This document shows, piece after piece, positions 1-64,000 of a stretch of 64,000 nt of DNA. Within the stretch, counting starts at the first letter, position 1; each line of letters starts with the position of its first letter. Source of the DNA: a virus (taxonomy: Duplodnaviria; Heunggongvirae; Uroviricota; Caudoviricetes); the IMG/VR virus record IMGVR_UViG_3300049617_000342, positions 18,536-82,535 of that record; one strand, 5' to 3'. The notes under the pieces were generated by a model, which saw nothing but the letters and a program-made list of their open reading frames with translations, did no database searches and had not been told where the DNA came from. A program made the translations under genes and the position numbers.

Positions 1-167
1 TTCTGTTGCCAGGTCCCTAACGAACCCCGCTGCCCTTAGGCAGCAGCTTGGAAGTATTGTTCTTCGTCGCTTAATGGTGGTTGCTTTTTAAGGAGGTTGC
101 CGCCATCCCCCGCTTGCAGACCTTGACTCGATATCCCTGTCGATGCCTAGTCGGGCCCAAAGGGATA

Positions 168-1076
168 TTACCGCGGGCGCTGTAGCTTGTACTCCGAGTG
201 GTCCTTGCCGATGTACTCGAGGTTGTTGTTCGAGTCCATGCCGTAGCCGGGGCGCATCTCGACCATGAGGTGTCGGCAGTGGGGGTGCGTGGGGTCGATG
301 GTGGCGAGCCAGTCGGCTCCCTTCTTGCCGATGTTGGTGCCGTTGGCCATGAGCTCGCTGAGCTTGTAGACCTTGAACTTCCCGTCGGGCGTGAACCAGA
401 ACTTGCGGCACGCGGGGCAGGTGTCTCCGTCGTTGGGGCCGGCCTTGAAGACGTGGATGTCCTCGGGCTCCCTGTCGGGATTGTTGTGGAGGATGGCGTC
501 GACCGCGCCCCAGTTGGAAGCCCTGGAGAGCTCGGTGCGTACGATGGTGGACCACCTGTGGCGCCAGTTGTCCACCTTGCCGTGGAGCTCCTCGCCGAGG
601 TGCTTGCCCCACTTCTTCGGGTCCTTGATGAGGCCGTAGATCTGTCCGCCCTCGGCCCTGTCGAACACGGGCATGAAGCTCGCCTCGACGATGCCGGCTA
701 TGTCGGTCTTGAGGTCGGTGCCGGCCTTCTCGGCGTAGCGGGCGAACATCCTCTCGAGGAAGTCGAGGGCACCCTTGCGCTGGCCCATGGGGATCAGCGT
801 GTCGGCGACCTTGGCGTGGGTTCTGATGTAGGCCTCGGTGACGGCCATGGCGGGCGCGATGTTGGTTATCCAGCCGTGGCGCACAAGGTCCTTGAGCGCC
901 GTTGCAGTGATGCCGTGTGGGCCTATGCTCTTGTACTTGAGGTAGTTGATGAACCTGTTGGCCGACGCGTCGATCGATTTGGCGGTCTTAGGGCTTATTG
1001 GCACAGGACGCGGTCTTCTGGGCACCGCACGATCTCGCATTGGTGCACCGTTGCCTCGCCAAGTTCGGTGAGCCAC
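168..1076 (-). CDS. phage head morphogenesis / minor capsid protein (Mu F / SPP1 gp7-like)
   Basis: 302 aa ORF directly downstream of the portal candidate. Contains a TELSRA-type motif and a C-terminal CPAC…HPHCRH zinc-binding pattern typical of the MuF-like family. The start overlaps the upstream ORF by about 80 nt. Confidence 0.5.
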   Translation of the reverse strand: MAHRTWRGNGAPMRDRAVPRRPRPVPISPKTAKSIDASANRFINYLKYKSIGPHGITATALKDLVRHGWITNIAPAMAVTEAYIRTHAKVADTLIPMGQRKGALDFLERMFARYAEKAGTDLKTDIAGIVEASFMPVFDRAEGGQIYGLIKDPKKWGKHLGEELHGKVDNWRHRWSTIVRTELSRASNWGAVDAILHNNPDREPEDIHVFKAGPNDGDTCPACRKFWFTPDGKFKVYKLSELMANGTNIGKKGADWLATIDPTHPHCRHLMVEMRPGYGMDSNNNLEYIGKDHSEYKLQRPR

Positions 1077-1375
1077 CTTAGTTCCTGAGGCAGAACCGGC
1101 TTGGCTTCGGAAAACAGCCTGTCATTCTCCGACACGGCGAACCTTCGGAGGCATTCCTCGAGGCCTATGATCAGGGTGGCAGCGAGGGTGAGCTTTCCCT
1201 CCTGCCATATCGTGGGCATGGGCTTGACCAGCCTGTAGATGAAGCGGTAGGAGGTGTCTATCGGTGGCATCTGCACGTATTCCATCTGGACCTTGTCGGT
1301 CTTAAAGATGCTTATAGCACCGCCCTGCTTGAGGGAGTCGGACATCTGCTCCACTTCCTTCTCTAGCCCGGTCAT
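995..1375 (-). CDS. hypothetical protein (126 aa)
   Basis: ORF with protein-like composition between the portal and MuF-like genes; its ATG overlaps the portal stop (ATGA-type). Confidence 0.4.
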   Translation of the reverse strand: MTGLEKEVEQMSDSLKQGGAISIFKTDKVQMEYVQMPPIDTSYRFIYRLVKPMPTIWQEGKLTLAATLIIGLEECLRRFAVSENDRLFSEAKPVLPQELRWLTELGEATVHQCEIVRCPEDRVLCQ

Positions 1376-3534
1376 TTATTCTCCTCGTGTGTGTGCTCTT
1401 CCACCTCGGCGTGCACGGCCGCCATGACTTCCTTCATGAACTTCTCGGCCGCGTCCTCGTGGTCCTTCATGAGCTTGGCCGCGAGCTTGTCCACGTGGCT
1501 GTCGTTGGGCCTTCCTGAGCCGCTCTTGGAGAGGTCGTCGTTGACCTGGCTCTTGAGCATGGTGTTCCTCATGGCCTTGAAGAGGTCGGGGTTGCTCTGC
1601 ATGAACAGCATCACGGCCTTGCCCTGAGCCTTGGCTGCCGCTGCGGCTGCCGCCGGGTCCTGCTGCTGCCCCGGGGGTCCGTTCTTGCCTGGGGGGCCCT
1701 TCTTCTTGTCGTCCCCGCCCTTGTCGTCGTCCTTGTCCTTGTCGCCCTTCTTCTGTGGCGGGCCCTTCTTCTCGCCGCCGTCTCCGTCCTGGTTCTCGTC
1801 GTCGCCGTCCATCTCGCCGTTCTCGGCTGCCTCGCCCATGGCCTGCTGCTGCATCATTTGCATCTGGAGGTTCTGCCATGCAAACCAGAACTGCTCTGGG
1901 ATGTATTGGAGATCGGGGCGCTCGCTGGCTCCCGTCACGCCCATGAAGTACTCCATGAAGACGCCCTTGTAGAGGTTGGCCTGCAGGGTCTGTATGAGGA
2001 GCGGGTTGAGGATGAGGTTGCCGCCGATGGGCAGCTCCGCGCGCTCGGTCTCCCGGCGGACCTCGTTGACGGTGGTGGTTACCGCTACTTCCTTGGTGAG
2101 TCGGTCCGTCTCCTCGCCCCTGGTCTCGGCGTCGAGGCCGACGAAGCAGAATCGGTACTTGGCAGCGAACTCCTTGTTCCAGTACGGCAGCACGTCCTCG
2201 TTCATTATCGCTTCGATGCGGGCGAGGAGCGGCCTTAGGCTGCGGCTCTTGGAGGCGCTGATCTTGTACTCGTTGGAGGACTCGCCTAGGCTGCGCTGCT
2301 CGTTGCCCTTGGCGAGGTATCCGAAGCCGGTCTCCTCGGGGTCGATGGCGAAGCAGGCGTGGATGGTCCTGAGGACGTGGTCCTGGTAGGCCGCGTACTC
2401 CATGTCGCGGTTGCCCGCGGTGAGGGGAACCCACTGGACGCCCTTGATGCCGGCGAGGATGGGCGTTCTCCAGCTATTCAGCGGCCCCGTGACCTGCTGG
2501 GTCCACTGGGCCTGGAGCATCTTGAGCTGGTTGGGCGTCATGTCGCCCTGGATTACGAGCAGGCCCCTGGAAGCGACGCCGTTGGTGAAGAACCCGCGCT
2601 GGTGGTTCTCGACCTGGAGCTGCGCCGTGATCATGGACAGCGCGCGCTCCAAGGGGCCTATGCAGTAGCCCTGGAGGTCGATGTCGGTCTCGCTGTTGAG
2701 CTTGGCGAAGATCAGCTCCTCGTGGGTGAACTCCTCCACGACCTTGTTGTCCATGACCTGGACGTACTCGATCTTCTCGGCCGGGGGAGCCTTGTCCTGC
2801 TCCTCCTTGTGCTCGTCGGCGCGCTCGCGCCACAGGTTCCGCTGGGCGTGAACCGCCTTGGGGTCCGCCTTGGGTGAGGCGTAGTAGATGCCCTCGGACG
2901 CGAGGGGGAGGAAGTAGCCGATGCCAGGGCCGTCGATGCCCATCGTCTTGGCGCGCGACTGCCCGCGCTCGATGGCGGAGTGCCCATAGACCAGGAGGTC
3001 CCTGGAGACCATGTAGCCCCAGTCCGAGAAGCTGAGCTTGTCCTGAGGGGCCCTGTCGTCCGGGTTGCCGCAGTTCGTTATGAAGACGGTCCCGCTCTCG
3101 ATCTCCTTGGGGTCCGGCTTCTGGCTCTTGTCCTTGCACATGAACTTCCAGCCGTTGTCGAACCTGTCGGCTTGGTCTCGGCAGAACGTCTGGACCTGCC
3201 CCGCGAGGATGTTGATTATGATGCTGGCGGCCGGCGCCCTGCGCGCGACCTGCTTGAGGAGCTGGTTGGTGATGTAGCCGCTCTTGGGGCGGAAGAGGCC
3301 CTGGGCGTTGTTGTTCTCGACGAAGGGGTCGAAGATGAGTCCCTTGCGGCCGAACCCTCCCTCCTTTTCCTTCTTCTCCAGGGTCTCGGCCTGGCTGGTC
3401 CCCGACTTGTTGAGGTCGTTGATCTTGCTGTCGAGCCAGCTCTCGAAGAGCATGGGCACCTTGCCGAGGATGCCGCTCTTAGCGAGCCTCTCCTGGTCCA
3501 GCTGCGCCTCAGTCTTGGTCTGCTCGTTCGCCAT
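1372..3534 (-). CDS. putative portal protein
   Basis: 720 aa ORF sitting TerL – HNH – this ORF – MuF-like, which is the canonical portal position. It has an acidic/Lys-rich low-complexity C-terminus. The call rests on size and synteny only. Confidence 0.45.
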   Translation of the reverse strand: MANEQTKTEAQLDQERLAKSGILGKVPMLFESWLDSKINDLNKSGTSQAETLEKKEKEGGFGRKGLIFDPFVENNNAQGLFRPKSGYITNQLLKQVARRAPAASIIINILAGQVQTFCRDQADRFDNGWKFMCKDKSQKPDPKEIESGTVFITNCGNPDDRAPQDKLSFSDWGYMVSRDLLVYGHSAIERGQSRAKTMGIDGPGIGYFLPLASEGIYYASPKADPKAVHAQRNLWRERADEHKEEQDKAPPAEKIEYVQVMDNKVVEEFTHEELIFAKLNSETDIDLQGYCIGPLERALSMITAQLQVENHQRGFFTNGVASRGLLVIQGDMTPNQLKMLQAQWTQQVTGPLNSWRTPILAGIKGVQWVPLTAGNRDMEYAAYQDHVLRTIHACFAIDPEETGFGYLAKGNEQRSLGESSNEYKISASKSRSLRPLLARIEAIMNEDVLPYWNKEFAAKYRFCFVGLDAETRGEETDRLTKEVAVTTTVNEVRRETERAELPIGGNLILNPLLIQTLQANLYKGVFMEYFMGVTGASERPDLQYIPEQFWFAWQNLQMQMMQQQAMGEAAENGEMDGDDENQDGDGGEKKGPPQKKGDKDKDDDKGGDDKKKGPPGKNGPPGQQQDPAAAAAAAKAQGKAVMLFMQSNPDLFKAMRNTMLKSQVNDDLSKSGSGRPNDSHVDKLAAKLMKDHEDAAEKFMKEVMAAVHAEVEEHTHEENK

Positions 3535-4020
3535 TTATTTCCTAGTCCTCTTGGGCTTCCTGGGCTTCCTGTAGCCCCTGGCTATCTGGTAGTCTTCCCG
3601 GGCGATGCGCTCTTCCTGGGTCTTGACGTCGTGACATGCCTCGCAGATGGCCTGTAGGTTCCGGGGCTCGCACCACGTGGCGAACACCGTAGCGTCCATT
3701 CCCATCTGCTCGAAGGAGGACTCAACGGAGATCACGGGCTGCTTGTGGTCCACGGCGCTGCTCCACTCCGGTGCCGGCTTGCCGCACGCGGCGCACCTGA
3801 TCCACTTCTTGCAGCGGGGCTTCGACGGGTCGGCGTGCTCGATGCGCGCTGCGCCCATAACGAACTCACGCAGCTCCGAGCGCGCGAAGGCCCTGCGTAT
3901 CGCTCCCTTCAGGGCAGCCCTGTCTTTCGGGCTGATGTTCGGGTTCGCGAAGACCGGGTGCGGAGGCGGAGGCGGCGCCTTTACGAACTTATCACCCACG
4001 AGCCTCTCTCCTTGTGGCAA
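3535..4020 (-). CDS. HNH endonuclease
   Basis: 161 aa. Zn-finger/HNH pattern CAACGKP…VDHKQP…CEACHDVKT. It lies next to the terminase and portal genes, as packaging-associated HNH endonucleases do. Confidence 0.6.
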   Translation of the reverse strand: MPQGERLVGDKFVKAPPPPPHPVFANPNISPKDRAALKGAIRRAFARSELREFVMGAARIEHADPSKPRCKKWIRCAACGKPAPEWSSAVDHKQPVISVESSFEQMGMDATVFATWCEPRNLQAICEACHDVKTQEERIAREDYQIARGYRKPRKPKRTRK

Positions 4021-4021
4021 G

Positions 4022-4945
4022 CTACTCGGCCAGGAAGACGAATCCCTGCGACTGATACAAGGTCGGGTTGTAGAGCTGTATCTGGTACGTGCGGCCGCGC
4101 TTCAGGTTCAGGCCCGGGAAGCACTGTATGTCTCCGGGGACGGGCGGCTCGACCTCGTTGGTGCTGCCGATGTCGCCGTTGTAGCGGACTATCGTCTTCT
4201 GGTCCACGGCTATCATAACCCACTTGTAGGCGTCCTTGTAGATGTTCAGGTCGCCGGGCGTGACCATGGTGACGGTCTCCGCGTACGGGGTGGGGTTGGT
4301 GAACGTCACGAAGGTATCGGTGACCCGGGTGAGCTTGAACTGGCCGCGGTTGGGCGCCGAGAACTGGAGCGACTGGATGTCGATGGTGTCGCCGACCTGC
4401 ACGGGCCCGCTGGTGTACACGTCGACCTGGCCGGTCTGGACCTCGGAGATGCCGATCTGGTTCTGCCACGATATGAAGTTTGAGCCGACCTTTATGAGGG
4501 TGAAGTCGCCCTGGTTTAGGGGGCTGAAGGGTGCGCCCAGTGTCACGCCGTCGCCGGCCACCATGCCGGCGAATATGGGTGCCGTCCCGACTCCCGTCCA
4601 TGTCGCGGTGATCACGCCCTGGGCGAAGCTGAGGTTCCACTGGGTCGTGCCGTCCCCGTCCTGCCTTCCCGTGCGCTGGCCGAACGAGCCCGATATGGTA
4701 ACCGTGGCGCCGGTGTTGCTGACCACGAAGATGTTGGAGGTGGTGTAGCTGAGCGCCCTGAGGGTGGACATCACGGTGTTGGTCTCGCCCGGCGCCAGGT
4801 TCACGGAGACTGTCCTGGAGATGCCGGTGGGCATCCCGAGCATGGAGAACGAGAGGTCCGCCTCGCGGAGCTTCGGGTTCTGGGACTTGGGCCCGTCCAG
4901 GTAAGCCAATAGGTTCAGGCTTACGTTGATAAGAGGCTTAGACAT
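4022..4945 (-). CDS. hypothetical beta-rich (Ig-like?) protein
   Basis: 307 aa, rich in T/S/G/V with no long hydrophobic stretch. It is inserted between TerL and the HNH/portal genes. Confidence 0.4.
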   Translation of the reverse strand: MSKPLINVSLNLLAYLDGPKSQNPKLREADLSFSMLGMPTGISRTVSVNLAPGETNTVMSTLRALSYTTSNIFVVSNTGATVTISGSFGQRTGRQDGDGTTQWNLSFAQGVITATWTGVGTAPIFAGMVAGDGVTLGAPFSPLNQGDFTLIKVGSNFISWQNQIGISEVQTGQVDVYTSGPVQVGDTIDIQSLQFSAPNRGQFKLTRVTDTFVTFTNPTPYAETVTMVTPGDLNIYKDAYKWVMIAVDQKTIVRYNGDIGSTNEVEPPVPGDIQCFPGLNLKRGRTYQIQLYNPTLYQSQGFVFLAE

Positions 4946-5004
4946 TCTCGAGTTGCTCCGTGGGTTTGGTGGCTAGAGTACAAGTAGATTTTACCCCGCT
5001 ACGA

Positions 5005-6906
5005 TCAGGTCCAGGTCCAGAGCGCCCCGCCGGCCTCCCCTGGTCCGACTGGCCCTATGCCCGGCTGCGCCGGGACCTCCGCCCTGTTGTCGATGAACGG
5101 TATCCCCTTGTCCCTCAAGATGTCGGTATTGCTGGGTATGTTCGTGGCCTTGGTCAGCTCCTGGCTCTGCACGCTCTCCGCCCCGGGCATGGTGGCCCTC
5201 ATGCGGCCGACGAGCCAGTAGATCGTGTACCTGAGGGCGTCGAGGAAGTGGTTGAAGCTGTCGTGGGGGTCCTCCATGTCCAGGACCCTGCCGGCCTTGT
5301 CGGTCTTCTTGTGGTACAGCTCGAACTCCTCGAATATGCTCTCGATGGGCCGGCCCTTGCCGCCGTCCTCTATGCTTCCGCTGACCGCCATGGGGAGGCC
5401 CACGTCCAGGTCGGGCGCGAAGAATATGCGGGTGGCCCCGTTCTGCCCCGGGACCCTGAGGCAGCCCTTGACCAGGTTGACGCCGAAGGCTATGCGCTTG
5501 TCGATCTCGTCCGTGGTGGGGGCGACGCCCTTGAGGATGTCGCGGCCCGAGGCGTTCGCAAGGTCGGGGCACCACATCTGGACGTCGTACCTGGGCTGTA
5601 GGTCCTGCCTGATCACGCTCTCGATGAACTCGGGGTCGTTCATCTTGATCTTGGCCATGGCCTCGACCACGTACATGTAGCCGCGGCGGTCCACCGCTAT
5701 GACCAGGGCGACGCTGGGGCTGGGGTTGAACCCCCAGTCGATGCCCCCGTAGAACTGCGCGCCGCGCTTCTTCAGCTCGGCTATGAACTCGTACCTGCCG
5801 ACCTTGGTCGTCGGCATGGCCCCGGTCAGCCTGTGCCACATGGCGTCCCACCCGGGCACGTGCACGGCCCTGTCGAACTCCCAGTAGATGAGGCCCTCGG
5901 TGGTCGGCTTGAGGCTGGCGATCTGGGCGAGGGCCCAGTCCCAGCTGCCGGACAGCGCTATCTTGTTTATGACGTCGTCGATGGTCCTGAGGAGGGCGCT
6001 CTTGGAGGTCTGCTTCTTGAGGTCGCCCTGGCAGAGGGGGGCGAGCATGCACTTGCGGCAGCCGTCGAAGGTGCTGTCGATGCGCTGGAGCCCCACCTTC
6101 TTGTTGGCGTCCATGCCCTCGACCTCGGCCTGGGAGTACGTCTCGCCCTTGTCCCGGTTGATCCACATGGGCGTTGGCACCTGGCCGGAGCGGCTGTCGG
6201 GGCACCTCTCGGTGTTCTCGAAGGTGGTCCACTTCCTGATCTTCAGGCCGGTCTTGGATACGTTCTTAAGCTCCTGCTCGGCGAGGGAGTGGCCCTGCTG
6301 GCGGCTAGTGATCTTGATTACGACCGCGGGCTTGCCCTTGCGGGAGGTTCCCAGGATGCCGTGCGCGTCCCTGTAGGCCTTGACGTTGTTCGGCTCCATG
6401 GAGGACGCCAGCTCGTCGAAGGTGAGCAGCGAGCAGTGGCCCCCCTGGACCGCCTTGGGGGTCGCGGGCAGTATCTCCATCCCCACGGCCTCGCCGTCGA
6501 TGTTGAGCTTGATCTCCCTGGTGTTGTGCTTGACGACGGCGTTGTTGAGGTTGGGCTGGTGGTTGATGTAGCTGGCCAGGTAGGCCTTGGCCCGTCCGCC
6601 CTGCTGGCTGGTCATGGCGACGTGGATGGCCTCGCGCTGGTCGTGGAGGAACGCCAGCAAGTCGATGATCGAGAGGCCGACCGTCTTGACGCCGTCGCGG
6701 CCGGCGAGCCCCATCATGGCCAGCGGCTTGCCGGTCATTATGGCCTCGTAGGCCTCCCACACGAAGTCCAGCGGGGTGCAGTCGGCGAAGCGGCTGACGA
6801 GGCAGCCCGGAAGCTCGAAGCCGAGGTTGTCCAGGACCCAGTCCTGAAGCTCGTACTTGTCGTGGAGCGGCGCCATGAGCAGCTTGACTGCGTCTACGCC
6901 GGACAC
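5005..6906 (-). CDS. terminase large subunit
   Basis: 633 aa. N-terminal ATPase-like region (GLAGRDGVKT). C-terminal nuclease region YGGIDWGFNPSPSVALVIAVDRRGYMYVVEA, typical of TerL RNaseH-fold nuclease domains. The C-terminal ~20 aa look like read-through. Confidence 0.65.
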   Translation of the reverse strand: MSGVDAVKLLMAPLHDKYELQDWVLDNLGFELPGCLVSRFADCTPLDFVWEAYEAIMTGKPLAMMGLAGRDGVKTVGLSIIDLLAFLHDQREAIHVAMTSQQGGRAKAYLASYINHQPNLNNAVVKHNTREIKLNIDGEAVGMEILPATPKAVQGGHCSLLTFDELASSMEPNNVKAYRDAHGILGTSRKGKPAVVIKITSRQQGHSLAEQELKNVSKTGLKIRKWTTFENTERCPDSRSGQVPTPMWINRDKGETYSQAEVEGMDANKKVGLQRIDSTFDGCRKCMLAPLCQGDLKKQTSKSALLRTIDDVINKIALSGSWDWALAQIASLKPTTEGLIYWEFDRAVHVPGWDAMWHRLTGAMPTTKVGRYEFIAELKKRGAQFYGGIDWGFNPSPSVALVIAVDRRGYMYVVEAMAKIKMNDPEFIESVIRQDLQPRYDVQMWCPDLANASGRDILKGVAPTTDEIDKRIAFGVNLVKGCLRVPGQNGATRIFFAPDLDVGLPMAVSGSIEDGGKGRPIESIFEEFELYHKKTDKAGRVLDMEDPHDSFNHFLDALRYTIYWLVGRMRATMPGAESVQSQELTKATNIPSNTDILRDKGIPFIDNRAEVPAQPGIGPVGPGEAGGALWTWT

Positions 6907-7611
6907 CTATCTCCCCTTGGCCCTTTTCTCGTCCGCCCTGCGGCGCCTCTCCGCCCTTATCGGGTCCTCGGCGTCCTGCGGGATCTCCTTGGAGGTCACC
7001 TCGACCGCCGGCTTCTCGCTGGACTGGTTCACGGTCACGGACACTAGGGGAGCGGCCACCTGGTTGGGCGGCAGGTCGATGTTGGACGGCGGTATGCGGC
7101 CGCCGCCGGGCAGCCTCTGGACCTTGGGCTCTATGAGGTCGTTGAGCATGGTGACGGCCGACTGGTACCCGTGGAGGGTGTTGGGCAGGCACGCCGGGGG
7201 CTCGACCCTGTCCGGAGCGGCCAGGTACCTGAGTATGTCGGCCCTCCACTTGACGTGGGTCGCCTTGATCATCTCGGACATGAACTGGGTGCTGTCGAGC
7301 TTCACGCTCTTGGCGGACTCTATGATGCTCTCCTGCAGGTCGTTCTTGTAGCGGAGCTTGGCCTGGTCCCACCCGTACTCGACGCGGGCGTACAGGAGCA
7401 GCGGGAGGTCGTACTCCGGGAACATCCTCGCGATTTCCTGGCAGGTGTATCCGAGAAGGTAGATCGAGCCGAGGCTCTCGGCCTTGGAGCGGGCAAGGCC
7501 CGGCTTGCCCTTCTCGACCCACTCGGCGACTGACTTGGCCTCGGCCTCGTTCAGCCCGGCCGACTGGTAAACGGTTAGGGCTGTCTCTGGTTTCGTTTCT
7601 GTATCACTCAT
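6907..7611 (-). CDS. putative terminase small subunit / DNA-binding protein
   Basis: 234 aa ORF immediately upstream of TerL with a basic C-terminus; its stop abuts the TerL start. The call is by position only. Confidence 0.3.
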   Translation of the reverse strand: MSDTETKPETALTVYQSAGLNEAEAKSVAEWVEKGKPGLARSKAESLGSIYLLGYTCQEIARMFPEYDLPLLLYARVEYGWDQAKLRYKNDLQESIIESAKSVKLDSTQFMSEMIKATHVKWRADILRYLAAPDRVEPPACLPNTLHGYQSAVTMLNDLIEPKVQRLPGGGRIPPSNIDLPPNQVAAPLVSVTVNQSSEKPAVEVTSKEIPQDAEDPIRAERRRRADEKRAKGR

Positions 7612-7990
7612 TTGATTCCAAGTATTTAATGGCGGCCTTGAGGCGCTCCACGGAGTCCTTCATGTGCCCTATGCTAAGATTGCAATCACGACACAGGAGC
7701 CCTCGGACCTTGCCCGTTTGATGGCAATGGTCAACACCCAAGGGCTGAACCTTTTTGCTCTTGCCTACGAAGGTTTCGGGCTGGCCGCAAATGGCACACA
7801 GGTCACGTTGTTTTTCTTTGATTTGGGTGTAGTCTTGAACGGTTATGTTGTACTTGGTTCTGAGCATCCACTCCAAGTTCTTGGCATCGAAGCGGGCGCG
7901 GTTCTTCTCTCGCCACACTTTCCCCAGTGCGCGGTGACGCTCGGACGTCTTAAACTGACCTGACTTTCCGCCTAAACTCCACTCTGACAT
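7604..7990 (-). CDS. recombination endonuclease VII (T4 gp49-like Holliday junction resolvase)
   Basis: 128 aa with LCAICG…VDHCHQTGKVRGLLCRDCN, which matches the Endo VII DHxH…RGLLC..CN zinc/catalytic signature. Confidence 0.7.
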   Translation of the reverse strand: MSEWSLGGKSGQFKTSERHRALGKVWREKNRARFDAKNLEWMLRTKYNITVQDYTQIKEKQRDLCAICGQPETFVGKSKKVQPLGVDHCHQTGKVRGLLCRDCNLSIGHMKDSVERLKAAIKYLESNE

Positions 7991-8348
7991 AGTAGTTCGG
8001 TAGTATCGTCCTCGCCTGGTTGGCTAGCTGCTGGGCCGCGTTGACTGGCGCACCCCATCGTTTGAGCAAAAGCAGACCGATCTTACCAAGTATACCCTGG
8101 CGCTTTTCGAAGAACCTCTGGAAAAGATAGAGGATCCAGGACTTCGGCTTGAGGTAGAAGATCAGGCCGAGGTCGCCCTCCCCGTAGAGGCCGTCGACGT
8201 CGAGCCGGGCGTCCGCTATTCCCGGCTGCGTGATGGCGAGCGACCACATGTCGTCGGCTATGGGCATGGAGAACACGCCCATCTCGGCGAGCACCCTGCT
8301 GGCCATGCTCTGCTCGTCAATTAGCGATGAGAGCTTCCGCTCGTCCAA
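7950..8348 (-). CDS. hypothetical protein (132 aa)
   Basis: ORF with balanced composition between the phosphoesterase and Endo VII genes. Confidence 0.35.
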   Translation of the reverse strand: MDERKLSSLIDEQSMASRVLAEMGVFSMPIADDMWSLAITQPGIADARLDVDGLYGEGDLGLIFYLKPKSWILYLFQRFFEKRQGILGKIGLLLLKRWGAPVNAAQQLANQARTILPNYYVRVEFRRKVRSV

Positions 8349-9348
8349 GCAGGACCTCCTTCTCTGTGCGCCAGTTTCGGCTCATTATGAAGTCCCGGAG
8401 GCGGGCCTCCCTGGGGACATTATCCGCCCTGGGGGCTACAGCGTCCTTCTTCGCCTTGAACGCGGGGACCACCCTGCGGGCGTTCTCCGTTAAGTGCTTG
8501 TATTCCGCGCCTCTGGTGAGCTCGAGGATCTCCTGAGGCGTCCCCTCGGCCACCAGCTTGTAGCTGGTCGTGGCGTCGGGCTTGGGCATGTTGGCCCTCA
8601 GAGCGTCTATGGTGGGGTACTCCACCTGGACGAACTCCGGCATGTCGAGCTCTATGTGCTTCTCGCTCTGGCACTTCTGCTGCCTGGACTCGCCTATGGT
8701 TACGTAGTAGAGGCCCTTCCTTTGGCCGGCGTCGGCGAAGGACTGCTGGTAGGGCGTTCCCGGGTAGTAGATGTTCTCTCCGACAGACTGTGCCGTGTGG
8801 ATGTGCCCGCTGATGACCCTGGATAGGTGCGCGACGCACTTCGGGTCCGCGCCATTCGGGTCGTAGAACCCGTTGTCGAACATGACGCCGTTGAACGACT
8901 GGTGGCAGAAGAGGACGCTGCCGTCCTCCATGTTCCTGCATAGCTCCTCGAACTCACTCTGGCTCCTGATGAACGGAAGAAAGTTGACGGTTACGCCCGC
9001 GATCTTCCAGGCCGCGTGCTCGTCTATCACGTGCGCGACCGTCTTGAACGGCTCCAGCGCGTGCGAGCCACCCTTGGCGCTCGAGTAGTCGTGGTTGCCC
9101 ACCATGAGGACGACGCGCTCGTCGCCGAAGTGCTTGCTGGCCCTGGTTATGAAGCTCGACCACAGGGTCATTATCTCGGACCTTATGATGGCGTAGTTGT
9201 CGAACAGGTCGCCCAGGATGATGAGAGTCTTGTAGCGCCCAGTGAAGGCCTCGGCGGCCAGCTTCTCGAGGAAGAGCCTGCTGTCCTCGAGCCTAGATAG
9301 CTTGAGGTGCGGATCGCCGACGACGAGAACCCTCTCGAAGTCGGTCAT
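8317..9348 (-). CDS. metallophosphoesterase, SbcD/Mre11/T4 gp47-like recombination nuclease subunit
   Basis: Internal ATG (MTDFERV…) of the long track ORF 8317..10350; 343 aa. Carries the calcineurin-like motifs VVGDPHL, GDLFD, GNHD and GHIH. Its ATG overlaps the UvsX-like stop (ATGA). Confidence 0.6.
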   Translation of the reverse strand: MTDFERVLVVGDPHLKLSRLEDSRLFLEKLAAEAFTGRYKTLIILGDLFDNYAIIRSEIMTLWSSFITRASKHFGDERVVLMVGNHDYSSAKGGSHALEPFKTVAHVIDEHAAWKIAGVTVNFLPFIRSQSEFEELCRNMEDGSVLFCHQSFNGVMFDNGFYDPNGADPKCVAHLSRVISGHIHTAQSVGENIYYPGTPYQQSFADAGQRKGLYYVTIGESRQQKCQSEKHIELDMPEFVQVEYPTIDALRANMPKPDATTSYKLVAEGTPQEILELTRGAEYKHLTENARRVVPAFKAKKDAVAPRADNVPREARLRDFIMSRNWRTEKEVLLGRAEALIAN

Positions 9349-10544
9349 GAGGTCTTCTTGTAGACCTCTGCCATCAGGGCCCTCTGGAGCTCTGGCTTGG
9401 CGTTGAGGTCCTCGACCAGGTTGTCGAAGCCGTTCCACTTGACCTCTTGTCCGTCGAGAACCGCTGCCCACCAGGCGTTGTTGACCTTGGGGGGTTCCTT
9501 GTTCGCGATTTCCTTCTTGGTCTGCTCGGAGAAGGGATGGTACACCGCGCCGGTGCCCGTCGCTAGCTTGGCGACCTCTAGGCCCTGGTTGACGATGCCG
9601 GTGTTGTACTTGACCTGGAACTCCGCCGTCCTGAACGGGGAGTCGAGGTTGGCCTTGCTGACCGTGGCCCTGATTGTGTGCCCCTCCTGGATCGAGACCT
9701 CGCTGGACGCCTTGGGCGAGCCGTTGAGGATCATCTGGTCGGAGAAGATCTTGCTGTCCTTGTTGTTGATGCGCTCCACCAGGACCATGTGCTCGCAGAA
9801 GTGCTTGAGCGCCTGGCCGCACGGGATCTTCCACTTGATGCCCTGGTACTCGACCTCGTCCGCGTTCATGTTCTCGTTGACCTGCTGGACGAAGACCGTC
9901 ATGATGTTGTATTGGCGGATCACCGGGAGGATCTCGCGCAAGGCTGGGTTGAGGAACCTGGACAGGTCGCCCATGTCCATCTTCTCCGCGCCGCCCTTGG
10001 CTCCCTGGCTGCCGATCTGGTTGGTGCTGGACATGGAGGTGGCCTTGACTTCCTTTGGCCCCCTGATGCCCTTGATCGAGTCTATTCCGAGGTACTTGAT
10101 CGGAGCGCCCTGCTCTAGCATGTAGAGGAGCCCGGGTCCGCCCGTCTTGCCGTCGCTGCTCTTGAACTTGGGGTCCCTCGAGACTATCCAGTCGAAGATG
10201 TCGTGGATGGTGTTGGCCTGCCTGATCATGTGGCGCTTTGGGTCCACGCCGAGCTTCGCCGCGCGTTCGGGGACTGGTGGCCTGAACTCCGAGCTGATCG
10301 TCACGCCGATCGCGTCGGGGTCGAACCTGTGGAGAGCACCCAGTCCGCACATGGAGAGGAAGGACTTCCCGCCCTGCTCGGGGCCGTAGAGGCAGACCGT
10401 GTACCCCTGGTAGAACCCGCCGCCCATCGCCCAGTTGATGCCGGGGCTGTCGAGCGCGATCTTGGTCCTGGCCGAGACCTCGGAGCCGATGATGTTCTTC
10501 TCGTCTTCCTGGAACATCTCCATCCAGTTCGTTTCTTTAGCCAT
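9345..10544 (-). CDS. uvsX: UvsX/RecA-family recombinase
   Basis: RecA-fold ATPase with Walker A GPEQGGKSF. The likely start is MAKETNWMEMF (AAGGA RBS), 8 codons downstream of the track start. Confidence 0.7.
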   Translation of the reverse strand: MAKETNWMEMFQEDEKNIIGSEVSARTKIALDSPGINWAMGGGFYQGYTVCLYGPEQGGKSFLSMCGLGALHRFDPDAIGVTISSEFRPPVPERAAKLGVDPKRHMIRQANTIHDIFDWIVSRDPKFKSSDGKTGGPGLLYMLEQGAPIKYLGIDSIKGIRGPKEVKATSMSSTNQIGSQGAKGGAEKMDMGDLSRFLNPALREILPVIRQYNIMTVFVQQVNENMNADEVEYQGIKWKIPCGQALKHFCEHMVLVERINNKDSKIFSDQMILNGSPKASSEVSIQEGHTIRATVSKANLDSPFRTAEFQVKYNTGIVNQGLEVAKLATGTGAVYHPFSEQTKKEIANKEPPKVNNAWWAAVLDGQEVKWNGFDNLVEDLNAKPELQRALMAEVYKKTS

Positions 10545-10728
10545 TGGATTCCTTTCTTGGAGGGACAAGCTTCTTCTCGACTTCGCTCAGCCTTCTTTCT
10601 ACCGCCTGGTGCCTGCTGTCGACGTAGAACTTGTTGGCCGCGATTGTGGCCTTGAGGGTGCCGATCTCGTTGAATAGGAACGCGAAGGCAAAGACCACCA
10701 GTATGGCCGCGACCACTACGACGAGCAT
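10537..10728 (-). CDS. small membrane protein (63 aa)
   Basis: MLVVVVAAILVVFAFAFLFNE… is a single TM helix. Its ATG overlaps the HAD gene stop (TGATG). It is the C-terminal part of track ORF 10537..11274, whose upstream part looks like a GC shadow frame. Confidence 0.4.
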   Translation of the reverse strand: MLVVVVAAILVVFAFAFLFNEIGTLKATIAANKFYVDSRHQAVERRLSEVEKKLVPPRKESNG

Positions 10729-11336
10729 CACCCGAAGACCAGTCTGGCGATGTCCTGTGCGAGTGTCTCGTGCGTGGTGCGCTGCTTCGTCTCGGACTTG
10801 TTGTAGGGGTGGTCCACGAGAAGGCCCTTGCCGCCGTACTCCTCGGCCGAGCCGATGTTGTAGCCGACGTCGTCTATTAGGTAGCAGTTCTCCATGGGGA
10901 CGCCGAGGCGCTGCGCGACCTCCCTCATGACCTCGCCCTTCTTCTGGGCGTGGGCCCCGAGGATCTTGCGGGCTATGAACTGGGCGTCGTACTGCATCTC
11001 CAGAGACCTGATGCGGTCTGGCCTGAACGCCTCCTTGAAGGTGCTGAGGACGAACACGTTCGGGTGCGACAGGATCGCGCCGATGGCCTTGGTGTCGATG
11101 CTGGGGAACGGCTTGAGGTCCCTGAGACCGCCCTTGAGGCCGAACTCGTCGACCATGAGGCTCTCGGTGGCCTTGTCGGTCATGTCCGGGAAGCTGGCGC
11201 TGAAGTGGTAGTTCTTCCTGTCGCGAAAGTTCTCCGGCACCGTGTAGCCCTTGGACCTCCAGAACTCGACCCACGGGCCCTCGTAGTCCAGAAGGACACC
11301 GTCTACGTCTATGAACACTAGCTTGCTAGGTGTCAT
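10728..11336 (-). CDS. HAD-superfamily hydrolase (nucleotidase-like)
   Basis: 202 aa with the N-terminal FIDVDGVL HAD motif I and a later D-rich motif (YLIDDVGYN). Confidence 0.5.
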   Translation of the reverse strand: MTPSKLVFIDVDGVLLDYEGPWVEFWRSKGYTVPENFRDRKNYHFSASFPDMTDKATESLMVDEFGLKGGLRDLKPFPSIDTKAIGAILSHPNVFVLSTFKEAFRPDRIRSLEMQYDAQFIARKILGAHAQKKGEVMREVAQRLGVPMENCYLIDDVGYNIGSAEEYGGKGLLVDHPYNKSETKQRTTHETLAQDIARLVFG

Positions 11337-11547
11337 TCTTTTCTCCTTGGTTGAGCATCTTCCCCATCTCTTCGTCCAGGACCTGAGTCGATGACCTCCA
11401 GCCTTCTCGAAATGCGGTTGACACTAGGTCCCTGAGGATCGCGTCGGATATCCCCGGCGTCGTCACTCGGTACCTTTGTCGCGCCCTTTCGATTGCCTCG
11501 CTTAGGTGCTCGCGGTACTTTTTTCCTGCGTCTATCGGGATTATCAT
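11326..11547 (-). CDS. hypothetical protein (73 aa)
   Basis: Helical, protein-like sequence. It lies inside, and +1-shifted relative to, the R/K/P-rich tail of ORF 11333..11938. Confidence 0.35.
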   Translation of the reverse strand: MIIPIDAGKKYREHLSEAIERARQRYRVTTPGISDAILRDLVSTAFREGWRSSTQVLDEEMGKMLNQGEKNDT

Positions 11548-11938
11548 CGGTTGCCTTGTGGGGGGCTGTCTCTTTGATCCCCTCGTCGACTGCGGTGAAG
11601 GAGCCGATCCTGATGGCTTCAGTCTCCTGGGGTTCCCGCGCCTTGATGACGAGGATCTTGTGGGTGATCTCCTCGCCCTCCGGGACCCTCTGCTTGATTG
11701 TCTCTCCGAAGGCCTGGGACGCCGCTATGCCAACCTTCTGCATGAGCTGGTCCTCCTGGTACTTCTTGAACGCGGGCATGCCGTGCTCGCCCAGGCGGTA
11801 CTTCTCCAGGTCGGACACGACGTACTTGTGCTCCACGAACTGTAGCCACTTGGTTATCCAGGCGTCGACCTGCTTCTCGCGGCCGCTGCCCCGGACTATG
11901 GTTCTCAGCTCTGCGAGGGAGCGGAAGCGGTTAAGCAA
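11333..11938 (-). CDS. hypothetical protein; C-terminal ~70 aa may be frame artefact
   Basis: The N-terminal ~130 aa are protein-like; the remainder is R/K/P/G-rich, typical of out-of-frame GC-rich translation. Confidence 0.3.
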   Translation of the reverse strand: MLNRFRSLAELRTIVRGSGREKQVDAWITKWLQFVEHKYVVSDLEKYRLGEHGMPAFKKYQEDQLMQKVGIAASQAFGETIKQRVPEGEEITHKILVIKAREPQETEAIRIGSFTAVDEGIKETAPHKATDDNPDRRRKKVPRAPKRGNRKGATKVPSDDAGDIRRDPQGPSVNRISRRLEVIDSGPGRRDGEDAQPRRKE

Positions 11939-12428
11939 CGTCCGACCCGCTTGGGGCCGCCGATGACTGACCCTTGTAGTCTCTGGTCCCGTTGTAGACG
12001 GCCCTGGCGTCGTCGTGCAGCCTGGTGAACTTCTCGAACTTGTTCTCCATGTAGGTCTCGAGCGCCTTGTTGTAGGCCTCGAGCTCCTTGGCCTGGACGT
12101 ACTCGGGGTGCGACTCGGTGTAGGCCTCGACGTTGTCGACCGTCGGCTTGAGGCCCTTCTGCTGGAGCGCGAGGGGTGCGATGTCGAGCATGATGCGGCC
12201 GCGGACCGCCTTGGAGTTGGTCTTGGACGTCTCGTAGTCGAACATGGCTTTGGTCCAGTAGGACGACGCTATGTCCGATGCCTTCATGAACTCCTGCATG
12301 TAGAAGGGGGCGTTCAGGTTGTTGATGCTGACCACCTCCTGAGCCATCTTCTCGTACACGAGGACGTTCTTCATGTCCAGGGGGACAAGGAAGCCGCTGG
12401 GCGCCTCGTACTCCTGGATGTCGGTCAC
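11931..12428 (-). CDS. hypothetical protein (165 aa)
   Basis: ORF; overlaps the gp32-like stop by 4 nt. Confidence 0.45.
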   Translation of the reverse strand: MTDIQEYEAPSGFLVPLDMKNVLVYEKMAQEVVSINNLNAPFYMQEFMKASDIASSYWTKAMFDYETSKTNSKAVRGRIMLDIAPLALQQKGLKPTVDNVEAYTESHPEYVQAKELEAYNKALETYMENKFEKFTRLHDDARAVYNGTRDYKGQSSAAPSGSDVA

Positions 12429-13561
12429 TCTGTCTTCTGCCTGTTGGCTGCCATCGCTCTGAGCCTAGCGATCTCGGCCGCCGCGTTGCTGGCCGCCGGG
12501 GTCTTTGGCAGTGTGGCCTTGGGGACTGTCGCCGTCGGAGCCGCTGCCTTGGGTGCCGCGGGCACCGTGAGCTTGGTCACCATGGGCGCCTTGGGTAGGG
12601 TCTCCTTGGGTATCGTTGTCGCCTTGGCTGCCGCAGCCTTGACTACCGGCGCGGGTGCCTCGGCCTCCGTGTCTACGGAGGTGGAGTACGAGACCGCTGG
12701 GACCTCGCCTTCCTCCTCGGGTGTCTCTGCTAGCTCGGCCTTTGCCGTCTCTGCCGCCTTGCTGCTTGAGGGCAACGGCTCGCCTTCCAGGTAGCGCTGT
12801 AGCTGTGCGGAGGTCGTTGGCTTCTGGAGCGTGTGGATGTCGTACAGTGGGCCTTCCGCTCCCTGGAGTTGGGCCTCTATCTGCACCGCAAGCTCCTCGG
12901 GCATAGAGGTGCGGTCGATCTTCTCAAGCTCCTCCCCGTCCACGACCTTGCTGATCTTCTTGAACTCGACGGGGTACTTGGTCATGAGCTTCTTGCCGGT
13001 CCTGGTGATCTCGAACCAGGCGCCAGTCCTCAGGCTGGTGGGGTCGAACTTCTTCTTCTTTATGGCGATCTCGATCTTGCCCATCAGATTCTCGACGGCG
13101 GTCTTCTTCAGCTCGAGTATGACGACCCGACCGTCGGAGAGGTAGGCGTTGACCGCGAAGTACACCTTGGCCTTGAACTGGAATATGGTGTCGTCAAGCT
13201 CCTCGATGCGCTCCTTGGTGCCGCCGATCTGGATGGGCTTGCCGCCCGCTGGGTCCTTCTTGAAGTAGCTGTCGCGCTCGTTCTGCGCCGACTTGACGAT
13301 CTCGCACACCGGGCAGAAACGCTCGGTGGGGTAGCTACAGGAGACCGGACGCTTGCCGCCCTCGGCGGTCACGAAGCCCCAGTGGATCTCGTACTTGTGG
13401 AACAGTAGGTTCCTGTGGTTGGTGCCATAGGGAGGGAGCACCTTGAAGTGCACCGTCTCGTCCTGCTCGATCTGCTTGCGGTCCCACGACTTGCCGCTGG
13501 AGCCGATGGCGCCCTGGTTGCCCTCTAGGTCGAATGAAACCTCAAACTCTTGCTCGCTCAT
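12425..13561 (-). CDS. single-stranded DNA-binding protein, T4 gp32-like
   Basis: VHFKVLPP resembles the gp32 N-terminal core. The His…C-x8-C-x2-C cluster (HKYEIH…CSYPTERFCPVC) resembles the gp32 zinc site. An A/P/T/K-rich C-terminal linker follows. Confidence 0.55.
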   Translation of the reverse strand: MSEQEFEVSFDLEGNQGAIGSSGKSWDRKQIEQDETVHFKVLPPYGTNHRNLLFHKYEIHWGFVTAEGGKRPVSCSYPTERFCPVCEIVKSAQNERDSYFKKDPAGGKPIQIGGTKERIEELDDTIFQFKAKVYFAVNAYLSDGRVVILELKKTAVENLMGKIEIAIKKKKFDPTSLRTGAWFEITRTGKKLMTKYPVEFKKISKVVDGEELEKIDRTSMPEELAVQIEAQLQGAEGPLYDIHTLQKPTTSAQLQRYLEGEPLPSSSKAAETAKAELAETPEEEGEVPAVSYSTSVDTEAEAPAPVVKAAAAKATTIPKETLPKAPMVTKLTVPAAPKAAAPTATVPKATLPKTPAASNAAAEIARLRAMAANRQKTE

Positions 13562-14133
13562 TTTCTGTCGATCTCCTTCCAGTAGTTCTTGATGTCGCTT
13601 AGTGCCGCCACGACCCTGCTCTTAAGCTCGTCTTCCGTGGTCTCGTCGGTGATGTTGATGCCGAACTTGAGCCCCCGGGGCTTCTCGCTCGCATCCCTAT
13701 ATACTGTCACTGGAAGGTAGTCCTTGTTGAGGCGGTCTGAGAAGATCCTGGAGTCCTGCTTCCTGACGCCGGCAACGTACACGCCGTCCTTGCGACGGTA
13801 GTAGTCCGTGTCGAGGAACGACTCCGACTCCCATCCGGCCTTGACGTACTTCTTCATGAGGCCGCCGAAGTACTCGTCTATGTCCGCCTGCGTCTTGACG
13901 GCCTTGCCGGCGAGCTTCTGGCTGGGCATGGTGACCCCGACCTTGCTCGCGAAGTTCCTGATGTCGTGCTCCTCGAGGTACCCGCGCCTCACCCTGTCGA
14001 TGCGTGGGACCGCCGACTTCTGCGCGATCTCCTCGATGTCGCCGATGTTCGTCGCCGCCTTGAGCGACGCGATGATGTTGGCGACCTTGGCGACGTCCGA
14101 CTTCTCGCCCTCCAAACCGATTATCCTCTTCAC
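13558..14133 (-). CDS. hypothetical protein (191 aa, GTG start)
   Basis: Protein-like C-terminal part of track ORF 13558..14655. GTG start overlaps the stop of the upstream gene (GTGA). Confidence 0.45.
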   Translation of the reverse strand: MKRIIGLEGEKSDVAKVANIIASLKAATNIGDIEEIAQKSAVPRIDRVRRGYLEEHDIRNFASKVGVTMPSQKLAGKAVKTQADIDEYFGGLMKKYVKAGWESESFLDTDYYRRKDGVYVAGVRKQDSRIFSDRLNKDYLPVTVYRDASEKPRGLKFGINITDETTEDELKSRVVAALSDIKNYWKEIDRK

Positions 14134-14612
14134 GCGTTTGCCTCCTCTGGCTCGTCGGCGCTGGTCCTGAAGTCGAGATGGGTTATCATCCCCTTGGTGG
14201 CCAGTATGTCGCCCATTGTCTGTATGTCCGTCTTGAGACGGGACCTGTCTATCTTGAATGTGGACTTCCCGATCACTATGTTCAGCTCTGTGTCGTCGTC
14301 GGCGAAGATCTCCTGCTCGAACTCGTCCGCGCCCTTGACCATGAATGCCAGGGTGTTGGTGAAGTACCTGATGGCGCCCACCGCCTCGTTGGCCTGGTCG
14401 GTCGCGGTGTCCGCCTGGATCTTCCTTCTGAGCACCACGAGCTTGGTTCCGCCCGGCACGGGTAGGAGCACCTCGATAGTCGAGTACAGGTAGTTCACGG
14501 CCTTCTTGCCGCCATCGTTTATCTGGTAGATCACGACCGGGCTGTTGTAGATGGCGTGGCGGACTGCCTGCTCGATCGGGTTGGGTACGTCCAACTCTCT
14601 CTTTTTGCTCAT
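14130..14612 (-). CDS. hypothetical protein (160 aa)
   Basis: ORF immediately downstream of dnaE. Confidence 0.45.
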   Translation of the reverse strand: MSKKRELDVPNPIEQAVRHAIYNSPVVIYQINDGGKKAVNYLYSTIEVLLPVPGGTKLVVLRRKIQADTATDQANEAVGAIRYFTNTLAFMVKGADEFEQEIFADDDTELNIVIGKSTFKIDRSRLKTDIQTMGDILATKGMITHLDFRTSADEPEEANA

Positions 14613-14618
14613 GTTTTC

Positions 14619-17600
14619 CTATAGCTCCACTAGTCTCGAGATGCTGAGGGACCACAGTCCGGGCGTCCTGCTCGGCTTTACTCTACCCCTGCATATCAGG
14701 ATCTTGTTTCCCGACGGCTCCCTCTCGCCGTGGCGCCTCATGTTGTCGCGCGTGGAGGGCCAGATGACCCCCTCGACCTTGTCGCCGGCGTTGACGATGC
14801 TCAGGCGCAGCGCCTTGACCTTCTCCTTGGTCTTCTTGTCGGTGTACTCGAAGTCCTCCTTGGACTCGAGCAGCCCGGAGAACACCACCTCGCGGTCCTT
14901 CTTCCCCATGCCGGAGTCCCAGAACAGCGCCAGGTCCTTGGTGCTCCTGGTGGAGACGAACACGCCGCCGCTGTCGCGGTACGTGTCGATGCCGGACTCG
15001 TCGTAGAGGATGTGGCTCTCCATGAGCGGGCGGAACATCTCGTGCACGTCCATCCTGTAGATCGAGAGGAGGGACATGCGCTTGATCTCAAGCTCCAGGC
15101 CGTCGAAGCTGAACTTCAGGGCCAGCTCGTCCTCTATCTGTTCGTTCTGGCACTTGCTACCCTTGGGCCCGGGCTTCGCGCCGCTGGTGACGATGTAGGC
15201 CTCGACCGCGTCCCTTAGGTCCCTGCCGGTCTTGCCCTCGCCGAGCTTGAGGCCGGAGAGCTTCTTCAGGTAGAGGTACTCGCGGAAGAGGTCCTTCTCC
15301 GACTTGCCAGGCTCTATCAGGGAGAACGCGCCTACGAGTATGAGCTTCTCGAATATGCCCTCGTTGCAGGCCTTCCTGTCGACCCTCTCGAAGAAGTCCT
15401 GCAGGCTGCTGAACTGGGCCTCCGCCATTATCTCGGACGTCTCCTGCGAGAAGCCTCCCTGCGCGATGTCGTTGGCGCGATCGTCTATGGCCTTCTGTAT
15501 GGCCTTGCACGCCGCGGCGCCGACGCCCTTGACCATCCACAGGGGCGTGTGGACCTTGCCGTCGGGCCTGGCCTCGAACTCGTCCATGGGCCCGTTGACG
15601 TGCGGGAGAACCAGCATGTCCTTTAGGGTGCGCGCGTAGCCCTTCTCGCGGATGTCCTCCTCCTTGCAGTTCTGGAGGACGGCCGTCCACCACTCCTTGG
15701 GGAAGTGGTGCTTGAGGAACGCGCACGCATACGCGATGTTCCCGTAGCTGGCGGAGTGCGCGCGGTTGAAGGAGTACTTCGCGCTGGCCAGGCAGAGGTT
15801 GATGAAGACCTGAGACTGCTCCTCGGTCCACCCGCGCTCGCTGAGGCGGCGGCGAAGCTCGGGTATGAGGTTCTCCATGTCCTGCTTCTTCTTCTTCCCG
15901 ACCATCTCCCTGATCGTGTCGGCCTCCTCCTCGGAGTAGCCCGCGAGGTGCTGGAACATCAGCTGGAGCTGCTCCTGGTAGACGGCGACGCCGTAGGTGT
16001 CCTTGAGGATCGGCTCCATGCCGGGGTGCGCGTAGGTGATCGGGACCCGGCCGTTCTTCCGCTTGACGTAGGCGTCGGCCATGGTAAGCTTGTGGAACAG
16101 CGGCCTGCCCTCGTCGTCCACCGCCTGGACCTTGGGTGCCACCATTATGGGCCTGTCGGGGTCGTCCTGGTCTATCTCGGCAAGCAGCGGGCCCGGCCGG
16201 ATGATGGCCACGATGACGGAGCAGTCCTCCTTGCGGGTGGGCTTGATCCGCTTGGTCCAGCCGGTCATGAGGGCGCTGTTCATCTGGAACACGGACTCCG
16301 TCTTGCCCTCCTGCAGGTCCCTGAACACTCCCTCGTCCTCCGGGAGCGTGTAGATGTTGTGGACCGTGCCGTCCGGCATGCAGACCTCCTCGATCGAGCG
16401 CTCGCCCAGCCAGAGGTCGAACTCCTTCTCGCCGATCTTCATCTTCTCCTTCCACACGTTGTAGCCCAGGGACTTCTGGACCAGCCTTATGCAGTTGGAT
16501 ATGTCGAGCAGGGTCGTCACGCCGAGGATGTCGAACTTTATCAGCCCGGCCTTCTCGGCCGCGCTGAAGCCCTGGGGAGGAGCCGTGTACTGGGTGCACG
16601 TGTGCCCGCTGACGTCGCACAGGGGAGCGCTCTCGTAGATGGGCCTGTCGCTGATGAAGTACGCCGACGCATGGCGGCCGACGCTCCTCGGTATGCCGAG
16701 CATCTTGGTGAACATCGTCCTGAGGTCCTTGGTGGGGTCCTCGTCGTGGTACTTGACCAGGAACGCCTGGAGGGCCTCGTCGGTGTAGAGGTATCCCTCG
16801 TGCTCCACGCCGTCCTTGTCGGTGTAGCCCTCCAGGAACTCCCTGTCCTTGGTGCCCATCGGGGTGTTGGGGATGTTCTTGGTTATAACCTCGACCTCCG
16901 GCATCAGCGCCTCTAGCCGCTCAACCAGCTGGTCCCTCTTGGGTCCCCTGGGTGTGCGGTCTATCTCGTTCTCTAGGGGGTTGACGTAGAGGACCCTGAA
17001 GGCGTCCTTGAGGGCGCTCTTGAGCTTCATCGTGCCGTGGGTGGTGGCCTGGGCAAAGTTCTCCCCGTAGGTCTCCGAGAGCTTGGCCAGCAATGGCTTG
17101 CGGTTACCCATGTCCCAGTCTATGTCGGGGAACTTCCTGCGCTTGATACGGCCAGGAGAGAGGAACCTGGAGAACGGAAGCTTGTACTCGAACGGGTCGA
17201 GGTGCGTGATCTTGAGGAGGTAGCACAGGAGCGACCCTGCCCCGGAGCCCCGTCCGGGCGCGCTGAGGATGGAGTGGGCCCTGGTCCAGCTCTGCCACTG
17301 CTCCATGAACAGGAAGTACCGGGCGAAGTCCTGGACGCCGTTGTCGCAGATGATCTCCATCTCCATCTGGAGTCGCTCGAGCCAATCGGGGTCGTCCCAC
17401 TTCATTCGCCCGTGCTCCTCGATCTTCCGCATTATGAGGCCCTTGAGCGCCTCGCGCTCGTCGGCGGCCGCGTCCCTGAGGTCCTGCGGGATCTCTATGA
17501 TGGGCTGGTGGTACTCGTCCTTGATGGTGAGTGCCTTGGCCATCTCCACGATCTGGTGGTTGCTCTCCACCGCCTCGACGAAGATCTTCCGGTTCTCCTC

Positions 17601-18530
17601 GTCGTCCCCGTAGTTCTCGCTCCAGTGGTCCCAGGCGTCCTGGGTGGTCATCATGTGGTACGAGTTGTGGAAGTGCCAGCCGTCGGGGTCGCCGTTCTTG
17701 AGCAGCATGTCCTGGACCGGCTTCTCGTCCGGCTTGACGAAGTGGCTGTCGACCGTCAGGATCAGGGGAAGGTTGTTGGCCCGGGCTATCTCGATGTTCT
17801 TGAGGTTGCAGGCCTTCTGGAGGTCGCCGTCTGGGCTGAAGTCGGTGCACTCGTTCGGCGTGAAGACCTTCTCCTTGCGGTCCCAGTCGTGCGTGCAGTT
17901 GTGCGGCATCAGCTCGACGAACAGGCGGCCCGCGTAGGCCGACATGAGCCTCTCGAGGTTCCGCTGGGCGCCGTCGTTCTCGCCGTTCAGGAGCGCCTTG
18001 TTGACGGCCCCGATTAGACAGCCGCTGCCCAGCACTAGCCCCTCGTTGTACTGGACCAGCTCGTCGAAGGTTATGCGGGGCTTCACCTGGCCGAAGCGCT
18101 TGATGACTCGGGCGTACATGCCCTCGACGTTGCGGGTGACCTTGTCCTTGGTTACAGCCTTCTGGGTGTAGATCTCGCTCTTGTCGAAGGACAGGGAGCC
18201 GAGCTTCAGCAGGTTGCGGTAGCCGGCCTCGTTGACCGCCCAGGCGGTGACGTGGTAGTACTCGTAGGCCTTGCCGCTGAACTTGTAGTCCGCGTCCGGC
18301 GCCACGTAGAACTCGACGCCGGGTATGCCCACTATGCCGGCCTCGCCGGCGCTCTTGTACATCTCGAGGGCGCCGATCATCCAGCCGTGGTCGGTGACCG
18401 CCATTCCTGGCGCCCCGTTGTCCTTGCACCACTGGATGTACTCGGAGATGGTCGACGCCCCGTCGAGGACGGAGTAGACGGTGTGGGAGTGAAGCGGACA
18501 TAGCTGCAGCTTCGTCGGTGATTCTGACAT
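14619..18530 (-). CDS. dnaE: DNA polymerase III alpha subunit (DnaE family) with N-terminal PHP domain
   Basis: ~1303 aa. The N-terminus LHSHTVYSVLDGASTI…VTDHG matches PHP-domain motifs, and the length and architecture match DnaE. The start was moved to the internal ATG (MSESPTKL), because the track start would overlap the tRNA. Confidence 0.85.
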   Translation of the reverse strand: MSESPTKLQLCPLHSHTVYSVLDGASTISEYIQWCKDNGAPGMAVTDHGWMIGALEMYKSAGEAGIVGIPGVEFYVAPDADYKFSGKAYEYYHVTAWAVNEAGYRNLLKLGSLSFDKSEIYTQKAVTKDKVTRNVEGMYARVIKRFGQVKPRITFDELVQYNEGLVLGSGCLIGAVNKALLNGENDGAQRNLERLMSAYAGRLFVELMPHNCTHDWDRKEKVFTPNECTDFSPDGDLQKACNLKNIEIARANNLPLILTVDSHFVKPDEKPVQDMLLKNGDPDGWHFHNSYHMMTTQDAWDHWSENYGDDEENRKIFVEAVESNHQIVEMAKALTIKDEYHQPIIEIPQDLRDAAADEREALKGLIMRKIEEHGRMKWDDPDWLERLQMEMEIICDNGVQDFARYFLFMEQWQSWTRAHSILSAPGRGSGAGSLLCYLLKITHLDPFEYKLPFSRFLSPGRIKRRKFPDIDWDMGNRKPLLAKLSETYGENFAQATTHGTMKLKSALKDAFRVLYVNPLENEIDRTPRGPKRDQLVERLEALMPEVEVITKNIPNTPMGTKDREFLEGYTDKDGVEHEGYLYTDEALQAFLVKYHDEDPTKDLRTMFTKMLGIPRSVGRHASAYFISDRPIYESAPLCDVSGHTCTQYTAPPQGFSAAEKAGLIKFDILGVTTLLDISNCIRLVQKSLGYNVWKEKMKIGEKEFDLWLGERSIEEVCMPDGTVHNIYTLPEDEGVFRDLQEGKTESVFQMNSALMTGWTKRIKPTRKEDCSVIVAIIRPGPLLAEIDQDDPDRPIMVAPKVQAVDDEGRPLFHKLTMADAYVKRKNGRVPITYAHPGMEPILKDTYGVAVYQEQLQLMFQHLAGYSEEEADTIREMVGKKKKQDMENLIPELRRRLSERGWTEEQSQVFINLCLASAKYSFNRAHSASYGNIAYACAFLKHHFPKEWWTAVLQNCKEEDIREKGYARTLKDMLVLPHVNGPMDEFEARPDGKVHTPLWMVKGVGAAACKAIQKAIDDRANDIAQGGFSQETSEIMAEAQFSSLQDFFERVDRKACNEGIFEKLILVGAFSLIEPGKSEKDLFREYLYLKKLSGLKLGEGKTGRDLRDAVEAYIVTSGAKPGPKGSKCQNEQIEDELALKFSFDGLELEIKRMSLLSIYRMDVHEMFRPLMESHILYDESGIDTYRDSGGVFVSTRSTKDLALFWDSGMGKKDREVVFSGLLESKEDFEYTDKKTKEKVKALRLSIVNAGDKVEGVIWPSTRDNMRRHGEREPSGNKILICRGRVKPSRTPGLWSLSISRLVEL

Positions 18531-18556
18531 TCGCCTATATCGTACCAAGGTTGGAG

Positions 18557-18632
18557 TGGTAGCCCCACCCCGAGTCGAACGGGGATCATCCATTTAGGAA
18601 ACGGAAGCTCTGTCCACTTAAGCTATGGGGCC
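18557..18632 (-). tRNA. tRNA-Arg (anticodon CCU)
   Basis: Cloverleaf folded by hand on the reverse complement. Acceptor stem GGCCCCA/TGGGGCT (G1·U72), D-stem GCTT/GAGC, anticodon stem TCCGT/ATGGA with loop TTCCTAA, T-arm CCCCG-TTCGACT-CGGGG, and an encoded CCA. Coordinates ±1. Confidence 0.75.
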
Positions 18633-18755
18633 GATCGGATTTTACTGATCTCCCGTTTTGCCTTCTGTCTCGCGGACTTTTTGTCGACTCGGATTTTGTT
18701 GCGGCGGTTGGGGTGGGGCTTGGACAGAGTCTTCCAGCCCTTGGGGTTCTTGTCC

Positions 18756-18950
18756 TTAGCGTAGGGTTTCATCGTCCTTTAGGAGCCTGAACTGTCCGAG
18801 GGCCCTTTCATAGGATCTGGGCCACATCTTTTTGAGGTCAGCCAGTCTAGGCTTGAGTGTCTTGTTATAGTCCTCTTCTGTGAGGTCTCCCGCCGCGAGA
18901 AGTGCCTGCCTGATGAACTGCTTGACTTTCTTGACGTTTCTACTTGCCAT
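18756..18950 (-). CDS. hypothetical protein (64 aa)
   Basis: ORF in the track. Confidence 0.35.
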   Translation of the reverse strand: MASRNVKKVKQFIRQALLAAGDLTEEDYNKTLKPRLADLKKMWPRSYERALGQFRLLKDDETLR

Positions 18951-19401
18951 CTGTCACCTTGGCCGCCTCTGCGGCTTCTTTGGTCTTCTTGTCGTTCTCT
19001 GCCTTGACCTCGGCTGCTATCACCTTGGCGAGGTCGCTGCGGGCCATGGTGCTGATCTTGCGGCTCGGGTTGAAGATGTACTTGACTTCGCCCTTGTCGT
19101 TCCTGAACGGCGTGAAGCCGGGGGAGTTGAACTGGCGCCCGGTTGTGGCCAGCATGGACTGGTACTTCCTGATCTTGCCGTTGCGCATCTGCGTGGCGAT
19201 CTGGCCCTCGGATAGGCCCATGGCGAATGGCGGGTACGCGATGAGGTGCTTCTCGAGTTTCTTCTTGAGGTCGGCGTTGGCCGCTGCCTTGTCCTTGAGT
19301 TTGTCCCCGGTGTCCTTTGACTCCCCGATGACCTCCTCGTTGGTGTAGGCGAAGAACTTTCGTGCCTCGTACTTGCCAGTCGTCTTGTTAAGTGTTGCCA
19401 T
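18940..19401 (-). CDS. hypothetical protein (153 aa, Lys-rich)
   Basis: ORF in the track. Confidence 0.4.
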   Translation of the reverse strand: MATLNKTTGKYEARKFFAYTNEEVIGESKDTGDKLKDKAAANADLKKKLEKHLIAYPPFAMGLSEGQIATQMRNGKIRKYQSMLATTGRQFNSPGFTPFRNDKGEVKYIFNPSRKISTMARSDLAKVIAAEVKAENDKKTKEAAEAAKVTDGK

Positions 19402-19419
19402 TCGTACCTCCGGTTAAGC

Positions 19420-20268
19420 TTATGATACTTCTTCCTCTGGGGCCATCTGGGTGGGCTCGGACTCTTCCTCCCCGGTGCCCTCCTCGTCGCTCATGGTGAG
19501 CAGCTCGACCACGGCCTCCTGCCTCTCTTTTTCCAGCGTCAGGAACATCGCCTTGGCCTTCTCGGGGCCCTCGGTCTCGACGACGCCGACCAGCCAGTCG
19601 AGGTCGGTGCGCGACTGGACGTCCACGGGCTGCGCCGCGGCGACGAACAGGTGGTTCTCGCCCTCGCGGTTGATGCCCTCCAGGATCATGTCGAGGCTGA
19701 CTGTGCAGCTGCTGCCGACCTGCTCCTCCTTCATCTCCACCCTGTCCTTGGGGCAGCGCGGGAGCACGACGCCCAGGCCCGACTTGGGCAGCGTCGACTT
19801 CTTGAACTTGTCGGCCCGGCCGCACACTGGGCACCTGAACGCCTTGACGTCGCGCTGGAGTATCGTGTCCGGGTGGAACTTGTGGCGTGTGCGGCGCAGG
19901 TAGTTCTGCAGGCGGCCGAAGACTATGCTCTTCTCGGCCTGGGCCAGCGCGGCCTCTGGGTTCGCCCTCTTCTTGGCGAGCTGGGCCTTCCGCTTCTCTG
20001 GGTCCTTGATGGTGCTGGTCATGGCCAGCTCGGGGTCGAACTTGTTCTTGAGGGCCATGAAGACTTCCTGGCGGCACTGGTTTATGAGGTCCTCGTAGTC
20101 CATGCTGGCCTCGAACAGGGCGAGCGCGGGCAGGAACTTGCGGACCATGTAGTGGCACATCGGCTCGTACTTCTTGATGCGGGCGTCGTCGATGTCTATG
20201 CCGGCCTTGCACTTGTGGCTCTTCACTGTTTGGCCTCCTTGATGATCTGTCTGAGGGCACCCATCCAT
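19420..20268 (-). CDS. putative sigma-factor-like protein with internal C4 zinc ribbon
   Basis: Segment DYEDLINQCRQEVFMALKNKFDPE resembles sigma-70 region 2.1/2.2. CPVCGR…LPRCP is a zinc ribbon. Acidic C-terminus. Confidence 0.35.
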   Translation of the reverse strand: MDGCPQTDHQGGQTVKSHKCKAGIDIDDARIKKYEPMCHYMVRKFLPALALFEASMDYEDLINQCRQEVFMALKNKFDPELAMTSTIKDPEKRKAQLAKKRANPEAALAQAEKSIVFGRLQNYLRRTRHKFHPDTILQRDVKAFRCPVCGRADKFKKSTLPKSGLGVVLPRCPKDRVEMKEEQVGSSCTVSLDMILEGINREGENHLFVAAAQPVDVQSRTDLDWLVGVVETEGPEKAKAMFLTLEKERQEAVVELLTMSDEEGTGEEESEPTQMAPEEEVS

Positions 20269-20295
20269 GCCGTCCTCAGCTGCTTGACGGTTGGC

Positions 20296-20472
20296 TTAGC
20301 CTCCGTGGCTGTCTTTGGCTGCGATTTGGATGAAGCACTGGTCGCAGATGTCCTTGCCTTCTTGGTATTTGTCGCAGGTCGGGCACTGGCCGTCGAGCGG
20401 TACGAGGATGATTTCGCCGGCATCTTTGACTTGCTCTTGCTCTTCATAAAACAGTTCCTTCATTTTTCCCAT
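20296..20472 (-). CDS. small zinc-ribbon protein (58 aa)
   Basis: MGKMKELFYEEQEQVKDAGEIILVPLDGQCPTCDKYQEGKDICDQCF… with CxxC…CxxC and a GAGGGG RBS. Too short for the ORF track. Preferred over the K/S-rich ORF 20223..20447 in another frame. Confidence 0.35.
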   Translation of the reverse strand: MGKMKELFYEEQEQVKDAGEIILVPLDGQCPTCDKYQEGKDICDQCFIQIAAKDSHGG

Positions 20473-20520
20473 ACGTCACCCCTCAGATTCAATTCTAACT
20501 GGTTTTCCGAGTGTACGCAA

Positions 20521-21486
20521 CTAGTTTTTGTCGGGCTCGAAGTAAATCTCCAACCTGTCGGAAGGAGTGGAGATCTCCTGCGCGTCGCGGGCCGCCTGGC
20601 GGACCTCCTCGGGGGTGCACTCGCCGAAGTCCTTGCGGCCCTCGGGCGGGAAGATCCTGAACACCTTCTTGGAGCTTCCGAGCCTGTTCACCAGGTCGTA
20701 GACCTCGTCGCTCGCGTCGGGGTCTATCCCCACGAAGACCTTGGTGGCCGAAGAGTCGAGTATCAGCTTGACCTGGGCCTTGCTTACCTGCTTCCCGAAC
20801 GAGCACACGCCCCCGAGGCCGCCCATGCACAGCTTGAATGCGTCGAACGGCCCCTCGGCTATGGCTATGGTGTCCACCGCGTAGTCGTAGTTCAGGAGGT
20901 ACTTGGACTTGTTCAGGCCGGTCATGGAGAGCAGCCTCAGCTCGTCGCCCTTGGGGTCCACCTTGCGCGCCTGCCACCCGTAGATCTGGCCGCCGCGCTT
21001 CACGGGAAACACCACCGCGTCCATGGAGCCGCTCCACCTGAGGTCGAACTCGATTATGAGCTGGGGGTCCAGGCAGCCGCGGGACGCCATGTAGTCCATT
21101 CCCCTGCCGCTGGTCTCGAGCGGCGGGAAGCCAACGCCCATCGACACCGGCTTCTCCGGCGCCTCGTCCTCGGCCGCCCACTCCTCGCCGAACTGGACGT
21201 CGCCCTCCCACTCGTCGACCTTGCCCTGGGCGCCGCCGCCGAACAGTACCCCGTGGGCCTCCTCTATCAGGCACCCTTCCAGGTCCGCCACGAGCTGCTT
21301 CCAGCCCCACTTGCTGTTGCACCTGAAGCAGATGGCCGCCCCGGACTTCCTCCGGATATAGAGGTGCTTCTCCTTGCCGCACTCTGGGGCAATGCAGTCG
21401 GTGACCCAGCTCTTTGGGTTGCCGTCGCTAAGCTCTATGCCTTTGTTTTCTAGGAATTCCCTTAGGGCCGTGAACTCTGCTTGCAT
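20521..21486 (-). CDS. DNA primase (DnaG-like: zinc-binding + TOPRIM)
   Basis: CHC2-type zinc finger (CIAPECGKEKH…CFRC). TOPRIM motifs IAIAEGPFDA and VFVGIDPDASDE. Start set at the internal ATG (MQAEFTAL) with GAAGAGGG RBS. Confidence 0.75.
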   Translation of the reverse strand: MQAEFTALREFLENKGIELSDGNPKSWVTDCIAPECGKEKHLYIRRKSGAAICFRCNSKWGWKQLVADLEGCLIEEAHGVLFGGGAQGKVDEWEGDVQFGEEWAAEDEAPEKPVSMGVGFPPLETSGRGMDYMASRGCLDPQLIIEFDLRWSGSMDAVVFPVKRGGQIYGWQARKVDPKGDELRLLSMTGLNKSKYLLNYDYAVDTIAIAEGPFDAFKLCMGGLGGVCSFGKQVSKAQVKLILDSSATKVFVGIDPDASDEVYDLVNRLGSSKKVFRIFPPEGRKDFGECTPEEVRQAARDAQEISTPSDRLEIYFEPDKN

Positions 21487-21692
21487 TCGCGCGCCCTCTT
21501 CACGTCGAAGACGAAGCCGCCCCTGGAGCGGACCTTGGCCTCTGCGTTTCTGACGGCGCCGAGCCACGTGCGGGACCAGGCGACGGGGAACCTCTCTCCC
21601 TTGTGGCGGGTGGAGATCCAGCCTATGGCTGCGAACCTGAAGCTGTCGGAGTTGGTTACGTACTTGGTGCTGAAGAACTTAACGCTCTTCAC
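21462..21692 (-). CDS. hypothetical protein (76 aa)
   Basis: ORF in the track. Confidence 0.3.
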   Translation of the reverse strand: MKSVKFFSTKYVTNSDSFRFAAIGWISTRHKGERFPVAWSRTWLGAVRNAEAKVRSRGGFVFDVKRARECKQSSRP

Positions 21693-21969
21693 TCTTGACC
21701 TCGAGCTGGTACGTCGAGTTGGCGGTCTTGAACTGTAGGAACCTGTTCTTGGAGACGACGCCCTGGTACTTCGCCATGTCCATGATCTCCCTCACGAAGG
21801 TCGTGGTGATGGCGCGGCAGTCTAGACCCGGAGTCAGGGACCTCCCGAAGATCTGGAAGCTCTTGCCCACCTCCGGCAGCTCGTCGAACGAGCCGTCCAT
21901 GTGGTCGGTCCTGATGTTGTTGTGGTTCGACTGTAGCCTGGTGATTCTTCCCGAGTATCTCACGCGCAC
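21679..21969 (-). CDS. hypothetical protein (96 aa)
   Basis: ORF in the track. Confidence 0.4.
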   Translation of the reverse strand: MRVRYSGRITRLQSNHNNIRTDHMDGSFDELPEVGKSFQIFGRSLTPGLDCRAITTTFVREIMDMAKYQGVVSKNRFLQFKTANSTYQLEVKSEER

Positions 21970-21973
21970 TATT

Positions 21974-22429
21974 CTACGCGGCGGCGAAGTACTCGAGCCA
22001 CTGCTCCTCGGTCAGGCGGTGGTCGACGAGCCCGCTGAGGCCCTCGGGGTCCATCTTGGGGAAGTAGGCCTCCATCTGCCTCATGGCCCACTCGTAGGCC
22101 ATCTGGTCCGCCATGGCGTGCTGCTTGACGACCTCGCCCAGAACCTCCTTATCGGTGGCCTCCTTCTCTACCTCGCCCCAGGGAGGGAAGACGGCCCAGA
22201 AGCCGGGGTCGTTCCTGAGCCGCAGCAAGCCGGCGTAGAAGACCACGATGCCGGCCGCCCTGGCAGCGAAGCCCTCAGGGACCTCCACCGTCTTCCTTCT
22301 GAGGTCAAGCACGGATGCGAGCTTGTCAAGGTCACGAGTCGCCAGGGCGCGGAAGTCTGGCGCGACAAACTTGAGGATCCTTCTGGCGGTGTTGAATGTG
22401 AGGGTGTGCTCGATGGAGTGGTCCGACAT
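21974..22429 (-). CDS. hypothetical protein (151 aa)
   Basis: ORF in the track. Confidence 0.45.
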   Translation of the reverse strand: MSDHSIEHTLTFNTARRILKFVAPDFRALATRDLDKLASVLDLRRKTVEVPEGFAARAAGIVVFYAGLLRLRNDPGFWAVFPPWGEVEKEATDKEVLGEVVKQHAMADQMAYEWAMRQMEAYFPKMDPEGLSGLVDHRLTEEQWLEYFAAA

Positions 22430-22430
22430 C

Positions 22431-22655
22431 TCAACCCAGCTGCTCCCGAGCCACGATGAGTCCGCGCTCTGGGTCGTAGGGGGAGAAGCCGACGGTCACC
22501 TTGTCGCCAGTGATGACCCTGATCTTGAACTTCCTGAGGCGGCCGGCGAGCTGCGCCTTCACGGTGACGCCGTTGTCCAGCAGGACGGTGAACTGCCCGT
22601 TGCCCTTGCTCTCCACGACGGTGCCGTCCATCTTCAGTAGGTCATCTTTTGCCAT
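22431..22655 (-). CDS. infA: translation initiation factor IF-1
   Basis: 74 aa, colinear with bacterial IF-1 along its whole length. Compare MAKDDLLKMDGTVVESKGNGQFTVLLDNGVTVKAQLAGRLRKFKIRVITGDKVTVGFSPYD with E. coli [61 protein letters not shown]. Confidence 0.85.
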   Translation of the reverse strand: MAKDDLLKMDGTVVESKGNGQFTVLLDNGVTVKAQLAGRLRKFKIRVITGDKVTVGFSPYDPERGLIVAREQLG

Positions 22656-23316
22656 CGGCCCTCTCCATTATCAGTTGTGCCCTGGTCCTGTACTCGGTGT
22701 CGGGGCCGTGCTCCGCGAAGTCTCGGACGTAGCTGATCAGTTCCTTCACTATGGACACCTGCTTCTCGTAGACGCCCGCGGTCACGAGCGCGTCGCCCCG
22801 GGCGGTGTGCAGGTCCTTCTCGTCGAACTCTATCTTGTGATACTGGGCGTAGTGTATCAGCTTGCCCAGCCTGCCGGGGTACATGCCGGCATCTAGTAGG
22901 AGGTTGCCACCGATGCCGCTATCCCTTATCTGGTAGCTGAAGAACTTCTCCCAATGTCTCCTCTTGAGGAGCTGCTCCCATATCTTGTCGAGGTCGCCCT
23001 GGACGCCGTGCCCGAGGACGTAGATCTTGTCCTCGCCGTCCTTGGTGTGCTGCCGTGCCCACTGGACGAGTGCCTGTGCCCCCTCGGAGTAGGTCACCGC
23101 GACCTTGTCGTGCTCCACCAGGTCTATATGGTTGACAGTGAGGCTCTCGGGCGTTATCAGGTACTTGCCGTCGTTGGGTTTGAGCTTGAGGTCGAGCTCG
23201 TCTATTAGCTCCCACTTTCCGCTCTCGTGTATGAGGAACAGCCCGAAGTAGGCGGTCAGTATCGACTCGTCCCAGAACCCGCCGGACTCCAGGTCGATCG
23301 ATATGGCCCTCATCAC
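22642..23316 (-). CDS. DnaQ-like 3'-5' exonuclease (DEDDh)
   Basis: Exo I AISIDLESGG, Exo II LGHGVQGDLDKIW, Exo III HTARGDALVTAGVY. A candidate proofreading partner for the DnaE polymerase. Confidence 0.65.
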   Translation of the reverse strand: MMRAISIDLESGGFWDESILTAYFGLFLIHESGKWELIDELDLKLKPNDGKYLITPESLTVNHIDLVEHDKVAVTYSEGAQALVQWARQHTKDGEDKIYVLGHGVQGDLDKIWEQLLKRRHWEKFFSYQIRDSGIGGNLLLDAGMYPGRLGKLIHYAQYHKIEFDEKDLHTARGDALVTAGVYEKQVSIVKELISYVRDFAEHGPDTEYRTRAQLIMERADGKR

Positions 23317-23690
23317 GCGTTGGCTTTGATTATCGCGGTCCCTTGCTTCTCGAGCTGCTCGGATGTGGGGCCGTTTATGTTCTCGTTGGGGTCCTGGACC
23401 GCGCCGGTGCGCTTAAGCTCCTCGATAACGAACTTGATCCTGTTCTGCATGTGCTTTATGGTGGTGGTCGAGGAGGAGGTGAGGTTCTTGAGGGCGGCTC
23501 GCGCCTCCACGATCTCCTTCTTGGTCTGAAGGTAGATCTGGGTGTCGTGGATGCCCTTCTCCATGTCGAAGATCAGCTTCTTGCGCTCCTCGTCCGTCTG
23601 GAGGTCCCTGACTGTGTCGACGAACGTCTGGCTCACTCCGGGTGGGTAGACGGGTCCGGTCGACTTCCTGCTGCGGAACTTCTTCGCCAT
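23313..23690 (-). CDS. hypothetical protein (125 aa)
   Basis: ORF in the track. Confidence 0.4.
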   Translation of the reverse strand: MAKKFRSRKSTGPVYPPGVSQTFVDTVRDLQTDEERKKLIFDMEKGIHDTQIYLQTKKEIVEARAALKNLTSSSTTTIKHMQNRIKFVIEELKRTGAVQDPNENINGPTSEQLEKQGTAIIKANA

Positions 23691-23730
23691 GTGTGTCTCC
23701 TGTCAAAATGTGTGGGTCTGCATTAGATTT

Positions 23731-24240
23731 CTACCAGTGGTAGCTGAGGCCGGTGCCGAACGTGGGGCCGTTCTGGGAGTCGACCCTGTAGCTGAAGTAG
23801 TGCTGGACCCCGAAGAAGATGGGGCTCCTTATCTCGGACACCTGGAGCGAGTTCGCGGTGACGCCCAGCTTGGTGTGGCCCACGATCGGGGCGTCGAAGG
23901 AGGCCTGGAGTTGCTGGTTCTTGACGACCGTGCCGGCGTAGATGACCGCGGCCATCCACGTTATGCCCATGGCCTCGGCCTTCCTGACGGCCTGGTCTCC
24001 GATCTGCCTCTCGTACTGCTCTAGCTTGTCCGTGACCCCGGTCTGCTTGCCGGCGGCCTCCAGGGCCTTGCCGAAGGCATCCTTCTCGTTGGGGGTGTAG
24101 TCCGACGGTATCTCGGAGGAGGCGAAGTTTCGAAGCTGGTCGAAGGTCTGGGAGGCGTGCAGGGGCAGCGACGCCGCTAGGACTGCGGCGACAAGATAAG
24201 CTTTGAGATCTCGTCTACGTGGACCGGCTTGTAGTCCCAT
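23731..24240 (-). CDS. secreted beta-barrel (OMP-like) protein
   Basis: N-terminal signal peptide (RRR…AYLVAAVLAASLPLHA). Alternating amphipathic beta pattern. C-terminus GLSYHW ends in an aromatic residue, as in OM beta-barrels. The start overlaps the upstream gene by 64 nt. Confidence 0.4.
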   Translation of the reverse strand: MGLQAGPRRRDLKAYLVAAVLAASLPLHASQTFDQLRNFASSEIPSDYTPNEKDAFGKALEAAGKQTGVTDKLEQYERQIGDQAVRKAEAMGITWMAAVIYAGTVVKNQQLQASFDAPIVGHTKLGVTANSLQVSEIRSPIFFGVQHYFSYRVDSQNGPTFGTGLSYHW

Positions 24241-24767
24241 ACATCCACCCCCACGTTAATCATCTTACCCCTTTGCTTCCACTTTTCGTGGACATGGCCG
24301 CACAGCAGCCAGCGGCCATCGTCCTTCAGGCGCCACTTCAGATACCTTTGATCTTGGGAGGGGTCCGGGTCAGCGTACGGCATGTGGCTCAGGTTCACCA
24401 CGGCAACTCCCGGGATGTCCAGCGTCATGTGTTCGTGGACCTCGTCCCACCCATTCTCCAGGTACTTCTGAATCCACTTGGCTCGGTTTTCTGGATGCCT
24501 GGACTTGCGGTTCACGGGATGGCAGAAGTCGTGGTTGCCGCATATCAAGATCTTCTTGCCCATCAAGCGTTTGGTGTATAGCTCGACGCTCCTGAAGGCC
24601 ATCGAGAAGTCTCCAAGGTGGTACACGGTGTCGTCCGGCCCCACGACGTCGTTCCAGTTCTTGACCAGCATCTCGTTCATCTCTTCGACAGACGCGTATG
24701 GGCGACTGCAATACCGGATGACATTGGCGTGCCAAAAGTGATGGTCAGAAGTCAGATAGATCGCCAT
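24177..24767 (-). CDS. calcineurin-like metallophosphoesterase
   Basis: Motifs LTSDHHF, HLGDF, GNHD and CGHVHE. Confidence 0.6.
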   Translation of the reverse strand: MAIYLTSDHHFWHANVIRYCSRPYASVEEMNEMLVKNWNDVVGPDDTVYHLGDFSMAFRSVELYTKRLMGKKILICGNHDFCHPVNRKSRHPENRAKWIQKYLENGWDEVHEHMTLDIPGVAVVNLSHMPYADPDPSQDQRYLKWRLKDDGRWLLCGHVHEKWKQRGKMINVGVDVWDYKPVHVDEISKLILSPQS

Positions 24768-24778
24768 GGTCCGAAGTG

Positions 24779-25069
24779 TTAGCCACCGATCAGGGTGTTG
24801 GGTTTGGGAGCCAACGATGGTGCGTTGGCTATCCTCTTCAGCCCCTTCGCGAGCAGCTGCTCGTCCGATAGGGACTCGATGTCGATGTCGTTTCCGAAAA
24901 CCACGATGCCTATGAGGCCGTGGGGCTTGAGCTGCTCCAGGTACGTCTTGAGGACCACGTTCTTCAGCTCGCCCTTGCGGTCCTTGATGAACAGGACGCG
25001 GTCCTTGACCTCGAGGGTCTTCAGGCTGATGTTCGCGTAGTCGATCTGCTCTACCTTCTCGTCAAGCAT
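24779..25069 (-). CDS. hypothetical protein (96 aa)
   Basis: The internal ATG (MLDEKVEQ) is preferred; the N-terminal part of the track ORF is Arg-rich shadow. Confidence 0.4.
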   Translation of the reverse strand: MLDEKVEQIDYANISLKTLEVKDRVLFIKDRKGELKNVVLKTYLEQLKPHGLIGIVVFGNDIDIESLSDEQLLAKGLKRIANAPSLAPKPNTLIGG

Positions 25070-25320
25070 GCTTGACCTCCTGTTTGGGCGGTGGTGTTCG
25101 TGGCCTCGTTGAACTTCTTCCACGCGTCGTAGACCGCGACCGGCATGAAGTGCTTCGTATCGAAGGTGCTCCACTCGCCGGAGTCGTCGTAGACCAGAAA
25201 ACATGGGTAGCCGCCGGAGCCTTCCCCCAGGACTTCGGCCTCGTAGACCTTGCCCTCTGTCAGGCGCCTGGTCTTTTTGAAGATGCCGCTCTCGTACCCG
25301 TCACTGCAAACCAATGTCAT
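25051..25320 (-). CDS. hypothetical protein (89 aa)
   Basis: ORF in the track. Confidence 0.35.
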   Translation of the reverse strand: MTLVCSDGYESGIFKKTRRLTEGKVYEAEVLGEGSGGYPCFLVYDDSGEWSTFDTKHFMPVAVYDAWKKFNEATNTTAQTGGQACLTRR

Positions 25321-25667
25321 ACCTTAGGTTTACCGTCCACGTCGATCCAGCCTTCCTTCACCGCGTGCTCCTTGCCGTGCTCCTGGATGAGCCGGGGAAG
25401 CTCGTGCTTCCGCCAGTGCTCGCTCGCCCTGTCCCCGACCATCTTCTTGATGCCCTGCACGTTCTTCATGCCGTGGTACTCGTCGCTGGTCTCGACGGCC
25501 CTGGCCTGGGGGGTCGCTGGCTGTCTGGTGGATGGCAGGTTGCATGCGGAGGGAGGGCTCTTGTTCCAGTCGGGCGCTTCGCAGAGGACCTCGTCGTCCG
25601 CGTTCGTGACCGGCCGGAGCTTCTTGTTGTAGTGTCCCGCCGGGCAGACGTACGTGTAGATGGGCAT
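25317..25667 (-). CDS. hypothetical protein with N-terminal CxxxH…C zinc-ribbon-like motif
   Basis: 116 aa ORF beginning YTYVCPAGH…. Confidence 0.4.
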   Translation of the reverse strand: MPIYTYVCPAGHYNKKLRPVTNADDEVLCEAPDWNKSPPSACNLPSTRQPATPQARAVETSDEYHGMKNVQGIKKMVGDRASEHWRKHELPRLIQEHGKEHAVKEGWIDVDGKPKV

Positions 25668-26080
25668 CAGTGTCCCGAGCCGGCCCTCACCGCCTCGGCG
25701 CCGATGTACGCCGCGAGGAGGCCTATGCCTATTCCGATCCAGAGGTCGAACTTGGACTTCTGCTTCTCCTGAGCAAGCTGGCTCTGGTACAGGCTCGAGT
25801 CCGCTATGGCGTTGTCTCCGCGCTTCTGCTGGTACTGGATGTCGAGGTCCTTGAGCGTGAGCTGCTTCCCCTGCTCGTCCACTATCTGGGCGTTGTAGTC
25901 CCCGTCCACGAGCTGCTTCTGGACCGTCTTGTTGTAGTCGAGGCTGAGCCCGACGCGGTCGCAGTCCTTCACGGTGTCGCCGACCTTGAGGTCGACGGCG
26001 TTGGGGCAGTCCGCTGCGGCGCTACTTGCGATTGTTGTAGAAATCAGCAGGGTCGCCAGTACCGACTTTGCTCTCCGCAT
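25667..26080 (-). CDS. secreted/membrane-anchored protein (137 aa)
   Basis: Signal peptide MRRAKSVLATLLISTTIASSAAADC and a C-terminal hydrophobic segment (LWIGIGIGLLAAYIGA). Confidence 0.45.
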   Translation of the reverse strand: MRRAKSVLATLLISTTIASSAAADCPNAVDLKVGDTVKDCDRVGLSLDYNKTVQKQLVDGDYNAQIVDEQGKQLTLKDLDIQYQQKRGDNAIADSSLYQSQLAQEKQKSKFDLWIGIGIGLLAAYIGAEAVRAGSGH

Positions 26081-26300
26081 CCTGCTTCTCCTTCTGGAGC
26101 TGGTCTATCTTGGCCTGCTCCTGCTGTGTCTGCTGCTGGTTCTGGGAGATCTGCCCAGCAAGGGCGTCCTCCTTCTTCTTGTTCCTGTTGAGGAGCCACT
26201 GGTCCACGGCCTGTACGGCCCCGTCCTTGCCAAGCACCAGGAGCCCGACTATGATCAGCGGTATCAGTACCAGTAGGACCAGCTTCTCCAGCAACGTCAT
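26022..26300 (-). CDS. small membrane protein with Q-rich coiled coil (92 aa)
   Basis: MTLLEKLVLLVLIPLIIVGLLVLG… followed by QNQQQTQQEQAKIDQLQKEKQ. It is the C-terminal part of track ORF 26022..26765; the remainder is GC shadow. Confidence 0.35.
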   Translation of the reverse strand: MTLLEKLVLLVLIPLIIVGLLVLGKDGAVQAVDQWLLNRNKKKEDALAGQISQNQQQTQQEQAKIDQLQKEKQDAESKVGTGDPADFYNNRK

Positions 26301-26329
26301 GGTGGAGAAGAGGGCCTTGCCTGCCTCTA

Positions 26330-27319
26330 CTAGTCCTCGTCCCGTGCCTGCTGGCAGAACTCCACCACCGCCTTGCGGGCTGCTGGCGGGATTTTGTTGG
26401 ACATTACTCCCAGGAGGCTGCACGCCTCCTTGGCCTTCTTGAACAGATCCGCCTGCTTGTCCGGTTCCTGTGGGTTGGTCCATGGCCTGCTTTTCCCCTC
26501 CGCTATCTTGCGGGGCAATTCCTTCTGTATGAAGTTCCTGACTGCCTCGTACGTCACTATGAACGCGTAGCTGAGTTCCCTGCTGTCCGACGCGAAGGCC
26601 ACGCCAGCTATGTCCCCCTTGTCGTCCAGGACGGCGCTGCCGCTGGAGCCCGGGAGTATGGTCGCAGAGACAACCTGTGACTCGTAGTCCTTGAATATGG
26701 GTATACCGCCCAGGAACGCGCACAGGAAGGCCTTGTTCTCGTCGGCTAGGTCGGCCTCGGTGCACTCCTTGATTCCCGTCATGATCTGGATGATCTTCTT
26801 GCCCGAGAAGTGCCCCCTCGTTATGATTGTGGGGAACAGCGCGGGGTGCCCGACTATGGTCACCGGCTCGAACTCCCTTGGCCTGTGTGACGCGAGCCTG
26901 GCCTTGTCGCCGTACTCGTAGGCCACCGTGAGGGCGCAGAGGTCGTGCTCGTCAGAGAGGTAGTAGCCCGTCACGTTGTGCTCGGAGCCGTCGGGCCCGC
27001 TCACCTTGCCGCCCTTCTTTAGGACGTGCTCGCAGACGTGGCTGTTGGTCAGGATGAGGCTCTCGGACTCGTCGGTCTGTATGACGCTGCCGCTGCCGCC
27101 GGAGTTGCCCTCCTGGTTGGTGATCATCACCGCGAAGCTCTGGGGCGCCGGCCTCTTGTTCAGCTCGTCTATCAGGTGTAGGGCGTCCATGTGCTTCTTC
27201 CCTGCGATCCCACCGAAGGCCAGACTGGCGATCAGGAGAATGGCGGGGGCCTTGTCCACCGCGGCGTCCTTGGCCGCTGCGGCCCTGAACAGAATCTTGG
27301 CTATCAACGAAGCGATCAC
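26330..27319 (-). CDS. trypsin-like serine protease with N-terminal membrane anchor
   Basis: N-terminal hydrophobic segment. His motif LTNSHV, Asp region, Ser motif PGSSGSAV (GDSGG-like). Confidence 0.6.
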   Translation of the reverse strand: MIASLIAKILFRAAAAKDAAVDKAPAILLIASLAFGGIAGKKHMDALHLIDELNKRPAPQSFAVMITNQEGNSGGSGSVIQTDESESLILTNSHVCEHVLKKGGKVSGPDGSEHNVTGYYLSDEHDLCALTVAYEYGDKARLASHRPREFEPVTIVGHPALFPTIITRGHFSGKKIIQIMTGIKECTEADLADENKAFLCAFLGGIPIFKDYESQVVSATILPGSSGSAVLDDKGDIAGVAFASDSRELSYAFIVTYEAVRNFIQKELPRKIAEGKSRPWTNPQEPDKQADLFKKAKEACSLLGVMSNKIPPAARKAVVEFCQQARDED

Positions 27320-27332
27320 AAATTCTCCTTTG

Positions 27333-29048
27333 TCATTGCTGGCTTATCTCCTGAGAAGCCTTGATTATGCCCTCTTGCATTGCGCGGATCTTCTCCGCCT
27401 CCTCGGTGTTCGAGACGGCGATAACCCCACCGAGTGTCATAAGCATCTGCGCGACGGACAGCGAGTTGTCCAGCGCGGTCATGGTCACCTTGGCGGGGTC
27501 CATGATGCCCGCCTCCCACCAGTCCACGTACTTCATCCCCAGAGCGTCGAACACCAGGAACTTGCCGTCCTTGGGGCCGACCAGGTCGGCCGTGTTCTGG
27601 AGGTCCTTCTCGTCTATGAGGCCGGCGTTCTTTAGTATCTGGATGAACGGCATCGCCATGGCCTTCCTGAGGATGCCCTCGGCGCCCTCGGGCGACATCC
27701 CCTTCGCTATCTGGAGCAGCGTGGTTCCTCCACCCGGGACGACGCCCTTCTCGACCGCGCTGCGGACCGAGCTGACCGCGTCGACCACCCGAGCGTGGCG
27801 CTCCTTGGCCTCGAAGCTGGACACGCCGCCGGCATAGACGACCGCGACGCCGCCCGTTAGGCAGCTGATGCGGTACCGTATGCGGTCCTGGTCGAAGTCG
27901 TTGGCGCCCTGCATCTTCTCCTTGAGGTCTGCTATCCTCTTCTCGATCAGCTCGATCTTGGCGTCCGCCTCGACGACGGTGTCGCTCGGGGTGACCTTGA
28001 TCGACCGGGCGAAGCCCATGTTGAGGATGGTGGCCTCCTTGAGCCCGTGGGCCACGGGGTCGAACACCTGCCCGTCGACGTAGGCCGCGAGGTCGTGCAG
28101 GAAGCCCTGCTTGCCGTGCGCCTGGCCGTTCCTGGGGGTGATCAGCGGCATGCACGTGAACCGGCCGAGCCTGAAGTTCTGCGCGAGCAGCTTCAGCACC
28201 GCGTCGGAGTACCTGTGGGCGAAGATGATAAGGGGCGTCATCAGGGCCCGGCCGTTCTCGCCGATCTCCTTGCTGACGTCCGTCATGACTGGGATTATGT
28301 CCTCGGCCACGTTGATCTCGCCGTCGTAGAGCAGCACGTATGCGCCGCCCTCGATCTTCGTGTCGCCGTAGGCGTTGTTGTTGACGAACAGGGTGCTGGC
28401 GGAGCCGCCCAGGTCGCGGAGCCCCGTGGTTATAGGGAAGCCAGGCTTGATCTCGACGCTGGTGTCCGCCCCGGCGCCCTCCTCGGCTATGATCATCCCG
28501 TCCTCGCCTACCTTGTCGGCGGCCTCGGCCACCTTCTCGGCTATCTCGAGGTCGTGGTTGGCGCTGACCTTGGCTACGTGCTTGAGGGCGGCGCGGCTGT
28601 CCTCGACGGACATGCCCTTGATCTGCTTGGCCATGGCCTCGACCGCCGGCTTGACCTTGTCGTTCAGTATGGTCTTGAGCCTGCGGCTGAGCTCCTGGGG
28701 GCTGATGTGCGGGTTCTTCTGGAGGAACTCCTGGCCCTCGCGGACCATGGCGGCAGCCAGCACTATGGCCGTCGTGGTGCCGTCTCCGGCGACCCTAGCG
28801 GTGCGCTCGCAGACCTCCTTGGAGGCGTCCACGACCACCCGCTCGACGGCGCCCTGCTCCGCGTAGTACCTGGATACGGTGACGCCGTCCTTGGTGGACA
28901 GCGGCGCCTTGCCAAGCTCCTGCTCGAGGAGCATGGTGCGCCCGCCGGGGCCGAGGGTCATGCCCACGGCCTTCGACAGGTTGTCTATCGCGGTGAAAAC
29001 CTTGAGCCTGAACTCTGCGCTGTCAAGAAACGTTATCGGTGCCGGCAT
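27333..29048 (-). CDS. groL: chaperonin GroEL (Cpn60)
   Basis: 571 aa, colinear with GroEL. Matches include AGDGTTTA, the equatorial ATP-binding regions, and GGVAVVYAGGVSSFEAKERHARVVDAVSSVRSAVEKGVVPGGG. Confidence 0.9.
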   Translation of the reverse strand: MPAPITFLDSAEFRLKVFTAIDNLSKAVGMTLGPGGRTMLLEQELGKAPLSTKDGVTVSRYYAEQGAVERVVVDASKEVCERTARVAGDGTTTAIVLAAAMVREGQEFLQKNPHISPQELSRRLKTILNDKVKPAVEAMAKQIKGMSVEDSRAALKHVAKVSANHDLEIAEKVAEAADKVGEDGMIIAEEGAGADTSVEIKPGFPITTGLRDLGGSASTLFVNNNAYGDTKIEGGAYVLLYDGEINVAEDIIPVMTDVSKEIGENGRALMTPLIIFAHRYSDAVLKLLAQNFRLGRFTCMPLITPRNGQAHGKQGFLHDLAAYVDGQVFDPVAHGLKEATILNMGFARSIKVTPSDTVVEADAKIELIEKRIADLKEKMQGANDFDQDRIRYRISCLTGGVAVVYAGGVSSFEAKERHARVVDAVSSVRSAVEKGVVPGGGTTLLQIAKGMSPEGAEGILRKAMAMPFIQILKNAGLIDEKDLQNTADLVGPKDGKFLVFDALGMKYVDWWEAGIMDPAKVTMTALDNSLSVAQMLMTLGGVIAVSNTEEAEKIRAMQEGIIKASQEISQQ

Positions 29049-29356
29049 TATTCCTCGTAGTCGTCAGCGTCGTAGTTGTCTTCGCCCAGGACCACGACGT
29101 TGTTGAGGTCTCCGAGGTCGATGATGTTAAGGTCCTTGTCGGTGTCGAGCAGGTAGATGTAGCCCTCGCCGATGTCCTTGACGATGCCCTCGATGTTGTC
29201 CGTATCCGAGTCGGCGTAAACGGCCCTGACCACCTTGCCGGTCACGTGCGCTGCGAGCCTGGCGTACTTGCTGGTCTCTGAAACTCCGTCCGCGGCGAGC
29301 TTCTTGGCCACGGTTCCTGCTAGTGTTGGTGCGTAGTCGATCGTTTCTTCTGTCAT
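29048..29356 (-). CDS. hypothetical acidic protein (102 aa); a co-chaperonin role is speculative
   Basis: Translationally coupled (TAATG) immediately upstream of GroEL. No recognisable GroES or gp31 motifs. Confidence 0.35.
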   Translation of the reverse strand: MTEETIDYAPTLAGTVAKKLAADGVSETSKYARLAAHVTGKVVRAVYADSDTDNIEGIVKDIGEGYIYLLDTDKDLNIIDLGDLNNVVVLGEDNYDADDYEE

Positions 29357-29802
29357 ATGTTTTCCTCCTGGCTCTTGGCCGTGTACTTGCCCTCATAGAG
29401 GGCCTTGGAAACATAAGTGTACTGCAAAAGGAGGTACGAGGGAGGAACCGCCTGGATACCCATCTTGGCGGCGATGCCGTCGGGGTTCGGCTGGAAGCCA
29501 TTCAGCCTTAGGCCCAAGGGTCCGGCTAGGCTGCCGGTGGCTCCGTCCGCCGCCGCTTCGTCAACTTTGGCAGCAAACTCCCTCAGCTCCTGGTCGGTGG
29601 GGGTCTCCGTCTTGCACCTCTTGCCGATGCCTATGACGTAGCGGTTCTTGGTCTCGTCCTCGTAGACGTAATACATCTGCTTATGGACCACGCCGTCGAA
29701 TAGGGCCTTCCTGGTTTCTTCCTTGAATAGGGGCTTTATCTTGTCCGACCAGTCCTCGGTCTGTATTTCGGACCCCTCTTGCATTTTCGCTTCCATTACC
29801 AC
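29353..29802 (-). CDS. hypothetical protein (149 aa)
   Basis: ORF in the track. Confidence 0.4.
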   Translation of the reverse strand: MVMEAKMQEGSEIQTEDWSDKIKPLFKEETRKALFDGVVHKQMYYVYEDETKNRYVIGIGKRCKTETPTDQELREFAAKVDEAAADGATGSLAGPLGLRLNGFQPNPDGIAAKMGIQAVPPSYLLLQYTYVSKALYEGKYTAKSQEENI

Positions 29803-30074
29803 TCCACCTCGAACCTGAGTTCTCCGTTGGGGCCCTTCGTGTCCGGGCCGGGGTTTATGAAGAGCTTTATGCCGCTCTCCGACAGTATCTTCTCCTGCAC
29901 CTTCTCGGCGTACCGCTCGGGCACGTAGAAGTAGGTGTTCTGGAAGCCGAGCCTGGCGTAGCGGAGCATGTGCGCGAAGGCCATGTCGGGCATCCTCACG
30001 ACCTCCTCCCTAGACGCCTTGGTGGCCTTGCCCAGCTTCTGGGCCCAGCTACCCTTCTTCTTCCGTCTCATCAT
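29796..30074 (-). CDS. hypothetical protein (~92 aa)
   Basis: Internal ATG chosen to avoid a 176-nt overlap with the upstream gene. Confidence 0.3.
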   Translation of the reverse strand: MMRRKKKGSWAQKLGKATKASREEVVRMPDMAFAHMLRYARLGFQNTYFYVPERYAEKVQEKILSESGIKLFINPGPDTKGPNGELRFEVEW

Positions 30075-30726
30075 CCGCCTTACGGTGGCCACGGGCCCAG
30101 TCCGTCCGAAGTTGGTTAGGGAGTCCGCCGTCATGGTAGTTGAGGCCAAGCGCATCGCATTGCTCCTGTATGGTGGGGTTCCCCCACGGGTCCAGTATCT
30201 TGTCGCCCTTGCCCAGGCCGGCAAGCTGTATCAGGTTCAGTATCACGAGCGAGGGGAGCAGCCTCCTCTCCCTGCGGTCGCAGCGGACGGGCCAGTGGTC
30301 GCCGATGCAGGTGAGGAACTCGTCCTCGTCGAACTGCTCCTCTCGCCCCGCCGCCCCGCGCCTGGGCCGGGCTGGGCCGTCCCTGTCTATGTGCCAGTCC
30401 TTGCCCCTACAGAGGACGGCTATGGGCTCCCAGGCGTTGGTGATCCGCCTGCTCCTCGTGGTCACGACGTGCCTGTCCCTGTGCCACGATATGAGCGACA
30501 CGAGGTGGAAGCCGGCGATCTCCAGCTCGGTCAGGAGCTTGGCGCCGTTGCCCGGGGCATCCACGTGTATCGGCATCGAGAGGCATATCAGGCCGCGCTT
30601 GTCGACCTGGCTGGCCTGGTCTATCACCGGGGCCGAGTCCCACGTCTTGGCGTACGGCATCCTGGATATGAGTGCCTGGAAGCTTCCCCTCTCCGGCACC
30701 ACCACGCTGCTCTTCTTGGCCGCCAC
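30049..30726 (-). CDS. hypothetical protein (225 aa); weak resemblance to circularly permuted DNA methyltransferases
   Basis: A late ILDPWGNP segment is reminiscent of MTase motif I (ILDPFxGSG) but lacks GxG, and there is no clean DPPY motif. Confidence 0.3.
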   Translation of the reverse strand: MAAKKSSVVVPERGSFQALISRMPYAKTWDSAPVIDQASQVDKRGLICLSMPIHVDAPGNGAKLLTELEIAGFHLVSLISWHRDRHVVTTRSRRITNAWEPIAVLCRGKDWHIDRDGPARPRRGAAGREEQFDEDEFLTCIGDHWPVRCDRRERRLLPSLVILNLIQLAGLGKGDKILDPWGNPTIQEQCDALGLNYHDGGLPNQLRTDWARGHRKADDETEEEG

Positions 30727-30736
30727 TGTCTCTCCG

Positions 30737-30991
30737 TTACCTGTAGGTGCAGCTTACGGCGACGCTTCCGTTGGAGTGGGAGAGGACCACGGTGCACTGC
30801 CTGTCTCCGCGGTCGCACTCGTAGATGTCGGCGAAGTCGACCTTCTCGCTGAGCCTACAGTTCGAGTCCAGTATGGGCTCCGCGGGGACCGCGGGCGGGT
30901 GCTTGATGCCGTAGTACGCCCCGCCGCCCACACCGACCAGGATCAGCGCGACGGCCAGCAGCAGGACAGCGTCAAACAGACTTAGTTTCAA
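30737..30991 (-). CDS. small membrane protein (84 aa)
   Basis: N-terminal TM helix LFDAVLLLAVALILVGVGGGAYY. C-terminal Cys-containing domain. Confidence 0.4.
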   Translation of the reverse strand: MKLSLFDAVLLLAVALILVGVGGGAYYGIKHPPAVPAEPILDSNCRLSEKVDFADIYECDRGDRQCTVVLSHSNGSVAVSCTYR

Positions 30992-31223
30992 GTGCGAGTA
31001 CCTCGTCCTTCGGGACGGCCACTATGCGGATGTCCCCGTTCACGAACATGATTGGTGCGGTGATCTTGAATTTCTTCACGAAGTTGTTGACGGAGTGGAC
31101 GAACATCCTCATGCCGTGGGAGCCGAAGTTCTCGTCGAGGTACACGACGAGGAACTCGCCTGGCTTCACGTCGACGTGGGCTATCCGTTCTACGAGCGCT
31201 TCTGGTGTTAGCGTCTCTGACAT
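30972..31223 (-). CDS. hypothetical protein (83 aa)
   Basis: ORF in the track. Confidence 0.4.
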   Translation of the reverse strand: MSETLTPEALVERIAHVDVKPGEFLVVYLDENFGSHGMRMFVHSVNNFVKKFKITAPIMFVNGDIRIVAVPKDEVLALETKSV

Positions 31224-31294
31224 TTGTCCCCAAAAAGTGAAAGGGCACCGGAGAATTTCCGATGCCCTTATAGTTTACCTTTGGGTACTACTAC

Positions 31295-32704
31295 TTAGCT
31301 GTTGTTGGCCTTTGGGTCGATCAGCGTCTTGCTGGTTTTGTCCTCGAGTTTGCCGAGGTATCCAGGTGCGTCGATACCGCTGCTCTTGAGCATCTCGTGG
31401 AAGCCTGGTAGCATCCCCGCGAAACTCTTCACGAAGCCAGCGACTCCGCTGTCCCCGTTTCCGCTTCCACCGTCGAAGACCACGACCTTGTCGAACTTGA
31501 GGTTCTTGATTGCCTCGGTCTGCTTGGTGACGAGCGTCTCCATCTTCTCGATCATTAGGAGTGTTGGTGCGAGCTCAGGCGATGCTGCCGCGATGAGGTT
31601 CTTGTAGCCGGCTGCCTTGGCGTCGAGGACGAGCTGGATTCCTTTGGCTTCCGCCTCGTACTTGGCGAGGATACCGTCTGCCTGCCCCTTCGCCTCGATG
31701 CGGGTCTTCTCTGCGTTGGCGTTTGCCTGTGTCTCGATGATGCTCTTGGTTACTTGTTGCTGCGCGAGTTGCTCCTTCTCGAGCTTGGCGAGCTCTTTCT
31801 CTTTTTCCGCCTTGAAGACCGCTGTTGCGGCTTCGGCTTGGGCTACCTGACCGGCTCTGGTCGCGGTTGCCTTGGCCACTTCCAAGGTTGCGTTGTAGCT
31901 GGCGATCTTGGCGTTCGCGTCGTTCTCACCCTTGATTGCGTTGGAGTTGAACTCGGCGACCTTGATTCTCTGGTTGGATGTCGCTTCTTGCTTCCCCACC
32001 TCTGCTGCGGCGTTCTGCTGGGCGACGCTGACCTGTTGGTCCTTGGTGGCTGTTGCTACGCCGATTTCCCCGTCCTTGTTGCGGCCGGCTACGGCGATCT
32101 TGGCTTCGTTCAAGGCACCGGCTATGGCGTTCTGGCCGATAGCCTTGAGGTACCCGGACTCGTCGGTGATGTCGTGGATGTTGACGTTGATGATCTCTAG
32201 GCCGATCTTGTGGAGCTCAAGGTTGACGTTGTCGTCGACCGTCTTGAGGAACTTGTCTCGGTTGCTGTTGATCTCCTCGATCTGCAAGGTCGCTATTGCG
32301 AGACGGAGCTGGCCGAGAACCATGTCCCGTGCCTGGGTCATTATCTCTTCCTTCTTCAAGCCGAGCAAGCGCTCTGCCGCGTTCTGCATGATCTCGGGTT
32401 TGGTCGAGATCGCGACCGTGAAGGTGGAGGGGATGCTTACCCGGATGTTGTTCTTCGCCAAGGCGCCCTGAAGGTCGACCTCGAGCGCGAACGGGTAGAG
32501 CGACATGTACGCGTAGTCCTGGATGAGCGGGATTACGAACGCGCCGCCGCCGTGGATGCAGCGTGCGGTCTGGTTGCCGCCGACGCGGCCGTAGATGACT
32601 AGGATCTCGTTCGAGGCGCAGCGCTTGTACTGGTTGACCGCGAAGAGGAGGCCGAACAGGAATATTGCCGCCGGCACGACGTAAAGCGCTATGGTTCCAA
32701 ACAT
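31295..32704 (-). CDS. flotillin-like SPFH/Band-7 protein (YqiK-like)
   Basis: N-terminal TM, then an SPFH domain (…VIPLIQDYAYMSL…), then a long Ala/Glu-rich coiled-coil 'flotillin' region (AQAEAATAVFKAEKEKELAKLEKEQLAQQQ…). Confidence 0.75.
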   Translation of the reverse strand: MFGTIALYVVPAAIFLFGLLFAVNQYKRCASNEILVIYGRVGGNQTARCIHGGGAFVIPLIQDYAYMSLYPFALEVDLQGALAKNNIRVSIPSTFTVAISTKPEIMQNAAERLLGLKKEEIMTQARDMVLGQLRLAIATLQIEEINSNRDKFLKTVDDNVNLELHKIGLEIINVNIHDITDESGYLKAIGQNAIAGALNEAKIAVAGRNKDGEIGVATATKDQQVSVAQQNAAAEVGKQEATSNQRIKVAEFNSNAIKGENDANAKIASYNATLEVAKATATRAGQVAQAEAATAVFKAEKEKELAKLEKEQLAQQQVTKSIIETQANANAEKTRIEAKGQADGILAKYEAEAKGIQLVLDAKAAGYKNLIAAASPELAPTLLMIEKMETLVTKQTEAIKNLKFDKVVVFDGGSGNGDSGVAGFVKSFAGMLPGFHEMLKSSGIDAPGYLGKLEDKTSKTLIDPKANNS

Positions 32705-33295
32705 TTAACTCTCCTTTGATTGTAGGCCGACAATCGGCTCGACGAGTAGTTTACCATCGTATATCCCCGCAACGCGAATGCGCTGAAAGGCCTTGACTTC
32801 CCCGGACTTGACGATCGCCTCGAACTCCTTGAGGCCGCCGAGGGACTGGATCTGGACCGTCGCCTTGCCGTCCTCCTTGGGGAGGTAGACCATGCCGTTC
32901 TTGCCGACCATCGAGGCCATGTCGAGCTCGTAGTCCGGGGTCTTGTCCAGCCTCTTTATCAGGTACATCACCGTGCTGGTGAGGACCATGGTGGCGAAGC
33001 CCGCCGCGAAGGCGAGGGCCGCGGTGGCGGCGGACGAGAAGCCGTGCTCGAATCTAAAGGACAGGCCCGACCAGCCGAAGCCCATCAGGAAGCCGAAGAT
33101 CGAGATGATCGATAGTAGCTTGAACTGGTTGTCCGAGTGGTTCGCCGTGGCGTGGGGGTGCCCGACGTCGTGGACGTGGACCTCGCCGAGGCCGTGGGCG
33201 GCGCCCATCACGTCTCCGACGAAGATCGAGATCAGCCGGAAGCCGAACAGGATCGAGCCGAAGCTCGCGATAGCCATGTAGAACTTGTATTCCAT
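32705..33295 (-). CDS. NfeD-like membrane protein (YqiJ-like partner of SPFH proteins)
   Basis: Multi-TM N-terminus plus a C-terminal soluble beta (OB-like) domain. Immediately upstream of, and stop/start-adjacent to, the flotillin gene, matching the conserved NfeD–SPFH operon arrangement. Confidence 0.6.
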   Translation of the reverse strand: MEYKFYMAIASFGSILFGFRLISIFVGDVMGAAHGLGEVHVHDVGHPHATANHSDNQFKLLSIISIFGFLMGFGWSGLSFRFEHGFSSAATAALAFAAGFATMVLTSTVMYLIKRLDKTPDYELDMASMVGKNGMVYLPKEDGKATVQIQSLGGLKEFEAIVKSGEVKAFQRIRVAGIYDGKLLVEPIVGLQSKES

Positions 33296-33657
33296 TATTT
33301 TGCCCTCTCGACGAGCGCCGCTATGGCGCTGGTTATTTCATAGTCTCCGGCCACCGGCGCGTTGGCCGATATCTGGCCCGGCTTCGGCGCGGCCCTGCTC
33401 CCCGGGTTCCAGGCGCCGTCCACCACGCCGCTGCCCGAGAGCATCTTGATCAGCCCGGTCGCCTCGCCCAGGAACTTCTGGCTATCCACGACGAACGACA
33501 GCCCCGCCAGGGCGGCTGCGACGACGTCGGTGCTCTGGTACGGTGTCGGGTCCCGGAGGACGTCCAGGTCACTCGCGGCCGTGACGAGCTCTTCCCCGGA
33601 CTGGGGGCTCAGCTTCTTCCTGTTCCGGGGCGACGACAGTTGGTCGTAGGTTATCAT
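33295..33657 (-). CDS. hypothetical protein (120 aa)
   Basis: ORF in the track. Confidence 0.4.
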   Translation of the reverse strand: MITYDQLSSPRNRKKLSPQSGEELVTAASDLDVLRDPTPYQSTDVVAAALAGLSFVVDSQKFLGEATGLIKMLSGSGVVDGAWNPGSRAAPKPGQISANAPVAGDYEITSAIAALVERAK

Positions 33658-33668
33658 GCGCTGGAATT

Positions 33669-33893
33669 CTACGCGGGTCCATGGCCTCCACGGTTTCGCT
33701 CAGCTTTTTTGGTCCTGACCCTGATCTCCTCGGCCTCCTGGACCTGGTCGTCGAGCGTGAGGCCTGCGGACTTCAGGACCTTGACGAAGCCGCCCTGGAC
33801 GCCGCCGAGTATCGAGATGACGAAGAAGGCGGCCACGGGGTTCGCGGTCGCCCAGTTGACGAGCCTCTCCGCGAATTTCACAAGGTCATCCAC
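33669..33893 (-). CDS. small membrane protein (74 aa)
   Basis: Central hydrophobic helix PVAAFFVISILGGVQGGFV. Confidence 0.35.
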   Translation of the reverse strand: MDDLVKFAERLVNWATANPVAAFFVISILGGVQGGFVKVLKSAGLTLDDQVQEAEEIRVRTKKAERNRGGHGPA

Positions 33894-33938
33894 CGCTTCC
33901 GACCCTCAGCCTTATGCAGGCGCCCGTCAGCGGGTGGC

Positions 33939-34394
33939 TCATTCGCTGCACATGCAGTGGGTGCCGTGCTCGTCCATGTGTATCTCCTTGAGCCTCTTGT
34001 GGCCGGCGTCCGACCAGCAGATCGCGCGGCAGTACATCTCGCCCTGGAAGCCGGTGTCGTTCCTGATGTTGTCGCGCTCCTCGTCCATGACCGCGTCGCA
34101 GAGCAGCTCCACCGAGCCGTCGAAGTTCCCGGTCCAGTAGTCCGAGGCCTTCGTGATGATCTCCTTGTCCTCGTCGGCGAAGGGGCCGTTCCTCATGTCG
34201 CTGGCGAAGGCGTACATGCCCTCGACGCACCCGGAGTGCCAGGCGTAGGGGTCGAGCGGCGGAGGAGAGGCGGGCTTCTCCACGGGCACGCCGTCCGCTA
34301 TCCGAGGCTCCTGGATCGCCCTGTGCGAGAGCACGCCGGCGAAGACCGCGGAGGCCAGGGCGGCACCGACCACGAAGCCAAACAGTGTCCTCAT
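33939..34394 (-). CDS. secreted Cys-rich protein (151 aa)
   Basis: Internal ATG (MRTLFGFVVGAALASAVFAGVL is a signal peptide) with GGAGGA RBS. Eight Cys in the mature part. The N-terminal part of the track ORF is shadow. Confidence 0.45.
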   Translation of the reverse strand: MRTLFGFVVGAALASAVFAGVLSHRAIQEPRIADGVPVEKPASPPPLDPYAWHSGCVEGMYAFASDMRNGPFADEDKEIITKASDYWTGNFDGSVELLCDAVMDEERDNIRNDTGFQGEMYCRAICWSDAGHKRLKEIHMDEHGTHCMCSE

Positions 34395-34537
34395 CAGCAC
34401 ATCCTCCATCCGAATAGGTACGCTATCGACAGCAGGATCAGGAGCGCCACGGGGACGCCGGTGGCGTACTCGAGGGCGCACACGGCCACGAGGGTCGCTG
34501 CGGATGCTCCGGCTGCTGTCAGGATTATCTTTTTCAC
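34394..34537 (-). CDS. possible small membrane protein (47 aa, GTG start)
   Basis: VKKIILTAAGASAATLVAVCALEYATGVPVALLILLSIAYLFGWRMC. Its stop overlaps the ATG of the downstream secreted protein (TGATG). Below the track size cut-off. Confidence 0.25.
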   Translation of the reverse strand: MKKIILTAAGASAATLVAVCALEYATGVPVALLILLSIAYLFGWRMC

Positions 34538-34672
34538 GTTTGTATTTTACGGTCCTGGCGCGGGGGAGTGAGCCCCCGCCGGCGGGATTGCCTCTCGGCG
34601 ACACAGGTCACTAGCCCGTGAGGGTGGCGTTCCCATACCAGGTGCCGTTGCCACCAACAGGCAAAATGAAGT

Positions 34673-34993
34673 CTACTCGCAGTAGTGGAGCAGGAGCCAG
34701 GGGTACCTGTGGCGCTTGTCGGCGGGGCGGACCTCGCGGGCCCACTGCTGGGTGCCCTGCAGGACGATGCCCCAGCAGAGCGGCTCGTCGCGGCAGCGGT
34801 GGCAGGCCCTCAGCTCGTGCTCGCCCAGGCACCCGTCCTCGGGCTGGGACCTCTTGATCAGCCAGACCTCCTCGGCCGCGGCGTCGTTGGACTCGGCGAA
34901 GTCGGCGAGGTCCCTGGCGCCGAACGTGGGCTCGGGCATGGATGGCGTGCAGGCGAGGAGGAGCAGCAGCGCGAGGGGGCTAGGCACCTTCAT
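34673..34993 (-). CDS. secreted protein / possible lipoprotein (106 aa)
   Basis: Signal peptide MKVPSPLALLLLLAC (lipobox-like L-L-A-C), then a mature domain with 6 Cys. Confidence 0.4.
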   Translation of the reverse strand: MKVPSPLALLLLLACTPSMPEPTFGARDLADFAESNDAAAEEVWLIKRSQPEDGCLGEHELRACHRCRDEPLCWGIVLQGTQQWAREVRPADKRHRYPWLLLHYCE

Positions 34994-35243
34994 TCTTGAT
35001 GGCTTCCATGTGCCTGCGGATGTAGCGCATGAACAGGATGGCCTTGTCCTCGGCGAGGAACGTGGCGTTGCCTATGTCGCTGGTGGGCACGGGGAAGAGG
35101 AAGTGGTCGTCGGTCTCGTAGAAGAGCTGCGCGTCCCTGTAGTAGGCGAAGCGCACCCTGCCCCTGACGCGGTCCTTGAGCGTCACGGGTTGCCGAAGAG
35201 GGAGTGTATCGCCCTGAACACGTCGTAGCCGGTGACCATCCAC
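34980..35243 (-). CDS. hypothetical protein (87 aa)
   Basis: ORF in the track. Confidence 0.3.
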   Translation of the reverse strand: MDGHRLRRVQGDTLPLRQPVTLKDRVRGRVRFAYYRDAQLFYETDDHFLFPVPTSDIGNATFLAEDKAILFMRYIRRHMEAIKNEGA

Positions 35244-35341
35244 GTCACCATGCCGAGGACGACCACCGCAAGGGAGACACCGAGGTAGACGACCAGCAGG
35301 GCCCCGACGAACTTCGCCCCGGTTCTGAGGACCTTAGTCAC
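35183..35341 (-). CDS. small membrane protein (52 aa, GTG start)
   Basis: VTKVLRTGAKFVGALLVVYLGVSLAVVVLGMVTWMV… GTG overlaps the upstream stop (GTGA). Confidence 0.3.
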   Translation of the reverse strand: MTKVLRTGAKFVGALLVVYLGVSLAVVVLGMVTWMVTGYDVFRAIHSLFGNP

Positions 35342-35517
35342 TTGCCGTCTTCCATCCCCTGCGTCGGCGCGCCGAGCAGGTAGCCTGTCGCCTTGTCCTT
35401 CACCGTCGAGCCCACGACGTAGAGCACGGGGAGGCTGATGGCCAGCGCCACGATGCCCAGGAACAGCTGCGCCAGGAAGATGCCGATGCCGAGCTTGAAT
35501 CCGTCCTTGACTGTCAT
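35338..35517 (-). CDS. small membrane protein (59 aa)
   Basis: MTVKDGFKLGIGIFLAQLFLGIVALAISLPVLYVVG… First gene of the leftward block. Confidence 0.35.
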   Translation of the reverse strand: MTVKDGFKLGIGIFLAQLFLGIVALAISLPVLYVVGSTVKDKATGYLLGAPTQGMEDGK

Positions 35518-35557
35518 GTTTTCTCCTTTTCCCATTTGTATCAGTATACTTCTGCAA
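35518..35557. promoter_or_regulatory. AT-richer divergent intergenic region between leftward and rightward gene blocks
   Basis: It is the only noticeably A/T-enriched 40 bp stretch in this part of the window (ttttctccttttcccatttgtatcagtatacttctgcaa). It contains TTGTAT and TATACT hexamers, and genes diverge on both sides. Confidence 0.3.
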
Positions 35558-36136
35558 ATGTCTGTCGACAAAAAGAACCACAACGACTTCATCCAGGCGC
35601 GCGGCCACTACTCCACCGTCCCCAACGAGATCTGGGAGAGGGGGGACCTCGACCACCTGGCCAAGGTGGTGTGGTGCTACATCCTGAGCCGGGCCCCCGA
35701 CTGGGGCTCGAGCCGGAACAACCTCGCCAGGAACCTGAAGATGGGCAAGGACCAGGCCACCCGCTGCATCGGGGACCTGGAGCGCCTGGGGATGCTCAGG
35801 GTGACCAAGAGCTTCGGCGAGCGCGGCTGGGACTTCGAGGTCGTCCCCCCCACCGGGTGGTCACCGGAGTCCACTGGACCAGATCTGGTCCGGGGGCGGA
35901 CTAGGCCCCAGTCCACACACAATAAGCAAAACGTTATTAATAAACATATTAAAGAGGCTTCGAAACGTAAGCCATCGAAACCAGGTTGGAGGAGGAGCGA
36001 GGTCTCCGAGAAGACCGGGTTTGAGAGGGAGAGCGGGCGGTGGCCTCATGACCCCGAGGGCGACGCCCTCAGGAAGAGGATGAGGGCCGAGGACCGGGAC
36101 CGCGCGTGGCGCGACTCCAAGAAGCAGGACCAGTAG
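35558..36136 (+). CDS. hypothetical DNA-binding (winged-helix-like) protein, basic C-terminus
   Basis: Internal ATG (MSVDKKNHNDF…). The segment QATRCIGDLERLGMLRV is HTH/wHTH-like. The K/R-rich tail looks like a replication-initiator or regulator. Confidence 0.4.
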   Translation: MSVDKKNHNDFIQARGHYSTVPNEIWERGDLDHLAKVVWCYILSRAPDWGSSRNNLARNLKMGKDQATRCIGDLERLGMLRVTKSFGERGWDFEVVPPTGWSPESTGPDLVRGRTRPQSTHNKQNVINKHIKEASKRKPSKPGWRRSEVSEKTGFERESGRWPHDPEGDALRKRMRAEDRDRAWRDSKKQDQ

Positions 36137-36146
36137 AATGTGCCCG

Positions 36147-36161
36147 AGGCTCTCAGAGCCT
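36147..36161. promoter_or_regulatory. perfect 15-bp palindrome AGGCTCTcAGAGCCT
   Basis: It sits immediately after the stop of the 35558 gene and before the aminotransferase gene. It could be an operator or a short terminator stem. Confidence 0.25.
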
Positions 36162-36218
36162 TGCGGAACCCAGGGGGCCACCGCCAGAAATGGCTCCCGA
36201 ACTTTTCACGGAGAACCG

Positions 36219-37412
36219 ATGTCAGACTCGGCCATGCTAGACGCCAAGAAGCCCCTGCCCGAGGACTGGATCGACCTCGGCATAGGCGACGCGCGCATAG
36301 TCAGGGAGGCCCTGCTGGAGTCCTTCCCGGACCTCCAGGCCCGCGAGGTCTTCAGGGACCGCTGGCTCTCGCAGGAGGTCCAGTCGCTGGGCTACCTCCA
36401 GCCGGAGGGAATCCCGGGCCTCAGAATTTCCCTCAGGAAGCTGCACGAGCTACAGTTCGGGGAGGTGTGCGTCACCGCCGGCGCCAAGGCGGCGCTGCTG
36501 GCCGTGCTCGTGGCCGCGAAGGGGATGGGCCGGAAGGCCGTCACCGCCTACGTGCCTTACTGGTCCAGCTTCCCCAGGCTCGCCGAGATCGCCGGCCTCC
36601 ACTTCTTCCCGTTCGCGCCGCTCGCCAAGGAGGCCCAGCCATTCAAGCCCGGCGAGACCGTGATGATCGTCACCGACCCCAACAACCCCGACGGCCGGAA
36701 CACTTACGACTCGGTCTACGAGACGATCAGGGAGATGGGCTACATGCTGGTCCACGACGCCGCCTACTGGTCGCCGATCTACGGCATCGACAAGTCGAGG
36801 AAGCTGCCGTCCGCGGACGTGCACGTGTTCAGCTGCTCGAAGGCCATGGGCCTCAGCGGGGCCAGGGTCGGCTACACGATAGCGTGGCCCGAGATGCACA
36901 GGGAGATAGTCGAGGCGGTGGAGGCCACGACCAGCGGAGCGTCCGAGTACGCGCAGCAGGTGGTCTGGGACGCCGTGAACCTACAGACCAGCCGGCCCGA
37001 GCAGTGGGCCTCGTTCGTCAACGACGCCAAGAGCAAGATCGACATGAACAGGAAGGCGTTCCTGGAGAACCTGCCGAACGGCGTCGCCAGCACCGGCAGC
37101 ATGTACGCGGCGGACGACCAGCAGGGCATCTTCCTCTGGCTGGAGAAGGGACCGGAGTACGGGGTGGACAGGGTCCGCGTCGTGGACGGCAAGGACTTCG
37201 GCAGACCCGGATGGTTCAGAATCAACCTGGGCAACTACGGCCTAAAGGAAACAATCGACATTGCCAAGAAAAGAATGGGGAAGTCCCGAAGCGGAGCTGA
37301 ACCGAGTTGGAAAGATCCTAAGTCGAAGGACTGGTCGTCAATCGGCAAGGCGCTATCGGGCCTCCGCAAGTTTCGTGGGGGGTCCAAATCCCGACAAAAA
37401 TCAAAGCGCTAG
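36219..37412 (+). CDS. PLP-dependent aminotransferase (class I/II fold)
   Basis: 397 aa from the internal ATG (MSDSAMLD). Lys motif SCSKAMGLSGARVGY matches SxSKxxGxxGxRxG of fold-type I aminotransferases. A PNNPDG-type turn lies upstream. Confidence 0.65.
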   Translation: MSDSAMLDAKKPLPEDWIDLGIGDARIVREALLESFPDLQAREVFRDRWLSQEVQSLGYLQPEGIPGLRISLRKLHELQFGEVCVTAGAKAALLAVLVAAKGMGRKAVTAYVPYWSSFPRLAEIAGLHFFPFAPLAKEAQPFKPGETVMIVTDPNNPDGRNTYDSVYETIREMGYMLVHDAAYWSPIYGIDKSRKLPSADVHVFSCSKAMGLSGARVGYTIAWPEMHREIVEAVEATTSGASEYAQQVVWDAVNLQTSRPEQWASFVNDAKSKIDMNRKAFLENLPNGVASTGSMYAADDQQGIFLWLEKGPEYGVDRVRVVDGKDFGRPGWFRINLGNYGLKETIDIAKKRMGKSRSGAEPSWKDPKSKDWSSIGKALSGLRKFRGGSKSRQKSKR

Positions 37413-37528
37413 GGTCCGCGCGATCCATAAGAAAATCAAGGAATGAAGAACCCGGACGCGTACCTGATCCCGATCTACGCCATCCTCCTTGTCGCTGTCT
37501 TGCTGACGGTGGCGAAGGGCATGGCGTA

Positions 37529-37801
37529 GTGGCCGAGAAGCACAAGTTCCTACCGGGCGACTGGATGATCTGCCGCAGCGACGCTGGCGTCGAGGGGCTG
37601 ATCACGGTCGGCAAGAGGTACCAGGCTCTCAGCCACGAGGGCCTCACCAACTTCCTCAAGCTCGTCGGAAGCCCAAGCCTCATGGTCACCGTCGAGTGCG
37701 ACGACGGCCAGCCCCGCAGCGTCAACAAGCTCCGCTTCGTCCCCGACACCCAGACCGTCGCCAGGAAAGGCAAGCTTGCCCTCCTTAAGATCCGTAGGTA
37801 A
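37529..37801 (+). CDS. hypothetical protein (90 aa)
   Basis: ORF with a GTG start overlapping a preceding 28-codon mini-ORF (MKNPDAYLIPIYAILLVAVLLTVAKGMA). Confidence 0.4.
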   Translation: MAEKHKFLPGDWMICRSDAGVEGLITVGKRYQALSHEGLTNFLKLVGSPSLMVTVECDDGQPRSVNKLRFVPDTQTVARKGKLALLKIRR

Positions 37802-37935
37802 GGTCGTCGGGCTCGGACTCCTCGGCGTGGCGGCGGCATTCTCCTGCGCTTTCGCGCTCTTAGTTTGGGTCAACAGCATCCTCCCTCCCCGGTAAAATCT
37901 TCCTGTCCGAAAACAACCCTAAAAAGGATATCACT

Positions 37936-39582
37936 TTGCCAGCACCGGAACAGTCCAAGTTCTCCCTAGACATCATGCAGCAGAAGTACTCGCACACCAA
38001 GAAGGACGGCACCAAGGAGACGTGGGCGGAGATCGCCAAGCGCGTCGCCAAGCACGTCATGAAGAGCGTTGGCGCCAGCCGCGAGCTGTCTCTGGAGATC
38101 GAGCAGGCCATCGCGGAGATGAAGTTCCTGCCCGGCGGCCGCTACCTCTACTCGTCGGGGAAGCCCTTCCACCAGACCCAGAACTGCCTGCTCCTGAAGG
38201 CCGAGGACAGCCGCGCGGGCTGGGCCGACCTCATGCACAAGGCCACCATGGCCCTCATGACCGGCGCCGGCATCGGCGTCGACTACAGCGACATCCGCGC
38301 GGAGGGGAAGCCGGTCCGCAAGACGGGCGGCACCGCCACCGGCCCGCTGGCCCTCATGCAGATGGTCAACGAGGCCGGCCGCGGCATCATGCAGGGCGGA
38401 GCCCGAAGGTCCGCGATCTGGGCGGGGCTCAGCTGGCGGCACCAGGACGTGCACAAGTTCATCACCATGAAGAACTGGCGCCAGGAGGTCCGCGACCTCA
38501 AGCTCAAGGACTTCAACTTCCCGGCCACCATGGACGGCACCAACATCAGCGTGCAGCTCGACGACGAGTTCTTCGAGGCGTACGAGGTCGACACGCACCC
38601 GCAGCACACCCACGCGCAGTCCGTCTACTGGGCCACCATCAAGCAGATGCTCACCACCGCGGAGCCGGGCTTCAGCATCGACACCGGCAAGAACGCCGGC
38701 GAGAGCCTCAGGAACGCCTGCACCGAGATCACCACCAGGGACGACAGCGACATCTGCAACCTCGGCTCGATCAACATGGCCAAGGTCACCTCCGTCGAGG
38801 AGATGAGGAGGCTGGTGGAGATATCCACCGCGTTCCTGCTGGCCGGCACCGTCTACAGCGACGTGCCCTACGCCCAGGTCGACCAGGTGCGCACCAAGAA
38901 CCGACGTCTCGGCCTCGGGCTCATGGGGCTCCACGAGTGGCTGCTCTCCAGAGGCAAGAAGTACGGCGTCGACAAGGACCTCGAGCCCTACCTGGAGGAG
39001 TACGCCAAGAGCGGCGACTACGCCAGGAAGTACGCCGAGCAGTGGGACCTGAGCGTCCCCGTCAAGACCAGGGCCATAGCCCCCACGGGCACCATCGGCA
39101 TCCTGGCCGACACGACCACGGGCGTCGAGCCCCTCCTCAGCGCGGCCCACAAGCGGCGCTACCTCAAGCACACGACCTGGAACTACCAGTACGTCGTCAG
39201 CCCCATAGCCAAGAAGCTCGTTGAGAGCGGCGTCAACCCGGAGATGATCGAGGACGCCTACAGCCTAGCCGAGGACGTCGAGCGCCGGCTCGCCTTCCAG
39301 GCGTGGCTCCAGGGCTACGTCGACCACGGCATCTCCAGCACCATCAACCTCCCCGCCTGGGGCACCGAGCTCAACAACGAGGGCAGGGTCCAGGCGTTCG
39401 GCAACACCGTCATGAGGTATCTGCCCCAGCTCAGGGGCATGACCGTGTACCCCGACGGCGCCAGGGGAGGCCAGCCGCTCACCCCAGTCAAGTACTCCAC
39501 CGCCATGAAGCATCTCGGCGAAGTCTTTGAGGAAACCAGCGACATCTGCGACATAACCAAGGGCGGGACCTGCGGGTCCTAA
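37936..39582 (+). CDS. ribonucleotide reductase catalytic subunit (probably class II, NrdJ-like)
   Basis: The N-terminus LDIMQQKYSHTKKDGTKETWAEIAKRVAKHV is RNR-like. Active-site motif NACTEI (N-x-C-x-E) and CNLGSIN are present. At 548 aa and with no NrdB nearby, class II is more likely. TTG start with AAGGA RBS. Confidence 0.7.
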   Translation: MPAPEQSKFSLDIMQQKYSHTKKDGTKETWAEIAKRVAKHVMKSVGASRELSLEIEQAIAEMKFLPGGRYLYSSGKPFHQTQNCLLLKAEDSRAGWADLMHKATMALMTGAGIGVDYSDIRAEGKPVRKTGGTATGPLALMQMVNEAGRGIMQGGARRSAIWAGLSWRHQDVHKFITMKNWRQEVRDLKLKDFNFPATMDGTNISVQLDDEFFEAYEVDTHPQHTHAQSVYWATIKQMLTTAEPGFSIDTGKNAGESLRNACTEITTRDDSDICNLGSINMAKVTSVEEMRRLVEISTAFLLAGTVYSDVPYAQVDQVRTKNRRLGLGLMGLHEWLLSRGKKYGVDKDLEPYLEEYAKSGDYARKYAEQWDLSVPVKTRAIAPTGTIGILADTTTGVEPLLSAAHKRRYLKHTTWNYQYVVSPIAKKLVESGVNPEMIEDAYSLAEDVERRLAFQAWLQGYVDHGISSTINLPAWGTELNNEGRVQAFGNTVMRYLPQLRGMTVYPDGARGGQPLTPVKYSTAMKHLGEVFEETSDICDITKGGTCGS

Positions 39583-39611
39583 CCTCCCCAAACGACTGGA
39601 TAATATGGCAA

Positions 39612-39932
39612 GTGGGAAAGTTCGAGAAGGGCGACTACGTCCTCGTCGTGAGGTCCAAGGCCGGCTATTCCGGGCCAGGTAGAGTTCTAAACCCGGCGTA
39701 CGGGGACGCCTACATAGTCAGCGTCGAGCACGGACCCATAACCCTCGTCACCGCAAGAGAGGGCGACCTGCAACCCACGGAGCGCCATGAAGCCAAGGAA
39801 GAAGTCGCCGAGGAAGCCGAGGAGGCCGATCCTTTCCGTCAGGGTGACGACCCTGCCGAGAGAAGGCGTCGCAGACGCGCCAGAACTGTTCGGGCAATGG
39901 GTCGAAGGGCTCCTGGTCGATTCAGAAGGTAG
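39612..39932 (+). CDS. hypothetical protein (106 aa); C-terminus may be a frame artefact
   Basis: The N-terminal 60 aa are protein-like (MGKFEKGDYVLVVRSKAGYSG…), then the sequence turns acidic and then poly-Arg. Confidence 0.3.
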   Translation: MGKFEKGDYVLVVRSKAGYSGPGRVLNPAYGDAYIVSVEHGPITLVTAREGDLQPTERHEAKEEVAEEAEEADPFRQGDDPAERRRRRRARTVRAMGRRAPGRFRR

Positions 39933-40119
39933 GCCCCAAAGGGCGCCGCGCCCGTTCCACCCCATCTACCTGAAGGGGAACAAGAAGCGGTCCAGGAAGG
40001 ACTGGGACTTCTCCACCGCCGACGTCAAGGTAGTCTTCGAGAAGGAGGGCGGCTGGGAGGTCGTCCTGTCGAGCGGCCGCAGGATGATGGTCAAGAGGGT
40101 AGCCAACCCCGCGAACTAA
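39787..40119 (+). CDS. hypothetical protein (110 aa), +1 frame relative to the previous ORF
   Basis: The C-terminal 60 aa are protein-like (…FSTADVKVVFEKEGGWEVVLSSGRRMMVKRV). Confidence 0.3.
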   Translation: MKPRKKSPRKPRRPILSVRVTTLPREGVADAPELFGQWVEGLLVDSEGRPQRAPRPFHPIYLKGNKKRSRKDWDFSTADVKVVFEKEGGWEVVLSSGRRMMVKRVANPAN

Positions 40120-40134
40120 AAGTACATTCTATAC

Positions 40135-41673
40135 GTGCCACTGATTGAGCTGATGCCAGCATGGGCCGTAGTGTCCGACGACAGACCAGCGCTCGAGGAG
40201 ATCCACGAGAGGCTGAGCTACGAGGACAAGTCCGTCGAGCGCGAGCTTCGCATGTTCCTCAAGGCCCAGCGCTGGAAGCAGCGCGACTACGAGGAGCACC
40301 CCGAGAGGAAGCCGGCCTGGTACGACGAGTGGCTGGCCAAGAGGAAGGCCGAGCTTAGGGCCGGCGTCGTCAAGTACTGCACCGAGTTCTCCGGCGACCA
40401 GCTGATGGTCCCGATAGGCCTACTGTCCGAGCTGGGCTACGAGGACTGGACCGAGCAGGACTACCGCGAGGCGCCCGAGAAGCTCCACATGCCCTACCAC
40501 GCCAAGCCCAGGCTGCGCCAGCCGCAGGTCGAGGGCCTGGACGCCATCAAGCGCAACATGTTCGGCCTGGTCAGGATGGCCACCGCCGTCGGGAAGACCC
40601 TCCTGGCCCAGGAGGCCATCCACTACCGCGACTGCAAGACCGTGTTCCTCGTCCCCTCCCTGCCCATTCTGAACCAGACCGTCGAGAGGTTCTCCGCCGC
40701 CTTCGGCTGGGACATGGTCGGCCAGTACGGCGACGGCAAGCAGCAGCTCAGGAGCATAGTCGTCGCCACCTACAAGAGCGCCGGGGCGGCCCCCGACGGG
40801 ACCTTCGACGACTACCGGATGATGATAGCCGACGAGGTCCACCACATATCGGCAGAGACCTTCCTCCCGGCGGCAATGGACAAGCTCAGCAGGTGCGTCT
40901 ACAGGTACGGCCTCTCCGCCGACGAGGAGCGGGCCGACGGATCCACCATGGCGGTCACGGGCGCGATAGGCCCGGCCATCTACGACTACCCCGTGTGGAA
41001 GGGCATCGAGGACAACCTGCTGGCCAGGCCCACCTTCTACATGGTCGGCGTGACCAGGACCAGCGGCACCTTCAAGAAGTGGAAGGTCGAGAGGAAGAGG
41101 CGCGTCGAGAAGGGCGTCGTGAGCTGCCAGTCCTACGACGGGGACGACGACGGTCTGGCCTACAAGCACTGGGTCCTGGGCAACGACCACCTGAACCAGT
41201 GGGTGGCCGAGATGGCGGTGGCGGTGCACCAGAACGGGCTGCAGTCCCTCATCCTGATCGACGAGAGGGAGCACGCGGAGAAGCTGTCCGAGATGCTGGA
41301 CCTCCACGGCGGCAAGGGCAAGTACCTCGTGGCGCTCGGCGGGGACAAGGACAACGACGAGAAGCGCGAGCTGTTCAACAGGCGGCGCTGCCCGATACTC
41401 CTGGCCACCACGACCTTCGGGGAGGGCGCGGACACCATCGCGGTCGACGCGCTATTCGAGCTGAACCTGGGCGCCAGCAGGAGCAAGACCAAGCAGAACG
41501 ACGGGCGGGCCATGCGGAACGACCCCGACGAGGATGGCGTACCGAGGAAGCCGACCGCCATGATCTTCGACCTCTACTTCCCCGGAAACAAGACCCTCGA
41601 CAGGCACTCCGGGATCAGGGAGGGCACCCACGCCGAGACCAGGTGCGAGATACTCAGGGAACACGTAATCTAA
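40135..41673 (+). CDS. SF2 DEAD/DExH-box helicase (UvsW-like)
   Basis: Walker A ATAVGKT, motif II DEVHH, motif VI-like LLATTTFGEGADT. The ~510 aa length matches T4 UvsW-type helicases. Confidence 0.7.
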   Translation: MPLIELMPAWAVVSDDRPALEEIHERLSYEDKSVERELRMFLKAQRWKQRDYEEHPERKPAWYDEWLAKRKAELRAGVVKYCTEFSGDQLMVPIGLLSELGYEDWTEQDYREAPEKLHMPYHAKPRLRQPQVEGLDAIKRNMFGLVRMATAVGKTLLAQEAIHYRDCKTVFLVPSLPILNQTVERFSAAFGWDMVGQYGDGKQQLRSIVVATYKSAGAAPDGTFDDYRMMIADEVHHISAETFLPAAMDKLSRCVYRYGLSADEERADGSTMAVTGAIGPAIYDYPVWKGIEDNLLARPTFYMVGVTRTSGTFKKWKVERKRRVEKGVVSCQSYDGDDDGLAYKHWVLGNDHLNQWVAEMAVAVHQNGLQSLILIDEREHAEKLSEMLDLHGGKGKYLVALGGDKDNDEKRELFNRRRCPILLATTTFGEGADTIAVDALFELNLGASRSKTKQNDGRAMRNDPDEDGVPRKPTAMIFDLYFPGNKTLDRHSGIREGTHAETRCEILREHVI

Positions 41674-41677
41674 TAGC

Positions 41678-42247
41678 ATGAAGAACACCATCGTCGTCAA
41701 CCTCTACGGCGGCCCAGGCGCCGGCAAGACCACGGTCTCGGCCGACCTGTTCGCCCGCCTCAAGAAGAGCTACGTGTCCTCCGAGCTGGTCCGCGAGTAC
41801 GTCAAGGACTGGGTCTGGGAGGGGCGCAGCATCAACCCGTTCGACCAGGTCTACATCCTCGCCAAGCAGTCCCGCAAGGAGCAGATCCTCTACGGCAAGG
41901 TCGACGTGGTCATCACCGACAGCCCCATCTGGCTGGTGCCCATGTACGAGCAGCTCTACGGCTCCAAGCCCCACATATGCCAGCAGATCGTCGACAAGTT
42001 CGCCAAGGAGGCCGAGGCCAAGGGAGTGACCTACCTCCACGTCCTGGTCGTGCGCGAGCACGCCTACGACACCGAGGGCCGGTACCAGACCGAGGTGGAG
42101 GCCAAGAAGCTCGACCAGCTCATGCGCGAGTACATGGACCTGAACTTCGGCACCGGCTACATTGAGATAGGCAGCTCGAGGGCCGTGGACACCGTGATGC
42201 ACATGCTGGCGGAGCAGGTCGGCAAGAACATAGGTAGACTTGAGTAG
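41678..42247 (+). CDS. P-loop nucleotide/nucleoside kinase-like protein
   Basis: 189 aa beginning MKNTIVVNLYGGPGAGKTT (Walker A at the N-terminus, like small kinases). Paralogous to the ORF at 47504. Confidence 0.5.
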   Translation: MKNTIVVNLYGGPGAGKTTVSADLFARLKKSYVSSELVREYVKDWVWEGRSINPFDQVYILAKQSRKEQILYGKVDVVITDSPIWLVPMYEQLYGSKPHICQQIVDKFAKEAEAKGVTYLHVLVVREHAYDTEGRYQTEVEAKKLDQLMREYMDLNFGTGYIEIGSSRAVDTVMHMLAEQVGKNIGRLE

Positions 42248-42286
42248 GCCAAGGCGCCCTCGACGGCGTACAGCCAGGGATATCCT

Positions 42287-42313
42287 AGCCCGGCGGAAAC
42301 GCTGGGCTTTTTA
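42287..42313 (+). terminator. putative rho-independent terminator
   Basis: AGCCCGGCG-GAAA-CGCTGGGCT with one mismatch in the stem, followed by TTTTTA. Located 40 nt after the kinase stop. Confidence 0.4.
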
Positions 42314-42395
42314 ACGCGCAAAATTTTAGTAGCGTTCGGCCCCGAACCGTGTTATTCTAATCGAGCCGTGCAATGCCGCACGCTGGGAGGTCCGC

Positions 42396-43328
42396 ATGAA
42401 TCCAGCCAAAAAGCTCACCTACATCCACCTAGACAACCCCACGAAAGACGAGGCCATGAAGTTCGTAGGCTTCGACGTCCACAGATCCCCGATCAAGTTC
42501 ACCGAGCCCAACGGCACCGTGCACACCTCCAAGAAGGAGACCATCTTCCGCATCGACGGCAACACCCCCATCGAGATGGGAATCTGCTCGCGCGGCTACA
42601 AGATCGTCCACCACACGGCGGCCCTAGCCAAGAGCTTCGAGGCCCTCGACAAGCTCGGCATCCCCTACAAGCTCACCCGCGTCAGCACCGACCAGAACGG
42701 CAGCAAGATGTACGCCCGCTTCGAGCTCATCAAGAAGTACCAGATCACCGAGGCACGCCTGGACGCCCTCAACCCCATCCTGACCACCATCAACGGCTAC
42801 GACGGCAACACCGGCCTGGGCTTCGACATCGAGAGCATCCGCCTCGTGTGCATGAACCTCGCCAGCACCAGCATGAGGGACGTCAGCAACAGGTATCTCC
42901 ACGTCGGAGACGTCAACCCCGAGAAACTCCTGGAAGTAGCGGCCCGCAGCCTCGACACGTTCGAGAACAAGCTCGTGCCCTTCTACAAGTCGATGGCCCA
43001 AAACGAGGTCACCAAGAAGGTAGCCATCAACGCCGTCGCAGTGGCAGTGAAGGACGGCATCCTCCCACAGGGCCTGGCCAACTTCGCCAAGCACTGCGTG
43101 GACAGCGACCACGCCAAACAAGAGGGCATCAAGCTAACGCCATGGGCGATGTTCAACGCCTTCACCTGGGCAGCCACCAAGAGAGACTCAGACGTGAGCC
43201 CCAGCCGCGCCAAGGAGATCAACGGCAAGATCGCCAGACTCTTCGCGGACGGCGGCAAGGACCTGGTTGCCAAAGCAGAAGCAATCACTGAAAAAGAAGT
43301 AAACGAGATCTTCGAAAAGGTGGCCTAG
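42396..43328 (+). CDS. hypothetical protein (310 aa)
   Basis: Well-formed ORF preceded by a 146-bp intergenic region. No motif recognised. Confidence 0.5.
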   Translation: MNPAKKLTYIHLDNPTKDEAMKFVGFDVHRSPIKFTEPNGTVHTSKKETIFRIDGNTPIEMGICSRGYKIVHHTAALAKSFEALDKLGIPYKLTRVSTDQNGSKMYARFELIKKYQITEARLDALNPILTTINGYDGNTGLGFDIESIRLVCMNLASTSMRDVSNRYLHVGDVNPEKLLEVAARSLDTFENKLVPFYKSMAQNEVTKKVAINAVAVAVKDGILPQGLANFAKHCVDSDHAKQEGIKLTPWAMFNAFTWAATKRDSDVSPSRAKEINGKIARLFADGGKDLVAKAEAITEKEVNEIFEKVA

Positions 43329-43343
43329 GAGGCCGCCTCCCCC

Positions 43344-43369
43344 TGGCCACGGACGGCCACCCCCTTTCC
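43344..43369 (+). terminator. weak hairpin + pyrimidine run
   Basis: TGGCC-ACGGAC-GGCCA followed by CCCCCTTTCC. Confidence 0.2.
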
Positions 43370-43380
43370 TAGGAGAAGGA

Positions 43381-43734
43381 ATGAAGAAGCTTGCACTAGT
43401 TCTATTGTTCCTGGCCGGATGCGGTCAGACCCAGAGCCCACCATACACCCAGCTCCACGGAGACTGGGCCTTCAGCCCAACGTCCTGGGTGTTCCTCGCC
43501 GGCAACCAGTTCACCTACCAGAAGTGCCCGCTCGCGACCCAGCCCTACGCCTGCTACAACGGCGCCGGAGGGTGCGCGGTGGTCGGGACCTGGACGGACC
43601 TGAACCCCGGGTCGTCCTCGGGATACATGTCGATAACAGTCAGCCCCCTCAGCACGTGCCCGGCACCAACCGGCACGGTGGTGGAGCCATACACAATCTC
43701 AAACGGAGTCTTAAACCTAGGAGGTTTCCAGTGA
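43381..43734 (+). CDS. lipoprotein (117 aa)
   Basis: Signal peptide + lipobox MKKLALVLLFLAGC. The mature part has 6 Cys. Confidence 0.55.
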   Translation: MKKLALVLLFLAGCGQTQSPPYTQLHGDWAFSPTSWVFLAGNQFTYQKCPLATQPYACYNGAGGCAVVGTWTDLNPGSSSGYMSITVSPLSTCPAPTGTVVEPYTISNGVLNLGGFQ

Positions 43735-44336
43735 TCAAGAAGCTAGCGTTCATATGGGCTGCCGTGCTCGGCATGCTCGTCGCCATGGCGACAACTGCGA
43801 AGGCAGGTTCTTTGCTAAACCAGGGCGTCAGCCTAGAGGTGGAGGGCGGCGGCCTCAACTACCAGCTCGAGAACAACGGCACGAGCAGCTACAACACGCA
43901 CAAGTGGTCGCCCGACGGACGGCTCAACTACAGCGGGCTCCTCGGAGTAAGGCTCGTGATGGAAGACCACCTCTTCTACAACTCGCTCATGCTCTACGGC
44001 GGCAACAACGGCATAGGCCAGCCGGTCGGAGGCCTCGTGCAGTCCAGCGGCTTCAAGATCGAGCGCATGGGCTACATCGGGAACGGCAACCACCCAGGGA
44101 CCCTCTACGTGGGCTGGGCCATCGGCGGCTACCTGCAAAACGACAACTCGTACAAGGCCACCACCGGCCAGTACCCAAACGAGCTCACCGCGTTCGGGAG
44201 CGAGGGCCTAGTGCCCATCCTCGGACTCGAGCTGGACTACAAGGTGCCCATCAGCGACAGCGTCTACATCAAGCTCGACGACATCATCCAGCCCTCGAAC
44301 ATCAACACCGCCCTCTCACTCGGATACACCTTCTGA
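43731..44336 (+). CDS. secreted beta-barrel (OMP-like) protein (201 aa, GTG start)
   Basis: GGAGG RBS. Signal peptide IKKLAFIWAAVLGMLVAMATTAKA. Gly/Tyr-rich alternating strands. C-terminal LGYTF. Confidence 0.45.
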   Translation: MIKKLAFIWAAVLGMLVAMATTAKAGSLLNQGVSLEVEGGGLNYQLENNGTSSYNTHKWSPDGRLNYSGLLGVRLVMEDHLFYNSLMLYGGNNGIGQPVGGLVQSSGFKIERMGYIGNGNHPGTLYVGWAIGGYLQNDNSYKATTGQYPNELTAFGSEGLVPILGLELDYKVPISDSVYIKLDDIIQPSNINTALSLGYTF

Positions 44337-44878
44337 TGAAAACCCTACTGGTCCTCACGACAGTACTGTTCCTGGCAGGGTGCGGCAGCCAACAGAGCGA
44401 CATCCTGGAAGAGCCCCCGATGTTCTCGGGGGTCGACCCCCAGATAAAGACCTGGTTCGACACGTTCACCAGCGAGAGCGGCGTCTCGACAGCCGGCATA
44501 TCGGCCGGGTTCACGGCCCTCCCGAACGGCATAGCCGGGGAGTGCGTGTGGGGCGGCGTCTACAACGAGGTCCGCATGGACACGAGCTACTGGGTCGTCC
44601 TCACCAACGACGGCTTCGGCGGCAGCGAGCGCATGAAGCAGCTCGTCTACCACGAGCTCGGCCACTGCGCCCTTTTCCTACAGCACATAAACGAGTGCTC
44701 CGACGGCACCACGGCCCCGGACGGCACCATAAGCAGCTGCAACCAGGGGCACAGCCAGCCCATGAGCATAATGAACTGGATGGCCTTCAGCGACGTGCAG
44801 GCCATAGGCTTTGTCAACAGCAACGCCAAATACGTCAACGCCCTCAAGGCCAACCAACCGATAGGGAGCTACCCATGA
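44336..44878 (+). CDS. lipoprotein with HExxH zinc-metallopeptidase motif
   Basis: MKTLLVLTTVLFLAGC lipobox plus VYHELGHCAL. Start overlaps the upstream stop (TGATG). Confidence 0.5.
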   Translation: MKTLLVLTTVLFLAGCGSQQSDILEEPPMFSGVDPQIKTWFDTFTSESGVSTAGISAGFTALPNGIAGECVWGGVYNEVRMDTSYWVVLTNDGFGGSERMKQLVYHELGHCALFLQHINECSDGTTAPDGTISSCNQGHSQPMSIMNWMAFSDVQAIGFVNSNAKYVNALKANQPIGSYP

Positions 44879-45288
44879 AGGCAAGACGATGGGAGAGAAC
44901 CACAAAGTTTGGTAGGGTCAAGTGGAGGGAGTACCGCTACACGGGAGTCCCCCTGGCCATAACCACGCAGATGAACGGCGTCTTCGAGACGCGATCGCAC
45001 ATCGATCCGAACTGGCACGCTACCGTGCTTAGAAGCTGGGACACGATAGAGTCCAACATGGCGTTCGGCCCCATGCCGTACAAAGAGGTCCCCATCTCCA
45101 CCATGACGGGAGGTCAAGGCGTCGGCGGGGGCGGTCGAGTCCAGATCATCGAGTGGAACACCAACAAGGGCGAGGGCCCATGGCAAAAGAACGAACACGG
45201 GGACCAGGTCCCCACGGAGGACAGACATGCCTGCACGTGCGACTTCACCGCGCTTCTACGAGACGGCTGCAAGTGCGGAGGTAGATAG
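44875..45288 (+). CDS. hypothetical protein with C-terminal 4-Cys motif (137 aa)
   Basis: Ends …HACTCDFTALLRDGCKCGGR. Paralogous C-terminus to the ORF at 46850. Confidence 0.45.
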   Translation: MKARRWERTTKFGRVKWREYRYTGVPLAITTQMNGVFETRSHIDPNWHATVLRSWDTIESNMAFGPMPYKEVPISTMTGGQGVGGGGRVQIIEWNTNKGEGPWQKNEHGDQVPTEDRHACTCDFTALLRDGCKCGGR

Positions 45289-45292
45289 GAAG

Positions 45293-45904
45293 ATGGTGAT
45301 CAACAAGGCCGCCCTGGAGAAGTACCCGAGATACGTCCCCGTAGCCGAGCGCATAGTACTCGTCCTCCGGGTCTGCGACGGCTCCCTCAGCGAGAAGGAC
45401 ATAGCCGACCACGTCGAGTGCCCCCTGGAAATCGTAGCCAAGGTATGCCGACCCCTCGAGGGCCGCTTCATCAGCTACGAGGGCAAGAGCCCGCGCCGGT
45501 CCGCCTTCAGCCACCGCTGGACGGCCGACATATTCTTCGTCGAGGCCATGAAGCACCTCAACGGCAACGCCGAGCTCGCCGTCAAGCTGGGGACCTACGA
45601 CTCCCGACGCCTGAAGAAGGAGCGCAAGGAGCTCGACCACTACTACTTCAAGATCACGCGCCTCATGTGCCAGGGCGAGCAGGGCTCCGCCAAGGAGTTC
45701 GCCGACGCCGTGGGATGCACCAAGGACCACGCCCTCCAGTTCTTCCGGTCGTGCGCCACCCCGGCCGGGCTCGTGAAGAGCGACGAGGTCAACGAGATAG
45801 AGGCCAAGATCTGGGTGTGGACCGGACCCGTCGCCATCGAGCACGCGGTCGAGGCCGCCAAGAGCGCCTGCATAGAGCACAAGTGGGGCCACGACGCCCG
45901 CTAG
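45293..45904 (+). CDS. hypothetical protein (203 aa)
   Basis: Internal ATG (MVINKAALEKY) with GGAGG RBS. Confidence 0.4.
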   Translation: MVINKAALEKYPRYVPVAERIVLVLRVCDGSLSEKDIADHVECPLEIVAKVCRPLEGRFISYEGKSPRRSAFSHRWTADIFFVEAMKHLNGNAELAVKLGTYDSRRLKKERKELDHYYFKITRLMCQGEQGSAKEFADAVGCTKDHALQFFRSCATPAGLVKSDEVNEIEAKIWVWTGPVAIEHAVEAAKSACIEHKWGHDAR

Positions 45905-45935
45905 CGTATAACCGAGTCGAACCCTAGGAGGCACC

Positions 45936-46850
45936 ATGCTCAAAGAGAGCACCATTTCCGAAATCAAGAGACAAATCGAAGAGCAGGGCTTCGCCCTCAT
46001 CCCCGAGTTCTACTCGCCGAGCTTCCTGAGGGAGCTGGACGACGAGGCCACCCTGATGGAGCAGCACTACACCCCCGAGAACATCGACAACCACAGCGTC
46101 TACCTCAGCGACCGCACCGACACGCGCGTCAGCAACGCCATGATGATCAGCCAGTCCGGGCGCAGCATGCTCCCCGTGGTCCCCGCGGCCGTGGAGAGCG
46201 TCGGCGGCACGACCACCCTGATGCACATAGTCCAGTTCCTCACGGACCACAACCAGATCATAGGGTCGCTCACCGGCAAGGACGTCGCCGCGAACAGCCG
46301 CAGCATGCTCAACTGGCAGCGCTACTCGGCCGGCAGCAAGCCCGTGGCCGCCCACTACGACGGCGAGTACCTCAAGTACAACAAGAAATCCCCCACCGAG
46401 TTCGAGCTGATCGAGGGCGTGCTGCCCAGGTACGTGCTCGTCCTCACGGTCCACAACGAGAACACCGACGGCCCACAGGGCACCGTGCTGACCGACCTAG
46501 AGACCGGCAAGACCTACGACGAGCTTCCCAGCAAGGAGGGCAACCTCCTGATCTTCGACAACATCCGCTTCCGACACGCGGTCCCCACGCTGCCCAAGCC
46601 CAGAAGGATGCTCGGGCTCCGAAACTGGGACCACAAGGGCGTGCACTACGTCCGCACCCCGGACCTAGCCAACGAGCTCAGCCAGTACCAGGTGATGCCC
46701 GACGGAGGCTTCCACTCGGTCCTAGACCTGATGAAGGTCCCCCTGGTGCAGCGCGAGTTCAGCGCCATCAACCGCCAGATCGACTTCATGATCGGCGGCG
46801 AGTGGGAGAAGATGCGGGCCCAGCAGAAGTCCGAGGGGGCGGTGTTCTGA
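45936..46850 (+). CDS. putative 2-oxoglutarate/Fe(II)-dependent dioxygenase-like protein
   Basis: 304 aa. The HYDGEY (HxD) … FRHAV (distal His) spacing is compatible with the 2OG-oxygenase facial triad. This is weak, motif-only evidence. Confidence 0.35.
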   Translation: MLKESTISEIKRQIEEQGFALIPEFYSPSFLRELDDEATLMEQHYTPENIDNHSVYLSDRTDTRVSNAMMISQSGRSMLPVVPAAVESVGGTTTLMHIVQFLTDHNQIIGSLTGKDVAANSRSMLNWQRYSAGSKPVAAHYDGEYLKYNKKSPTEFELIEGVLPRYVLVLTVHNENTDGPQGTVLTDLETGKTYDELPSKEGNLLIFDNIRFRHAVPTLPKPRRMLGLRNWDHKGVHYVRTPDLANELSQYQVMPDGGFHSVLDLMKVPLVQREFSAINRQIDFMIGGEWEKMRAQQKSEGAVF

Positions 46851-47242
46851 TGACGGCCGCCAACCTGAACGTAGCCATACGCGACGAGGAGGGGTTCACC
46901 ATCTTCAGCGCCGACAAGTGCACCATGGTCGACTCCCTAATAGCGACCACCGAGGAGTCGATCATACACCAGGGCCAGGGCAACAAGCTGATAGTCTCCA
47001 CCGTGGAGGTGCAGGGGCCGATCAGGAGGACCTACAAGGTCGACAAGTGGAACATGTCCGCCAACCTCCAGGGCAGGTACTCCATGAGCATAATCACCAG
47101 CGACGAGGTCCAGGGCGTGCACCTCGGCCGCGGCACGCCGGCAGCCGGGTTCGTGCCCGTGGCCCCGCCGGCCCAGAAGAAGAAGTGCAGCTGCACCATG
47201 AGGACCCTCATGATGCGCGGCTGCCAGTGCGGTGGCCAGTGA
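46850..47242 (+). CDS. hypothetical protein with C-terminal 4-Cys motif (130 aa)
   Basis: Ends …KCSCTMRTLMMRGCQCGGQ. ATG overlaps the upstream stop (TGATG). Confidence 0.45.
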   Translation: MTAANLNVAIRDEEGFTIFSADKCTMVDSLIATTEESIIHQGQGNKLIVSTVEVQGPIRRTYKVDKWNMSANLQGRYSMSIITSDEVQGVHLGRGTPAAGFVPVAPPAQKKKCSCTMRTLMMRGCQCGGQ

Positions 47243-47379
47243 GTCGCGCGCTGATCAACGTCCTCTGGATCGTGAACATCCTCATCCTGATATTCTGGAC
47301 CGTGCCCCAGTTCAAGCGCATCTACAGCGAGCGGCACTGCACGGACAACTCGTGCCCCTACGTGGCGCCGGGCAAATGA
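47239..47379 (+). CDS. small membrane protein (46 aa, GTG)
   Basis: VSRALINVLWIVNILILIFWTVPQF… GTGA overlap with the upstream stop. Confidence 0.3.
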   Translation: MSRALINVLWIVNILILIFWTVPQFKRIYSERHCTDNSCPYVAPGK

Positions 47380-47507
47380 GCCTCGACTTCTACATGCTGA
47401 TGTGCGGGTACTCGGTGTCGTTCATGTTCTACTGGAGCAACCCCATGTTCAACTGCCACACCATACTGGACAACCGCAGGGTGATGATCGCCATGGAGAA
47501 GAAGTGA
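47376..47507 (+). CDS. small hydrophobic protein (43 aa)
   Basis: MSLDFYMLMCGYSVSFMFYWSNPMF… ATGA overlap with the upstream stop. Confidence 0.3.
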   Translation: MSLDFYMLMCGYSVSFMFYWSNPMFNCHTILDNRRVMIAMEKK

Positions 47508-48091
47508 AGATAGCGGTGGGTGGGGCCCCGGGCAGCGGCAAGTCCACCATGGTCGCCGGCCTCTTCCACAGGCTGAAGACCAACGGCGTGCGCGCCGAGA
47601 TGGTGCCCGAGCTCATCAAGTACAAGGTCTACGACGGCGTGGACTTCACGCGCACGGGCTTCGACATCAGCAACACACTAGAGCAGCAGAAGCTCGAGGA
47701 GATCTTCGACAAGGCGCTGAGGAACGGCGACATAGACGTGGCCCTCTGCGAGGCGCCGCTCTGCAACGGGTTCTTCTACGCCACGTTCTACGGCAAGGAC
47801 CTCGAGGTCAGCGTGCTCAAGGCGATCACCGAGAAGGCCATGAAGAGCTACGACAAGTTCCTGCTCGTGCAGAGGCCCGACGAGGCGGACTACCAGGAGT
47901 TCGGCCGGCACGAGTCCAAGGGCAAGAGCGCGATGCTGCACGACCACATACGCCGCCGGCTGGGCCACCTGGGCGTCAGCGACCGGGTCGTCGTAGCCAG
48001 CGCGTTCGACGCCCCCGCCAAGGTCGCGGAACTCCTGGGGATAGAGAAGGACGCCAAAACCGCTGGCAATTCGGCCGGGGTCGTGATATGA
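47504..48091 (+). CDS. P-loop nucleotide/nucleoside kinase-like protein (paralogue of 41678)
   Basis: GTG start. VKIAVGGAPGSGKSTMVAGLFHRLK…VPELIKYKVY parallels GGPGAGKTT…SELVREYVKDWVW in the other kinase. Confidence 0.5.
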   Translation: MKIAVGGAPGSGKSTMVAGLFHRLKTNGVRAEMVPELIKYKVYDGVDFTRTGFDISNTLEQQKLEEIFDKALRNGDIDVALCEAPLCNGFFYATFYGKDLEVSVLKAITEKAMKSYDKFLLVQRPDEADYQEFGRHESKGKSAMLHDHIRRRLGHLGVSDRVVVASAFDAPAKVAELLGIEKDAKTAGNSAGVVI

Positions 48092-48110
48092 TTAAGGACT
48101 GGAGTATCCG

Positions 48111-48305
48111 ATGTGCCTGCTCTGCATTGAAATAGCCAAGGGAAACATGACGTACGGCGAGTACATACGCGCCCGCCGCGAGTTCGTCGGCACGACCAAC
48201 GAGGAGAGGGACCACCTCAAGGACCTCGACAGGATGACCATAGACCAGTTCGCCAGCGACGGTATAGACGAGCTGATGAAACCCAAGGAGAGCAAGAGAC
48301 CATGA
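48111..48305 (+). CDS. hypothetical protein (64 aa)
   Basis: ORF in the track. Confidence 0.35.
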   Translation: MCLLCIEIAKGNMTYGEYIRARREFVGTTNEERDHLKDLDRMTIDQFASDGIDELMKPKESKRP

Positions 48306-48598
48306 GAGTCTGGAAGGTCAGGATCATAGGGCAGGGAGCCGGCAACATAGAGAAGACGCTCAACGAGATAGAGAGAACCCCCGGGGTCACGCTACACCAG
48401 ATTCTGGTGACTGACCACGGCGTTAACGTCGTGACGTACACGGAGAAGGATGTATCCAATGAAGCAGGCAAGACAGGAAAAGCGAAGCCAGGTCCAGGTG
48501 GCGATACTGAGGGCGCGGGCGGTGTCTGCCAAGCAGGTACTCTTCCCGACCGCAGGGCTGGGAAAGACGACAACGCAGGTACAACTCTCCTTAACTGA
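48302..48598 (+). CDS. hypothetical protein; tail overlaps a +1 ORF at 48450..48665
   Basis: The N-terminal 55 aa are protein-like; the G/K/A-rich tail is doubtful. Confidence 0.3.
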   Translation: MRVWKVRIIGQGAGNIEKTLNEIERTPGVTLHQILVTDHGVNVVTYTEKDVSNEAGKTGKAKPGPGGDTEGAGGVCQAGTLPDRRAGKDDNAGTTLLN

Positions 48599-48665
48599 GC
48601 AGGGGTACAGCGTGGTGCCCGAGAACGTTCGCGGCAACCCGTACCTCAGAATAGGGTGGAAATGA
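48450..48665 (+). CDS. hypothetical protein (71 aa) with GLGKTT P-loop-like segment
   Basis: ORF in the track. Confidence 0.3.
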   Translation: MYPMKQARQEKRSQVQVAILRARAVSAKQVLFPTAGLGKTTTQVQLSLTEQGYSVVPENVRGNPYLRIGWK

Positions 48666-49021
48666 CATACGACAGAGAACCGAAGACAGAGAACACCAAC
48701 GGCAAGGGCGGCGCGTTCGAGCTCAAGTACGGCTACAGGAGCCGACGGCAGTTCCTCCTCGCCAGAAGCGTCAACCCGGACGTGTTCGAGAACATGGCCC
48801 GCGACCACTGGTGGTTCCAGAAGTCCGCTCTCCTTCACCCCGAGTGCCCCAGCCACATACGCGACTGGTTCTCCAGGGACCCGGTCTGGTACAAGCGCCT
48901 CGTGGCGTACTTCGCGACCAAGGGCCCCGAGGGCTACTGGTCCAAATCCGCCAACGACCCCGACAAGAGAATCCAGCGCATCTACCGCGCCATAACCCTA
49001 GTCCCATCGAAGATGGCATGA
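48656..49021 (+). CDS. hypothetical protein (121 aa)
   Basis: ORF in the track. Confidence 0.4.
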   Translation: MEMTYDREPKTENTNGKGGAFELKYGYRSRRQFLLARSVNPDVFENMARDHWWFQKSALLHPECPSHIRDWFSRDPVWYKRLVAYFATKGPEGYWSKSANDPDKRIQRIYRAITLVPSKMA

Positions 49022-49203
49022 CCGCCGCGATGATGTCCATGATAATGAGTTGGTGCGCCGCGGTCCACACCGTCGGGCCCGTGGTCGTCAACGGCCCCAA
49101 CCGCGAGCTCCAGTGCCGCGAGACGCTGATCAAGTGCGTCGACGGGATGAGCGAGCTCACCAACTCCATACCGGCCGACTGCCTCAAGAGGTCTCTCGAG
49201 TGA
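49018..49203 (+). CDS. hypothetical Cys-containing small protein (61 aa)
   Basis: ATGA overlap. Sequence MTAAMMSMIMSWCAAVHTVG…. Confidence 0.3.
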   Translation: MTAAMMSMIMSWCAAVHTVGPVVVNGPNRELQCRETLIKCVDGMSELTNSIPADCLKRSLE

Positions 49204-49376
49204 AGGTGCTCCTGGCAGTGCTGCTGGGGTTCCCGTGGCTCACCACTATCATCCTCTGGAAGGCCCTCAAAAACAGCAAGCAGGTAAACAAGCTCCTGGC
49301 GGACATAAACGCCGACATGGCGAGGAGGCTCGGGCAGCTCAGGGCCGTCGTCAACAGGAACAGCAAGGAGCTATAG
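49200..49376 (+). CDS. small membrane protein (58 aa, GTG)
   Basis: VKVLLAVLLGFPWLTTIILWKAL…. Confidence 0.3.
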   Translation: MKVLLAVLLGFPWLTTIILWKALKNSKQVNKLLADINADMARRLGQLRAVVNRNSKEL

Positions 49377-50107
49377 TGTCGAAGAAAAAGAAGGCTGGAC
49401 CGGCCAAGAAGGTGAATCCCAAGGACGACTACCCCGACGGGGTGATGGCGCCAATGCACTCCAGCGAGGCGCCGGTCAAGCTGAGCCACTGCGACTACCC
49501 CATCACGAACGTCATGGTCGACTCGGCCGAGGCCCTGGTAGAGCTAGCGGACAGCCAGCTCAAGATACTGGGCGACAGCGAGATGTACGGCTACACCATC
49601 GGGCTCATGCCCGGCTACGACAACGTCGCCCCGAGCAGGGTGTTCGGGCCCGTGGCCCTCATGACCTACTTCAACGTCAACCTCAAGCCCCGCATAGACA
49701 TGGCCACCATACAGCAGAACTGCCCGGACGCCAAGGGGAAGAGCGTCGACCGCATACTCCAGGGCTGGTACGGCGAGGACCTGTTCTTCGGCGTGGAGAA
49801 CTGCGCGAAGATCCTCAGGGCCAACCCGACCACCAAGCGCGCCGTCATAACCCTCGGGCGCCGGTTCCTCGAGGCCGACAGGGACGCCAGCGAGTGGAAG
49901 TGCATGCGCGAGCTGGTGTTCACGCTCCGAGACGGCAAGCTCAACTGCCACGCCTTCGCCAGGGCCCAGGCCCTAGAGGTGCTACCCAAGAACCTCTTCG
50001 TGAACACTTCGATACAGCGCGTGCTGGCCGAGAAGATCGGCGCGGAGCCGGGCTGGTACCTACACACCATGGCCCTGCTGTTCAGGGGCGGACAGGACAA
50101 GACATGA
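49376..50107 (+). CDS. thymidylate synthase family enzyme (ThyA / dNMP 5-hydroxymethylase-like)
   Basis: 243 aa with a GTG start (TAGTG overlap). The core KCMRELVFTLRDGKLNCHAFARAQ aligns with ThyA …[22 protein letters not shown]… (catalytic Cys, DGKL, second Cys/His). The size matches T4 dCMP hydroxymethylase (246 aa). Confidence 0.55.
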   Translation: MSKKKKAGPAKKVNPKDDYPDGVMAPMHSSEAPVKLSHCDYPITNVMVDSAEALVELADSQLKILGDSEMYGYTIGLMPGYDNVAPSRVFGPVALMTYFNVNLKPRIDMATIQQNCPDAKGKSVDRILQGWYGEDLFFGVENCAKILRANPTTKRAVITLGRRFLEADRDASEWKCMRELVFTLRDGKLNCHAFARAQALEVLPKNLFVNTSIQRVLAEKIGAEPGWYLHTMALLFRGGQDKT

Positions 50108-50337
50108 GCCAGAGAGAGATAAGCTTCAAGGACGAGTACGTCCCGGGGCCAGGCGACCGCAGCGAGCGCGAGCACGTCGACCTCATAGCCAAGGCCAACA
50201 CCGGGATGCGCGCCCTGAGGACCATCAGCGAGAAGTACGGCGACATGACGACCCAGGTCCGCGGCGACACCAAGGAAAGGCTCGAGGTCGGGGACAACTA
50301 CAAGAACATAGACATACAGTTCGAGGTGAAGAAGTGA
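50104..50337 (+). CDS. hypothetical protein (77 aa)
   Basis: ATGA overlap. Confidence 0.35.
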   Translation: MSQREISFKDEYVPGPGDRSEREHVDLIAKANTGMRALRTISEKYGDMTTQVRGDTKERLEVGDNYKNIDIQFEVKK

Positions 50338-50555
50338 AGTCCTACCTCGTCTCGAAGACCATAGCCAGCGTCCTCAAGACGGTCAAGGAGGGCGGGATGC
50401 TCACAGACGGCAAGAGCTACTGGAAGATGGGAAGCCAGGGGGTCGCGTACCCGGTGGACAAGAGGGGCACCCGCGTGTCGAAGGGCACCGAGCTGTGGTC
50501 CAACTGCACCATAGAAAAGAACGCCTACTGGCCCGGGCTCAAGAAGGTCAAGTGA
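50334..50555 (+). CDS. hypothetical protein (73 aa)
   Basis: GTGA overlap. Confidence 0.35.
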   Translation: MKSYLVSKTIASVLKTVKEGGMLTDGKSYWKMGSQGVAYPVDKRGTRVSKGTELWSNCTIEKNAYWPGLKKVK

Positions 50556-50782
50556 AGGGGTTCATCCTCAGCGTCAACTACCCGCTGGGCGCGGGGATCA
50601 TCAAGGCGCAGAACGGCCGCAAGTACTGCTTCCTGATGAAGGACCTGGGCGACGGGTACCCACCCGAGATCTACCCTCCCAAGAACGAAGACGACGTAGA
50701 GTTCGAGAAGGGCGCGCAGGGCCGCTTCGGGTACCCCGAGGCAACCAAGCTACGGTGGCTGAGCCGAATGGAGATAAAGTGA
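50552..50782 (+). CDS. hypothetical protein (76 aa)
   Basis: GTGA overlap. Confidence 0.3.
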   Translation: MKGFILSVNYPLGAGIIKAQNGRKYCFLMKDLGDGYPPEIYPPKNEDDVEFEKGAQGRFGYPEATKLRWLSRMEIK

Positions 50783-50973
50783 AATACAACGTCAAGATCA
50801 GGGTGACCATGAGCGGGGCCGAGACGGAGCAGTTCGAGGCAGCAGACGCCTCGCTGGCAAGGGCGGCCGCCGAGGAGTACGCCTCCAAGCAGCTGGTGGA
50901 CATGGCAAAGGAGACGAGCCCCGAGGACGAGTTCAAGTCGAGCTTCGTCATCGAGGAAGTGAAGGAAGCTTGA
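50779..50973 (+). CDS. hypothetical acidic protein (64 aa)
   Basis: GTGA overlap. Confidence 0.3.
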   Translation: MKYNVKIRVTMSGAETEQFEAADASLARAAAEEYASKQLVDMAKETSPEDEFKSSFVIEEVKEA

Positions 50974-51395
50974 ACGGCCTTCCCAAGCAGGTCATCGTCA
51001 TCAGGCGGGACCTCGGCATGAAGAAGGGCAAGATGGTCGCCCAGGGCGCCCACGCGAGCCTGGCCGTCTTCCTGAGCAAGGAGAACTTCTGGGCAGTGGA
51101 CGGGGAGCTCGGCGGCTTCGACTACTACTTCCACAACGGCGACGCCGAGGGCAAGATGCACGAGGCCATCGGAGAGTGGTTCAGCGGCAAGTTCACCAAG
51201 ATAGTCGTGGGAGTGGAGGGCGAGGCCGAGCTCAGGGCCGTATACGAGAAGGCGAGGGAGCTGCACCTGCCCTGCTCGCTGATACAGGACGCGGGCGAGA
51301 CCCAGGTGGCGCCCGGGAGCTTCACGGCGGCGGCCATCGGCCCCGGACCGGCGGAGATGATAGACGGCATAACAGGAGGCCTGAGGTTGCTATGA
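50970..51395 (+). CDS. peptidyl-tRNA hydrolase, PTH2 family
   Basis: KQVIVIRRDLGMKKGKMVAQGAHAS matches the PTH2 N-terminal signature (vRtDLkMgkGKiaAQcsHA). TTG start assumed; the start is uncertain. Confidence 0.6.
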   Translation: MNGLPKQVIVIRRDLGMKKGKMVAQGAHASLAVFLSKENFWAVDGELGGFDYYFHNGDAEGKMHEAIGEWFSGKFTKIVVGVEGEAELRAVYEKARELHLPCSLIQDAGETQVAPGSFTAAAIGPGPAEMIDGITGGLRLL

Positions 51396-51649
51396 GCAAG
51401 AAGACCACGTTGAAGCAGTTCGAGAAGAGCGGGTGGAGATTCCCCAACGGCCTGAACTCCTTCGAGAAGAAGGAGTACCTGAAGGTCTGGTCCACCGGGA
51501 AGTTCCCCAAGCACATGAAGGTCAAGATCGACAAGGACTTCGAGGCGACCAGCGCCATGGCCAGGGTCCTGGGCTACGGTAAGATCAGCTTCATAGCCAG
51601 GAAGACCAGGCGGTCGCCCTTCTACGCGGTGCTCAAGCTAGTCAAATGA
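51392..51649 (+). CDS. hypothetical basic protein (85 aa)
   Basis: ATGA overlap. Confidence 0.35.
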   Translation: MSKKTTLKQFEKSGWRFPNGLNSFEKKEYLKVWSTGKFPKHMKVKIDKDFEATSAMARVLGYGKISFIARKTRRSPFYAVLKLVK

Positions 51650-51855
51650 CCATGCCATCGGAGCGCTCCAGGGCGATAGGCTACGCGCACCAGTTCCTCA
51701 GGGACCTGCTCGACCCCAAGAAGACCCCCAGGGTGCCCAAGGCGATCAGGCAGCGGGCCCTCAGGGTGCTGCGCCACTACCCGTCGAACCTCTACGTCGA
51801 CATGGCCGCCAAGGTCGTGCCCGACATATTCGGCAACCGAAAGGACAACCCGTGA
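51646..51855 (+). CDS. hypothetical protein (69 aa)
   Basis: ATGA overlap. Confidence 0.35.
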   Translation: MTMPSERSRAIGYAHQFLRDLLDPKKTPRVPKAIRQRALRVLRHYPSNLYVDMAAKVVPDIFGNRKDNP

Positions 51856-52190
51856 GAAACTCCAACTGGCTAGCGGACGCCGTGATCCTGTTCGCGTACT
51901 GCCTGGCGGCCGCGGTCGCCGTCCCGGCGCTCGCCGACAACTGGGACCTGCCGACGGCCTCCGTTGCCCACGAGAAGTCCGTGGCCAACGACAAGGCGCA
52001 GGAGAGGGCGCAGGCCGAGGAGACCTGGCACTACGTCATCAAGAGCGTCGACTACGCCATGCAGATGGGGGACACCCACTGCCAGGTGAACTACGAGGTC
52101 AGCCGCTTCCCCAAGATACGGCAGAACCTGGAGGCCAAGGGCTACACCTTCAAGATGATCGGGCTCAGCCTGGTCGAGGTGAGCTGGTGA
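51852..52190 (+). CDS. hypothetical protein with N-terminal hydrophobic segment (112 aa)
   Basis: GTGA overlap. Confidence 0.35.
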   Translation: MRNSNWLADAVILFAYCLAAAVAVPALADNWDLPTASVAHEKSVANDKAQERAQAEETWHYVIKSVDYAMQMGDTHCQVNYEVSRFPKIRQNLEAKGYTFKMIGLSLVEVSW

Positions 52191-52498
52191 CGCCGGACTG
52201 GGACGACCTCATAAAGGCGGTGCTCGGCGACGGGGATCTGCCCAAGGGCACAGTCACGACGTTCCAGAGCAGCGTCAGCAGCGTATCCATAGCCACCAGC
52301 GAGGACAGCAAGATGACGACGGTCAAGGTGGACGGCAAGGTCCTTACCGGCGCCGAGGCCAAGAAGGTCCAGAACGAGATAGCGGACATGCTCGCGACCT
52401 CCATGGGCGCCACGGACAAGACCAAGGAGGCCCTGGAGAAGATGAAGGCCAGCGCCGAGAAGATGGCGTCCAAGCTGAAGAAGAGGGGCAAGAAGTGA
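52187..52498 (+). CDS. hypothetical protein (103 aa)
   Basis: GTGA overlap. Confidence 0.35.
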   Translation: MTPDWDDLIKAVLGDGDLPKGTVTTFQSSVSSVSIATSEDSKMTTVKVDGKVLTGAEAKKVQNEIADMLATSMGATDKTKEALEKMKASAEKMASKLKKRGKK

Positions 52499-52815
52499 CC
52501 GAGAAGGCGCCCGAGGGCAAGGTCGACATGGAGGCCATCAGGAGGGCGCTCGGCGAGCTGACCAAGAAGCGCGTCACGATAGCCCAGCAGGTCTCGTGGT
52601 ACTTCAGGACGTACCTGCCGAAGATCGCCAAGGGCGCCGGGTACTGCAAGAGGCACGACTGGTTCTACGTGAAGGAGCCGCTGACCAGGGGCGGCCCGGT
52701 GTGCGAGTGCACGATGTGCGACCTCGAGAAGCTGACCGGCGCCGCCATCGCGGACGGCCTGAACCCCTACGACGGGTTCAAGAAGATCCCCACGGCCGCC
52801 GCCCCCAGGAAGTAG
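52495..52815 (+). CDS. hypothetical protein with CxC…C…CxxC cluster (106 aa)
   Basis: GTGA overlap. Confidence 0.35.
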   Translation: MTEKAPEGKVDMEAIRRALGELTKKRVTIAQQVSWYFRTYLPKIAKGAGYCKRHDWFYVKEPLTRGGPVCECTMCDLEKLTGAAIADGLNPYDGFKKIPTAAAPRK

Positions 52816-52848
52816 ACTAATCCAGTAACCAAATCGCAAGGAGAGCCA

Positions 52849-53148
52849 ATGAGCGAGCAGCCACAGCAGCAGTACCCGTTCCTGTTCACGGCGGCCGAGG
52901 TGAACCTCATCCTCAAGGGCCTGGAGGAGCTTCCGCACAAGCTGAGCGCGGGCCTCATAGGGCAAATCCTGAGCGGCGCGAAGGCCATAGAGGCCAAGGC
53001 GGCGGAGGCGGCCGAGAACCTGAAGAAGTCGAAGGCGGAGTACGCTGACAGGCGGGACGCGAAGGCGGAGGGGCCGAAGGTGGAGGCCAAGCCGGAGCAG
53101 CCCAAGAAGTCGTCCGGGCCGAAGCTGGCCAAGTCCCTCCAGAGCTAG
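52849..53148 (+). CDS. hypothetical protein (99 aa), Ala/Lys/Glu-rich C-terminus
   Basis: Last gene of the rightward block. Confidence 0.4.
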   Translation: MSEQPQQQYPFLFTAAEVNLILKGLEELPHKLSAGLIGQILSGAKAIEAKAAEAAENLKKSKAEYADRRDAKAEGPKVEAKPEQPKKSSGPKLAKSLQS

Positions 53149-53390
53149 GGCACGAAGGGCGGCTTGGCGGGCCACACGATGGTCGTGGGGTCCGTCTTGT
53201 TCGGGTCCATGCACGTCCTGAGCGCCTGGATGTACTGCAGAAGCTGCACGTAGAGGGGCTGCGCTAGCGTCGTCTGTATGTGCAGGGCCTGCTCGTCGAG
53301 GTGCCGGGCCCTCATCCACTCGCACTGTATTATCAGCCCGTTCCTCTTGGCCCTGGCCATGGCCATCCCGTTCTGGTTCCTAGCTGGCAT
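53145..53390 (-). CDS. hypothetical protein (81 aa)
   Basis: Its stop overlaps the stop of the convergent plus-strand gene (cTAGg read on both strands). Confidence 0.4.
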   Translation of the reverse strand: MPARNQNGMAMARAKRNGLIIQCEWMRARHLDEQALHIQTTLAQPLYVQLLQYIQALRTCMDPNKTDPTTIVWPAKPPFVP

Positions 53391-53399
53391 TCAACCCTC

Positions 53400-56300
53400 C
53401 TATGATATCGGTATCGGGTTCGTGAAGATCGAGTAAGTAGAGGCGGTGAACTCGTCCGACCCGTTCAAGGGGGTCAGGCCGCCGGTGGTCCAGGACTGGT
53501 ATCCGAAGTTGATGTACCCCACGCTGGGTTTCAGGAGCACGGTGAAGTTGACCGCCACGTTGTCCCCCTTGGCCATGTAGCCGCAAAGCTCCACCGGGCT
53601 GAAGACCTTGGTCGCCTGCGAGGTGTAGCCGGGCGGCAGCGACACCTGGGCCTCGCTGGCGCTCGTGGTGGCCACCGCCATGGTTCCCTTTATCAGTATC
53701 GAGTCCGTCCCGTCGAACTTGTACCAGAAGCTGGAGGACGACACGGTGATCCCCGAGAAGGTCGGGGTGTACGGCGTCCACACGGTCGGCCCAATGGCCT
53801 TGGCCCCGCTTAGAAGCTCGATCGAGAAGGACGAGTTGATCGGGGCCGTGCCGCCGTTGACGTTGTGGGTGGTGTCGATCCAGATGGCCACCGTGTCGCC
53901 CTGGTTCAGCTGGACCTCGGCCGTGCCGGACGCGGCCGCGGAGCCTATGATCTGGCAGAGCGTTAGGTACGCGGCGCCGTTGACCGCGAGGAACACGTCG
54001 CTGTTCGAGCTGCTCACGCTCAGCGCGCAGCTCACCCTGTAGGTGCCCTTGAACGGGGCGGTGTATAGGCCCGTGCCGGTGGCGTAGGCGTTGTCGGTGT
54101 CGAACGAGACCGTGTCGAACGTTATCGGGCTGTTCGCGCCTATGTTGGTGGTCGTGTTCATGTAGGCGGACGCCGACACCAGACGGCCTATGCCGGTGGA
54201 CACGCTCGGGGCCTGCGCCGCCAGGGTTATCGAGACGGTGGGTATGTAGCCGACGTCGGTGCCCGTCAGGGCGCTGTAGTTGAGGGTGGTGGACGTGTCG
54301 TAGACGATCGTGGCCACGTCGCCGGCGTTTAGGAACACCTGCAGGGTGCCGCTGGTTATGGCGGACTGGTTGTGCGTGAGGCGGCCCCCGACGTTGACGC
54401 CGTTGACGTTCACGTACGTGTCGGCCACGGTGGTGGGGAAGAAGCAGGTCGCCTGGAAGTCGTAGTAGCCGCTGACCGGGGCCGTGAACTGGCCGTTGGT
54501 GGCGTTGTACGCGCTGTTGGTGTCGTAGTAGGTGAACGGGAACACGATGGGCACCCCGGCCGTCACCGAGAGGGTGCCGCTGCTGGCCGGGTTGACCCCG
54601 AACTTGGCGGTGACGCCGGGCATCTGTGCGCCCGTCGGTGCTCCGAACGAGCCCAGCGGCTTGGCGAACAGCTTGCAGCCGACGACGGCCTGGTCGCCTC
54701 GGTTGGTGCCGCCGCCGACGTAGACGGTGTAGGTGTGCGTGCCGGCGGGCGGGCTGTCTATGAAGCTGTAGCCCGAGGCCGGCGTCATCAGGATGTTTAT
54801 GGAGATGTTGTCCTGCATCTGCTGGTAGCCGCCGCCCACGTAGGCGCCGTCCCTGTAGAAGCTGACGAAGGCGTAGCTCACCGCCGGCGTGGAGTCGGTG
54901 GCTATGTAGCCGGCCCCGTTGCCGCTGCCGTCGCTGCACAGGCCCACCAGTATGTCCCCGCCGTTGGTCTCCAGGGTGACCGATATGGGTGTGAGTCCGG
55001 TGTGGTCCATGACCTGCGTCGGGCCGGCGCCGGAGAACGAGAAGGTCCCGGTGGACAGGCTCTTGACGAGCGTGGAGACCGCGTCCTGCTGCGCCCCGTA
55101 GAGGCCCTTGATGGGCACCTTGAAGCTGGCGTACCAGTTGGCCCCGCTCTCGGCGAAGTTCAGGGCGTTCATCTTGCTGAACGCGCCGCTCGCTGTGGCG
55201 GCCGTGAAGTAGACGTTGTTGACGTCCGAGCCGTCGAAGAACGGGTAGGTCTGCCACTCGGCGGTGTTTATGCCGGCGGCGGTGCCGCTGGTCGTCAGAG
55301 AGTTGGCGAAGCCGTCGAGGGTCTCTCCCAGGCTGCTTAGCTTTGTGGCGTCCGCCTGGAGCCCGGCCGGGAGGCCGAGGGCCATCGGGGCCGCGGTCGA
55401 GCTGCCGACCAGCATGGACACCCTGAACTCCATGGTGTCGCCCACGATCCTGCTGAACGTCTGGAGGTTGCTGTACGCCCCGAAGCTGGCCGACGGCACG
55501 ACCTGCCTGGTGCTGACCCACGGGGTGACCGGCGCGGCCATGTTGCCGTTGAGCCCGACGCCCTCGGCGAACATGTAGAAGTTGGCGATGCCTCCCCTGA
55601 TGTAGAGGGTCCCGCCCGTGTTGGCCCCCTGGAGGTCGAACACGTAGGTCTTGCCGGCGACTAGGCTGTAGACGGACTGGCACCAGGCCGTGTCTATGAT
55701 GCCGCCCGTCGTCGCGTAGACCTCGCCCTGGCTCTCCTGGAGGAGGGCCGCTCCACCGCTGGTGTTCCACACCCTCACCGCGGCCTCCTGCGAGCTGCCG
55801 GTCTGGTAGAGGGAGACGTTGCTGTAGACCTTGTAGGTCCCGCTGATCACCGGCGTGAAGGTGAACGCCGGGCTGGTGCTGAAGGTCTGGAAGCCGCCGC
55901 TGATGCCCGCGCTCTGCGTCGTGACGGGACTGGAGGCGTAGAAGGCGAAGGCGCTGCCCTGCATGGCGCCGTTGGGGCCGTAGGTGCCGCTGGGCAGGTA
56001 GACGCTGCTGACCCACTGGGTCGTTATGTTGGTCGAGAACGCTATGTTCGCGACCCACGTCAGCACGTCGTTGGCGTTGAGCTTAAGGGCCATCACGAGG
56101 CCCTGGGCCCCCAGGGTGCCGGTGTTGTCTATTATCTCGCTGGTGGCGGAGCCGTTGACGTAGAGCTGCACCTGCTTGGTGCCGCCCGTGTAGTTGCCGT
56201 CCCAGCCCACGAGGTAGTAGCCGGAGTAGGGAACGACGTAGTGGCCGCTGGCGTTGTCGTAGGCGCTGTTGCTGTCGTACTCGGTGGTCCCCAGGGCTAT

Positions 56301-57533
56301 GGGGTTCCCCGCGGACCAGCTGCCGGACCCGCTGGCCTTGAAGTTGACCGGGAAGTTCTGGTTGGCCTGTATCAGGCCGACGCCCTCGGCGAACATGTAG
56401 AACTGCGCGCCGTCGCCCCTCAGGTACGCGTTGCCGGTGCCGCTCGCGACTATCCCCTGTATGTCGAAGACGTAGGGCTGCCCGCCGACGAGCTGGTAGG
56501 TGCTCTGGATGGTGACGCTGCTTATGAACGCGCCGCTGGAGTTGACGTACGCCTGCCCCTGGCTCTCCGCCACGAGCGTCGCCCCGCCGCTGGTGTTCCA
56601 CACCCTCGCCTTGACCTGGTTGTTCGCGGTGTCGGCCTCCAGGGGCACGGTCGAGTAGACCTTGTAGATCCCGCTGACCGCCGGCGTGAACGTGAACGCG
56701 GGGCTGTTGCTGAACGTCGTGAACGGGCTGGTGTAGGGTATCGCGGAGCTTATGACCGTGACCGGATTCGAGTCGTAGATGGCGAACGAGCTGCTGCCCG
56801 TGTTAAGCGTGCCGTTGAGCCCGATGCCCTCGGCGAACATGACGAACGGGATGTTCGAGCCGTCGGCGGTTATGGTGCCGTTCCCGATGTTCTTGCCCTG
56901 CAAGTCGAAGACGTAGCTCTGGCCCGCGACCAGCGTGTAGACGCTCTGGCACGACGCCGAGCCCGCGCGCCCGCTGGGCACGAGGTAAGGGTTGAAGCCG
57001 CCCTGGCTCTCGGCGAGGAGGGTCGCGGAGCCGCCGGTGTTGAATATCCTGACCACGCCCCAGGGGTCGGCGCCGGAGTTGCCGTCGAGCGTGGCCGTGC
57101 AGTAGACCTTGTAGGTGCCGCTTATGGTGGGGGTGAACGTGAGCGCGGGGCTGTTGTCGAAGGTGGTGAACGAGCCGCCGACCACGCTGCTGGCCGTGGT
57201 GACCTGCGAGGACTGGTACGTGGCGAAGGCCGCGCTGCCGCTGGCGAGCAGGGGCGTCTCGACGCCGGCCGCGGTCTGCCTGTAGGGAAGGTCGTCGTTC
57301 TTGAAGTAGATCTGGTCGTGCCCCGTGGAGGGCGGGCTGGGCGTGGCGATCTGCGCGAGGTCTATGGGGTTGGGCGAGCTGCCGCCCATGCCGACCCAGG
57401 AGCCGTTCTGGTAGGCCTGGAACAGACCCAGCGTGGTGTCGTAGTAGAAGTCTCCGTTCCTCGGGCTGGAGGGGGGAGAGGGGAGCTGCCCTAGGTTGAC
57501 GCCCGCGGAGAAATCCTGTACGTTCCTAGCCAT
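53400..57533 (-). CDS. giant tail-fibre-like protein with tandem C1q/TNF-like domains
   Basis: 1377 aa, S/T/G/N/V-rich. Three tandem ~150-aa repeats (…GTYKVY…VRIFNTGG…LLAESQG…YVFDLQG…). At least three C1q-signature segments (e.g. YYDTNSAYNATNGQFTAPVSGYYDFQATCFF). The N-terminal module is shared with the next two genes. Confidence 0.6.
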   Translation of the reverse strand: MARNVQDFSAGVNLGQLPSPPSSPRNGDFYYDTTLGLFQAYQNGSWVGMGGSSPNPIDLAQIATPSPPSTGHDQIYFKNDDLPYRQTAAGVETPLLASGSAAFATYQSSQVTTASSVVGGSFTTFDNSPALTFTPTISGTYKVYCTATLDGNSGADPWGVVRIFNTGGSATLLAESQGGFNPYLVPSGRAGSASCQSVYTLVAGQSYVFDLQGKNIGNGTITADGSNIPFVMFAEGIGLNGTLNTGSSSFAIYDSNPVTVISSAIPYTSPFTTFSNSPAFTFTPAVSGIYKVYSTVPLEADTANNQVKARVWNTSGGATLVAESQGQAYVNSSGAFISSVTIQSTYQLVGGQPYVFDIQGIVASGTGNAYLRGDGAQFYMFAEGVGLIQANQNFPVNFKASGSGSWSAGNPIALGTTEYDSNSAYDNASGHYVVPYSGYYLVGWDGNYTGGTKQVQLYVNGSATSEIIDNTGTLGAQGLVMALKLNANDVLTWVANIAFSTNITTQWVSSVYLPSGTYGPNGAMQGSAFAFYASSPVTTQSAGISGGFQTFSTSPAFTFTPVISGTYKVYSNVSLYQTGSSQEAAVRVWNTSGGAALLQESQGEVYATTGGIIDTAWCQSVYSLVAGKTYVFDLQGANTGGTLYIRGGIANFYMFAEGVGLNGNMAAPVTPWVSTRQVVPSASFGAYSNLQTFSRIVGDTMEFRVSMLVGSSTAAPMALGLPAGLQADATKLSSLGETLDGFANSLTTSGTAAGINTAEWQTYPFFDGSDVNNVYFTAATASGAFSKMNALNFAESGANWYASFKVPIKGLYGAQQDAVSTLVKSLSTGTFSFSGAGPTQVMDHTGLTPISVTLETNGGDILVGLCSDGSGNGAGYIATDSTPAVSYAFVSFYRDGAYVGGGYQQMQDNISINILMTPASGYSFIDSPPAGTHTYTVYVGGGTNRGDQAVVGCKLFAKPLGSFGAPTGAQMPGVTAKFGVNPASSGTLSVTAGVPIVFPFTYYDTNSAYNATNGQFTAPVSGYYDFQATCFFPTTVADTYVNVNGVNVGGRLTHNQSAITSGTLQVFLNAGDVATIVYDTSTTLNYSALTGTDVGYIPTVSITLAAQAPSVSTGIGRLVSASAYMNTTTNIGANSPITFDTVSFDTDNAYATGTGLYTAPFKGTYRVSCALSVSSSNSDVFLAVNGAAYLTLCQIIGSAAASGTAEVQLNQGDTVAIWIDTTHNVNGGTAPINSSFSIELLSGAKAIGPTVWTPYTPTFSGITVSSSSFWYKFDGTDSILIKGTMAVATTSASEAQVSLPPGYTSQATKVFSPVELCGYMAKGDNVAVNFTVLLKPSVGYINFGYQSWTTGGLTPLNGSDEFTASTYSIFTNPIPIS

Positions 57534-57539
57534 GGCTTC

Positions 57540-59609
57540 CTAGGCCAGCGGCCTGGCGTAGAGGACCGTGTACTCTATGGTGGAGCTGGCCGCGTTCCCG
57601 CCGTCCTGGTTCTGGTTGTAGACCTGTACCGAGTAGGTGTGCGTCCCGACGGGGGGCGTGTCTATGAACCTGACCGACGCCGGGGTCCACGCGGCCGTCT
57701 CGTAGCCGGTGTTGTTGCCCGTCATCATGGCCTGGACCGATATGCAGACGCCGTCCCTGTAGAGCTGCACGTAGACCTGGGGCCAGCAGTTCACGGGCGC
57801 CCCTGTCCTGGCGGTCCTTATCCTTCCAGGGTTGGTGGTGCCGTCGTCCATGAAGCCTATCTCCACGTCGCCGCCGTTGCACACGACGGTGGAGGTGAGC
57901 GGCACCGCCGAGAGGTCCGTTACGGGGACGAGGCTCGTGCTGAAGCCGAAGCCGGAGCCCGTGCTGTTCGACTTCTTGATCCTGGAGACCAGGGACGCGG
58001 GCACGGCGGAGGGGGATATGCCCGCTATGATGGTGGCCACGAGCACGGAGTAGTAGACGTTGACGCCCGACGGTGCAGTCGGCGCGCTGCTGGACACGTA
58101 CCACGCGTTGGCCGTGTAGGTGTGCGTCCCGGCCGGCGGCGTGTCGGTGAACGAGAAGCTGCCTGGCGGGAAGCCGGTGATGCCGACCGCTATGTTGTTC
58201 TGCTGGCCGGCGAGCATGGTGCATATGGGTGTCCCGTCCCTGTAGATCTGGATGGCCGCGTAGGCCACGAGGCCGGTGTTCCTGTAGACCTGGATCATGG
58301 ACTCGTTGGTTCCGCCGCTGCCCGGGTCGGGCTCGAAGCCTATCTTGACGGCCTGCCCCTGCGTGGTGATCACGCACTGTATGGGGTTGACGCCGCCGCT
58401 GTCGGTGATGGGCACGCCGGGCGAGGCCGTGTTGTTGGTGCTGAAGGCCCCGGTGGGCAGGCTCTTGATCGGTATGTTGAGGCCCACGTCCATGGCCGCG
58501 GGCGCCTGGAGCACGACCGACACCTGGTTGCCGCTGGCGCTGCCGTCGGTGGTGAAGGTGTTGCCCACCGTGACGGTCAGGTAGTCCCCGACCTTCATGT
58601 TGACGTGCGTCGCTATCCTGGTCGATATGGCGACGATGCCGGGCTGGCCGCCGTTGGCCCAGATGTCCTCGGCTATGGCGCTGCCGTTCAGGTTGAGGAA
58701 CAGCTCGTTCTGGCCGTCGCTGCGGCTGGAGCCGGTGTACTGCGAGACGTTGACCGCGTAGACGCCCGCCACGGGCGCGACGAACTGCCACGCGCTGCCG
58801 GGGTTGTTGACCGCGTTGTAGTTGTCGATGACCTTGTTCTCGAAGAAGAGCTGGCCGGTCGGGCCCTGGACGGTGGTGCTGTTGTAGATGGCGGCCACTA
58901 TCGGGCTGGCCTGGGGTATCGCGGGCACGGGGCTTATGGACACGTTGGCGAAGTCGAACGTCCAGGCGAGCGCGTTCGTGGTGGCGACGTGCCAGATCAC
59001 CCTGTAGTGCGTGCTGTTGTAGTTGGTCTGGAAGTAGCCGGTGAACGTGGCCGGCGTGGCGACGCCCCCGATGAACACGTTGGGCGTGACGGGGATGAGG
59101 ACCGCGTTCGTTATGTCGTACACCCACATCTCGATGTCACTGTCGCTGCCGAAGCTGCCGTCGCTGAGCTGGAAGTTGGCGCTGGCTTGGTACTGGAAGC
59201 TGACCTTGATGACGCCCGGGGAGAAGGCGAGGTCGCTCTGGAAGTCGTACGAGAAGCCCTGGCCCTGCGCGTTGACCGCGCTCTTGGCGAGCACGCCCAT
59301 GGTGTGGCCGACCAGCGGGTTGGTCTGGGTGCTCGTGAGGGCCAGGCCGGTGGCCGAGCCGCCCGTCCCCGTCGTCGGGGTGTGGACGGCGCCGTTGTTG
59401 TAGAGGTTGTATCCGTTGGTCGAGCCCACGCTGGGGTTGGTGTCGTAGTTGATGGTCCCGGACCCGCCAAGGGGGCCCCAGGAGCCGTTCTGGTAGCCGA
59501 GGAAGCCCTGGATCGAGTCGAAGTACACGTCCCCGTCCACGGGGTTGGACGGCATGGTGTACCCGCGGAACGTTATGCCCTTCTTAACCAGGAAGAAATC
59601 GTCTGCCAA
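57540..59609 (-). CDS. tail-fibre-like protein (689 aa)
   Basis: The N-terminal module matches its neighbours (…GDVYFDSIQGFLGYQNGSWGPLGG). The rest is beta-rich, G/S/T/N-rich. Confidence 0.5.
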   Translation of the reverse strand: MADDFFLVKKGITFRGYTMPSNPVDGDVYFDSIQGFLGYQNGSWGPLGGSGTINYDTNPSVGSTNGYNLYNNGAVHTPTTGTGGSATGLALTSTQTNPLVGHTMGVLAKSAVNAQGQGFSYDFQSDLAFSPGVIKVSFQYQASANFQLSDGSFGSDSDIEMWVYDITNAVLIPVTPNVFIGGVATPATFTGYFQTNYNSTHYRVIWHVATTNALAWTFDFANVSISPVPAIPQASPIVAAIYNSTTVQGPTGQLFFENKVIDNYNAVNNPGSAWQFVAPVAGVYAVNVSQYTGSSRSDGQNELFLNLNGSAIAEDIWANGGQPGIVAISTRIATHVNMKVGDYLTVTVGNTFTTDGSASGNQVSVVLQAPAAMDVGLNIPIKSLPTGAFSTNNTASPGVPITDSGGVNPIQCVITTQGQAVKIGFEPDPGSGGTNESMIQVYRNTGLVAYAAIQIYRDGTPICTMLAGQQNNIAVGITGFPPGSFSFTDTPPAGTHTYTANAWYVSSSAPTAPSGVNVYYSVLVATIIAGISPSAVPASLVSRIKKSNSTGSGFGFSTSLVPVTDLSAVPLTSTVVCNGGDVEIGFMDDGTTNPGRIRTARTGAPVNCWPQVYVQLYRDGVCISVQAMMTGNNTGYETAAWTPASVRFIDTPPVGTHTYSVQVYNQNQDGGNAASSTIEYTVLYARPLA

Positions 59610-59647
59610 GGTGCCTCCTCCGCTTCACTTTCCGCGGAGTGCTGGGG

Positions 59648-61576
59648 TTATCGCAGGAACCGCTTGATGAAGATCCTCAGGGTCCTGTCGGTCGTGTTGG
59701 TGCTCGTGAACTGGAGGTTCGCGCTGCCCGCGCTGTAGGCGAGGGAGAACTGGACGCCGATGTCGCCAGAGTCGTTGTAGGTGTCGGTTATGGACGGTAT
59801 CGACCCGTCGCTGTTGGCCACGCAGGAGAGCCTCCCCTGCCTGACGATCGTCGGGCTGCCGCCGTCGGTCATGTAGTAGTCGGCGATGAAGCCGCCGTAG
59901 CTCGCGACCGCGAACGAGGTGGACGCGTCGACGTTGGCCACGCCGCTGGTGTTGTTCGCCAGGGTGATGTCGGCGTACTGCTCCTCGAGGTAGCTGCCCG
60001 GGGTGGGCCCGAAGAGGAGCTTGTTCGCCACGAGCTGCGGGCTGGTCGTGCTGCTGTCCGCGAGCGCGGCCGCGTTGTTGCTGAGTATGACCCTGTTCGC
60101 GTCCGGGGCCAGGAGCTTGCTGATCTGGATGGCCGCGGTGGCGTTGACCTTGGAGTCGGTGATGGCGCCGTTGGGGATGTAGAGCTGGTCGCTGCCGTTG
60201 ATGCCCACGGTCGAGCCGTCGACCTTGACGGAGAGCTTGGTGCCGCTGCCGCCGGCGAGGGCGCCGGTGGACGAGAGGGCCGAGGACGCGATCTGCGTCT
60301 CCGTGATCCCCGCGTTGAGGACGTAGATCTCGTTGCCGCCGTTGAGGCCGATCGTGGAGTTGTCGTAGAGGACGTTGAACTGGCCGCTCGACAGGTTGAG
60401 GCCGGCGCCGGCGGTGTACGCCCCGGCGGAGCTGAACTGTACGAAGGTGATGGCGGTGGTGTCCATCGTGCCGCCGGGCATGGACGTGCAGACCCAGCCG
60501 ATGTCGGCGTTGACGGAGCCGGTCTGGACGAAGACCGCCGCGGCGGGCACCTCGACCCAGAGGACCATGTCGGGGGCGCGCGTGAGGACGTAGGCGTTGG
60601 AGCCGCCGCCGACCGTGCTGACGTACCAGATGCCGTTGTAGGGGGCGTTGCCGCCGGCCTCGTTCTTGACGAGGATGCGGTCGTTGAGGACGGTGGTGTG
60701 GCCGTCGATGACCAGGGCGCCCACGGCGTTGGCCGTCAGGGTGTCGCCGGTTCCCTCCGGCCCGCCGCCGGCGGCGAAGGTGTAGGCGGGGAGGGTGGTG
60801 GTGGTCGCGACCACTACCGCGTCCTTCCAGTGCACGCCGTTTATGGCGTTGTCGACGTAGCCCTTGGTGGCGGCCTGGCTGGCCGAGCTGAGGCTGGTCG
60901 GGGTGGCCAGGTTGGTGATCATCCCGCCGTTCATGTTCAGCGTTCCGCTGAGGCTCGCGGCCGCTGCGGTCAGGGTGCCCGTCAGGGTGGGCGAGGCGGA
61001 GAACACCAGGTTGCCGGTGCCGGTGGTTCCCGAGGCGCCGGAGAGGTAGCCGAGCTGTGTCGGGGTGACGGCGCTCGATACGAGGACCTTGCCGGCGCCG
61101 AGGTACGGCACGGTGCTGGCGGTGAGCTGGTTGAACTCGACGCCGCTGGTGGACCAGCTGAGCTGTATCGCGGCCGCGCCGTCCTTGAGGGTCCTGTTCT
61201 GCCAGTCGAGGGAGACGAAGCCGCCGGAGTCGTCGAGGACCCTGCTGTAGGCCCCGACCGAGACCGAGCCGGCGCTGTCCAGGAGGCTCTGGATGTTGCC
61301 GGAGAGCCAGCTGAACGTCTGGGTGCCGACCTTGAAGGTGGCGTCCGTCCCGGGCGTCATGTCCTGGTTGACCGCCACCGGGCTGCTGAGGTTGCTTAGG
61401 AAGGTGTTGGCCGAGCTTCCGCCCGTGCCGATGCTGGTCCACCCGCCGTTCTGGTAGATCCTGAACGTGTTCGCGCTGGTGCTGTAGTAGATCTCGCCGT
61501 TGTAGGCCGTGCCCGGGTCGGCCGACAGACTTCCGACGACTATTGGGCTCCTGCCTAGCTGTAGCTCGTTTGCCAT
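59648..61576 (-). CDS. tail-fibre-like protein (642 aa)
   Basis: N-terminal module (…GEIYYSTSANTFRIYQNGGWTSIGTGG). Internal fibre motif …SSASQAATKGYVDNAI…, the classic P…AATKxYVD tail-fibre signature. Confidence 0.55.
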   Translation of the reverse strand: MANELQLGRSPIVVGSLSADPGTAYNGEIYYSTSANTFRIYQNGGWTSIGTGGSSANTFLSNLSSPVAVNQDMTPGTDATFKVGTQTFSWLSGNIQSLLDSAGSVSVGAYSRVLDDSGGFVSLDWQNRTLKDGAAAIQLSWSTSGVEFNQLTASTVPYLGAGKVLVSSAVTPTQLGYLSGASGTTGTGNLVFSASPTLTGTLTAAAASLSGTLNMNGGMITNLATPTSLSSASQAATKGYVDNAINGVHWKDAVVVATTTTLPAYTFAAGGGPEGTGDTLTANAVGALVIDGHTTVLNDRILVKNEAGGNAPYNGIWYVSTVGGGSNAYVLTRAPDMVLWVEVPAAAVFVQTGSVNADIGWVCTSMPGGTMDTTAITFVQFSSAGAYTAGAGLNLSSGQFNVLYDNSTIGLNGGNEIYVLNAGITETQIASSALSSTGALAGGSGTKLSVKVDGSTVGINGSDQLYIPNGAITDSKVNATAAIQISKLLAPDANRVILSNNAAALADSSTTSPQLVANKLLFGPTPGSYLEEQYADITLANNTSGVANVDASTSFAVASYGGFIADYYMTDGGSPTIVRQGRLSCVANSDGSIPSITDTYNDSGDIGVQFSLAYSAGSANLQFTSTNTTDRTLRIFIKRFLR

Positions 61577-61589
61577 TCCCCTCTAACCC

Positions 61590-61937
61590 CTAGCTGATGT
61601 TTCTCACGGCGTACCAGAACTGCCCGCCGGACCCGGTGGCCGTGCTGATGTACTGGACCAGGATGTTGGGGCCGCTGACGACGCCGGACAGGACCACGCC
61701 CGTGCTGCTCTGGGACGTGCTGTCGTTCTCGAATGATATTATCGTCCCGTTCGAGGAGACGAAGAGCCTGCCCACCTGGGTGGCGCCGGCCCTGACCATG
61801 GAGTACTCTATGACCACGTTCAGGGGGCTGCCCGCCGGGAGGGTGAACAGGGTGACGGGCGAGGACTGGTTGTCCAGGACCGCCAGGGGCCCCGTCACCG
61901 TCTGGACGACGTAGTCGACTCCCGGGAACAGCGGCAT
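61590..61937 (-). CDS. small beta-rich structural protein (115 aa)
   Basis: ORF between the fibre genes. Confidence 0.4.
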   Translation of the reverse strand: MPLFPGVDYVVQTVTGPLAVLDNQSSPVTLFTLPAGSPLNVVIEYSMVRAGATQVGRLFVSSNGTIISFENDSTSQSSTGVVLSGVVSGPNILVQYISTATGSGGQFWYAVRNIS

Positions 61938-61938
61938 C

Positions 61939-64000
61939 CTAGCTCGCCTCCTCTATCTCGATGGACAGCGGCGAGACCTGGAGGTTGCTTGAGAACTCCA
62001 GGGTGTTGTTGGAGATCTCGTTGTAGTACTGGTCCAGGGTGACGCCCGCGATGTACCTCGGGACCCTCTGGCCGTTGACGTACGGCACCAGGGCGCCCCT
62101 GACGGTGCCGGCGAACGCGCCCACGGTGTAGGTGAAGTTCAGCTGGACCCTGGTCTTCCCGAGGACGTTGAACGTGGGCATGCAGTTGTTCGGGGTGCCC
62201 GAGTTGTCGGACATGACGAACGCGCTGGCGCCGGCTCCGGGGAGCACGGGGGCGTAGCTGGGCGTGCCCGTGGGGCCGGCGGTGCCGTCGGACCACCGCC
62301 TGGTCATGTACTTGAGGGTGGCGTTGGTCCCGGAGTTGTCGAGGGTGTAGATCAGGTTGACGTTGCCGCCCGAGAGGCTGGCGGAGAACGTGAGGCCCGT
62401 GGCCCCGGTGTAGCTGCCGCCGCTGGAGACCTGCGCCGTGGCCCCGTCGTTGACGAGCCAGGCCGTGCCCATCTCCTTGACCCCGTTCCTGAGGATGGAG
62501 AACTCCACGACGATGTTCTCGCTGCCCAGGGCGGTGACCGAGAACACGTTGGCGGTGGTGTTGTTGAGGAGCGTGCTGGTGACCGGGGCCGCCTGCTCCA
62601 TGAAGTCGACGCCGTTGAAGTACCTGAACGTCCTGTTGACTAGCCACGTGGTCCCGTTGAACTCGGTCAGCTGGTCGTGGAACTGGGTGCCCTGCTGGAC
62701 CACGAGGAGGTCCCCGCCGGCCGGGTCGTAGGGGCTGGCGAAGTCGGGCTGGGCGGTCCAGGCTATGGAGCCGGGCGTGGTGGTGCCGGCCAGGCCGCTG
62801 TCGTCCAGGACGGCGTGGTACACCTGGCCGCTGGTGAGGGTGTTGGTGCCGCCGAACGTGAACGTGTAGACGGTAGGCGTCGTGGTGAGGGTGGCGCTGT
62901 TGAGGGGCGCGCTGGTCTCGATCAGGGTGCCGGGCTGGCCCGCGCTGTCCGTGTAGACCTTGACGTACAGGTTCCCGCTCGGGGGCGGCGACAGGGTGGC
63001 GATGGAGAGCTGGAACTGGACGTCGTCCAGGAAGGCCGTGAAGCCGGCGGTGAACGTCTGGCCGAGGCTGACCGTGTTGAGCGTCTCGCTCTCGGTGGTG
63101 TTGGTCGAGAGGTTCTGCGCGAACACGACGGGGCTGGAGCCGCTGTTGAGCGCCGCGAACACCAGGCCCTGGTTGGTCTGGGGCGTCCACGTGGAGCCGC
63201 TGTCCGTCGAGAGGCTGAACTCTGGGGGCGACGTCGCGGGGACCTCGCCCATGCCGACCGCGATGTAGTGCAGGCCGCCGAGGCCGACTATATTCGTGAA
63301 GTCTATGACGAACCAGTACTGGGTGCCGCCCGTGAGCGCGGCGGTCAGGCTGGCCAGCTGCCACTGGGTGACGTTGCTGCTGTTGATCGTGCTGCCGGCC
63401 ACGGACACCGTCGCGCCCGGCACCAGGGTGCCCGGCTGGCCGGCGTTGTCGGTGAAGATGCTCAGCGTGTACGAGCCCGTGTAGCTGTTTAAGCTGCCCA
63501 GCTCGTAGAGCAGGGCCGTCAGGGTCTCGCTGGTCGCGGGCGTGAACGGCTGGGCCACCTGCGTCGTGGTGGCGGTGGCCTGGTAGTACGTGGTGTGGGT
63601 GTTGTTGAAGCACCCGGGGGCGCTGGACGATATGAGGCCCGAGCCCGTGGTGACCGCGAACAGGAGGTTGGCGTTGTTGCCGCTGTCCTGGATCGGCGTC
63701 CAGGTGGACCCGCTGTTCGAGCTGATGTTGGCCACGGCGTTGGTGATGAAGTTGTAGTCCTGGAACACCAGGACGAACCCGCTCCCGAACACCACGTTGC
63801 TGGCGTCCACGACCAGGTGGTAGGTCTGCCCGCTGGTCAGGGTGCCGCTGGAGAACGCGACGGTGACCGGGCTGGGGTTGTAGGGCGTGGTGGTGGCGAA
63901 GGGCAGCGAGGTCGCTAGGACCTGCACCACGTTCGTCACGTTCGTGCCGCTCGGTAGGCCGCCGCTGTCCGTCTGGATGCTGACGTTCAGGTAGCCGCCC
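61939..64000 (-). CDS. large repeat-containing structural protein, 5'-truncated by window edge
   Basis: The reading frame stays open from 63939 to the window end (…GGYLNVSIQTDSGGLPSGTNVTNVVQV…). The track 'start' is an internal GTG. There are two internal repeats around …D(N/S)AGQPGTL…. Confidence 0.5.
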   Translation of the reverse strand, partial: GGYLNVSIQTDSGGLPSGTNVTNVVQVLATSLPFATTTPYNPSPVTVAFSSGTLTSGQTYHLVVDASNVVFGSGFVLVFQDYNFITNAVANISSNSGSTWTPIQDSGNNANLLFAVTTGSGLISSSAPGCFNNTHTTYYQATATTTQVAQPFTPATSETLTALLYELGSLNSYTGSYTLSIFTDNAGQPGTLVPGATVSVAGSTINSSNVTQWQLASLTAALTGGTQYWFVIDFTNIVGLGGLHYIAVGMGEVPATSPPEFSLSTDSGSTWTPQTNQGLVFAALNSGSSPVVFAQNLSTNTTESETLNTVSLGQTFTAGFTAFLDDVQFQLSIATLSPPPSGNLYVKVYTDSAGQPGTLIETSAPLNSATLTTTPTVYTFTFGGTNTLTSGQVYHAVLDDSGLAGTTTPGSIAWTAQPDFASPYDPAGGDLLVVQQGTQFHDQLTEFNGTTWLVNRTFRYFNGVDFMEQAAPVTSTLLNNTTANVFSVTALGSENIVVEFSILRNGVKEMGTAWLVNDGATAQVSSGGSYTGATGLTFSASLSGGNVNLIYTLDNSGTNATLKYMTRRWSDGTAGPTGTPSYAPVLPGAGASAFVMSDNSGTPNNCMPTFNVLGKTRVQLNFTYTVGAFAGTVRGALVPYVNGQRVPRYIAGVTLDQYYNEISNNTLEFSSNLQVSPLSIEIEEAS

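What the first reader, a model, noticed from the sequence alone, without database searches (positions are those of the whole stretch)
22431..22655. Phage-encoded translation initiation factor IF-1
The 74-aa product is colinear with bacterial IF-1 along its whole length. Together with PTH2 (50970..51395) and tRNA-Arg(CCU) (18557..18632), the phage carries its own translation components.
Basis: partly seen in the sequence, partly recalled or inferred. Interest (0 to 1): 0.55.

Follow-up and report, generated by a model that had tools for sequence, protein, structure and literature searches.

The report
Phage-encoded translation initiation factor IF-1
A large high-GC bacteriophage carries its own well-conserved copy of the small bacterial protein IF-1 that helps ribosomes start protein synthesis; the call is correct, but phages with this gene have been reported before, so it is a new example and not a new kind of thing.

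Summary
Confirmed. Window 22431..22655, on the minus strand, encodes a 74-aa protein that is a full-length IF-1. It scores 82.5 bits on TIGR00008 (cutoff 61.15) and 68.5 bits on PF01176. It aligns end to end with solved IF-1 structures, and its AF2 model has TM 0.90 to ribosome-bound E. coli IF1.

The window is a phage (portal, large terminase, DnaE-type polymerase, UvsX, GroEL, RNR). PTH2 and tRNA-Arg(CCU) are also confirmed.

New points:
- The gene is under much stronger purifying selection than its neighbours: dN/dS 0.04 against about 0.24, measured against an 82%-identical relative.
- It lies in a two-gene block with a DnaQ-like exonuclease. Two syntenic relatives lack the block, so it is a lineage-specific accessory gene.
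- No sampled cellular IF-1 exceeds 61% identity. Five shared derived residues tie it to the Bdellovibrionota / 'Deltaproteobacteria' / Myxococcota type of IF-1. This is not a recent capture.
- rRNA-contact residues (R39, R41, R46, R64, R70) are kept. Part of the S12-facing surface and the C-terminus differ (L66, A69, E71, Q72).

Most likely it binds the host 30S A site as a working IF-1. Phage IF-1 is already documented in huge phages, Lak and Jug phages, so this is a new member of a known kind, of modest interest.

The parts
22431..22655 (-). IF-1 (infA homolog) coding sequence, 74 aa, ATG start, TGA stop
   Evidence: ORF listing. PF01176 68.5 bits. TIGR00008 82.5 bits, above the 61.15 cutoff. 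Full-length match to solved IF-1s. AF2 model pLDDT 78 with the IF-1 topology. Foldseek TM 0.90 and rmsd 1.2 A to 9fco_I. dN/dS 0.041.
22659..22666 (-). Shine-Dalgarno-like GGAGAGGG, 3 nt upstream of the IF-1 ATG; it lies inside the 3' end of the upstream exonuclease gene
   Evidence: Read directly from the sequence...CTGATAATGGAGAGGGCCG ATG. The upstream ORF ends at 22642 and overlaps the IF-1 start by 14 nt, which is compatible with translational coupling (inference).
22642..23316 (-). DnaQ-like 3'-5' exonuclease (224 aa), present or absent together with IF-1
   Evidence: phrog_192 'DNA polymerase exonuclease subunit', E 1.1e-9. A homolog is named 'DNA polymerase III epsilon subunit-like' and another carries PF00929. 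Absent together with IF-1 from L006 and L007. Present with IF-1 in L005, L096 and L097.
23313..23690 (-). Conserved 125-aa gene marking the upstream boundary of the exonuclease + IF-1 block
   Evidence: Its homologs in L006 (6978-7259) and L007 (3891-4220) directly abut or overlap the homolog of the 151-aa gene.
21974..22429 (-). Conserved 151-aa gene marking the downstream boundary; it starts 1 nt after the IF-1 stop codon
   Evidence: Homologs at L006 7256-7699 (48% identity) and L007 4217-4663 (30%). Spacing read from the sequence.
18557..18632 (-). tRNA-Arg, anticodon CCU (decodes AGG)
   Evidence: ARAGORN. Rfam RF00005, 52.9 bits. AGG makes up 40% of Arg codons in 43 window genes.
50970..51395 (+). 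Peptidyl-tRNA hydrolase, PTH2 type (141 aa)
   Evidence: PF01981, E 2e-35, 121.9 bits, profile positions 2-115 of 115.

Best explanation
The ORF encodes a functional phage IF-1. It is made from a tightly packed, same-strand array of replication-module genes, and probably translated in coupling with the upstream exonuclease gene. It folds into the five-strand OB barrel with the short helix between strands 3 and 4. It binds the A site of the host 30S subunit through the conserved basic residues R39 (K39 in cellular IF-1), R41, R46, R64 and R70, which contact the 530 loop, helix 44 and the flipped-out A1492/A1493. Raising or maintaining the IF-1:ribosome ratio during infection would sustain initiation-complex formation, and possibly bias it, in favour of phage mRNAs. 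This would work alongside a phage tRNA-Arg(CCU) that matches the phage's AGG-rich codon usage, and a PTH2 that recycles stalled peptidyl-tRNA. Shown here: identity, fold, residue conservation, purifying selection, phage context, and lineage-specific presence. Inferred: 30S binding, timing of expression, and the benefit to the phage.
For: Family membership above curated cutoffs. Gap-free alignment to solved IF-1s. The AF2 model (pLDDT 78) has elements E7-17, E21-26, E31-36, H38-42, E52-58 and E61-70. These closely match the C. difficile IF1 NMR elements listed in PMC10913371. The top 12 Foldseek PDB hits are all bacterial IF-1, including ribosome-bound E. coli IF1 at TM 0.90 and rmsd 1.2 A. Within the 72-residue IF-1 core, every column that is at least 90% conserved among 130 homologs is retained, except K39R (conservative) and K72Q. 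The residues reported to contact G530 and A1492/A1493 and to be essential for 30S binding are present: K39, R41, R46, R64 (PMC10913371) and Arg69 in mature numbering, which is R70 here (PMC4611024). dN/dS is 0.041 at dS 0.59 against the 82%-identical relative L005, versus 0.23-0.25 for both flanking genes. The four amino-acid differences are T23S, D27E, V30I and P62S. The gene has a good SD sequence and operon-like packing. The arrangement is identical in three independent assemblies, so it is not a chimera. Changing IF1/IF3 stoichiometry is a known lever on mRNA selection in cold shock (PMC9947658 and PMC6511841). Huge-phage studies interpret phage IF1 as redirecting host translation (PMC7162821).
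Against: No experiment exists for any part of the mechanism. Several positions that are perturbed by 30S binding or face S12 in C. difficile IF1 differ: H30V, H35Q, R66L, W69A. V30 and L66 also occur in bona fide cellular IF-1s of the Bdellovibrionota type. A69 (aromatic in 128 of 130 homologs) and the acidic/neutral tail E71-Q72 (K72 in 96%) are unique to this phage lineage. They sit next to the essential R70 and could alter binding or release. The host is unknown, so compatibility with its ribosome cannot be assessed. Syntenic relatives L006 and L007 do without the gene, so it is dispensable for this type of phage.
Confidence: 0.65

Rival explanations
1. Modified IF-1 acting as a ribosome hijacker or inhibitor. 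It occupies the 30S A site like IF-1, but its altered S12-facing surface and C-terminal tail change release kinetics or IF2/IF3 cooperation. The outcome would be suppression of host initiation or a changed start-site/mRNA preference, instead of simple supplementation of the host factor.
For: The lineage-unique substitutions A69, E71 and Q72 lie beside the essential R70, and L66 and Q35 lie on the S12-facing side. These changes are themselves conserved between the window and L005 across dS 0.59. The protein is about equally distant from all cellular IF-1s, 50-61%, which is consistent with functional divergence after capture. PMC10913371 notes that IF1 at high concentration may inhibit protein synthesis.
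Against: The rRNA-contact core is intact, and L66 and V30 are normal in an entire cellular IF-1 subclade, so most 'odd' residues are inherited and not new. Other phage IF-1s do not share A69, E71 or Q72, so there is no general phage signature. No direct evidence supports inhibition.
Confidence: 0.17
2. An OB-fold RNA-binding protein used off the ribosome, for example as an RNA chaperone or melting factor for phage transcripts, exploiting the structural similarity of IF1 to CspA.
For: [quoted passage not shown] The gene sits among replication and nucleic-acid genes (primase, exonuclease, polymerase).
Against: Conservation is specifically of the IF-1 ribosome-contact residues, and the protein passes the infA equivalog model, not a Csp or S1 model. 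IF1 overexpression does not suppress the csp quadruple-deletion defects (PMC9947658). All best fold matches are IF-1, eIF1A or aIF1A.
Confidence: 0.1
3. A neutral passenger: a recently captured host infA fragment, or a decaying gene with no role in the phage.
For: The gene is absent from syntenic relatives L006 and L007, so it is not core. It lies in a variable region where several other small ORFs are also lineage-specific.
Against: dN/dS is 0.041, about six-fold lower than both neighbours, over dS 0.59. The ORF is intact and full length, with an SD sequence. No cellular IF-1 above 61% identity exists among 5.8 billion proteins or 185,579 GTDB species genomes. GC3 is 0.87, the same as the phage's, and 2 of its 5 Arg codons are the phage-preferred AGG.
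Confidence: 0.04
4. An assembly artefact or host contamination: the IF-1 gene belongs to a bacterial contig mis-joined to phage DNA.
For: IF-1 is normally a cellular gene, and some 'phage' database records with canonical IF-1 look like host contamination (e.g. the bacterial context gadX-infA).
Against: The same junctions (125-aa gene, exonuclease, IF-1, 151-aa gene, primase) are found at 99.97-100% identity in three independent assemblies, and at 82% identity in a fourth. Gene overlaps of 14 nt and 4 nt and a 1-nt spacer tie it into the phage operon.
Confidence: 0.01

Closest known systems
Bacterial translation initiation factor IF-1 (infA; TIGR00008 / PF01176), e.g. E. coli IF1 (PDB 1AH9, 9FCO chain I) and T. 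thermophilus IF1 on the 30S subunit (1HR0)
   Same: Same length class (72-74 aa), same N-terminus (MAKDD), the same five-strand OB barrel plus short helix, and the same basic rRNA-contact residues (K/R39, R41, R46, R64, R70). About 50% identity to E. coli IF1 without gaps.
   Different: Encoded by a phage inside a replication-gene array, not in a cellular locus. H30V, H35Q, R66L, aromatic69A, and the tail REQLG in place of RSK/RSR. At most 61% identical to any cellular IF-1.
Bdellovibrionota / 'Deltaproteobacteria' / Myxococcota-type cellular IF-1 (e.g. MCB0350734.1, OFZ17747.1; GTDB loci L008-L087)
   Same: Shares the derived states V30, F43, G56, P62 and L66, and a Gly-rich strand 1-2 loop. 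These are the best-scoring cellular relatives, at 50-61%. NJ bootstrap for phage + this subclade is 77%.
   Different: The phage protein keeps canonical F22 and R64 (the subclade has Y22 and H64). It has A37 where the subclade has C and canonical IF-1 has S, and it shares T49 with E. coli where the subclade has V. It has unique A69, E71 and Q72. It sits on a long branch at the base of the subclade and is nested within it in only 27% of bootstraps.
IF-1 genes of huge phages and megaphages (Al-Shayeb et al. 2020, PMC7162821; Lak phages MK2500xx; Jug phages, PMC12880540; Sinorhizobium phage Phosso; Bacteroides phages DAC/SJC); PHROG phrog_30201
   Same: A phage-borne full-length IF-1 accompanied by other translation genes. 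It hits phrog_30201 at E 5e-21. There are 35 phage records with tblastn matches. The published interpretation is redirection of host translation.
   Different: Only 39-53% identical to any of them and closer to a cellular subclade, so this is an independent acquisition. The replicon is a 62.7% GC phage whose known contigs and relatives are 93-157 kb, so it is not shown to be a phage of 200 kb or more. The other phage IF-1s keep R66, an aromatic or basic residue at 69, and K72.
eIF1A / aIF1A (archaeal and eukaryotic orthologs) and the RsgA N-terminal OB domain
   Same: Same OB fold, and the same A-site-binding family in the case of eIF1A/aIF1A. Foldseek TM about 0.8. Weak HMM hits: RsgA_N 21.6 bits, aIF-1A 19.3 bits.
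   Different: Scores are far below those families' cutoffs. The protein has none of the N- or C-terminal extensions of eIF1A and no GTPase domain.

Membership tests
Bacterial IF-1 (infA; TIGR00008 equivalog / Pfam PF01176) | Scores above the curated family cutoffs over the full length of the model | tested here: met
   TIGR00008: 82.5 bits against a 61.15 cutoff, model positions 1-68 of 69. PF01176: 68.5 bits against 30.2, positions 2-64 of 64.
Bacterial IF-1 (infA; TIGR00008 equivalog / Pfam PF01176) | A single-domain protein of about 70-75 aa with a five-stranded OB beta-barrel and a short helix in the strand 3-4 loop | tested here: met
   The AF2 model (113-sequence alignment, pLDDT 78.2) has elements E7-17, E21-26, E31-36, H38-42, E52-58 and E61-70. 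The top 12 Foldseek PDB hits are bacterial IF-1, with TM up to 0.90. A shallow 13-sequence alignment gave only pLDDT 56.6.
Bacterial IF-1 (infA; TIGR00008 equivalog / Pfam PF01176) | Conserved basic residues that contact the 530 loop, h44 and A1492/A1493, plus the essential C-terminal Arg (K39, R41, R46, R64, R70; PMC10913371, PMC4611024) | tested here: met
   R39 (conservative replacement of K39), R41, R46, R64 and R70 are all present. N19, Y60, G38 and G50-D51 are also kept.
Bacterial IF-1 (infA; TIGR00008 equivalog / Pfam PF01176) | Canonical S12-facing or 30S-perturbed residues (H30, H35, R66, aromatic 69) | tested here: inconclusive
   The phage has V30, Q35, L66 and A69. V30 and L66 also occur in cellular IF-1s of Bdellovibrionota-type genomes, so they are compatible with function. 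A69 is unique to this lineage and its effect is unknown.
Bacterial IF-1 (infA; TIGR00008 equivalog / Pfam PF01176) | Binds the 30S A site and stimulates or proofreads 30S initiation-complex formation; complements infA loss | not testable with these tools
   Needs biochemistry or genetics. Only indirect support is available here: purifying selection at dN/dS 0.041.
Phage-encoded translation factors (auxiliary translation genes as described for huge phages, PMC7162821) | The gene lies in a bona fide phage genome, not in host DNA or a chimeric contig | tested here: met
   Portal, large terminase, UvsX, DnaE-type polymerase, primase, GroEL, RNR and helicase are present. There is synteny with IMG/VR contigs L006 and L007. 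Junctions are identical in independent assemblies.
Phage-encoded translation factors (auxiliary translation genes as described for huge phages, PMC7162821) | Accompanied by other translation-related genes | tested here: met
   tRNA-Arg(CCU) and PTH2. No other translation genes were found among about 40 further ORFs scanned.
Phage-encoded translation factors (auxiliary translation genes as described for huge phages, PMC7162821) | Genome of at least 200 kb (the 'huge/jumbo' definition) | not testable with these tools
   The window is 64 kb. The longest contig carrying the identical exonuclease is 93,434 bp, and the relatives' contigs are 124,585 and 157,131 bp. Completeness is unknown.
Phage-encoded translation factors (auxiliary translation genes as described for huge phages, PMC7162821) | Shares descent with other phage IF-1 genes (one viral IF-1 lineage) | tested here: not met
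   The best phage match is 53%, lower than the best cellular match at 61%. Key-residue patterns differ among phage IF-1s. Independent capture is more likely.

The most novel reading that the evidence does not exclude
The phage IF-1 is a specialised derivative and not a plain spare copy. Its lineage-unique changes beside the essential R70 (A69, E71, Q72), together with the non-canonical S12-facing surface, would alter its residence time on the 30S subunit or its interplay with IF2/IF3. Under this reading it re-programmes start-site or mRNA selection toward the AGG-rich phage transcripts, or replaces a host IF-1 that is inactivated during infection. This would occur in a phage that may be well below the 200-kb 'huge phage' class in which such genes have been discussed.
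Probability: 0.12. Interest if true: 0.6.

Novelty: new member of a known kind. Interest (0 to 1): 0.3.

Why it matters
Phage-borne translation factors are one strand of evidence that large phages actively re-tool the host ribosome instead of only borrowing it. Almost none of these genes has been tested. This example is a clean candidate for such a test for several reasons. It is tiny (74 aa) and under very strong purifying selection. It is present or absent between otherwise syntenic relatives, which gives a natural knockout comparison. It also carries a small, well-defined set of substitutions next to a residue known to be essential for 30S binding. In addition it gives a host-lineage clue for an uncultured high-GC phage clade, pointing to Bdellovibrionota or Myxococcota-type bacteria. 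It does not change the current picture of the field.

Tried and rejected
- Megablast of window 15000-35000 against 50,697 phage records found no match. The closest cultured phage by portal protein is only Myxococcus phage Mx1, at 29%.
- Single-protein scans of IMG/VR with IF-1, the exonuclease and the primase found no relatives. Only the polymerase and a three-sequence primase profile recovered the two contigs L006/L007.
The distribution of IF-1 across the clade therefore rests on few genomes.
- The first AF2 run on a 13-sequence alignment was too uncertain (pLDDT 56.6) and was not used for fold search. It was replaced by a 113-sequence alignment.
- The sigma-70 promoter and intrinsic-terminator scan of 18000-30500 found no more sites than shuffled sequence, so it says nothing about the transcription unit.
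- I considered that the exonuclease + IF-1 pair is a conserved functional module. I rejected this because exonuclease homologs in other phage contigs (L099, L100) have no IF-1 next to them, and one sits next to a DNA_pol_A fragment.
- I considered that phage IF-1s share a convergent 'phage signature' at positions 66, 69 and 72. I rejected this because the other phage IF-1s keep R66, an aromatic or basic residue at 69, and K72.
- The preprint PMC13345285 was searched for residue-level IF1-IF2 contacts and yielded none usable.
- My recollection that IF1 can substitute for cold-shock proteins was contradicted by PMC9947658, and I lowered that rival accordingly.
- Extraction of the LR756508 IF-1 homolog failed in my script, so it is not used.

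Full report
**Observation**

The coordinates 22431..22655 delimit an ATG-to-TGA ORF of 74 codons on the minus strand. The plus-strand reading has an in-frame stop.

The product is MAKDDLLKMDGTVVESKGNGQFTVLLDNGVTVKAQLAGRLRKFKIRVITGDKVTVGFSPYDPERGLIVAREQLG.

- It matches Pfam PF01176 (eIF-1a/IF-1) across the whole model: 68.5 bits against a cutoff of 30.2.
- It matches the NCBIfam infA equivalog TIGR00008 over model positions 1-68 of 69: 82.5 bits against a cutoff of 61.15.
- It aligns without a gap over residues 1-71 to E. coli IF1, and similarly to the IF-1s of eight or more other bacteria with solved structures, at E 2e-17 to 2e-12.
- It also hits a PHROG family, phrog_30201, that is labelled 'unknown function' (E 5e-21).

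**Fold**

A first AlphaFold2 run on a shallow 13-sequence alignment was unreliable (pLDDT 56.6). With a 113-sequence alignment the model reached pLDDT 78.2. It shows strands 7-17, 21-26, 31-36, 52-58 and 61-70, and a helix at 38-42. This closely matches the element list published for C. difficile IF1 (PMC10913371).

Foldseek against the PDB returned bacterial IF-1 structures as the top 12 hits. Ribosome-bound E. coli IF1 (9fco_I) scored TM 0.90 at rmsd 1.2 A. eIF1A/aIF1A and the RsgA OB domain followed.

**The replicon is a phage**

The 62.7% GC window is densely coding with high-GC3 ORFs. It encodes:

| Gene | Coordinates |
|---|---|
| Portal | 1372-3534 |
| Large terminase | 5005-6906 |
| UvsX-like recombinase | 9345-10568 |
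| DnaE-type polymerase | 14619-18593 |
| Primase | 20521-21567 |
| GroEL-like chaperonin | 27333-29048 |
| Ribonucleotide reductase | 37936-39582 |
| Helicase | 40135-41673 |

No close relative exists among 50,697 phage records. The best portal match is Myxococcus phage Mx1 at 29%.

PTH2 (50970-51395, PF01981, E 2e-35) and tRNA-Arg(CCU) (18557-18632, minus strand) are confirmed. Pfam scans of about 40 further ORFs found no additional translation genes. The three translation elements are dispersed and do not form a module.

**Local anatomy**

IF-1 lies in a long array of minus-strand genes.

- The upstream gene (22642-23316, 224 aa) overlaps the IF-1 start by 14 nt and contains the GGAGAGGG Shine-Dalgarno sequence 3 nt before the ATG.
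- The downstream 151-aa gene starts 1 nt after the IF-1 stop codon.
- The upstream gene is a DnaQ-like 3'-5' exonuclease (phrog_192, E 1e-9; homologs are named 'DNA polymerase III epsilon subunit-like' or carry PF00929).
- A consensus promoter and terminator scan was uninformative.

**Is the gene maintained?**

A metagenome contig, L005, is 82% identical in DNA over 1.3 kb and has the same gene order. Between the two IF-1 genes there are 20 synonymous and 4 nonsynonymous codon differences (T23S, D27E, V30I, P62S).

| Gene | dN/dS (Nei-Gojobori) | dS |
|---|---|---|
| IF-1 | 0.041 | 0.59 |
| Exonuclease (upstream) | 0.25 | 0.56 |
| 151-aa gene (downstream) | 0.23 | 0.77 |

IF-1 is therefore the most constrained gene of the three. 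Contigs from three other assemblies are 99.97-100% identical to the window across the same junctions, which excludes a chimeric assembly.

**Is it core to the phage clade?**

No. Two IMG/VR contigs, L006 (polymerase 58% identical, 124.6 kb) and L007 (51%, 157.1 kb), are syntenic with the window from GroEL through the primase and polymerase to UvsX.

In both contigs the homologs of the 125-aa gene (23313-23690) and the 151-aa gene (21974-22429) abut directly, with a 4-nt overlap in each. There is no exonuclease and no IF-1. The most parsimonious reading is that the exonuclease + IF-1 block was gained in the window/L005 lineage. This is an inference from few genomes.

More distant exonuclease homologs in other phage contigs are not next to IF-1, so the pair is not a conserved module. 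Further scans found no additional close relatives.

**Origin**

Among 5.8 billion proteins, the only hit above 61% is the L005 homolog at 95%. The next hits, at 54-61%, lie in ordinary bacterial chromosomal contexts. Where named, they belong to Bdellovibrionales or Pseudobdellovibrionaceae MAGs.

The phage protein shares five derived states with this minority type of IF-1: V30, F43, G56, P62 and L66. The two motifs that define the type occur in 302 of the GTDB species genomes. These are overwhelmingly Bdellovibrionota, plus 'Deltaproteobacteria', Myxococcota and Deferrimicrobiaceae MAGs. Several have 64-69% GC, and none exceeds 61% identity to the phage protein.

In a bootstrapped NJ tree the phage pair groups with this subclade against canonical IF-1s in 77% of replicates. 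It sits on a long branch at the base of the subclade and is nested inside it in only 27%. Mean identity is 55% to the subclade and 52% to canonical IF-1s.

GC3 is 0.87, like the phage. Two of the gene's five Arg codons are AGG, the phage's preferred Arg codon, though that sample is too small to carry weight.

Together with the weak Mx1 link, its affinities tentatively suggest a high-GC host of the former Deltaproteobacteria. That host assignment is an inference.

Matches to other phage IF-1s are weaker, at 39-53%, and their residue patterns differ. This argues for an independent acquisition.

**Functional residues**

C. difficile IF1 numbering coincides with the phage numbering.

- PMC10913371 assigns K39 and M42 to the G530 backbone, R41 and R46 to the flipped-out A1492 and A1493, the strand 1-2 loop to the h44 minor groove, and H35, Y60, R64 and R66 to the S12 side.
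- PMC4611024 reports Arg69 (mature numbering, R70 here) as essential for 30S binding.
- The phage protein has R39, R41, K42 (as in E. coli), R46, Y60, R64 and R70.
- Within the 72-residue IF-1 core it keeps every column that is at least 90% conserved, except K39R and K72Q.
- It differs at H30V, H35Q and R66L. V30 and L66 are shared with the cellular Bdellovibrionota-type IF-1s, which have K at position 35.
- It differs uniquely at position 69, where it has Ala and 128 of 130 homologs have W, Y, F or H.
- Its tail is also unique: E71-Q72-L-G in place of S/H-K.

**Mechanism**

The best-supported reading (about 0.65) is a working IF-1. It binds the host 30S A site and keeps or shifts the IF-1:ribosome ratio during infection.

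This fits the known role of IF1/IF3 stoichiometry in mRNA selection (PMC9947658 and PMC6511841). It also fits the interpretation given for huge-phage IF1 (PMC7162821).

Rivals:

| Rival | Confidence | Main reason |
|---|---|---|
| Modified IF-1 acting as hijacker or inhibitor | ~0.17 | Unique substitutions beside R70 |
| Off-ribosome RNA chaperone | ~0.10 | Weakened because IF1 does not rescue csp deletions |
| Neutral passenger | ~0.04 | Contradicted by dN/dS |
| Assembly artefact | ~0.01 | Contradicted by independent assemblies |

**Comparison with what is known, and novelty**

Phage-encoded IF-1 is documented in several places. Al-Shayeb et al. 2020 list IF1 and IF3 among huge-phage genes. 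Jug phages carry 'translation initiation factor 1A' as a core gene. In the phage database, 35 records give tblastn matches, including Lak megaphages, Bacteroides DAC/SJC phages and Sinorhizobium phage Phosso.

This is therefore a new member of a known kind. Its particular points are:

- an independent acquisition from a Bdellovibrionota/Myxococcota-type IF-1;
- strong constraint;
- presence/absence polymorphism within a syntenic clade;
- a small set of unusual substitutions next to R70;
- a replicon not shown to be of 'huge' size.

Interest is modest (0.3).

Noticed in passing
window, 43 called genes; tRNA at 18557-18632 (-): AGG is the most used arginine codon in the phage genes: 291 of 733 Arg codons, or 40%. 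Crude ORF sets from high-GC cellular loci (L009-L041) give 4-12%. The phage's only tRNA is tRNA-Arg(CCU), which decodes exactly that codon. This looks like a matched codon-usage/tRNA pair.
   Followed up: partly
L006 and L007 (IMG/VR contigs) versus the window: Relatives that are syntenic over more than 15 kb, with polymerase 51-58% and GroEL 52-60% identical, have only 43-44% GC against 62.7% in the window. That is a very large compositional shift within one phage clade and implies very different hosts.
   Followed up: no
window 27333-29048 (-): A phage-encoded GroEL-like chaperonin (phrog_5725, E 2e-95), conserved in both relatives L006 and L007. Unlike IF-1, it appears to be a core gene of this clade.
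   Followed up: partly
window 31295-32704 (-): A 469-aa protein with SPFH/Band 7 and flotillin domains (PF01145 E 3e-25; PF15975 E 6e-7). This is an unusual membrane-microdomain protein for a phage.
   Followed up: no
window 53400-57533 (-): A 1377-aa protein with C1q domain matches near its C-terminus (PF00386, E 8e-21, two stretches). It is followed by three large ORFs without any family hit (57540-63939). Probably tail-fibre or receptor-binding proteins.
   Followed up: no
window 18530-18632 (-): The mechanically listed start of the DnaE-type polymerase ORF (18593) overlaps the tRNA-Arg gene by 37 nt. Homology starts at residue 20, and an in-frame ATG at about 18530 lies just downstream of the tRNA. 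The true start is probably there.
   Followed up: partly
L102 (Bacteroides phage SJC03, MT074146.1 629-934) versus window 22431-22655: The IF-1 homolog of the Bacteroides DAC/SJC phages is annotated only as 'hypothetical protein'. It shares with the window protein an unusual first half, VVES-x-GNG-x-F-x-VLLDN...LAG, including the Gly-Asn-Gly strand 1-2 loop that inserts into h44. The second halves are only about 39% identical by my own count on the alignment. Whether this is convergence or phage-to-phage exchange is unresolved.
   Followed up: no
PHROGs phrog_30201: This PHROG family, labelled 'unknown function', matches the IF-1 over positions 1-72 at E 5e-21. It is evidently a family of phage IF-1 homologs that lacks an annotation.
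   Followed up: no
L105 (CAKLQH020000005.1, 'Acinetobacter phage MD-2021a'): The infA in this 'phage' record sits next to gadX and a conserved bacterial protein, and has a canonical gamma-proteobacterial sequence. The short 'Listeria phage' records and the Staphylococcus and Enterococcus 'phage' records with IF-1 hits may also be host DNA; I did not check their context. Counts of phage-borne IF-1 taken from that database are therefore inflated.
   Followed up: partly
window 3535-4020 (-), 36138-37412 (+), 24177-24767 (-): Other accessory genes: a weak HNH endonuclease hit between the portal and terminase region, a class I/II aminotransferase (PF00155, E 5e-26), and a calcineurin-like phosphoesterase that is absent from L006 and L007.
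   Followed up: no

Follow-up and report, generated by a model that had tools for sequence, protein, structure and literature searches.

Does the stretch of leftward genes at positions 23731-35517, in which a chaperonin gene lies among genes for small membrane proteins, encode one envelope-directed module or several unrelated units? We analyzed it within a window of 64,000 nucleotides (the whole stretch of DNA examined), which comes from an uncultured large phage of probably ~150 kb. The window encodes the phage hallmarks portal (1.4-3.5 kb), Pol III alpha, RNR, helicase, and a C1q-domain fibre (fibre genes at 53-64 kb). Among cultured phages, Myxococcus phage Mx1 gives the best match to GroEL, Pol III alpha, and the portal, and it is the closest relative in culture, though a very distant one. 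The leftward transcription arm opens with these 12 kb: AT skew changes sign at ~35.5 kb, marking a strand switch, and a divergent HTH gene begins 43 nt from TM59. We conclude that the region probably comprises two unrelated units, a phage-specific accessory operon (Unit A, 35571-31241) and a lineage-conserved block within the replication module (Unit B, 30726-23731).

Coding potential and predicted envelope proteins

All 25 leftward ORFs have a coding-like GC3 (0.75-0.98, versus 0.25-0.69 in the other two frames) in a genome of 62% GC. From GroEL leftwards, a gene call made independently for this contig gives identical genes, with only MPE196 (the metallophosphoesterase) missing. Gene content and family assignments (Table 1), like synteny and the operon boundaries, are established.

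Topology was called throughout by hydropathy heuristics (Kyte-Doolittle). By this scanning, a signal peptide, lipobox, or TM segment is predicted in 13 of the 25 products, compared with 10/54 ORFs outside the region by the same crude criterion (Fisher p = 0.003). The positives outside are mainly internal segments of big soluble proteins or spurious antisense ORFs, and credible envelope cases elsewhere in the window number ~2 among ~50 genes. The enrichment is genuine, but the original prediction that nearly every product is envelope-targeted overstated it, as 12 of the 25 look cytoplasmic (the phosphoesterase, Zn-ribbon protein, GroEL, methyltransferase-fold protein, p68, p120, p83, p92, p147, p102, p89, and p96). 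Finer points of that prediction held up: we count six membrane proteins under 100 aa where at least six were claimed, the GTGA overlaps (35341/35338 and 35186/35183) and the TGATG overlap (34396/34392) are all present in the sequence, the two Cys-rich proteins have 6 Cys apiece, and the 106-aa protein has a lipobox.

Table 1. Features of the leftward arm, in order of predicted transcription (positions in the window)
Feature	Position	Strand	Evidence or remarks
Candidate sigma-70-like promoter, TTGTCG-17-TATACT	35543..35571	-	26 nt 5′ of the first gene of Unit A; position verified in sequence
TM59, 59-aa membrane protein, first gene of the operon	35338..35517	-	GC3 0.92; hydrophobic 6-40; RBS GGAAAAGGAG
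TM52, 52-aa membrane protein	35183..35341	-	hydropathy, coding signal; GTGA overlap with TM59
p68, basic soluble 68-aa protein	34980..35186	-	GTGA overlap with TM52
Lipo106, predicted lipoprotein	34673..34993	-	lipobox LLAC, Cys15, plus 5 more Cys
TM47, 47-aa protein, two-helix hairpin	34394..34537	-	GC3 0.77, the weakest coding signal
Cys151/156, N-terminal signal or anchor, Pro-rich linker, 6-Cys domain	33939..34409	-	
TM74, single-pass membrane protein, 74 aa	33669..33893	-	hydropathy, GC3
p120, soluble protein	33295..33657	-	TAATG overlap with nfeD
Short-form NfeD (YuaF-like), three TM segments, C-terminal OB-type partner-binding domain	32705..33295	-	profile and hydropathy
Flotillin, FloT-type SPFH protein	31295..32704	-	PF01145, PF15975
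Intrinsic terminator, 12-bp stem then U-rich tail	31241..31269	-	directly 3′ of floT
p83, soluble, phage-specific	30972..31223	-	hydropathy, tblastn versus relatives
TM84, signal-anchored, 4 Cys, phage-specific	30737..30991	-	hydropathy, tblastn versus relatives
p225, cytoplasmic, beta-class N6/N4 DNA methyltransferase fold, degenerate motifs	30049..30726	-	
p92, p147, p102, soluble, phage-specific	29048..30074	-	inserted between p225 and GroEL
GroEL, divergent, full-length	27333..29048	-	
S1 (Trypsin_2) serine protease, inner-membrane-anchored, probably periplasm-facing	26330..27319	-	H/D/S triad and 5 Cys conserved
TM92, bitopic, coiled coil, conserved C-terminal DPxxFxNxR motif	26022..26300	-	in 6/8 contexts
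SP137, cleavable signal peptide, conserved Cys pair, C-terminal TM anchor (type I)	25667..26080	-	in 7/8 contexts
Zn-ribbon protein	25317-25667	-	conserved in 8/8 contexts
p89, p96, phage-specific	within 24177..25667	-	
Metallophosphoesterase, cytoplasmic	24177-24767	-	
SP169, secreted protein	23731..24240	-	helical N-terminal part, four predicted C-terminal strands, terminal aromatic residue

A phage-specific operon with an nfeD-floT pair

Unit A contains ten genes (35517-31295), eight of which have products that hydropathy predicts to be envelope-targeted: NfeD and flotillin, four mini membrane proteins, and two Cys-rich products, one a lipoprotein and the other signal-anchored. Cys151/156 likely starts at the ATG at 34394, in the TGATG overlap with TM47. 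The terminator that ends the unit has a folding energy of -31.1 kcal/mol (z = -4.8), and none of 200 shuffles was equally stable. The promoter candidate was scored by sigma-70 rules, which may not be those of the host; the scan overall was at chance level (4 sites versus 2.1 expected), so the support for this candidate is positional.

We compared the region with seven related contigs (up to +/-10 kb each; eight contexts including this window), whose GC content is 43-50% (four measured). None of the ten Unit A genes has a homologue in the loci of these relatives (tblastn), and 4-5 small soluble genes occupy the equivalent slot in the three closest. Flotillin could be encoded elsewhere in the relatives' genomes, outside the loci compared. 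Homologue searches gave no match for Lipo106 or Cys151/156, and because eight of the ten genes are without a detectable homologue their roles can only be inferred. The Unit A genes gave no PHROG, PADLOC, or tblastn match to known takeover and exclusion genes. The GC3 of Unit A is like that of the rest of the genome, so recent acquisition is not demonstrable.

The last two genes were correctly predicted as nfeD and a flotillin gene. The flotillin matches PF01145 (E 3e-25) and PF15975, is 50-57% identical to bacterial flotillins (the top named match is from an Oligoflexia MAG), and, with 165 bits, falls short of the cut-off of 700 set for the NCBIfam FloT equivalog model. A profile of 60 NfeD homologues matches B. 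subtilis YuaF (2K14, E 1.6e-5) and also the stomatin operon partner protein. PF01957 is matched by 12 of the 60, and the phage NfeD is 36% identical (E 6e-21) to the product of the gene directly 5′ of the Oligoflexia flotillin gene.

The phage pair shares its gene order with Bacillus subtilis yuaF-yuaG (floT) and bacterial nfeD-floT operons, and the genes abut. Like YuaF, the phage NfeD has three TM segments followed by an OB-type domain, and the flotillin, like bacterial FloT, combines SPFH and Flot domains with a membrane hairpin at its N terminus. From this sequence evidence, the pair appears to have been captured from a bacterium as one unit. Unlike bacterial nfeD-floT, it lies in a lytic-type phage genome and closes an operon of small membrane proteins without homologues.

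An NfeD-like ORF is found directly 5′ of flotillin in 77 of 80 IMG/VR flotillin loci, and hence in at least 77 viral contigs, as well as in phage csAssE-Sib. A gene for a small membrane protein precedes flotillin on the same strand in csAssE-Sib, in ~150-kb gut viral IMG/VR contigs, and in Vibrio phage KIT04; these are unrelated phage lineages whose flotillins are 31-45% identical to the one here, and the KIT04 partner has 82 aa, is TM-only, and lacks the OB domain. A search of the available literature found no paper on phage flotillins.

A conserved block around GroEL

Unit B encodes the methyltransferase-fold protein, GroEL, the protease, two small membrane proteins, the Zn-ribbon protein, the phosphoesterase, and a secreted protein, and it continues into genes for an exonuclease, IF-1, primase, and Pol III alpha. 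In the relatives the GroEL block is likewise located in the replication arm. The p225-GroEL pair is retained in all seven, where p225 is the immediate 5′ neighbor of GroEL; p225 is 5′ of GroEL in 8/8 contexts, but in this window p92, p147, and p102 separate the two. By tblastn, the relatives' loci contain the Zn-ribbon protein (7 of 7), the protease (6), SP137 (6), and TM92 (5), and no homologue of p83, TM84, p92, p147, p102, p89, or p96.

GroEL is full-length, as predicted, and divergent in sequence (56-60% identity within the lineage, ~30-34% to other GroELs). A phage-encoded GroEL chaperonin is also known from Pseudomonas phage EL (gp146). Like the GroEL of Mx1, the one here is a full-length group I chaperonin of a large phage with no recognizable adjoining GroES gene, but the two are only ~30% identical. 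We found no co-chaperonin, and p102 has no similarity to GroES. In contrast to other phage GroELs, that of this lineage is always preceded by the methyltransferase-fold protein and usually followed by the membrane-anchored protease. The p225-type protein and the protease had no homologue in any GenBank phage. The protease lies directly 3′ of GroEL in 5-6 of the seven relatives, and the GroEL stop and protease start codons overlap in two of them (L002 and L007), which could mean that the cytoplasmic chaperonin and the envelope protease are functionally linked.

The protease had been predicted as TM-anchored and trypsin-like, which agrees with its Trypsin_2 domain and conserved triad. Its probable periplasm-facing orientation is supported by five invariant Cys, by a strongly basic N-terminal flank in four orthologues, and by the closest relatives of solved structure, the secreted Spl/V8 and Deg proteases. 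The best NCBIfam families are MarP and HtrA, with scores far under their cut-offs. The Trypsin_2 fold, the H/D/S triad, and an extracytoplasmic-type Cys pattern are shared with MarP, HtrA/Deg, and staphylococcal Spl/V8; unlike these, the protease is phage-encoded, adjoins GroEL, has a single N-terminal anchor, and lacks PDZ domains.

The SP169 gene starts within the end of the phosphoesterase gene, the same arrangement as in relatives. The product has a predicted signal peptide, and its C-terminal aromatic residue is kept in 5/5 homologues. The proposal that it is an OMP-like barrel is unsupported; an AF2 model from the single sequence, of low quality (pLDDT 41.7), contains helices and only four C-terminal strands.

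Alternative interpretations

It is unlikely that the region encodes a three-compartment proteostasis toolkit of cytoplasmic GroEL, an HtrA/MarP-like periplasmic protease, and NfeD-flotillin as an ATP-independent membrane holdase, which, if true, would keep the protein machinery of the infected cell running. The adjacency of the GroEL and protease genes and the top NCBIfam matches of the protease favor it, as does the FloA-NfeD complex, which PMC11222466 describes as stabilizing unfolded proteins within membrane microdomains. However, flotillin and NfeD were not found in the relatives' loci and belong to a separate operon, the protease is without PDZ domains and far below the family cut-offs, no co-chaperonin was found, and the link is one of analogy.

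We consider improbable a single integrated 12-kb module for envelope remodelling or superinfection exclusion, in which GroEL folds or escorts envelope proteins. Envelope proteins are enriched over the entire stretch, and its genes are co-oriented and tightly packed with stop/start overlaps, but the two halves differ in evolutionary history and are split by the strong terminator. All of the relatives tie GroEL to the methyltransferase-fold and replication genes, and their loci lack the promoter-proximal membrane genes. The original prediction of one module enclosing GroEL is contradicted by this synteny, by the terminator, and by the half of the products that look cytoplasmic.

A non-canonical system for lysis or its timing (holin-, antiholin-, or spanin-like), made up of TM92, SP137, and the protease and perhaps also of the mini membrane proteins, is likewise improbable. 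TM92 is small and bitopic with a charged coiled-coil tail, SP137 matches a unimolecular spanin in size and end-to-end topology, and the window proteins that were scanned matched no endolysin, holin, or spanin family. Against this, the SP137 Cys is preceded at -1 by D, N, or E in 4/4 full-length homologues and so fails the lipobox test, a muralytic enzyme adjoins them in none of the eight contexts, and the genes have replication genes, not late genes, as neighbors. The view that the region is not an obvious lysis cassette stands; lysis genes may lie in parts of the genome beyond the 64-kb window.

That the products are virion proteins, or that the hydrophobic ORFs arose by chance, is extremely improbable: short ORFs are frequent by chance at this GC content, but the frame-specific GC3 is strong in all 25, the independent gene call concurs on all but one ORF covered, no product has a structural PHROG match, and the portal and fibre genes are distant.

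Predicted roles during infection

Early accessory or host-takeover clusters with small membrane proteins and lipoproteins include T4 Imm/Sp, T5 Llp, and the SPO1 host-takeover module. Like these, Unit A is promoter-proximal and hypervariable, has very short genes and many membrane proteins, and encodes one Cys-containing lipoprotein; unlike them it is without sequence similarity, and the likeness is positional and compositional.

We infer transcription timing, as we do topology and all functions. Unit A, an accessory operon distinct from the GroEL block, would be expressed from the promoter next to the divergent control region, probably at an early stage. NfeD and FloT may then build SPFH scaffolds in the host inner membrane that, by analogy with bacterial FloT/YuaF and FloA/NfeD, would stabilize both the organization of the membrane and the proteins in it while infection proceeds. 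The small membrane proteins, together with the lipoprotein, are probably accessory envelope factors, with possible roles such as superinfection exclusion, receptor masking, or lysis timing. GroEL would be a cytoplasmic phage chaperonin outside any envelope function, and a putative envelope-modifying or exclusion role, which is plausible, would be restricted to the accessory operon.

Coding content of the leftward region

The minus-strand genes of 23731-35517 were re-derived from start codons, inspection of ribosome-binding sites and frame-specific GC3. GC3 is 0.75-0.98 in all 25 open reading frames (ORFs), those of 47-59 amino acids included, and 0.25-0.69 in the other frames. The GTGA and TGATG overlaps that link small genes are present as described. 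An independent gene call on a Logan contig gives the same genes leftwards from GroEL; only the metallophosphoesterase MPE196 is not listed. PHROGs searches with 20 products returned a phosphoesterase, a protease and weak families of unknown function only.

We scanned the products for a signal peptide, lipobox or transmembrane (TM) segment using Kyte-Doolittle hydropathy, a crude and heuristic criterion. Thirteen of the 25 are positive (TM59, TM52, Lipo106, TM47, Cys156, TM74, NfeD, flotillin, TM84, the protease, TM92, SP137 and SP169) and the other 12 look cytoplasmic. Outside the region the same crude criterion selects 10 of 54 ORFs (Fisher p = 0.003), most of which are either spurious antisense ORFs or score through internal stretches of DNA polymerase III (Pol III) alpha, the aminotransferase and structural proteins; about two are credible envelope cases. 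The region is thus enriched in envelope-targeted products, as the original prediction held, but its "nearly every product" goes too far.

Comparison with related contigs

The lineage marker was p225, encoded upstream of GroEL (71 homologues), and seven related contigs were read (L002/L004, counted as one, L006, L007, L008, L010, L011 and L012). Their GC content is 43-50% in the four measured; that of the window is 60-67%. All seven have the p225 gene as the immediate upstream neighbour of GroEL; in the window three private genes lie between p225 and GroEL. Five relatives have an annotated protease gene as the next one after GroEL, and a sixth (L012) shows tblastn similarity to the protease; in two, the GroEL stop codon overlaps the protease start codon. 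Six of the seven keep SP137, five keep TM92 and all keep the Zn-ribbon protein, and the block continues into exonuclease, primase and Pol III alpha. An aminotransferase, ribonucleotide reductase and helicase diverge on the other side in four relatives (L002, L006, L007 and L008), as in the window. L012 has the divergent reductase and helicase without the aminotransferase, and L010 and L011 are arranged differently. The genes from p225 to SP169 (Unit B) therefore form a conserved block embedded in replication genes; 4 of its 11 products are predicted to be envelope-targeted.

None of the ten genes from TM59 to flotillin (Unit A) has a homologue in the loci of the seven relatives, nor have the small phage-specific genes p83, TM84, p92, p147, p102, p89 and p96 of the same arm. 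In the slot between the divergent region and p225, the three closest relatives have four or five small genes for soluble proteins, and the others have different genes again. In the window, a sigma-70-like site and a hairpin bracket the ten private genes, eight of which encode products predicted to be envelope-targeted. The hairpin is stable (-31.1 kcal/mol, z = -4.8), a value equalled by none of 200 shuffles. Because the relatives lack the Unit A genes and the promoter-like site and terminator bracket them, we divide the region into an accessory Unit A and a lineage-conserved Unit B. Four more window-specific genes or gene groups lie between the units, among them the envelope-targeted TM84. 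Foreign composition of Unit A was rejected because its GC3 is like that of the rest of the genome.

Locations of features in the window and in related or comparable loci
Feature	Location	Strand	Details
Sigma-70-like site	35571-35543	-	TTGTCG-17-TATACT; 26 nt upstream of TM59
Lipo106	34673-34993	-	predicted lipoprotein, Unit A
NfeD	32705-33295	-	Unit A
Flotillin	31295-32704	-	Unit A
Hairpin	31269-31241	-	12-bp stem then U-tract; directly after flotillin stop
p225	30049-30726	-	Unit B
GroEL	27333-29048	-	Unit B
Protease	26330-27319	-	Unit B
MPE196	24177-24767	-	Unit B
SP169	23731-24240	-	Unit B
HTH_36 DNA-binding protein	35561-36136	+	opposite strand to TM59
PLP aminotransferase	36138-37412	+	class I/II, also alliinase-like; divergent position, opposite the GroEL arm
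Aminotransferase counterparts	L002 6564-7598; L006 7119-8141; L007 7444-8538; L008 1108-2142		four relatives
Peptidase_M10 proteins	L002 5802-6368; L006 6367-6843; L008 352-879		three relatives
Thymidylate-kinase-like genes	41678-42247; 47402-48091	+	rightward nucleotide-metabolism arm
Thymidylate-synthase-like gene	49235-50107		weak; rightward nucleotide-metabolism arm
C1q-domain protein	53400-57533	-	1377 aa; PF00386, E 8e-21
IF-1 homologue	22431-22655	-	74 aa; PF01176 in precomputed annotation; among replication genes
tRNA-Arg(CCT)	18557-18632	-	
Pol III alpha, longest ORF	14619-18593		
Other viral flotillin loci	L015-L094 (IMG/VR); L014 2971-5198; L013 3180-4850		

Unit A and its nfeD-floT pair

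Unit A is a terminator-bounded operon, without a homologue in the sampled relatives, that ends in a bacterial-type nfeD-floT pair. The flotillin assignment is secure: the protein has an SPFH/Band 7 domain (PF01145, E 3.2e-25, 89.6 bits against a cut-off of 23.6) and a C-terminal coiled-coil domain (PF15975, 30 bits against 27), and thousands of bacterial flotillins share 50-57% identity with it, the best named match being from an Oligoflexia metagenome-assembled genome. There are 8000 homologues at E <= 1e-10, and both domains occur in all 120 among the matches listed. Hydrophobic residues 1-26 (Kyte-Doolittle 2.54, a heuristic value) are predicted to form the N-terminal membrane hairpin. The equivalog model of Bacillus subtilis FloT (NF058507) is not reached (165 bits against a cut-off of 700); judged by these scores, the protein is a family member and not a FloT equivalog.

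The 196-amino-acid protein predicted to be NfeD has no direct Pfam match to the C-terminal OB-type partner-binding domain of NfeD (PF01957), even at E <= 5. A word-indexed search returned the query alone and an exhaustive search recovered 884 full-length homologues. Four lines of sequence comparison place it with the short-form NfeD proteins of YuaF type and support the prediction: 36% identity (E 6e-21) to the gene directly upstream of the Oligoflexia flotillin, the 884 homologues themselves, PF01957 matches in 12 of 60 of them, and a match of the profile of those 60 to B. subtilis YuaF (2K14, E 1.6e-5) across the whole soluble domain. The second match of the profile is the archaeal stomatin operon partner protein 3WWV. 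The protein has three TM segments (Kyte-Doolittle), and its stop codon abuts the floT start.

The lipobox expected in the region is that of Lipo106, which has K2, a hydrophobic core and L-L-A-C at residues 12-15 (a pattern match only). Neither the lipoprotein nor the Cys-rich protein has a tblastn match in GenBank phages, and IMG/VR scans for the two, which used exact 8-mers and are of low sensitivity, found none. Superinfection-exclusion or anti-phage families gave no PHROG or PADLOC match for the scanned small membrane proteins, the lipoprotein, flotillin or NfeD (TM59, TM52, TM47 and p68 lay outside the scan). PADLOC returned nothing for flotillin or NfeD and only generic similarity for the protease and methyltransferase. 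Likeness to early membrane genes of T4, T5 and SPO1 is limited to the position and composition of the lipoprotein and mini membrane protein genes of Unit A; the same PHROG and PADLOC scans found no homology of the lipoprotein or the scanned mini membrane proteins to them.

The HTH_36 protein gene starts only 43 nt from the TM59 start, so divergent promoters must overlap coding sequence. Its product is a candidate regulator of this switch region.

We suggest that the control region drives transcription of Unit A, probably early. NfeD and FloT may form SPFH scaffolds in the inner membrane. By analogy with the FloT/YuaF and FloA/NfeD systems, such scaffolds would help to keep the membrane organised in the infected cell; PMC11222466 describes how the FloA-NfeD complex stabilises unfolded proteins within microdomains of the membrane. 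Possible roles of the lipoprotein and mini membrane proteins, as accessory factors in the envelope, are exclusion, receptor masking and the timing of lysis.

Flotillin-NfeD pairs in other viruses

Credible annotated flotillins in GenBank phages are limited to those of Vibrio phage KIT04 and phage csAssE-Sib. An IMG/VR scan found at least 176 stretches encoding flotillin relatives, mostly on contigs of about 150 kb from a gut data set. Of these, 80 loci were inspected, and in 77 an NfeD-like ORF lies on the flotillin strand no more than 1.2 kb upstream. The "transmembrane protein" of csAssE-Sib likewise resembles NfeD (E 1.6e-11), whereas the flotillin partner in KIT04 is instead an 82-amino-acid TM-only protein. 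Since the pair recurs in the 77 loci and csAssE-Sib, nfeD-floT is, at the sequence level, a recurrent viral accessory. No paper discussing phage flotillin/NfeD pairs or phage SPFH proteins was found in the literature searched; the Perkons paper was rejected as a precedent, since it concerns integration into the host floA gene.

GroEL, p225 and the protease of Unit B

The predicted full-length GroEL is confirmed, though it is a divergent one. It is a Cpn60 protein (PF00118) with residues 11-544 aligning to GroEL models and with GDGTTT and GGG motifs, and we consider it divergent because its best NCBIfam score, 309 bits, is below the curated cut-off of 397. No GroES-type neighbour was found, and there is no Cpn10 Pfam match. 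The small protein p102 was rejected as a GroES-like co-chaperonin; it is unlike both Escherichia coli GroES and the gene upstream of GroEL in Myxococcus phage Mx1.

The constant partner of GroEL is a methyltransferase-fold protein and not an envelope protein. The AF2 model of p225 (pLDDT 80), a protein absent from the original prediction, has the fold of a beta-class N6/N4 DNA methyltransferase, with Foldseek matches to M.BceJIV, M1.HpyAVI and MboIIA (E ~1e-9) and a weak Pfam match (E 0.013). In the p225 family the catalytic (D/S)PP(Y/F) and SAM-binding FxGxG motifs are degenerate; the consensus is S-[IM]-P-I-H and DP[YWF]GNP instead. The constant pairing hints that the viral chaperonin is functionally linked to a methyltransferase that may be inactive. 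No tblastn match to p225 was found in GenBank phages.

The TM-anchored trypsin-like protease is also borne out. It has a chymotrypsin fold (Trypsin_2, PF13365, 52.4 bits against a cut-off of 27.6), and alignment with the L002 orthologue shows no change in the triad H90, D122 and S222 or in five Cys. Its single TM segment is N-terminal, and the preceding flank is strongly basic in four orthologues. This flank, the secreted Spl/V8 and Deg proteases that are its nearest solved relatives, and the Cys pattern argue for a protease domain that faces the periplasm. Membership in HtrA/DegP was rejected (no PDZ match; about 20 bits against cut-offs of 416-470). GenBank phages gave no tblastn match to the protease or to SP137.

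SP137 is predicted to start with a cleavable signal and to end in a TM anchor, and it has a conserved pair of Cys. SP169 has the n, h and c regions of a signal, and its terminal residue, aromatic as in the beta-signal of outer-membrane barrels, is W or F in five of five homologues. PDB profile searches with SP137 and SP169 gave no significant match, and SP169 has no Pfam match. A single-sequence AF2 model of SP169, a poor one (pLDDT 41.7), has a helical region and then about four C-terminal strands; an OMP-like barrel, proposed for this gene and expected to have at least eight amphipathic strands, is not supported.

In three relatives a small matrixin-type (Peptidase_M10) protein, with a TM anchor in L002, is encoded beside the aminotransferase; the window lacks a counterpart. 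With three relatives encoding it, the lineage seems prone to carry extracytoplasmic proteases.

The phage lineage

The window encodes a phage portal, DnaE-type Pol III alpha, ribonucleotide reductase, a helicase and a 1377-amino-acid protein with a C1q domain. An identical GroEL gene is on the metagenomic contig Logan SRR18649394, and the same proteins are on a JGI contig of 93,434 bp. Megablast of the 11.8-kb region against 50,697 GenBank phages found no DNA-level match. Among cultured phages, Mx1 gives the best match to GroEL, Pol III alpha and the portal, at only about 30% identity, and p225-homologue contigs reach 113-168 kb; we therefore assign the phage to an uncultured large-phage lineage, distant kin of Mx1. 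A genome-contig scan for p225 relatives, aimed at host inference, found none, and a metagenome scan gave a single 1-kb fragment.

The C1q-domain protein is probably a tail fibre or receptor-binding protein; the domain is unusual in phage. For the IF-1 homologue, tblastn finds no counterpart in the loci of the seven relatives. Because the longest Pol III alpha ORF shares its first 37 nt with the tRNA-Arg(CCT) gene, the polymerase probably starts further downstream.

Functional interpretation

The region is an instance of a recurrent, little-studied viral nfeD-floT pair, with private membrane proteins and a GroEL-centred conserved block.

A non-canonical lysis role for TM92, SP137 and the protease is unlikely, though no lysis genes were found elsewhere in the window: endolysin, holin and spanin families are absent among about 60 window products scanned. 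Against this role, no muralytic enzyme is adjacent in any of eight contexts, and SP137 fails the lipobox test for a spanin, with D, N or E before the conserved Cys in it and its homologues. We agree with the original prediction that there is no obvious lysis cassette, as no lysozyme, amidase or transglycosylase family occurs in the region's products or the relatives' loci. The lysis genes are probably outside the window or non-canonical.

Alternatively, GroEL, the membrane-anchored periplasmic protease, TM92, SP137 and SP169 could be an undescribed phage system that remodels or quality-controls host envelope proteins, which with a captured NfeD-flotillin holdase would make a proteostasis kit spanning cytoplasm, membrane and periplasm. 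If true, a cytoplasmic chaperonin would cooperate with an envelope protease in host-envelope quality control. GroEL and protease are coupled in most relatives, but the flotillin is private to the window phage and the protease is not HtrA, and we regard this as unlikely. The one integrated 12-kb envelope module originally proposed is decidedly unlikely: the comparative search for the ordered set contradicts it, with Unit A private, a terminator intervening and Unit B lying in replication genes. An origin as virion proteins, the outcome named as counting against the prediction, or as chance ORFs is very improbable given the coding signal, the gene position and the lack of structural matches for the products.

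The nfeD-floT pair with private membrane proteins and the GroEL-centred block leave current concepts unchanged; they are an annotated lead and not a new system. The methyltransferase-fold, GroEL and periplasmic-protease arrangement marks an uncultured large-phage clade distantly related to Mx1, and it may point to clients of the viral chaperonin. The pair in the window represents a separate acquisition by a third, unrelated lineage and sits in a cleanly delimited operon. Viral nfeD-floT pairs, if they are expressed, would offer a simple handle on what SPFH scaffolds give a virus; possible roles to probe are membrane stabilisation, exclusion and lysis timing.

Follow-up and report, generated by a model that had tools for sequence, protein, structure and literature searches.

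Two adjacent genes lie on the minus strand of the 64,000-nucleotide stretch of viral DNA analyzed here (the window), exactly where an initial annotation made from the sequence letters had placed them: a gene for a 196-residue short NfeD-like membrane protein at 32705..33295, followed by a gene for a 469-residue flotillin at 31295..32704. The TAA stop codon of the former directly abuts the ATG of the latter, with an AAGGAG sequence 6 nt upstream.

The 469-residue protein is a flotillin of the SPFH superfamily. The Band_7 profile (PF01145), which the initial annotation had proposed as a check, matches residues 31-206 (E 3.2e-25, 89.6 bits vs a cutoff of 23.6), the Flot profile (PF15975) matches as well (E 5.9e-7, 30 bits vs a cutoff of 27), and phmmer aligns residues 28-439 with residues 4-411 of human flotillin-1/2 at E ~3e-20 (2.9e-20 for flotillin-1), an end-to-end similarity. 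An AF2 model of moderate confidence (pLDDT 69) contains a helix at residues 2-25, where a hydrophobicity scan places a hydrophobic segment (residues 1-26), and a single continuous long helix at 185-373; the best four Foldseek matches of this model are flotillin-1/2 chains (9l3g/9bq2). The layout is a membrane helix (2-25), an SPFH/Band_7 domain (~26-182), an Ala/Lys/Glu-rich helix (185-373) and a C-terminal Flot region, so that the long coiled-coil tail noted earlier is recovered both in the model and in the composition of residues 207-400 (A 21%, K 11%, E 11%, Q 8%). Membrane anchor and long coiled coil complete the flotillin assignment. The NCBIfam FloT equivalog NF058507 scores far under its cutoff (E 2.5e-48, 165.3 bits vs 700), which makes the protein a relative of FloT and not FloT itself, and no PHROG family fits it at E<=1e-3. 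Identity to cellular flotillins is 50-57%; the closest cellular loci (47-55%) are scattered across many phyla and point to no particular donor taxon. On the basis of homology to the 9bq2 and 9l3g structures, assembly of the window flotillin into a ring, dome or cage can be inferred.

Assignment of the upstream protein to NfeD is based on remote homology and predicted structure. Three TM helices are predicted at residues 2-26, 63-82 and 88-117, with a His-rich loop at 27-62, and the C-terminus (133-187) is a predicted five-stranded OB-like domain that structurally resembles solved NfeD domains. The N-terminal TM helices, the lack of a ClpP-type protease domain match in the 196 residues and the shared operon with an SPFH gene are likewise features of short-form NfeD proteins. 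The protein has no Pfam, NCBIfam or PHROG match of its own, and the PF01957 search proposed as a check failed, with nothing even at E<=10; the NfeD call therefore stands on family-level and structural evidence. PF01957 is found at sub-threshold level in 13 of 53 family members (best E 2.5e-4), and one homolog bears the NCBI name "NfeD family protein". When the single sequence was used in a word-indexed search of proteins, it retrieved only itself; recovering the family took an exhaustive HMMER run and a profile built from three sequences. Proteins encoded immediately ahead of flotillin homologs in cells share 29-36% identity with the window protein (E 1e-19 to 6e-21), and its identity to any sampled cellular protein is at most 40%. 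Against PDB sequences, the family profile finds YuaF at non-significant E values of 0.7 and 0.19. Family homology and the structural match together uphold the original description, in which a membrane protein ending in an NfeD-type OB domain is encoded directly ahead of an SPFH/flotillin.

The same arrangement recurs widely. In 72 of the 76 closest cellular loci, drawn from many phyla, a gene of the same NfeD-like family lies upstream of the flotillin gene on the same strand (directly adjacent in 64), and 75 of 82 viral loci show the NfeD-like/flotillin arrangement. Downstream in the window, a pattern scan finds a terminator-like hairpin at 31241..31269 on the minus strand (12-bp stem with 7 GC pairs, followed by a T-run) that begins 26 nt past the flotillin stop codon and is a candidate end of the transcription unit; since such sites are no more numerous in the region than in shuffled sequence, it counts as a consensus match, suggestive only through its position. 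On the upstream side, the TAA stop codon of a 120-aa ORF of unassigned function (33295..33657, minus strand) overlaps the ATG of the NfeD-like gene as TAATG, an overlap by which the two may be translationally coupled. This ORF, a possible third gene of the cassette, has no Pfam, PHROG or PADLOC match and no homolog in the syntenic relative discussed below.

Still further upstream, the leftward gene string continues through 33669..35517, also on the minus strand, as judged from gene calls on an identical contig mapped to the window. Its small ORFs are, in order of coordinate, 33669-33893 (74 aa, TM), 33939-34394 (151 aa, N-terminal hydrophobic segment), 34673-34993 (106 aa, with a lipobox-like LLLLAC), 34980-35186 (68 aa), 35183-35341 (52 aa, TM) and 35338-35517 (59 aa, TM); none has a homolog in the same relative. 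TM-like or signal-like segments are found in 8 of the 11 ORFs between 35517 and 30737. A consensus scan places a sigma-70-like match (TTGTCG-17-TATACT) at 35543..35571 on the minus strand, at the divergent strand switch and shortly ahead of the small ORF with which the leftward string opens, and the sign of the AT-skew reverses at ~34-36 kb. The promoter assignment is weak, as two sites were found against 1.2 expected.

Both sides of the pair are bona fide phage DNA. To the left are portal, TerL, DnaE and a phage GroEL, and to the right an HTH protein, RNR, helicase, DUF932 and a C1q-domain fiber-like protein, the phage genes extending for more than 25 kb either way. An IMG/VR contig (L021) is syntenic with the window on both flanks by tblastx, and an independent Logan assembly matches the window at 100% identity from 29257 to 36418, i.e. 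across both junctions. The pair lies deep inside a phage genome, as the initial annotation held. Searches of viral and metagenome collections for relatives of this phage around the variable region, with the GroEL and a 225-aa neighbor as queries, turned up just a single IMG/VR contig and a 1-kb metagenome fragment. At the corresponding site L021, the sole close relative sampled, lacks the pair and has 1.7 kb of unrelated small ORFs instead of the pair-bearing 5.5 kb. No close relative of the flotillin was found in the IMG/VR scan and no close ortholog in any other phage; megablast of 15 kb and tblastn of the NfeD-like protein gave no match among GenBank phages. Identity of the two proteins and their phage setting, taken alone, can be held with high confidence.

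The pair looks functional from its sequence. Both ORFs are intact, every family-invariant residue is retained, and their GC3 values of 0.81 and 0.88 are phage-like against 0.85-0.98 for the phage core; codon adaptation of the flotillin gene (0.57) is at the low end among the phage's genes. Because identity does not exceed 57% for the flotillin and 40% for its partner among billions of proteins, and because GC3 is phage-like, the capture is apparently not recent.

Among cellular systems, the closest likeness is to the Bacillus subtilis yuaF(nfeD2)-floT(yuaG) operon, in which the gene of a short, OB-ended membrane protein is likewise followed by an adjacent flotillin gene. FloT and the window flotillin share the N-terminal anchor, SPFH domain, long Ala/Glu-rich coiled coil and Flot region, although no yuaI-like third gene is found in the window. 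Analogous NfeD-like/flotillin operons occur in Gastranaerophilales, Acidobacteriota, Planctomycetota, Bdellovibrionota and others. The window pair differs from these cellular operons in being phage-encoded, and the cytoplasmic loop of its membrane protein is rich in His, in contrast to an acidic family consensus. The initial annotation had called the pair YqiJ/YqiK-type. E. coli yqiJ-yqiK does have the same order, an inner-membrane protein then a flotillin-family protein, but the designation does not hold: YqiK is merely 24% identical to the window flotillin (E 1e-15), and the 196-aa protein has no detectable similarity to YqiJ/DUF1449, YqiJ membership being rejected by BLASTP (E 0.69) and by hhalign of the family profile against YqiJ (probability 0.1%). 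A better comparison is with the YuaF/FloT arrangement and with a widespread NfeD-like family. The E. coli QmcA-YbbJ SPFH-NfeD cage (PDB 8z5g) differs in that QmcA is stomatin-like and the window protein is a flotillin.

Nor is the pair as rare among viruses as was first implied, since many IMG/VR contigs, as well as other phages in the databases, carry NfeD-like/flotillin pairs. In phage csAssE-Sib (OR575929), which belongs to a clade of human-gut viral contigs of roughly 76-155 kb, the flotillin WOZ57345 directly follows an upstream "transmembrane protein", WOZ57346, as in the window. WOZ57346 is a small multi-TM protein with the N-terminal pattern of the window partner and a C-terminal beta region (hhalign E 1.7e-5), and the csAssE-Sib pair is, like the window pair, placed among replication genes and not structural or lysis genes. 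Flotillins of the csAssE-Sib-like clade are under clear purifying selection (54 intact genes, median dN/dS 0.03). However, these low-GC gut phages are unrelated to the window phage, and the csAssE-Sib flotillin is longer (566 aa), 36% identical to that of the window and on a separate branch of a neighbor-joining tree; identity and branching indicate an independent capture. The cultured lytic, T5-like Vibrio phage KIT04 (LC487410) has an annotated flotillin, KIT04_048, among small early-type genes; it is 34% identical to the window flotillin and is preceded by a small membrane protein, but one of 82 aa without an OB domain. The window pair is independent of the other phage flotillin lineages. 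Prohibitin-like SPFH ORFs are carried by T4-like and jumbo phages; SPFH ORFs have been listed in phages 44RR, Aeh1 and RB43 since 2006 (PMC1524935) and also in Xanthomonas phage X1 (PMC13384950).

The reading favored here is that a tailed dsDNA phage captured a bacterial-type NfeD-like plus flotillin operon as one unit, and that the pair would now form the distal end of a variable, membrane-protein-rich leftward gene string that starts at the divergent strand switch. The solved SPFH complexes include a human flotillin-1/2 dome that is a 44-mer and the E. coli QmcA-YbbJ cage of 26 heterodimers (PMC13086221, PMC13000311, PMC12624060). By homology to these, both phage proteins would be co-produced in infection and inserted in the host inner membrane; the long coiled coil would drive oligomerization of the flotillin into a dome or cage facing the cytoplasm; and the NfeD-like protein would dock on the flotillin through its cytoplasmic OB domain, with its three TM helices occupying the enclosed membrane patch. 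The most likely role of such a structure would be an accessory maintenance or reorganization of the host membrane, keeping the infected membrane organized, fluid and energized, or corralling membrane proteins, until lysis. Assembly of the cage with its partner is likely on homology grounds, whereas the specific physiological role is tentative and rather doubtful. The statement as a whole, captured operon, cage and membrane maintenance together, has a somewhat better than even chance of being right. Bacteria in which one or several SPFH genes are knocked out often show mild phenotypes (PMC13086221), so the phage may gain little from the pair, or gain from it only in certain conditions.

The initial annotation had suggested roles in assembly, lysis timing or superinfection exclusion, all of which are conjectural; neither a lysis gene nor a defense-family match was found next to the pair. 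A different function for the same proteins is superinfection exclusion or inter-phage competition, in which the pair, together with the small membrane and lipoprotein-like ORFs, would alter the envelope and keep other phages from injecting their DNA. The known examples of exclusion proteins, among them T4 Imm and Sp and T5 Llp, are small membrane proteins or lipoproteins of the early class. The placement of the pair in a hypervariable region missing from L021, the abundance of TM-like or signal-like ORFs around it, one of them lipobox-like, and a candidate terminator of its own all fit such a role. To our knowledge, though, no SPFH protein is an exclusion factor, and the csAssE-Sib and KIT04 flotillins are found amid replication-associated or uncharacterized small genes and not known exclusion genes. 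PADLOC-DB 2.0 assigns no defense family to any of the eight proteins tested: the flotillin, its NfeD-like partner and five neighbors have no match, and the 225-aa neighbor has a marginal one to MTase_II (E 0.0037). The window ORFs scanned contain no integrase or other lysogeny marker and, in a non-exhaustive scan, no lysis or lysogeny gene near the pair. Exclusion is considered unlikely. Membrane proteostasis is about as improbable: the cage would work with the phage GroEL-like chaperonin and a trypsin-like protease, or modulate host FtsH in the manner of HflK/C, and so stabilize membrane or phage proteins or control their turnover. The S. aureus FloA-NfeD has been reported to stabilize unfolded proteins, and HflK/C cages enclose FtsH (PMC13086221). 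In the window, the GroEL (27333-29048; phrog_5725, 2e-95) and a Trypsin_2 protease (26330-27319) are encoded 2-5 kb downstream on the same strand as the pair, and PDB 7wi3 and 9cz2 are among the fold matches of the flotillin. Yet both GroEL and protease are kept in L021, which has no flotillin pair, and so appear independent of it; moreover, the window flotillin is not of the HflK/C subfamily, its best matches being flotillin-1/2, and the NfeD-like protein is the short form without a protease domain.

That the pair is a neutral passenger or an artefact, i.e. a recent host fragment without a role, an assembly chimera or the host flank of a prophage, is very unlikely. Its absence from the sole close relative, a codon adaptation slightly under that of the phage core genes and the lack of a close ortholog in other phages would suit this explanation, but the L021-syntenic genes on both sides and the identical independent assembly over both junctions count against it, as do the intact, tightly coupled ORFs, the conserved invariant residues, the phage-like GC3 and the low identity to all sampled cellular homologs. 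A more novel reading, with only a slim chance of being correct, is that the phage-made SPFH cage, perhaps loaded with the upstream small membrane proteins, is a virus-built membrane compartment in the infected bacterium. There it would sequester a host membrane machine, for instance a receptor, a protease or a complex for secretion or respiration, or else nucleate a phage process at the membrane.

The window pair is a further example of an NfeD-like/flotillin system and not a new kind of system. Structures of the bacterial flotillin and NfeD proteins are well described but their physiological role is poorly defined, and phage copies have been annotated, yet no study dedicated to phage-encoded or viral flotillins is found in the open-access literature searched. 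At least three independent captures, together with strong purifying selection in one lineage (csAssE-Sib-like), argue that flotillin function is useful to phages generally. If a virus-built compartment of this kind does exist, it would be a prokaryotic, virus-encoded counterpart of the exploitation of rafts by eukaryotic viruses, and the acquisition of flotillins in at least three phage lineages not related to one another would be the sign of a general infection strategy. A phage with the entire two-gene operon is a compact natural experiment and, since any benefit must act within one infection cycle, the pair could expose what the flotillin/NfeD cage does to the membrane.

Two minus-strand open reading frames abut and exactly fill positions 31295-33295, as the initial annotation had observed: a 469-aa protein is encoded at 31295-32704 and a 196-aa NfeD-like protein at 32705-33295. 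The 469-aa protein is a flotillin. Its Band_7/SPFH match (89.6 bits, E 3.2e-25) passes the Pfam curated threshold, so that the profile check proposed for it succeeds; the flotillin C-terminal family PF15975 is matched at 30 bits against a threshold of 27, and the alignment with human flotillin-1/2 is near full-length (residues 28-439 vs 4-411, E ~3e-20). NCBIfam FloT is matched at E 2.5e-48, but the 165 bits fall below the equivalog cutoff of 700, and the protein is therefore a relative of FloT, not FloT itself. An AlphaFold2 model built on a 44-sequence alignment (pLDDT 69) has a membrane helix at residues 2-25, an alpha/beta SPFH domain at 26-182 and a single very long helix at 185-373 followed by two shorter C-terminal helices. 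The top Foldseek matches of this model in the PDB are four chains of two human flotillin complex structures, with stomatin, prohibitin, HflK/C and QmcA ranked lower. The Ala/Glu coiled-coil tail was correctly described, residues 207-400 being 21% Ala, 11% Glu and 11% Lys.

The NfeD identity of the upstream gene product is supported in part. Searched singly, the 196-aa protein has no match in Pfam (even at E<=10, and thus none to the expected PF01957), NCBIfam, PHROGs or PADLOC, and a word-indexed search of 5.8 billion proteins returned only the protein itself. In an exhaustive HMMER search 884 representative clusters scored E<=1e-3, the best of them 40% identical, and two of the closest cellular flotillins have, directly upstream, genes whose products match it at 36% and 29% identity (E 6e-21 and 1e-19). 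Sub-threshold PF01957 matches occur in 13 of 53 members of this NfeD-like family, some of which bear source names such as "NfeD family protein" or [quoted passage not shown]. In the AlphaFold2 model (pLDDT 81, from 53 aligned sequences) three transmembrane helices (2-26, 63-82 and 88-117) are accompanied by a disordered loop at 30-54 and a beta domain of five strands at 133-187; the model's top BFVD match is an uncultured-virus 175-aa "NfeD-like C-terminal domain-containing protein" (E 1.4e-10). The assignment thus holds by predicted fold, architecture and gene context and not by a curated sequence profile; the protein properly belongs to a widespread NfeD-like group that has no name. The predicted cytoplasmic loop, residues 27-62, is His-rich (GEVHVHDVGHPHATANH) and modeled with low confidence; it is ~8 residues longer than that of the family, whose consensus is acidic (GGDSEVxADFNTETDTD), and may be a metal-binding variation. 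The label "YqiJ/YqiK-type" originally given to the pair finds no support, YqiJ having no detectable similarity to the 196-aa protein and YqiK being only 24% identical to the flotillin; of the named systems, B. subtilis YuaF-FloT comes closest.

The NfeD-like TAA directly abuts the flotillin ATG, which is preceded by AAGGAG 6 nt 5', and a 120-aa ORF 5' of the NfeD-like gene ends in a TAATG overlapping the NfeD-like start. Gene calls on an identical contig, mapped to the window, place eleven leftward ORFs in a row from 35517 to 30737, 8 of them with TM-like or signal-like hydrophobic segments; a 106-aa ORF (34673-34993, minus strand) has a lipobox-like LLLLAC (N-terminus MKVPSPLALLLLLAC). The pair is the largest component of this membrane-protein-rich cluster, which starts at a divergent strand switch where the AT skew changes sign. 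A terminator-like 12-bp GC-rich hairpin with a T-run begins 26 nt past the flotillin stop, and a sigma-70-like match (35571-35543) lies just ahead of the first leftward ORF; such consensus matches occur at about background frequency, and their positions alone are suggestive. AT skew is strong throughout the window (magnitude ~0.15-0.32) and tracks transcription direction, being negative in the first 34 kb, positive between 36 and 53 kb and once more negative from 54 kb on, with coding strands markedly A-rich relative to T.

The surroundings are those of a phage. Leftward of the pair, and encoded on its strand, are a phage-type GroEL, a trypsin-like protease, a DnaE-type polymerase, the large terminase and the portal protein; to the right are an HTH protein, an aminotransferase, ribonucleotide reductase, a helicase, DUF932, thymidylate-metabolism genes and a 1377-aa C1q-domain protein. 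No integrase was found among the window ORFs scanned. In a tblastx comparison with L021, the closest sampled relative (IMG/VR, 124.6 kb), similarity is collinear on both flanks (GroEL 60% identical). Where the window has 5.5 kb between the aminotransferase and a 225-aa gene, L021 has 1.7 kb holding four small, unrelated ORFs, and none of the small ORFs of 30737-35517 has a homolog in L021. The pair is therefore accessory and occupies a hypervariable slot. An assembly chimera is ruled out because an independent 7,162-bp Logan assembly matches 29257-36418 at 100% identity, both junctions included.

Several neighbors deserve mention in their own right. The GroEL-like chaperonin (571 aa; phrog_5725, 2e-95) is directly followed by the Trypsin_2-type serine protease (329 aa) at 26330-29048 on the minus strand. 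Second in the rightward unit is the class I/II aminotransferase (36138-37412, plus strand; PF00155 5e-26, with a weaker alliinase-like match), also conserved in L021; metabolic genes of this kind are unusual in the replication region of a phage. Near the C-terminus of the 1377-aa protein (53400-57533, minus strand) are two stretches of C1q domain (PF00386 8e-21); it probably serves as a tail fibre or receptor-binding protein whose head is C1q/TNF-like. The longest DnaE ORF (14619-18593) overlaps at its 5' end with a tRNA-Arg(CCT) gene (18557-18632, minus strand); the true start of the polymerase is probably at a later codon than this mechanical ORF implies.

The closest GTDB flotillins, at 47-55% identity, are spread over Gastranaerophilales/Melainabacteria, Elusimicrobia, Acidobacteriota, Planctomycetota, Bdellovibrionota and Gammaproteobacteria, and no donor taxon can be named from them. 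Since an NfeD-like family gene lies upstream on the same strand in 72 of the 76 closest cellular loci (directly adjacent in 64), the operon appears to have been captured as a unit. A three-gene variant, in which a 167-aa SPFH-like protein (L004:4475-4978; Band_7 E 4.5e-5) is encoded between the two genes, occurs in certain cellular loci attributed to uncultured gut bacteria (L004, and also L005 and L006). GC3 of the pair's genes (0.81 and 0.88) is near the phage core range of 0.85-0.98, and their codon adaptation lies near the bottom of the phage range; the near-native composition, together with low identity to all sampled sequences, argues against recent acquisition. The window as a whole is 62.7% GC. 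IMG/VR relatives found via the portal or GroEL protein are all 43-50% GC, yet their proteins are 45-70% identical, a very large shift inside one phage lineage, suggesting a change to a host of high GC.

Phage ORFs with an SPFH domain were already on record in 2006 (PMC1524935), and a recent paper lists them again (PMC13384950); no study of a phage-encoded flotillin was found in the open-access literature. A tblastn search of 50,697 GenBank phage records with the window flotillin matched 8, two being complete phages with a gene annotated flotillin. In the T5-like Vibrio phage KIT04 (LC487410) the membrane protein encoded just before it has 82 aa and lacks an OB domain; in csAssE-Sib (OR575929) the product of the preceding gene, a "transmembrane protein" of 164 aa, fits the profile of the NfeD-like family (hhalign E 1.7e-5) and shares the layout of the window protein. 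A profile-guided scan of IMG/VR found flotillins on 155 viral contigs, and an NfeD-like ORF lies immediately upstream in 75 of the 82 loci analyzed, the majority of which belong to a csAssE-Sib-like clade; some pair-carrying contigs of 425-597 kb (L024, L025, L029) could be megaphages or bacterial contigs misfiled as viral. Within that clade median dN/dS is 0.03 over 54 intact flotillin genes (47 distinct), so that phage-borne flotillins can be under strong purifying selection. The window flotillin falls among cellular sequences in a neighbor-joining tree, apart from other viral clades, and hence at least three phage lineages acquired flotillins independently. Comparable pairs are thus already present in deposited phage genomes and viral metagenomes, functionally uncharacterised.

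Solved SPFH assemblies are closed membrane-bound rings, domes or cages, e.g. the 44-mer flotillin-1/2 dome (PMC13000311; PDB 9bq2, 9l3g) and, as cited in PMC13086221 and PMC12624060, the SPFH-NfeD cage that E. coli QmcA and YbbJ form from 26 heterodimers. One proposal is that NfeD partners favor the oligomerisation of SPFH proteins (PMC13086221). By homology, the two phage proteins would be co-translated, inserted into the host inner membrane and assembled into an SPFH-type cage, with the OB domain of the NfeD-like protein docking to flotillin on the cytoplasmic side.

General membrane maintenance or reorganisation is tentatively ranked first among possible roles, because the whole cellular operon is kept unchanged in an accessory slot and because the pairs retained by independent lineages lie among small genes that are replication-associated or uncharacterised, and not in lysis or structural modules. 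Superinfection exclusion, a more specific reading that the adjoining small membrane and lipoprotein-like ORFs support, appears improbable. A proteostasis or FtsH-related role is about equally doubtful: S. aureus FloA-NfeD is reported to stabilize unfolded proteins (PMC13086221), and a phage GroEL and protease are nearby, but both are conserved in L021, which is without the pair. The sequence holds no pointer to a new mechanism. The core proposal of a phage-encoded SPFH-NfeD operon is upheld: the pair is a clean and probably functional example, and it could serve as an entry point into flotillin/NfeD biology.
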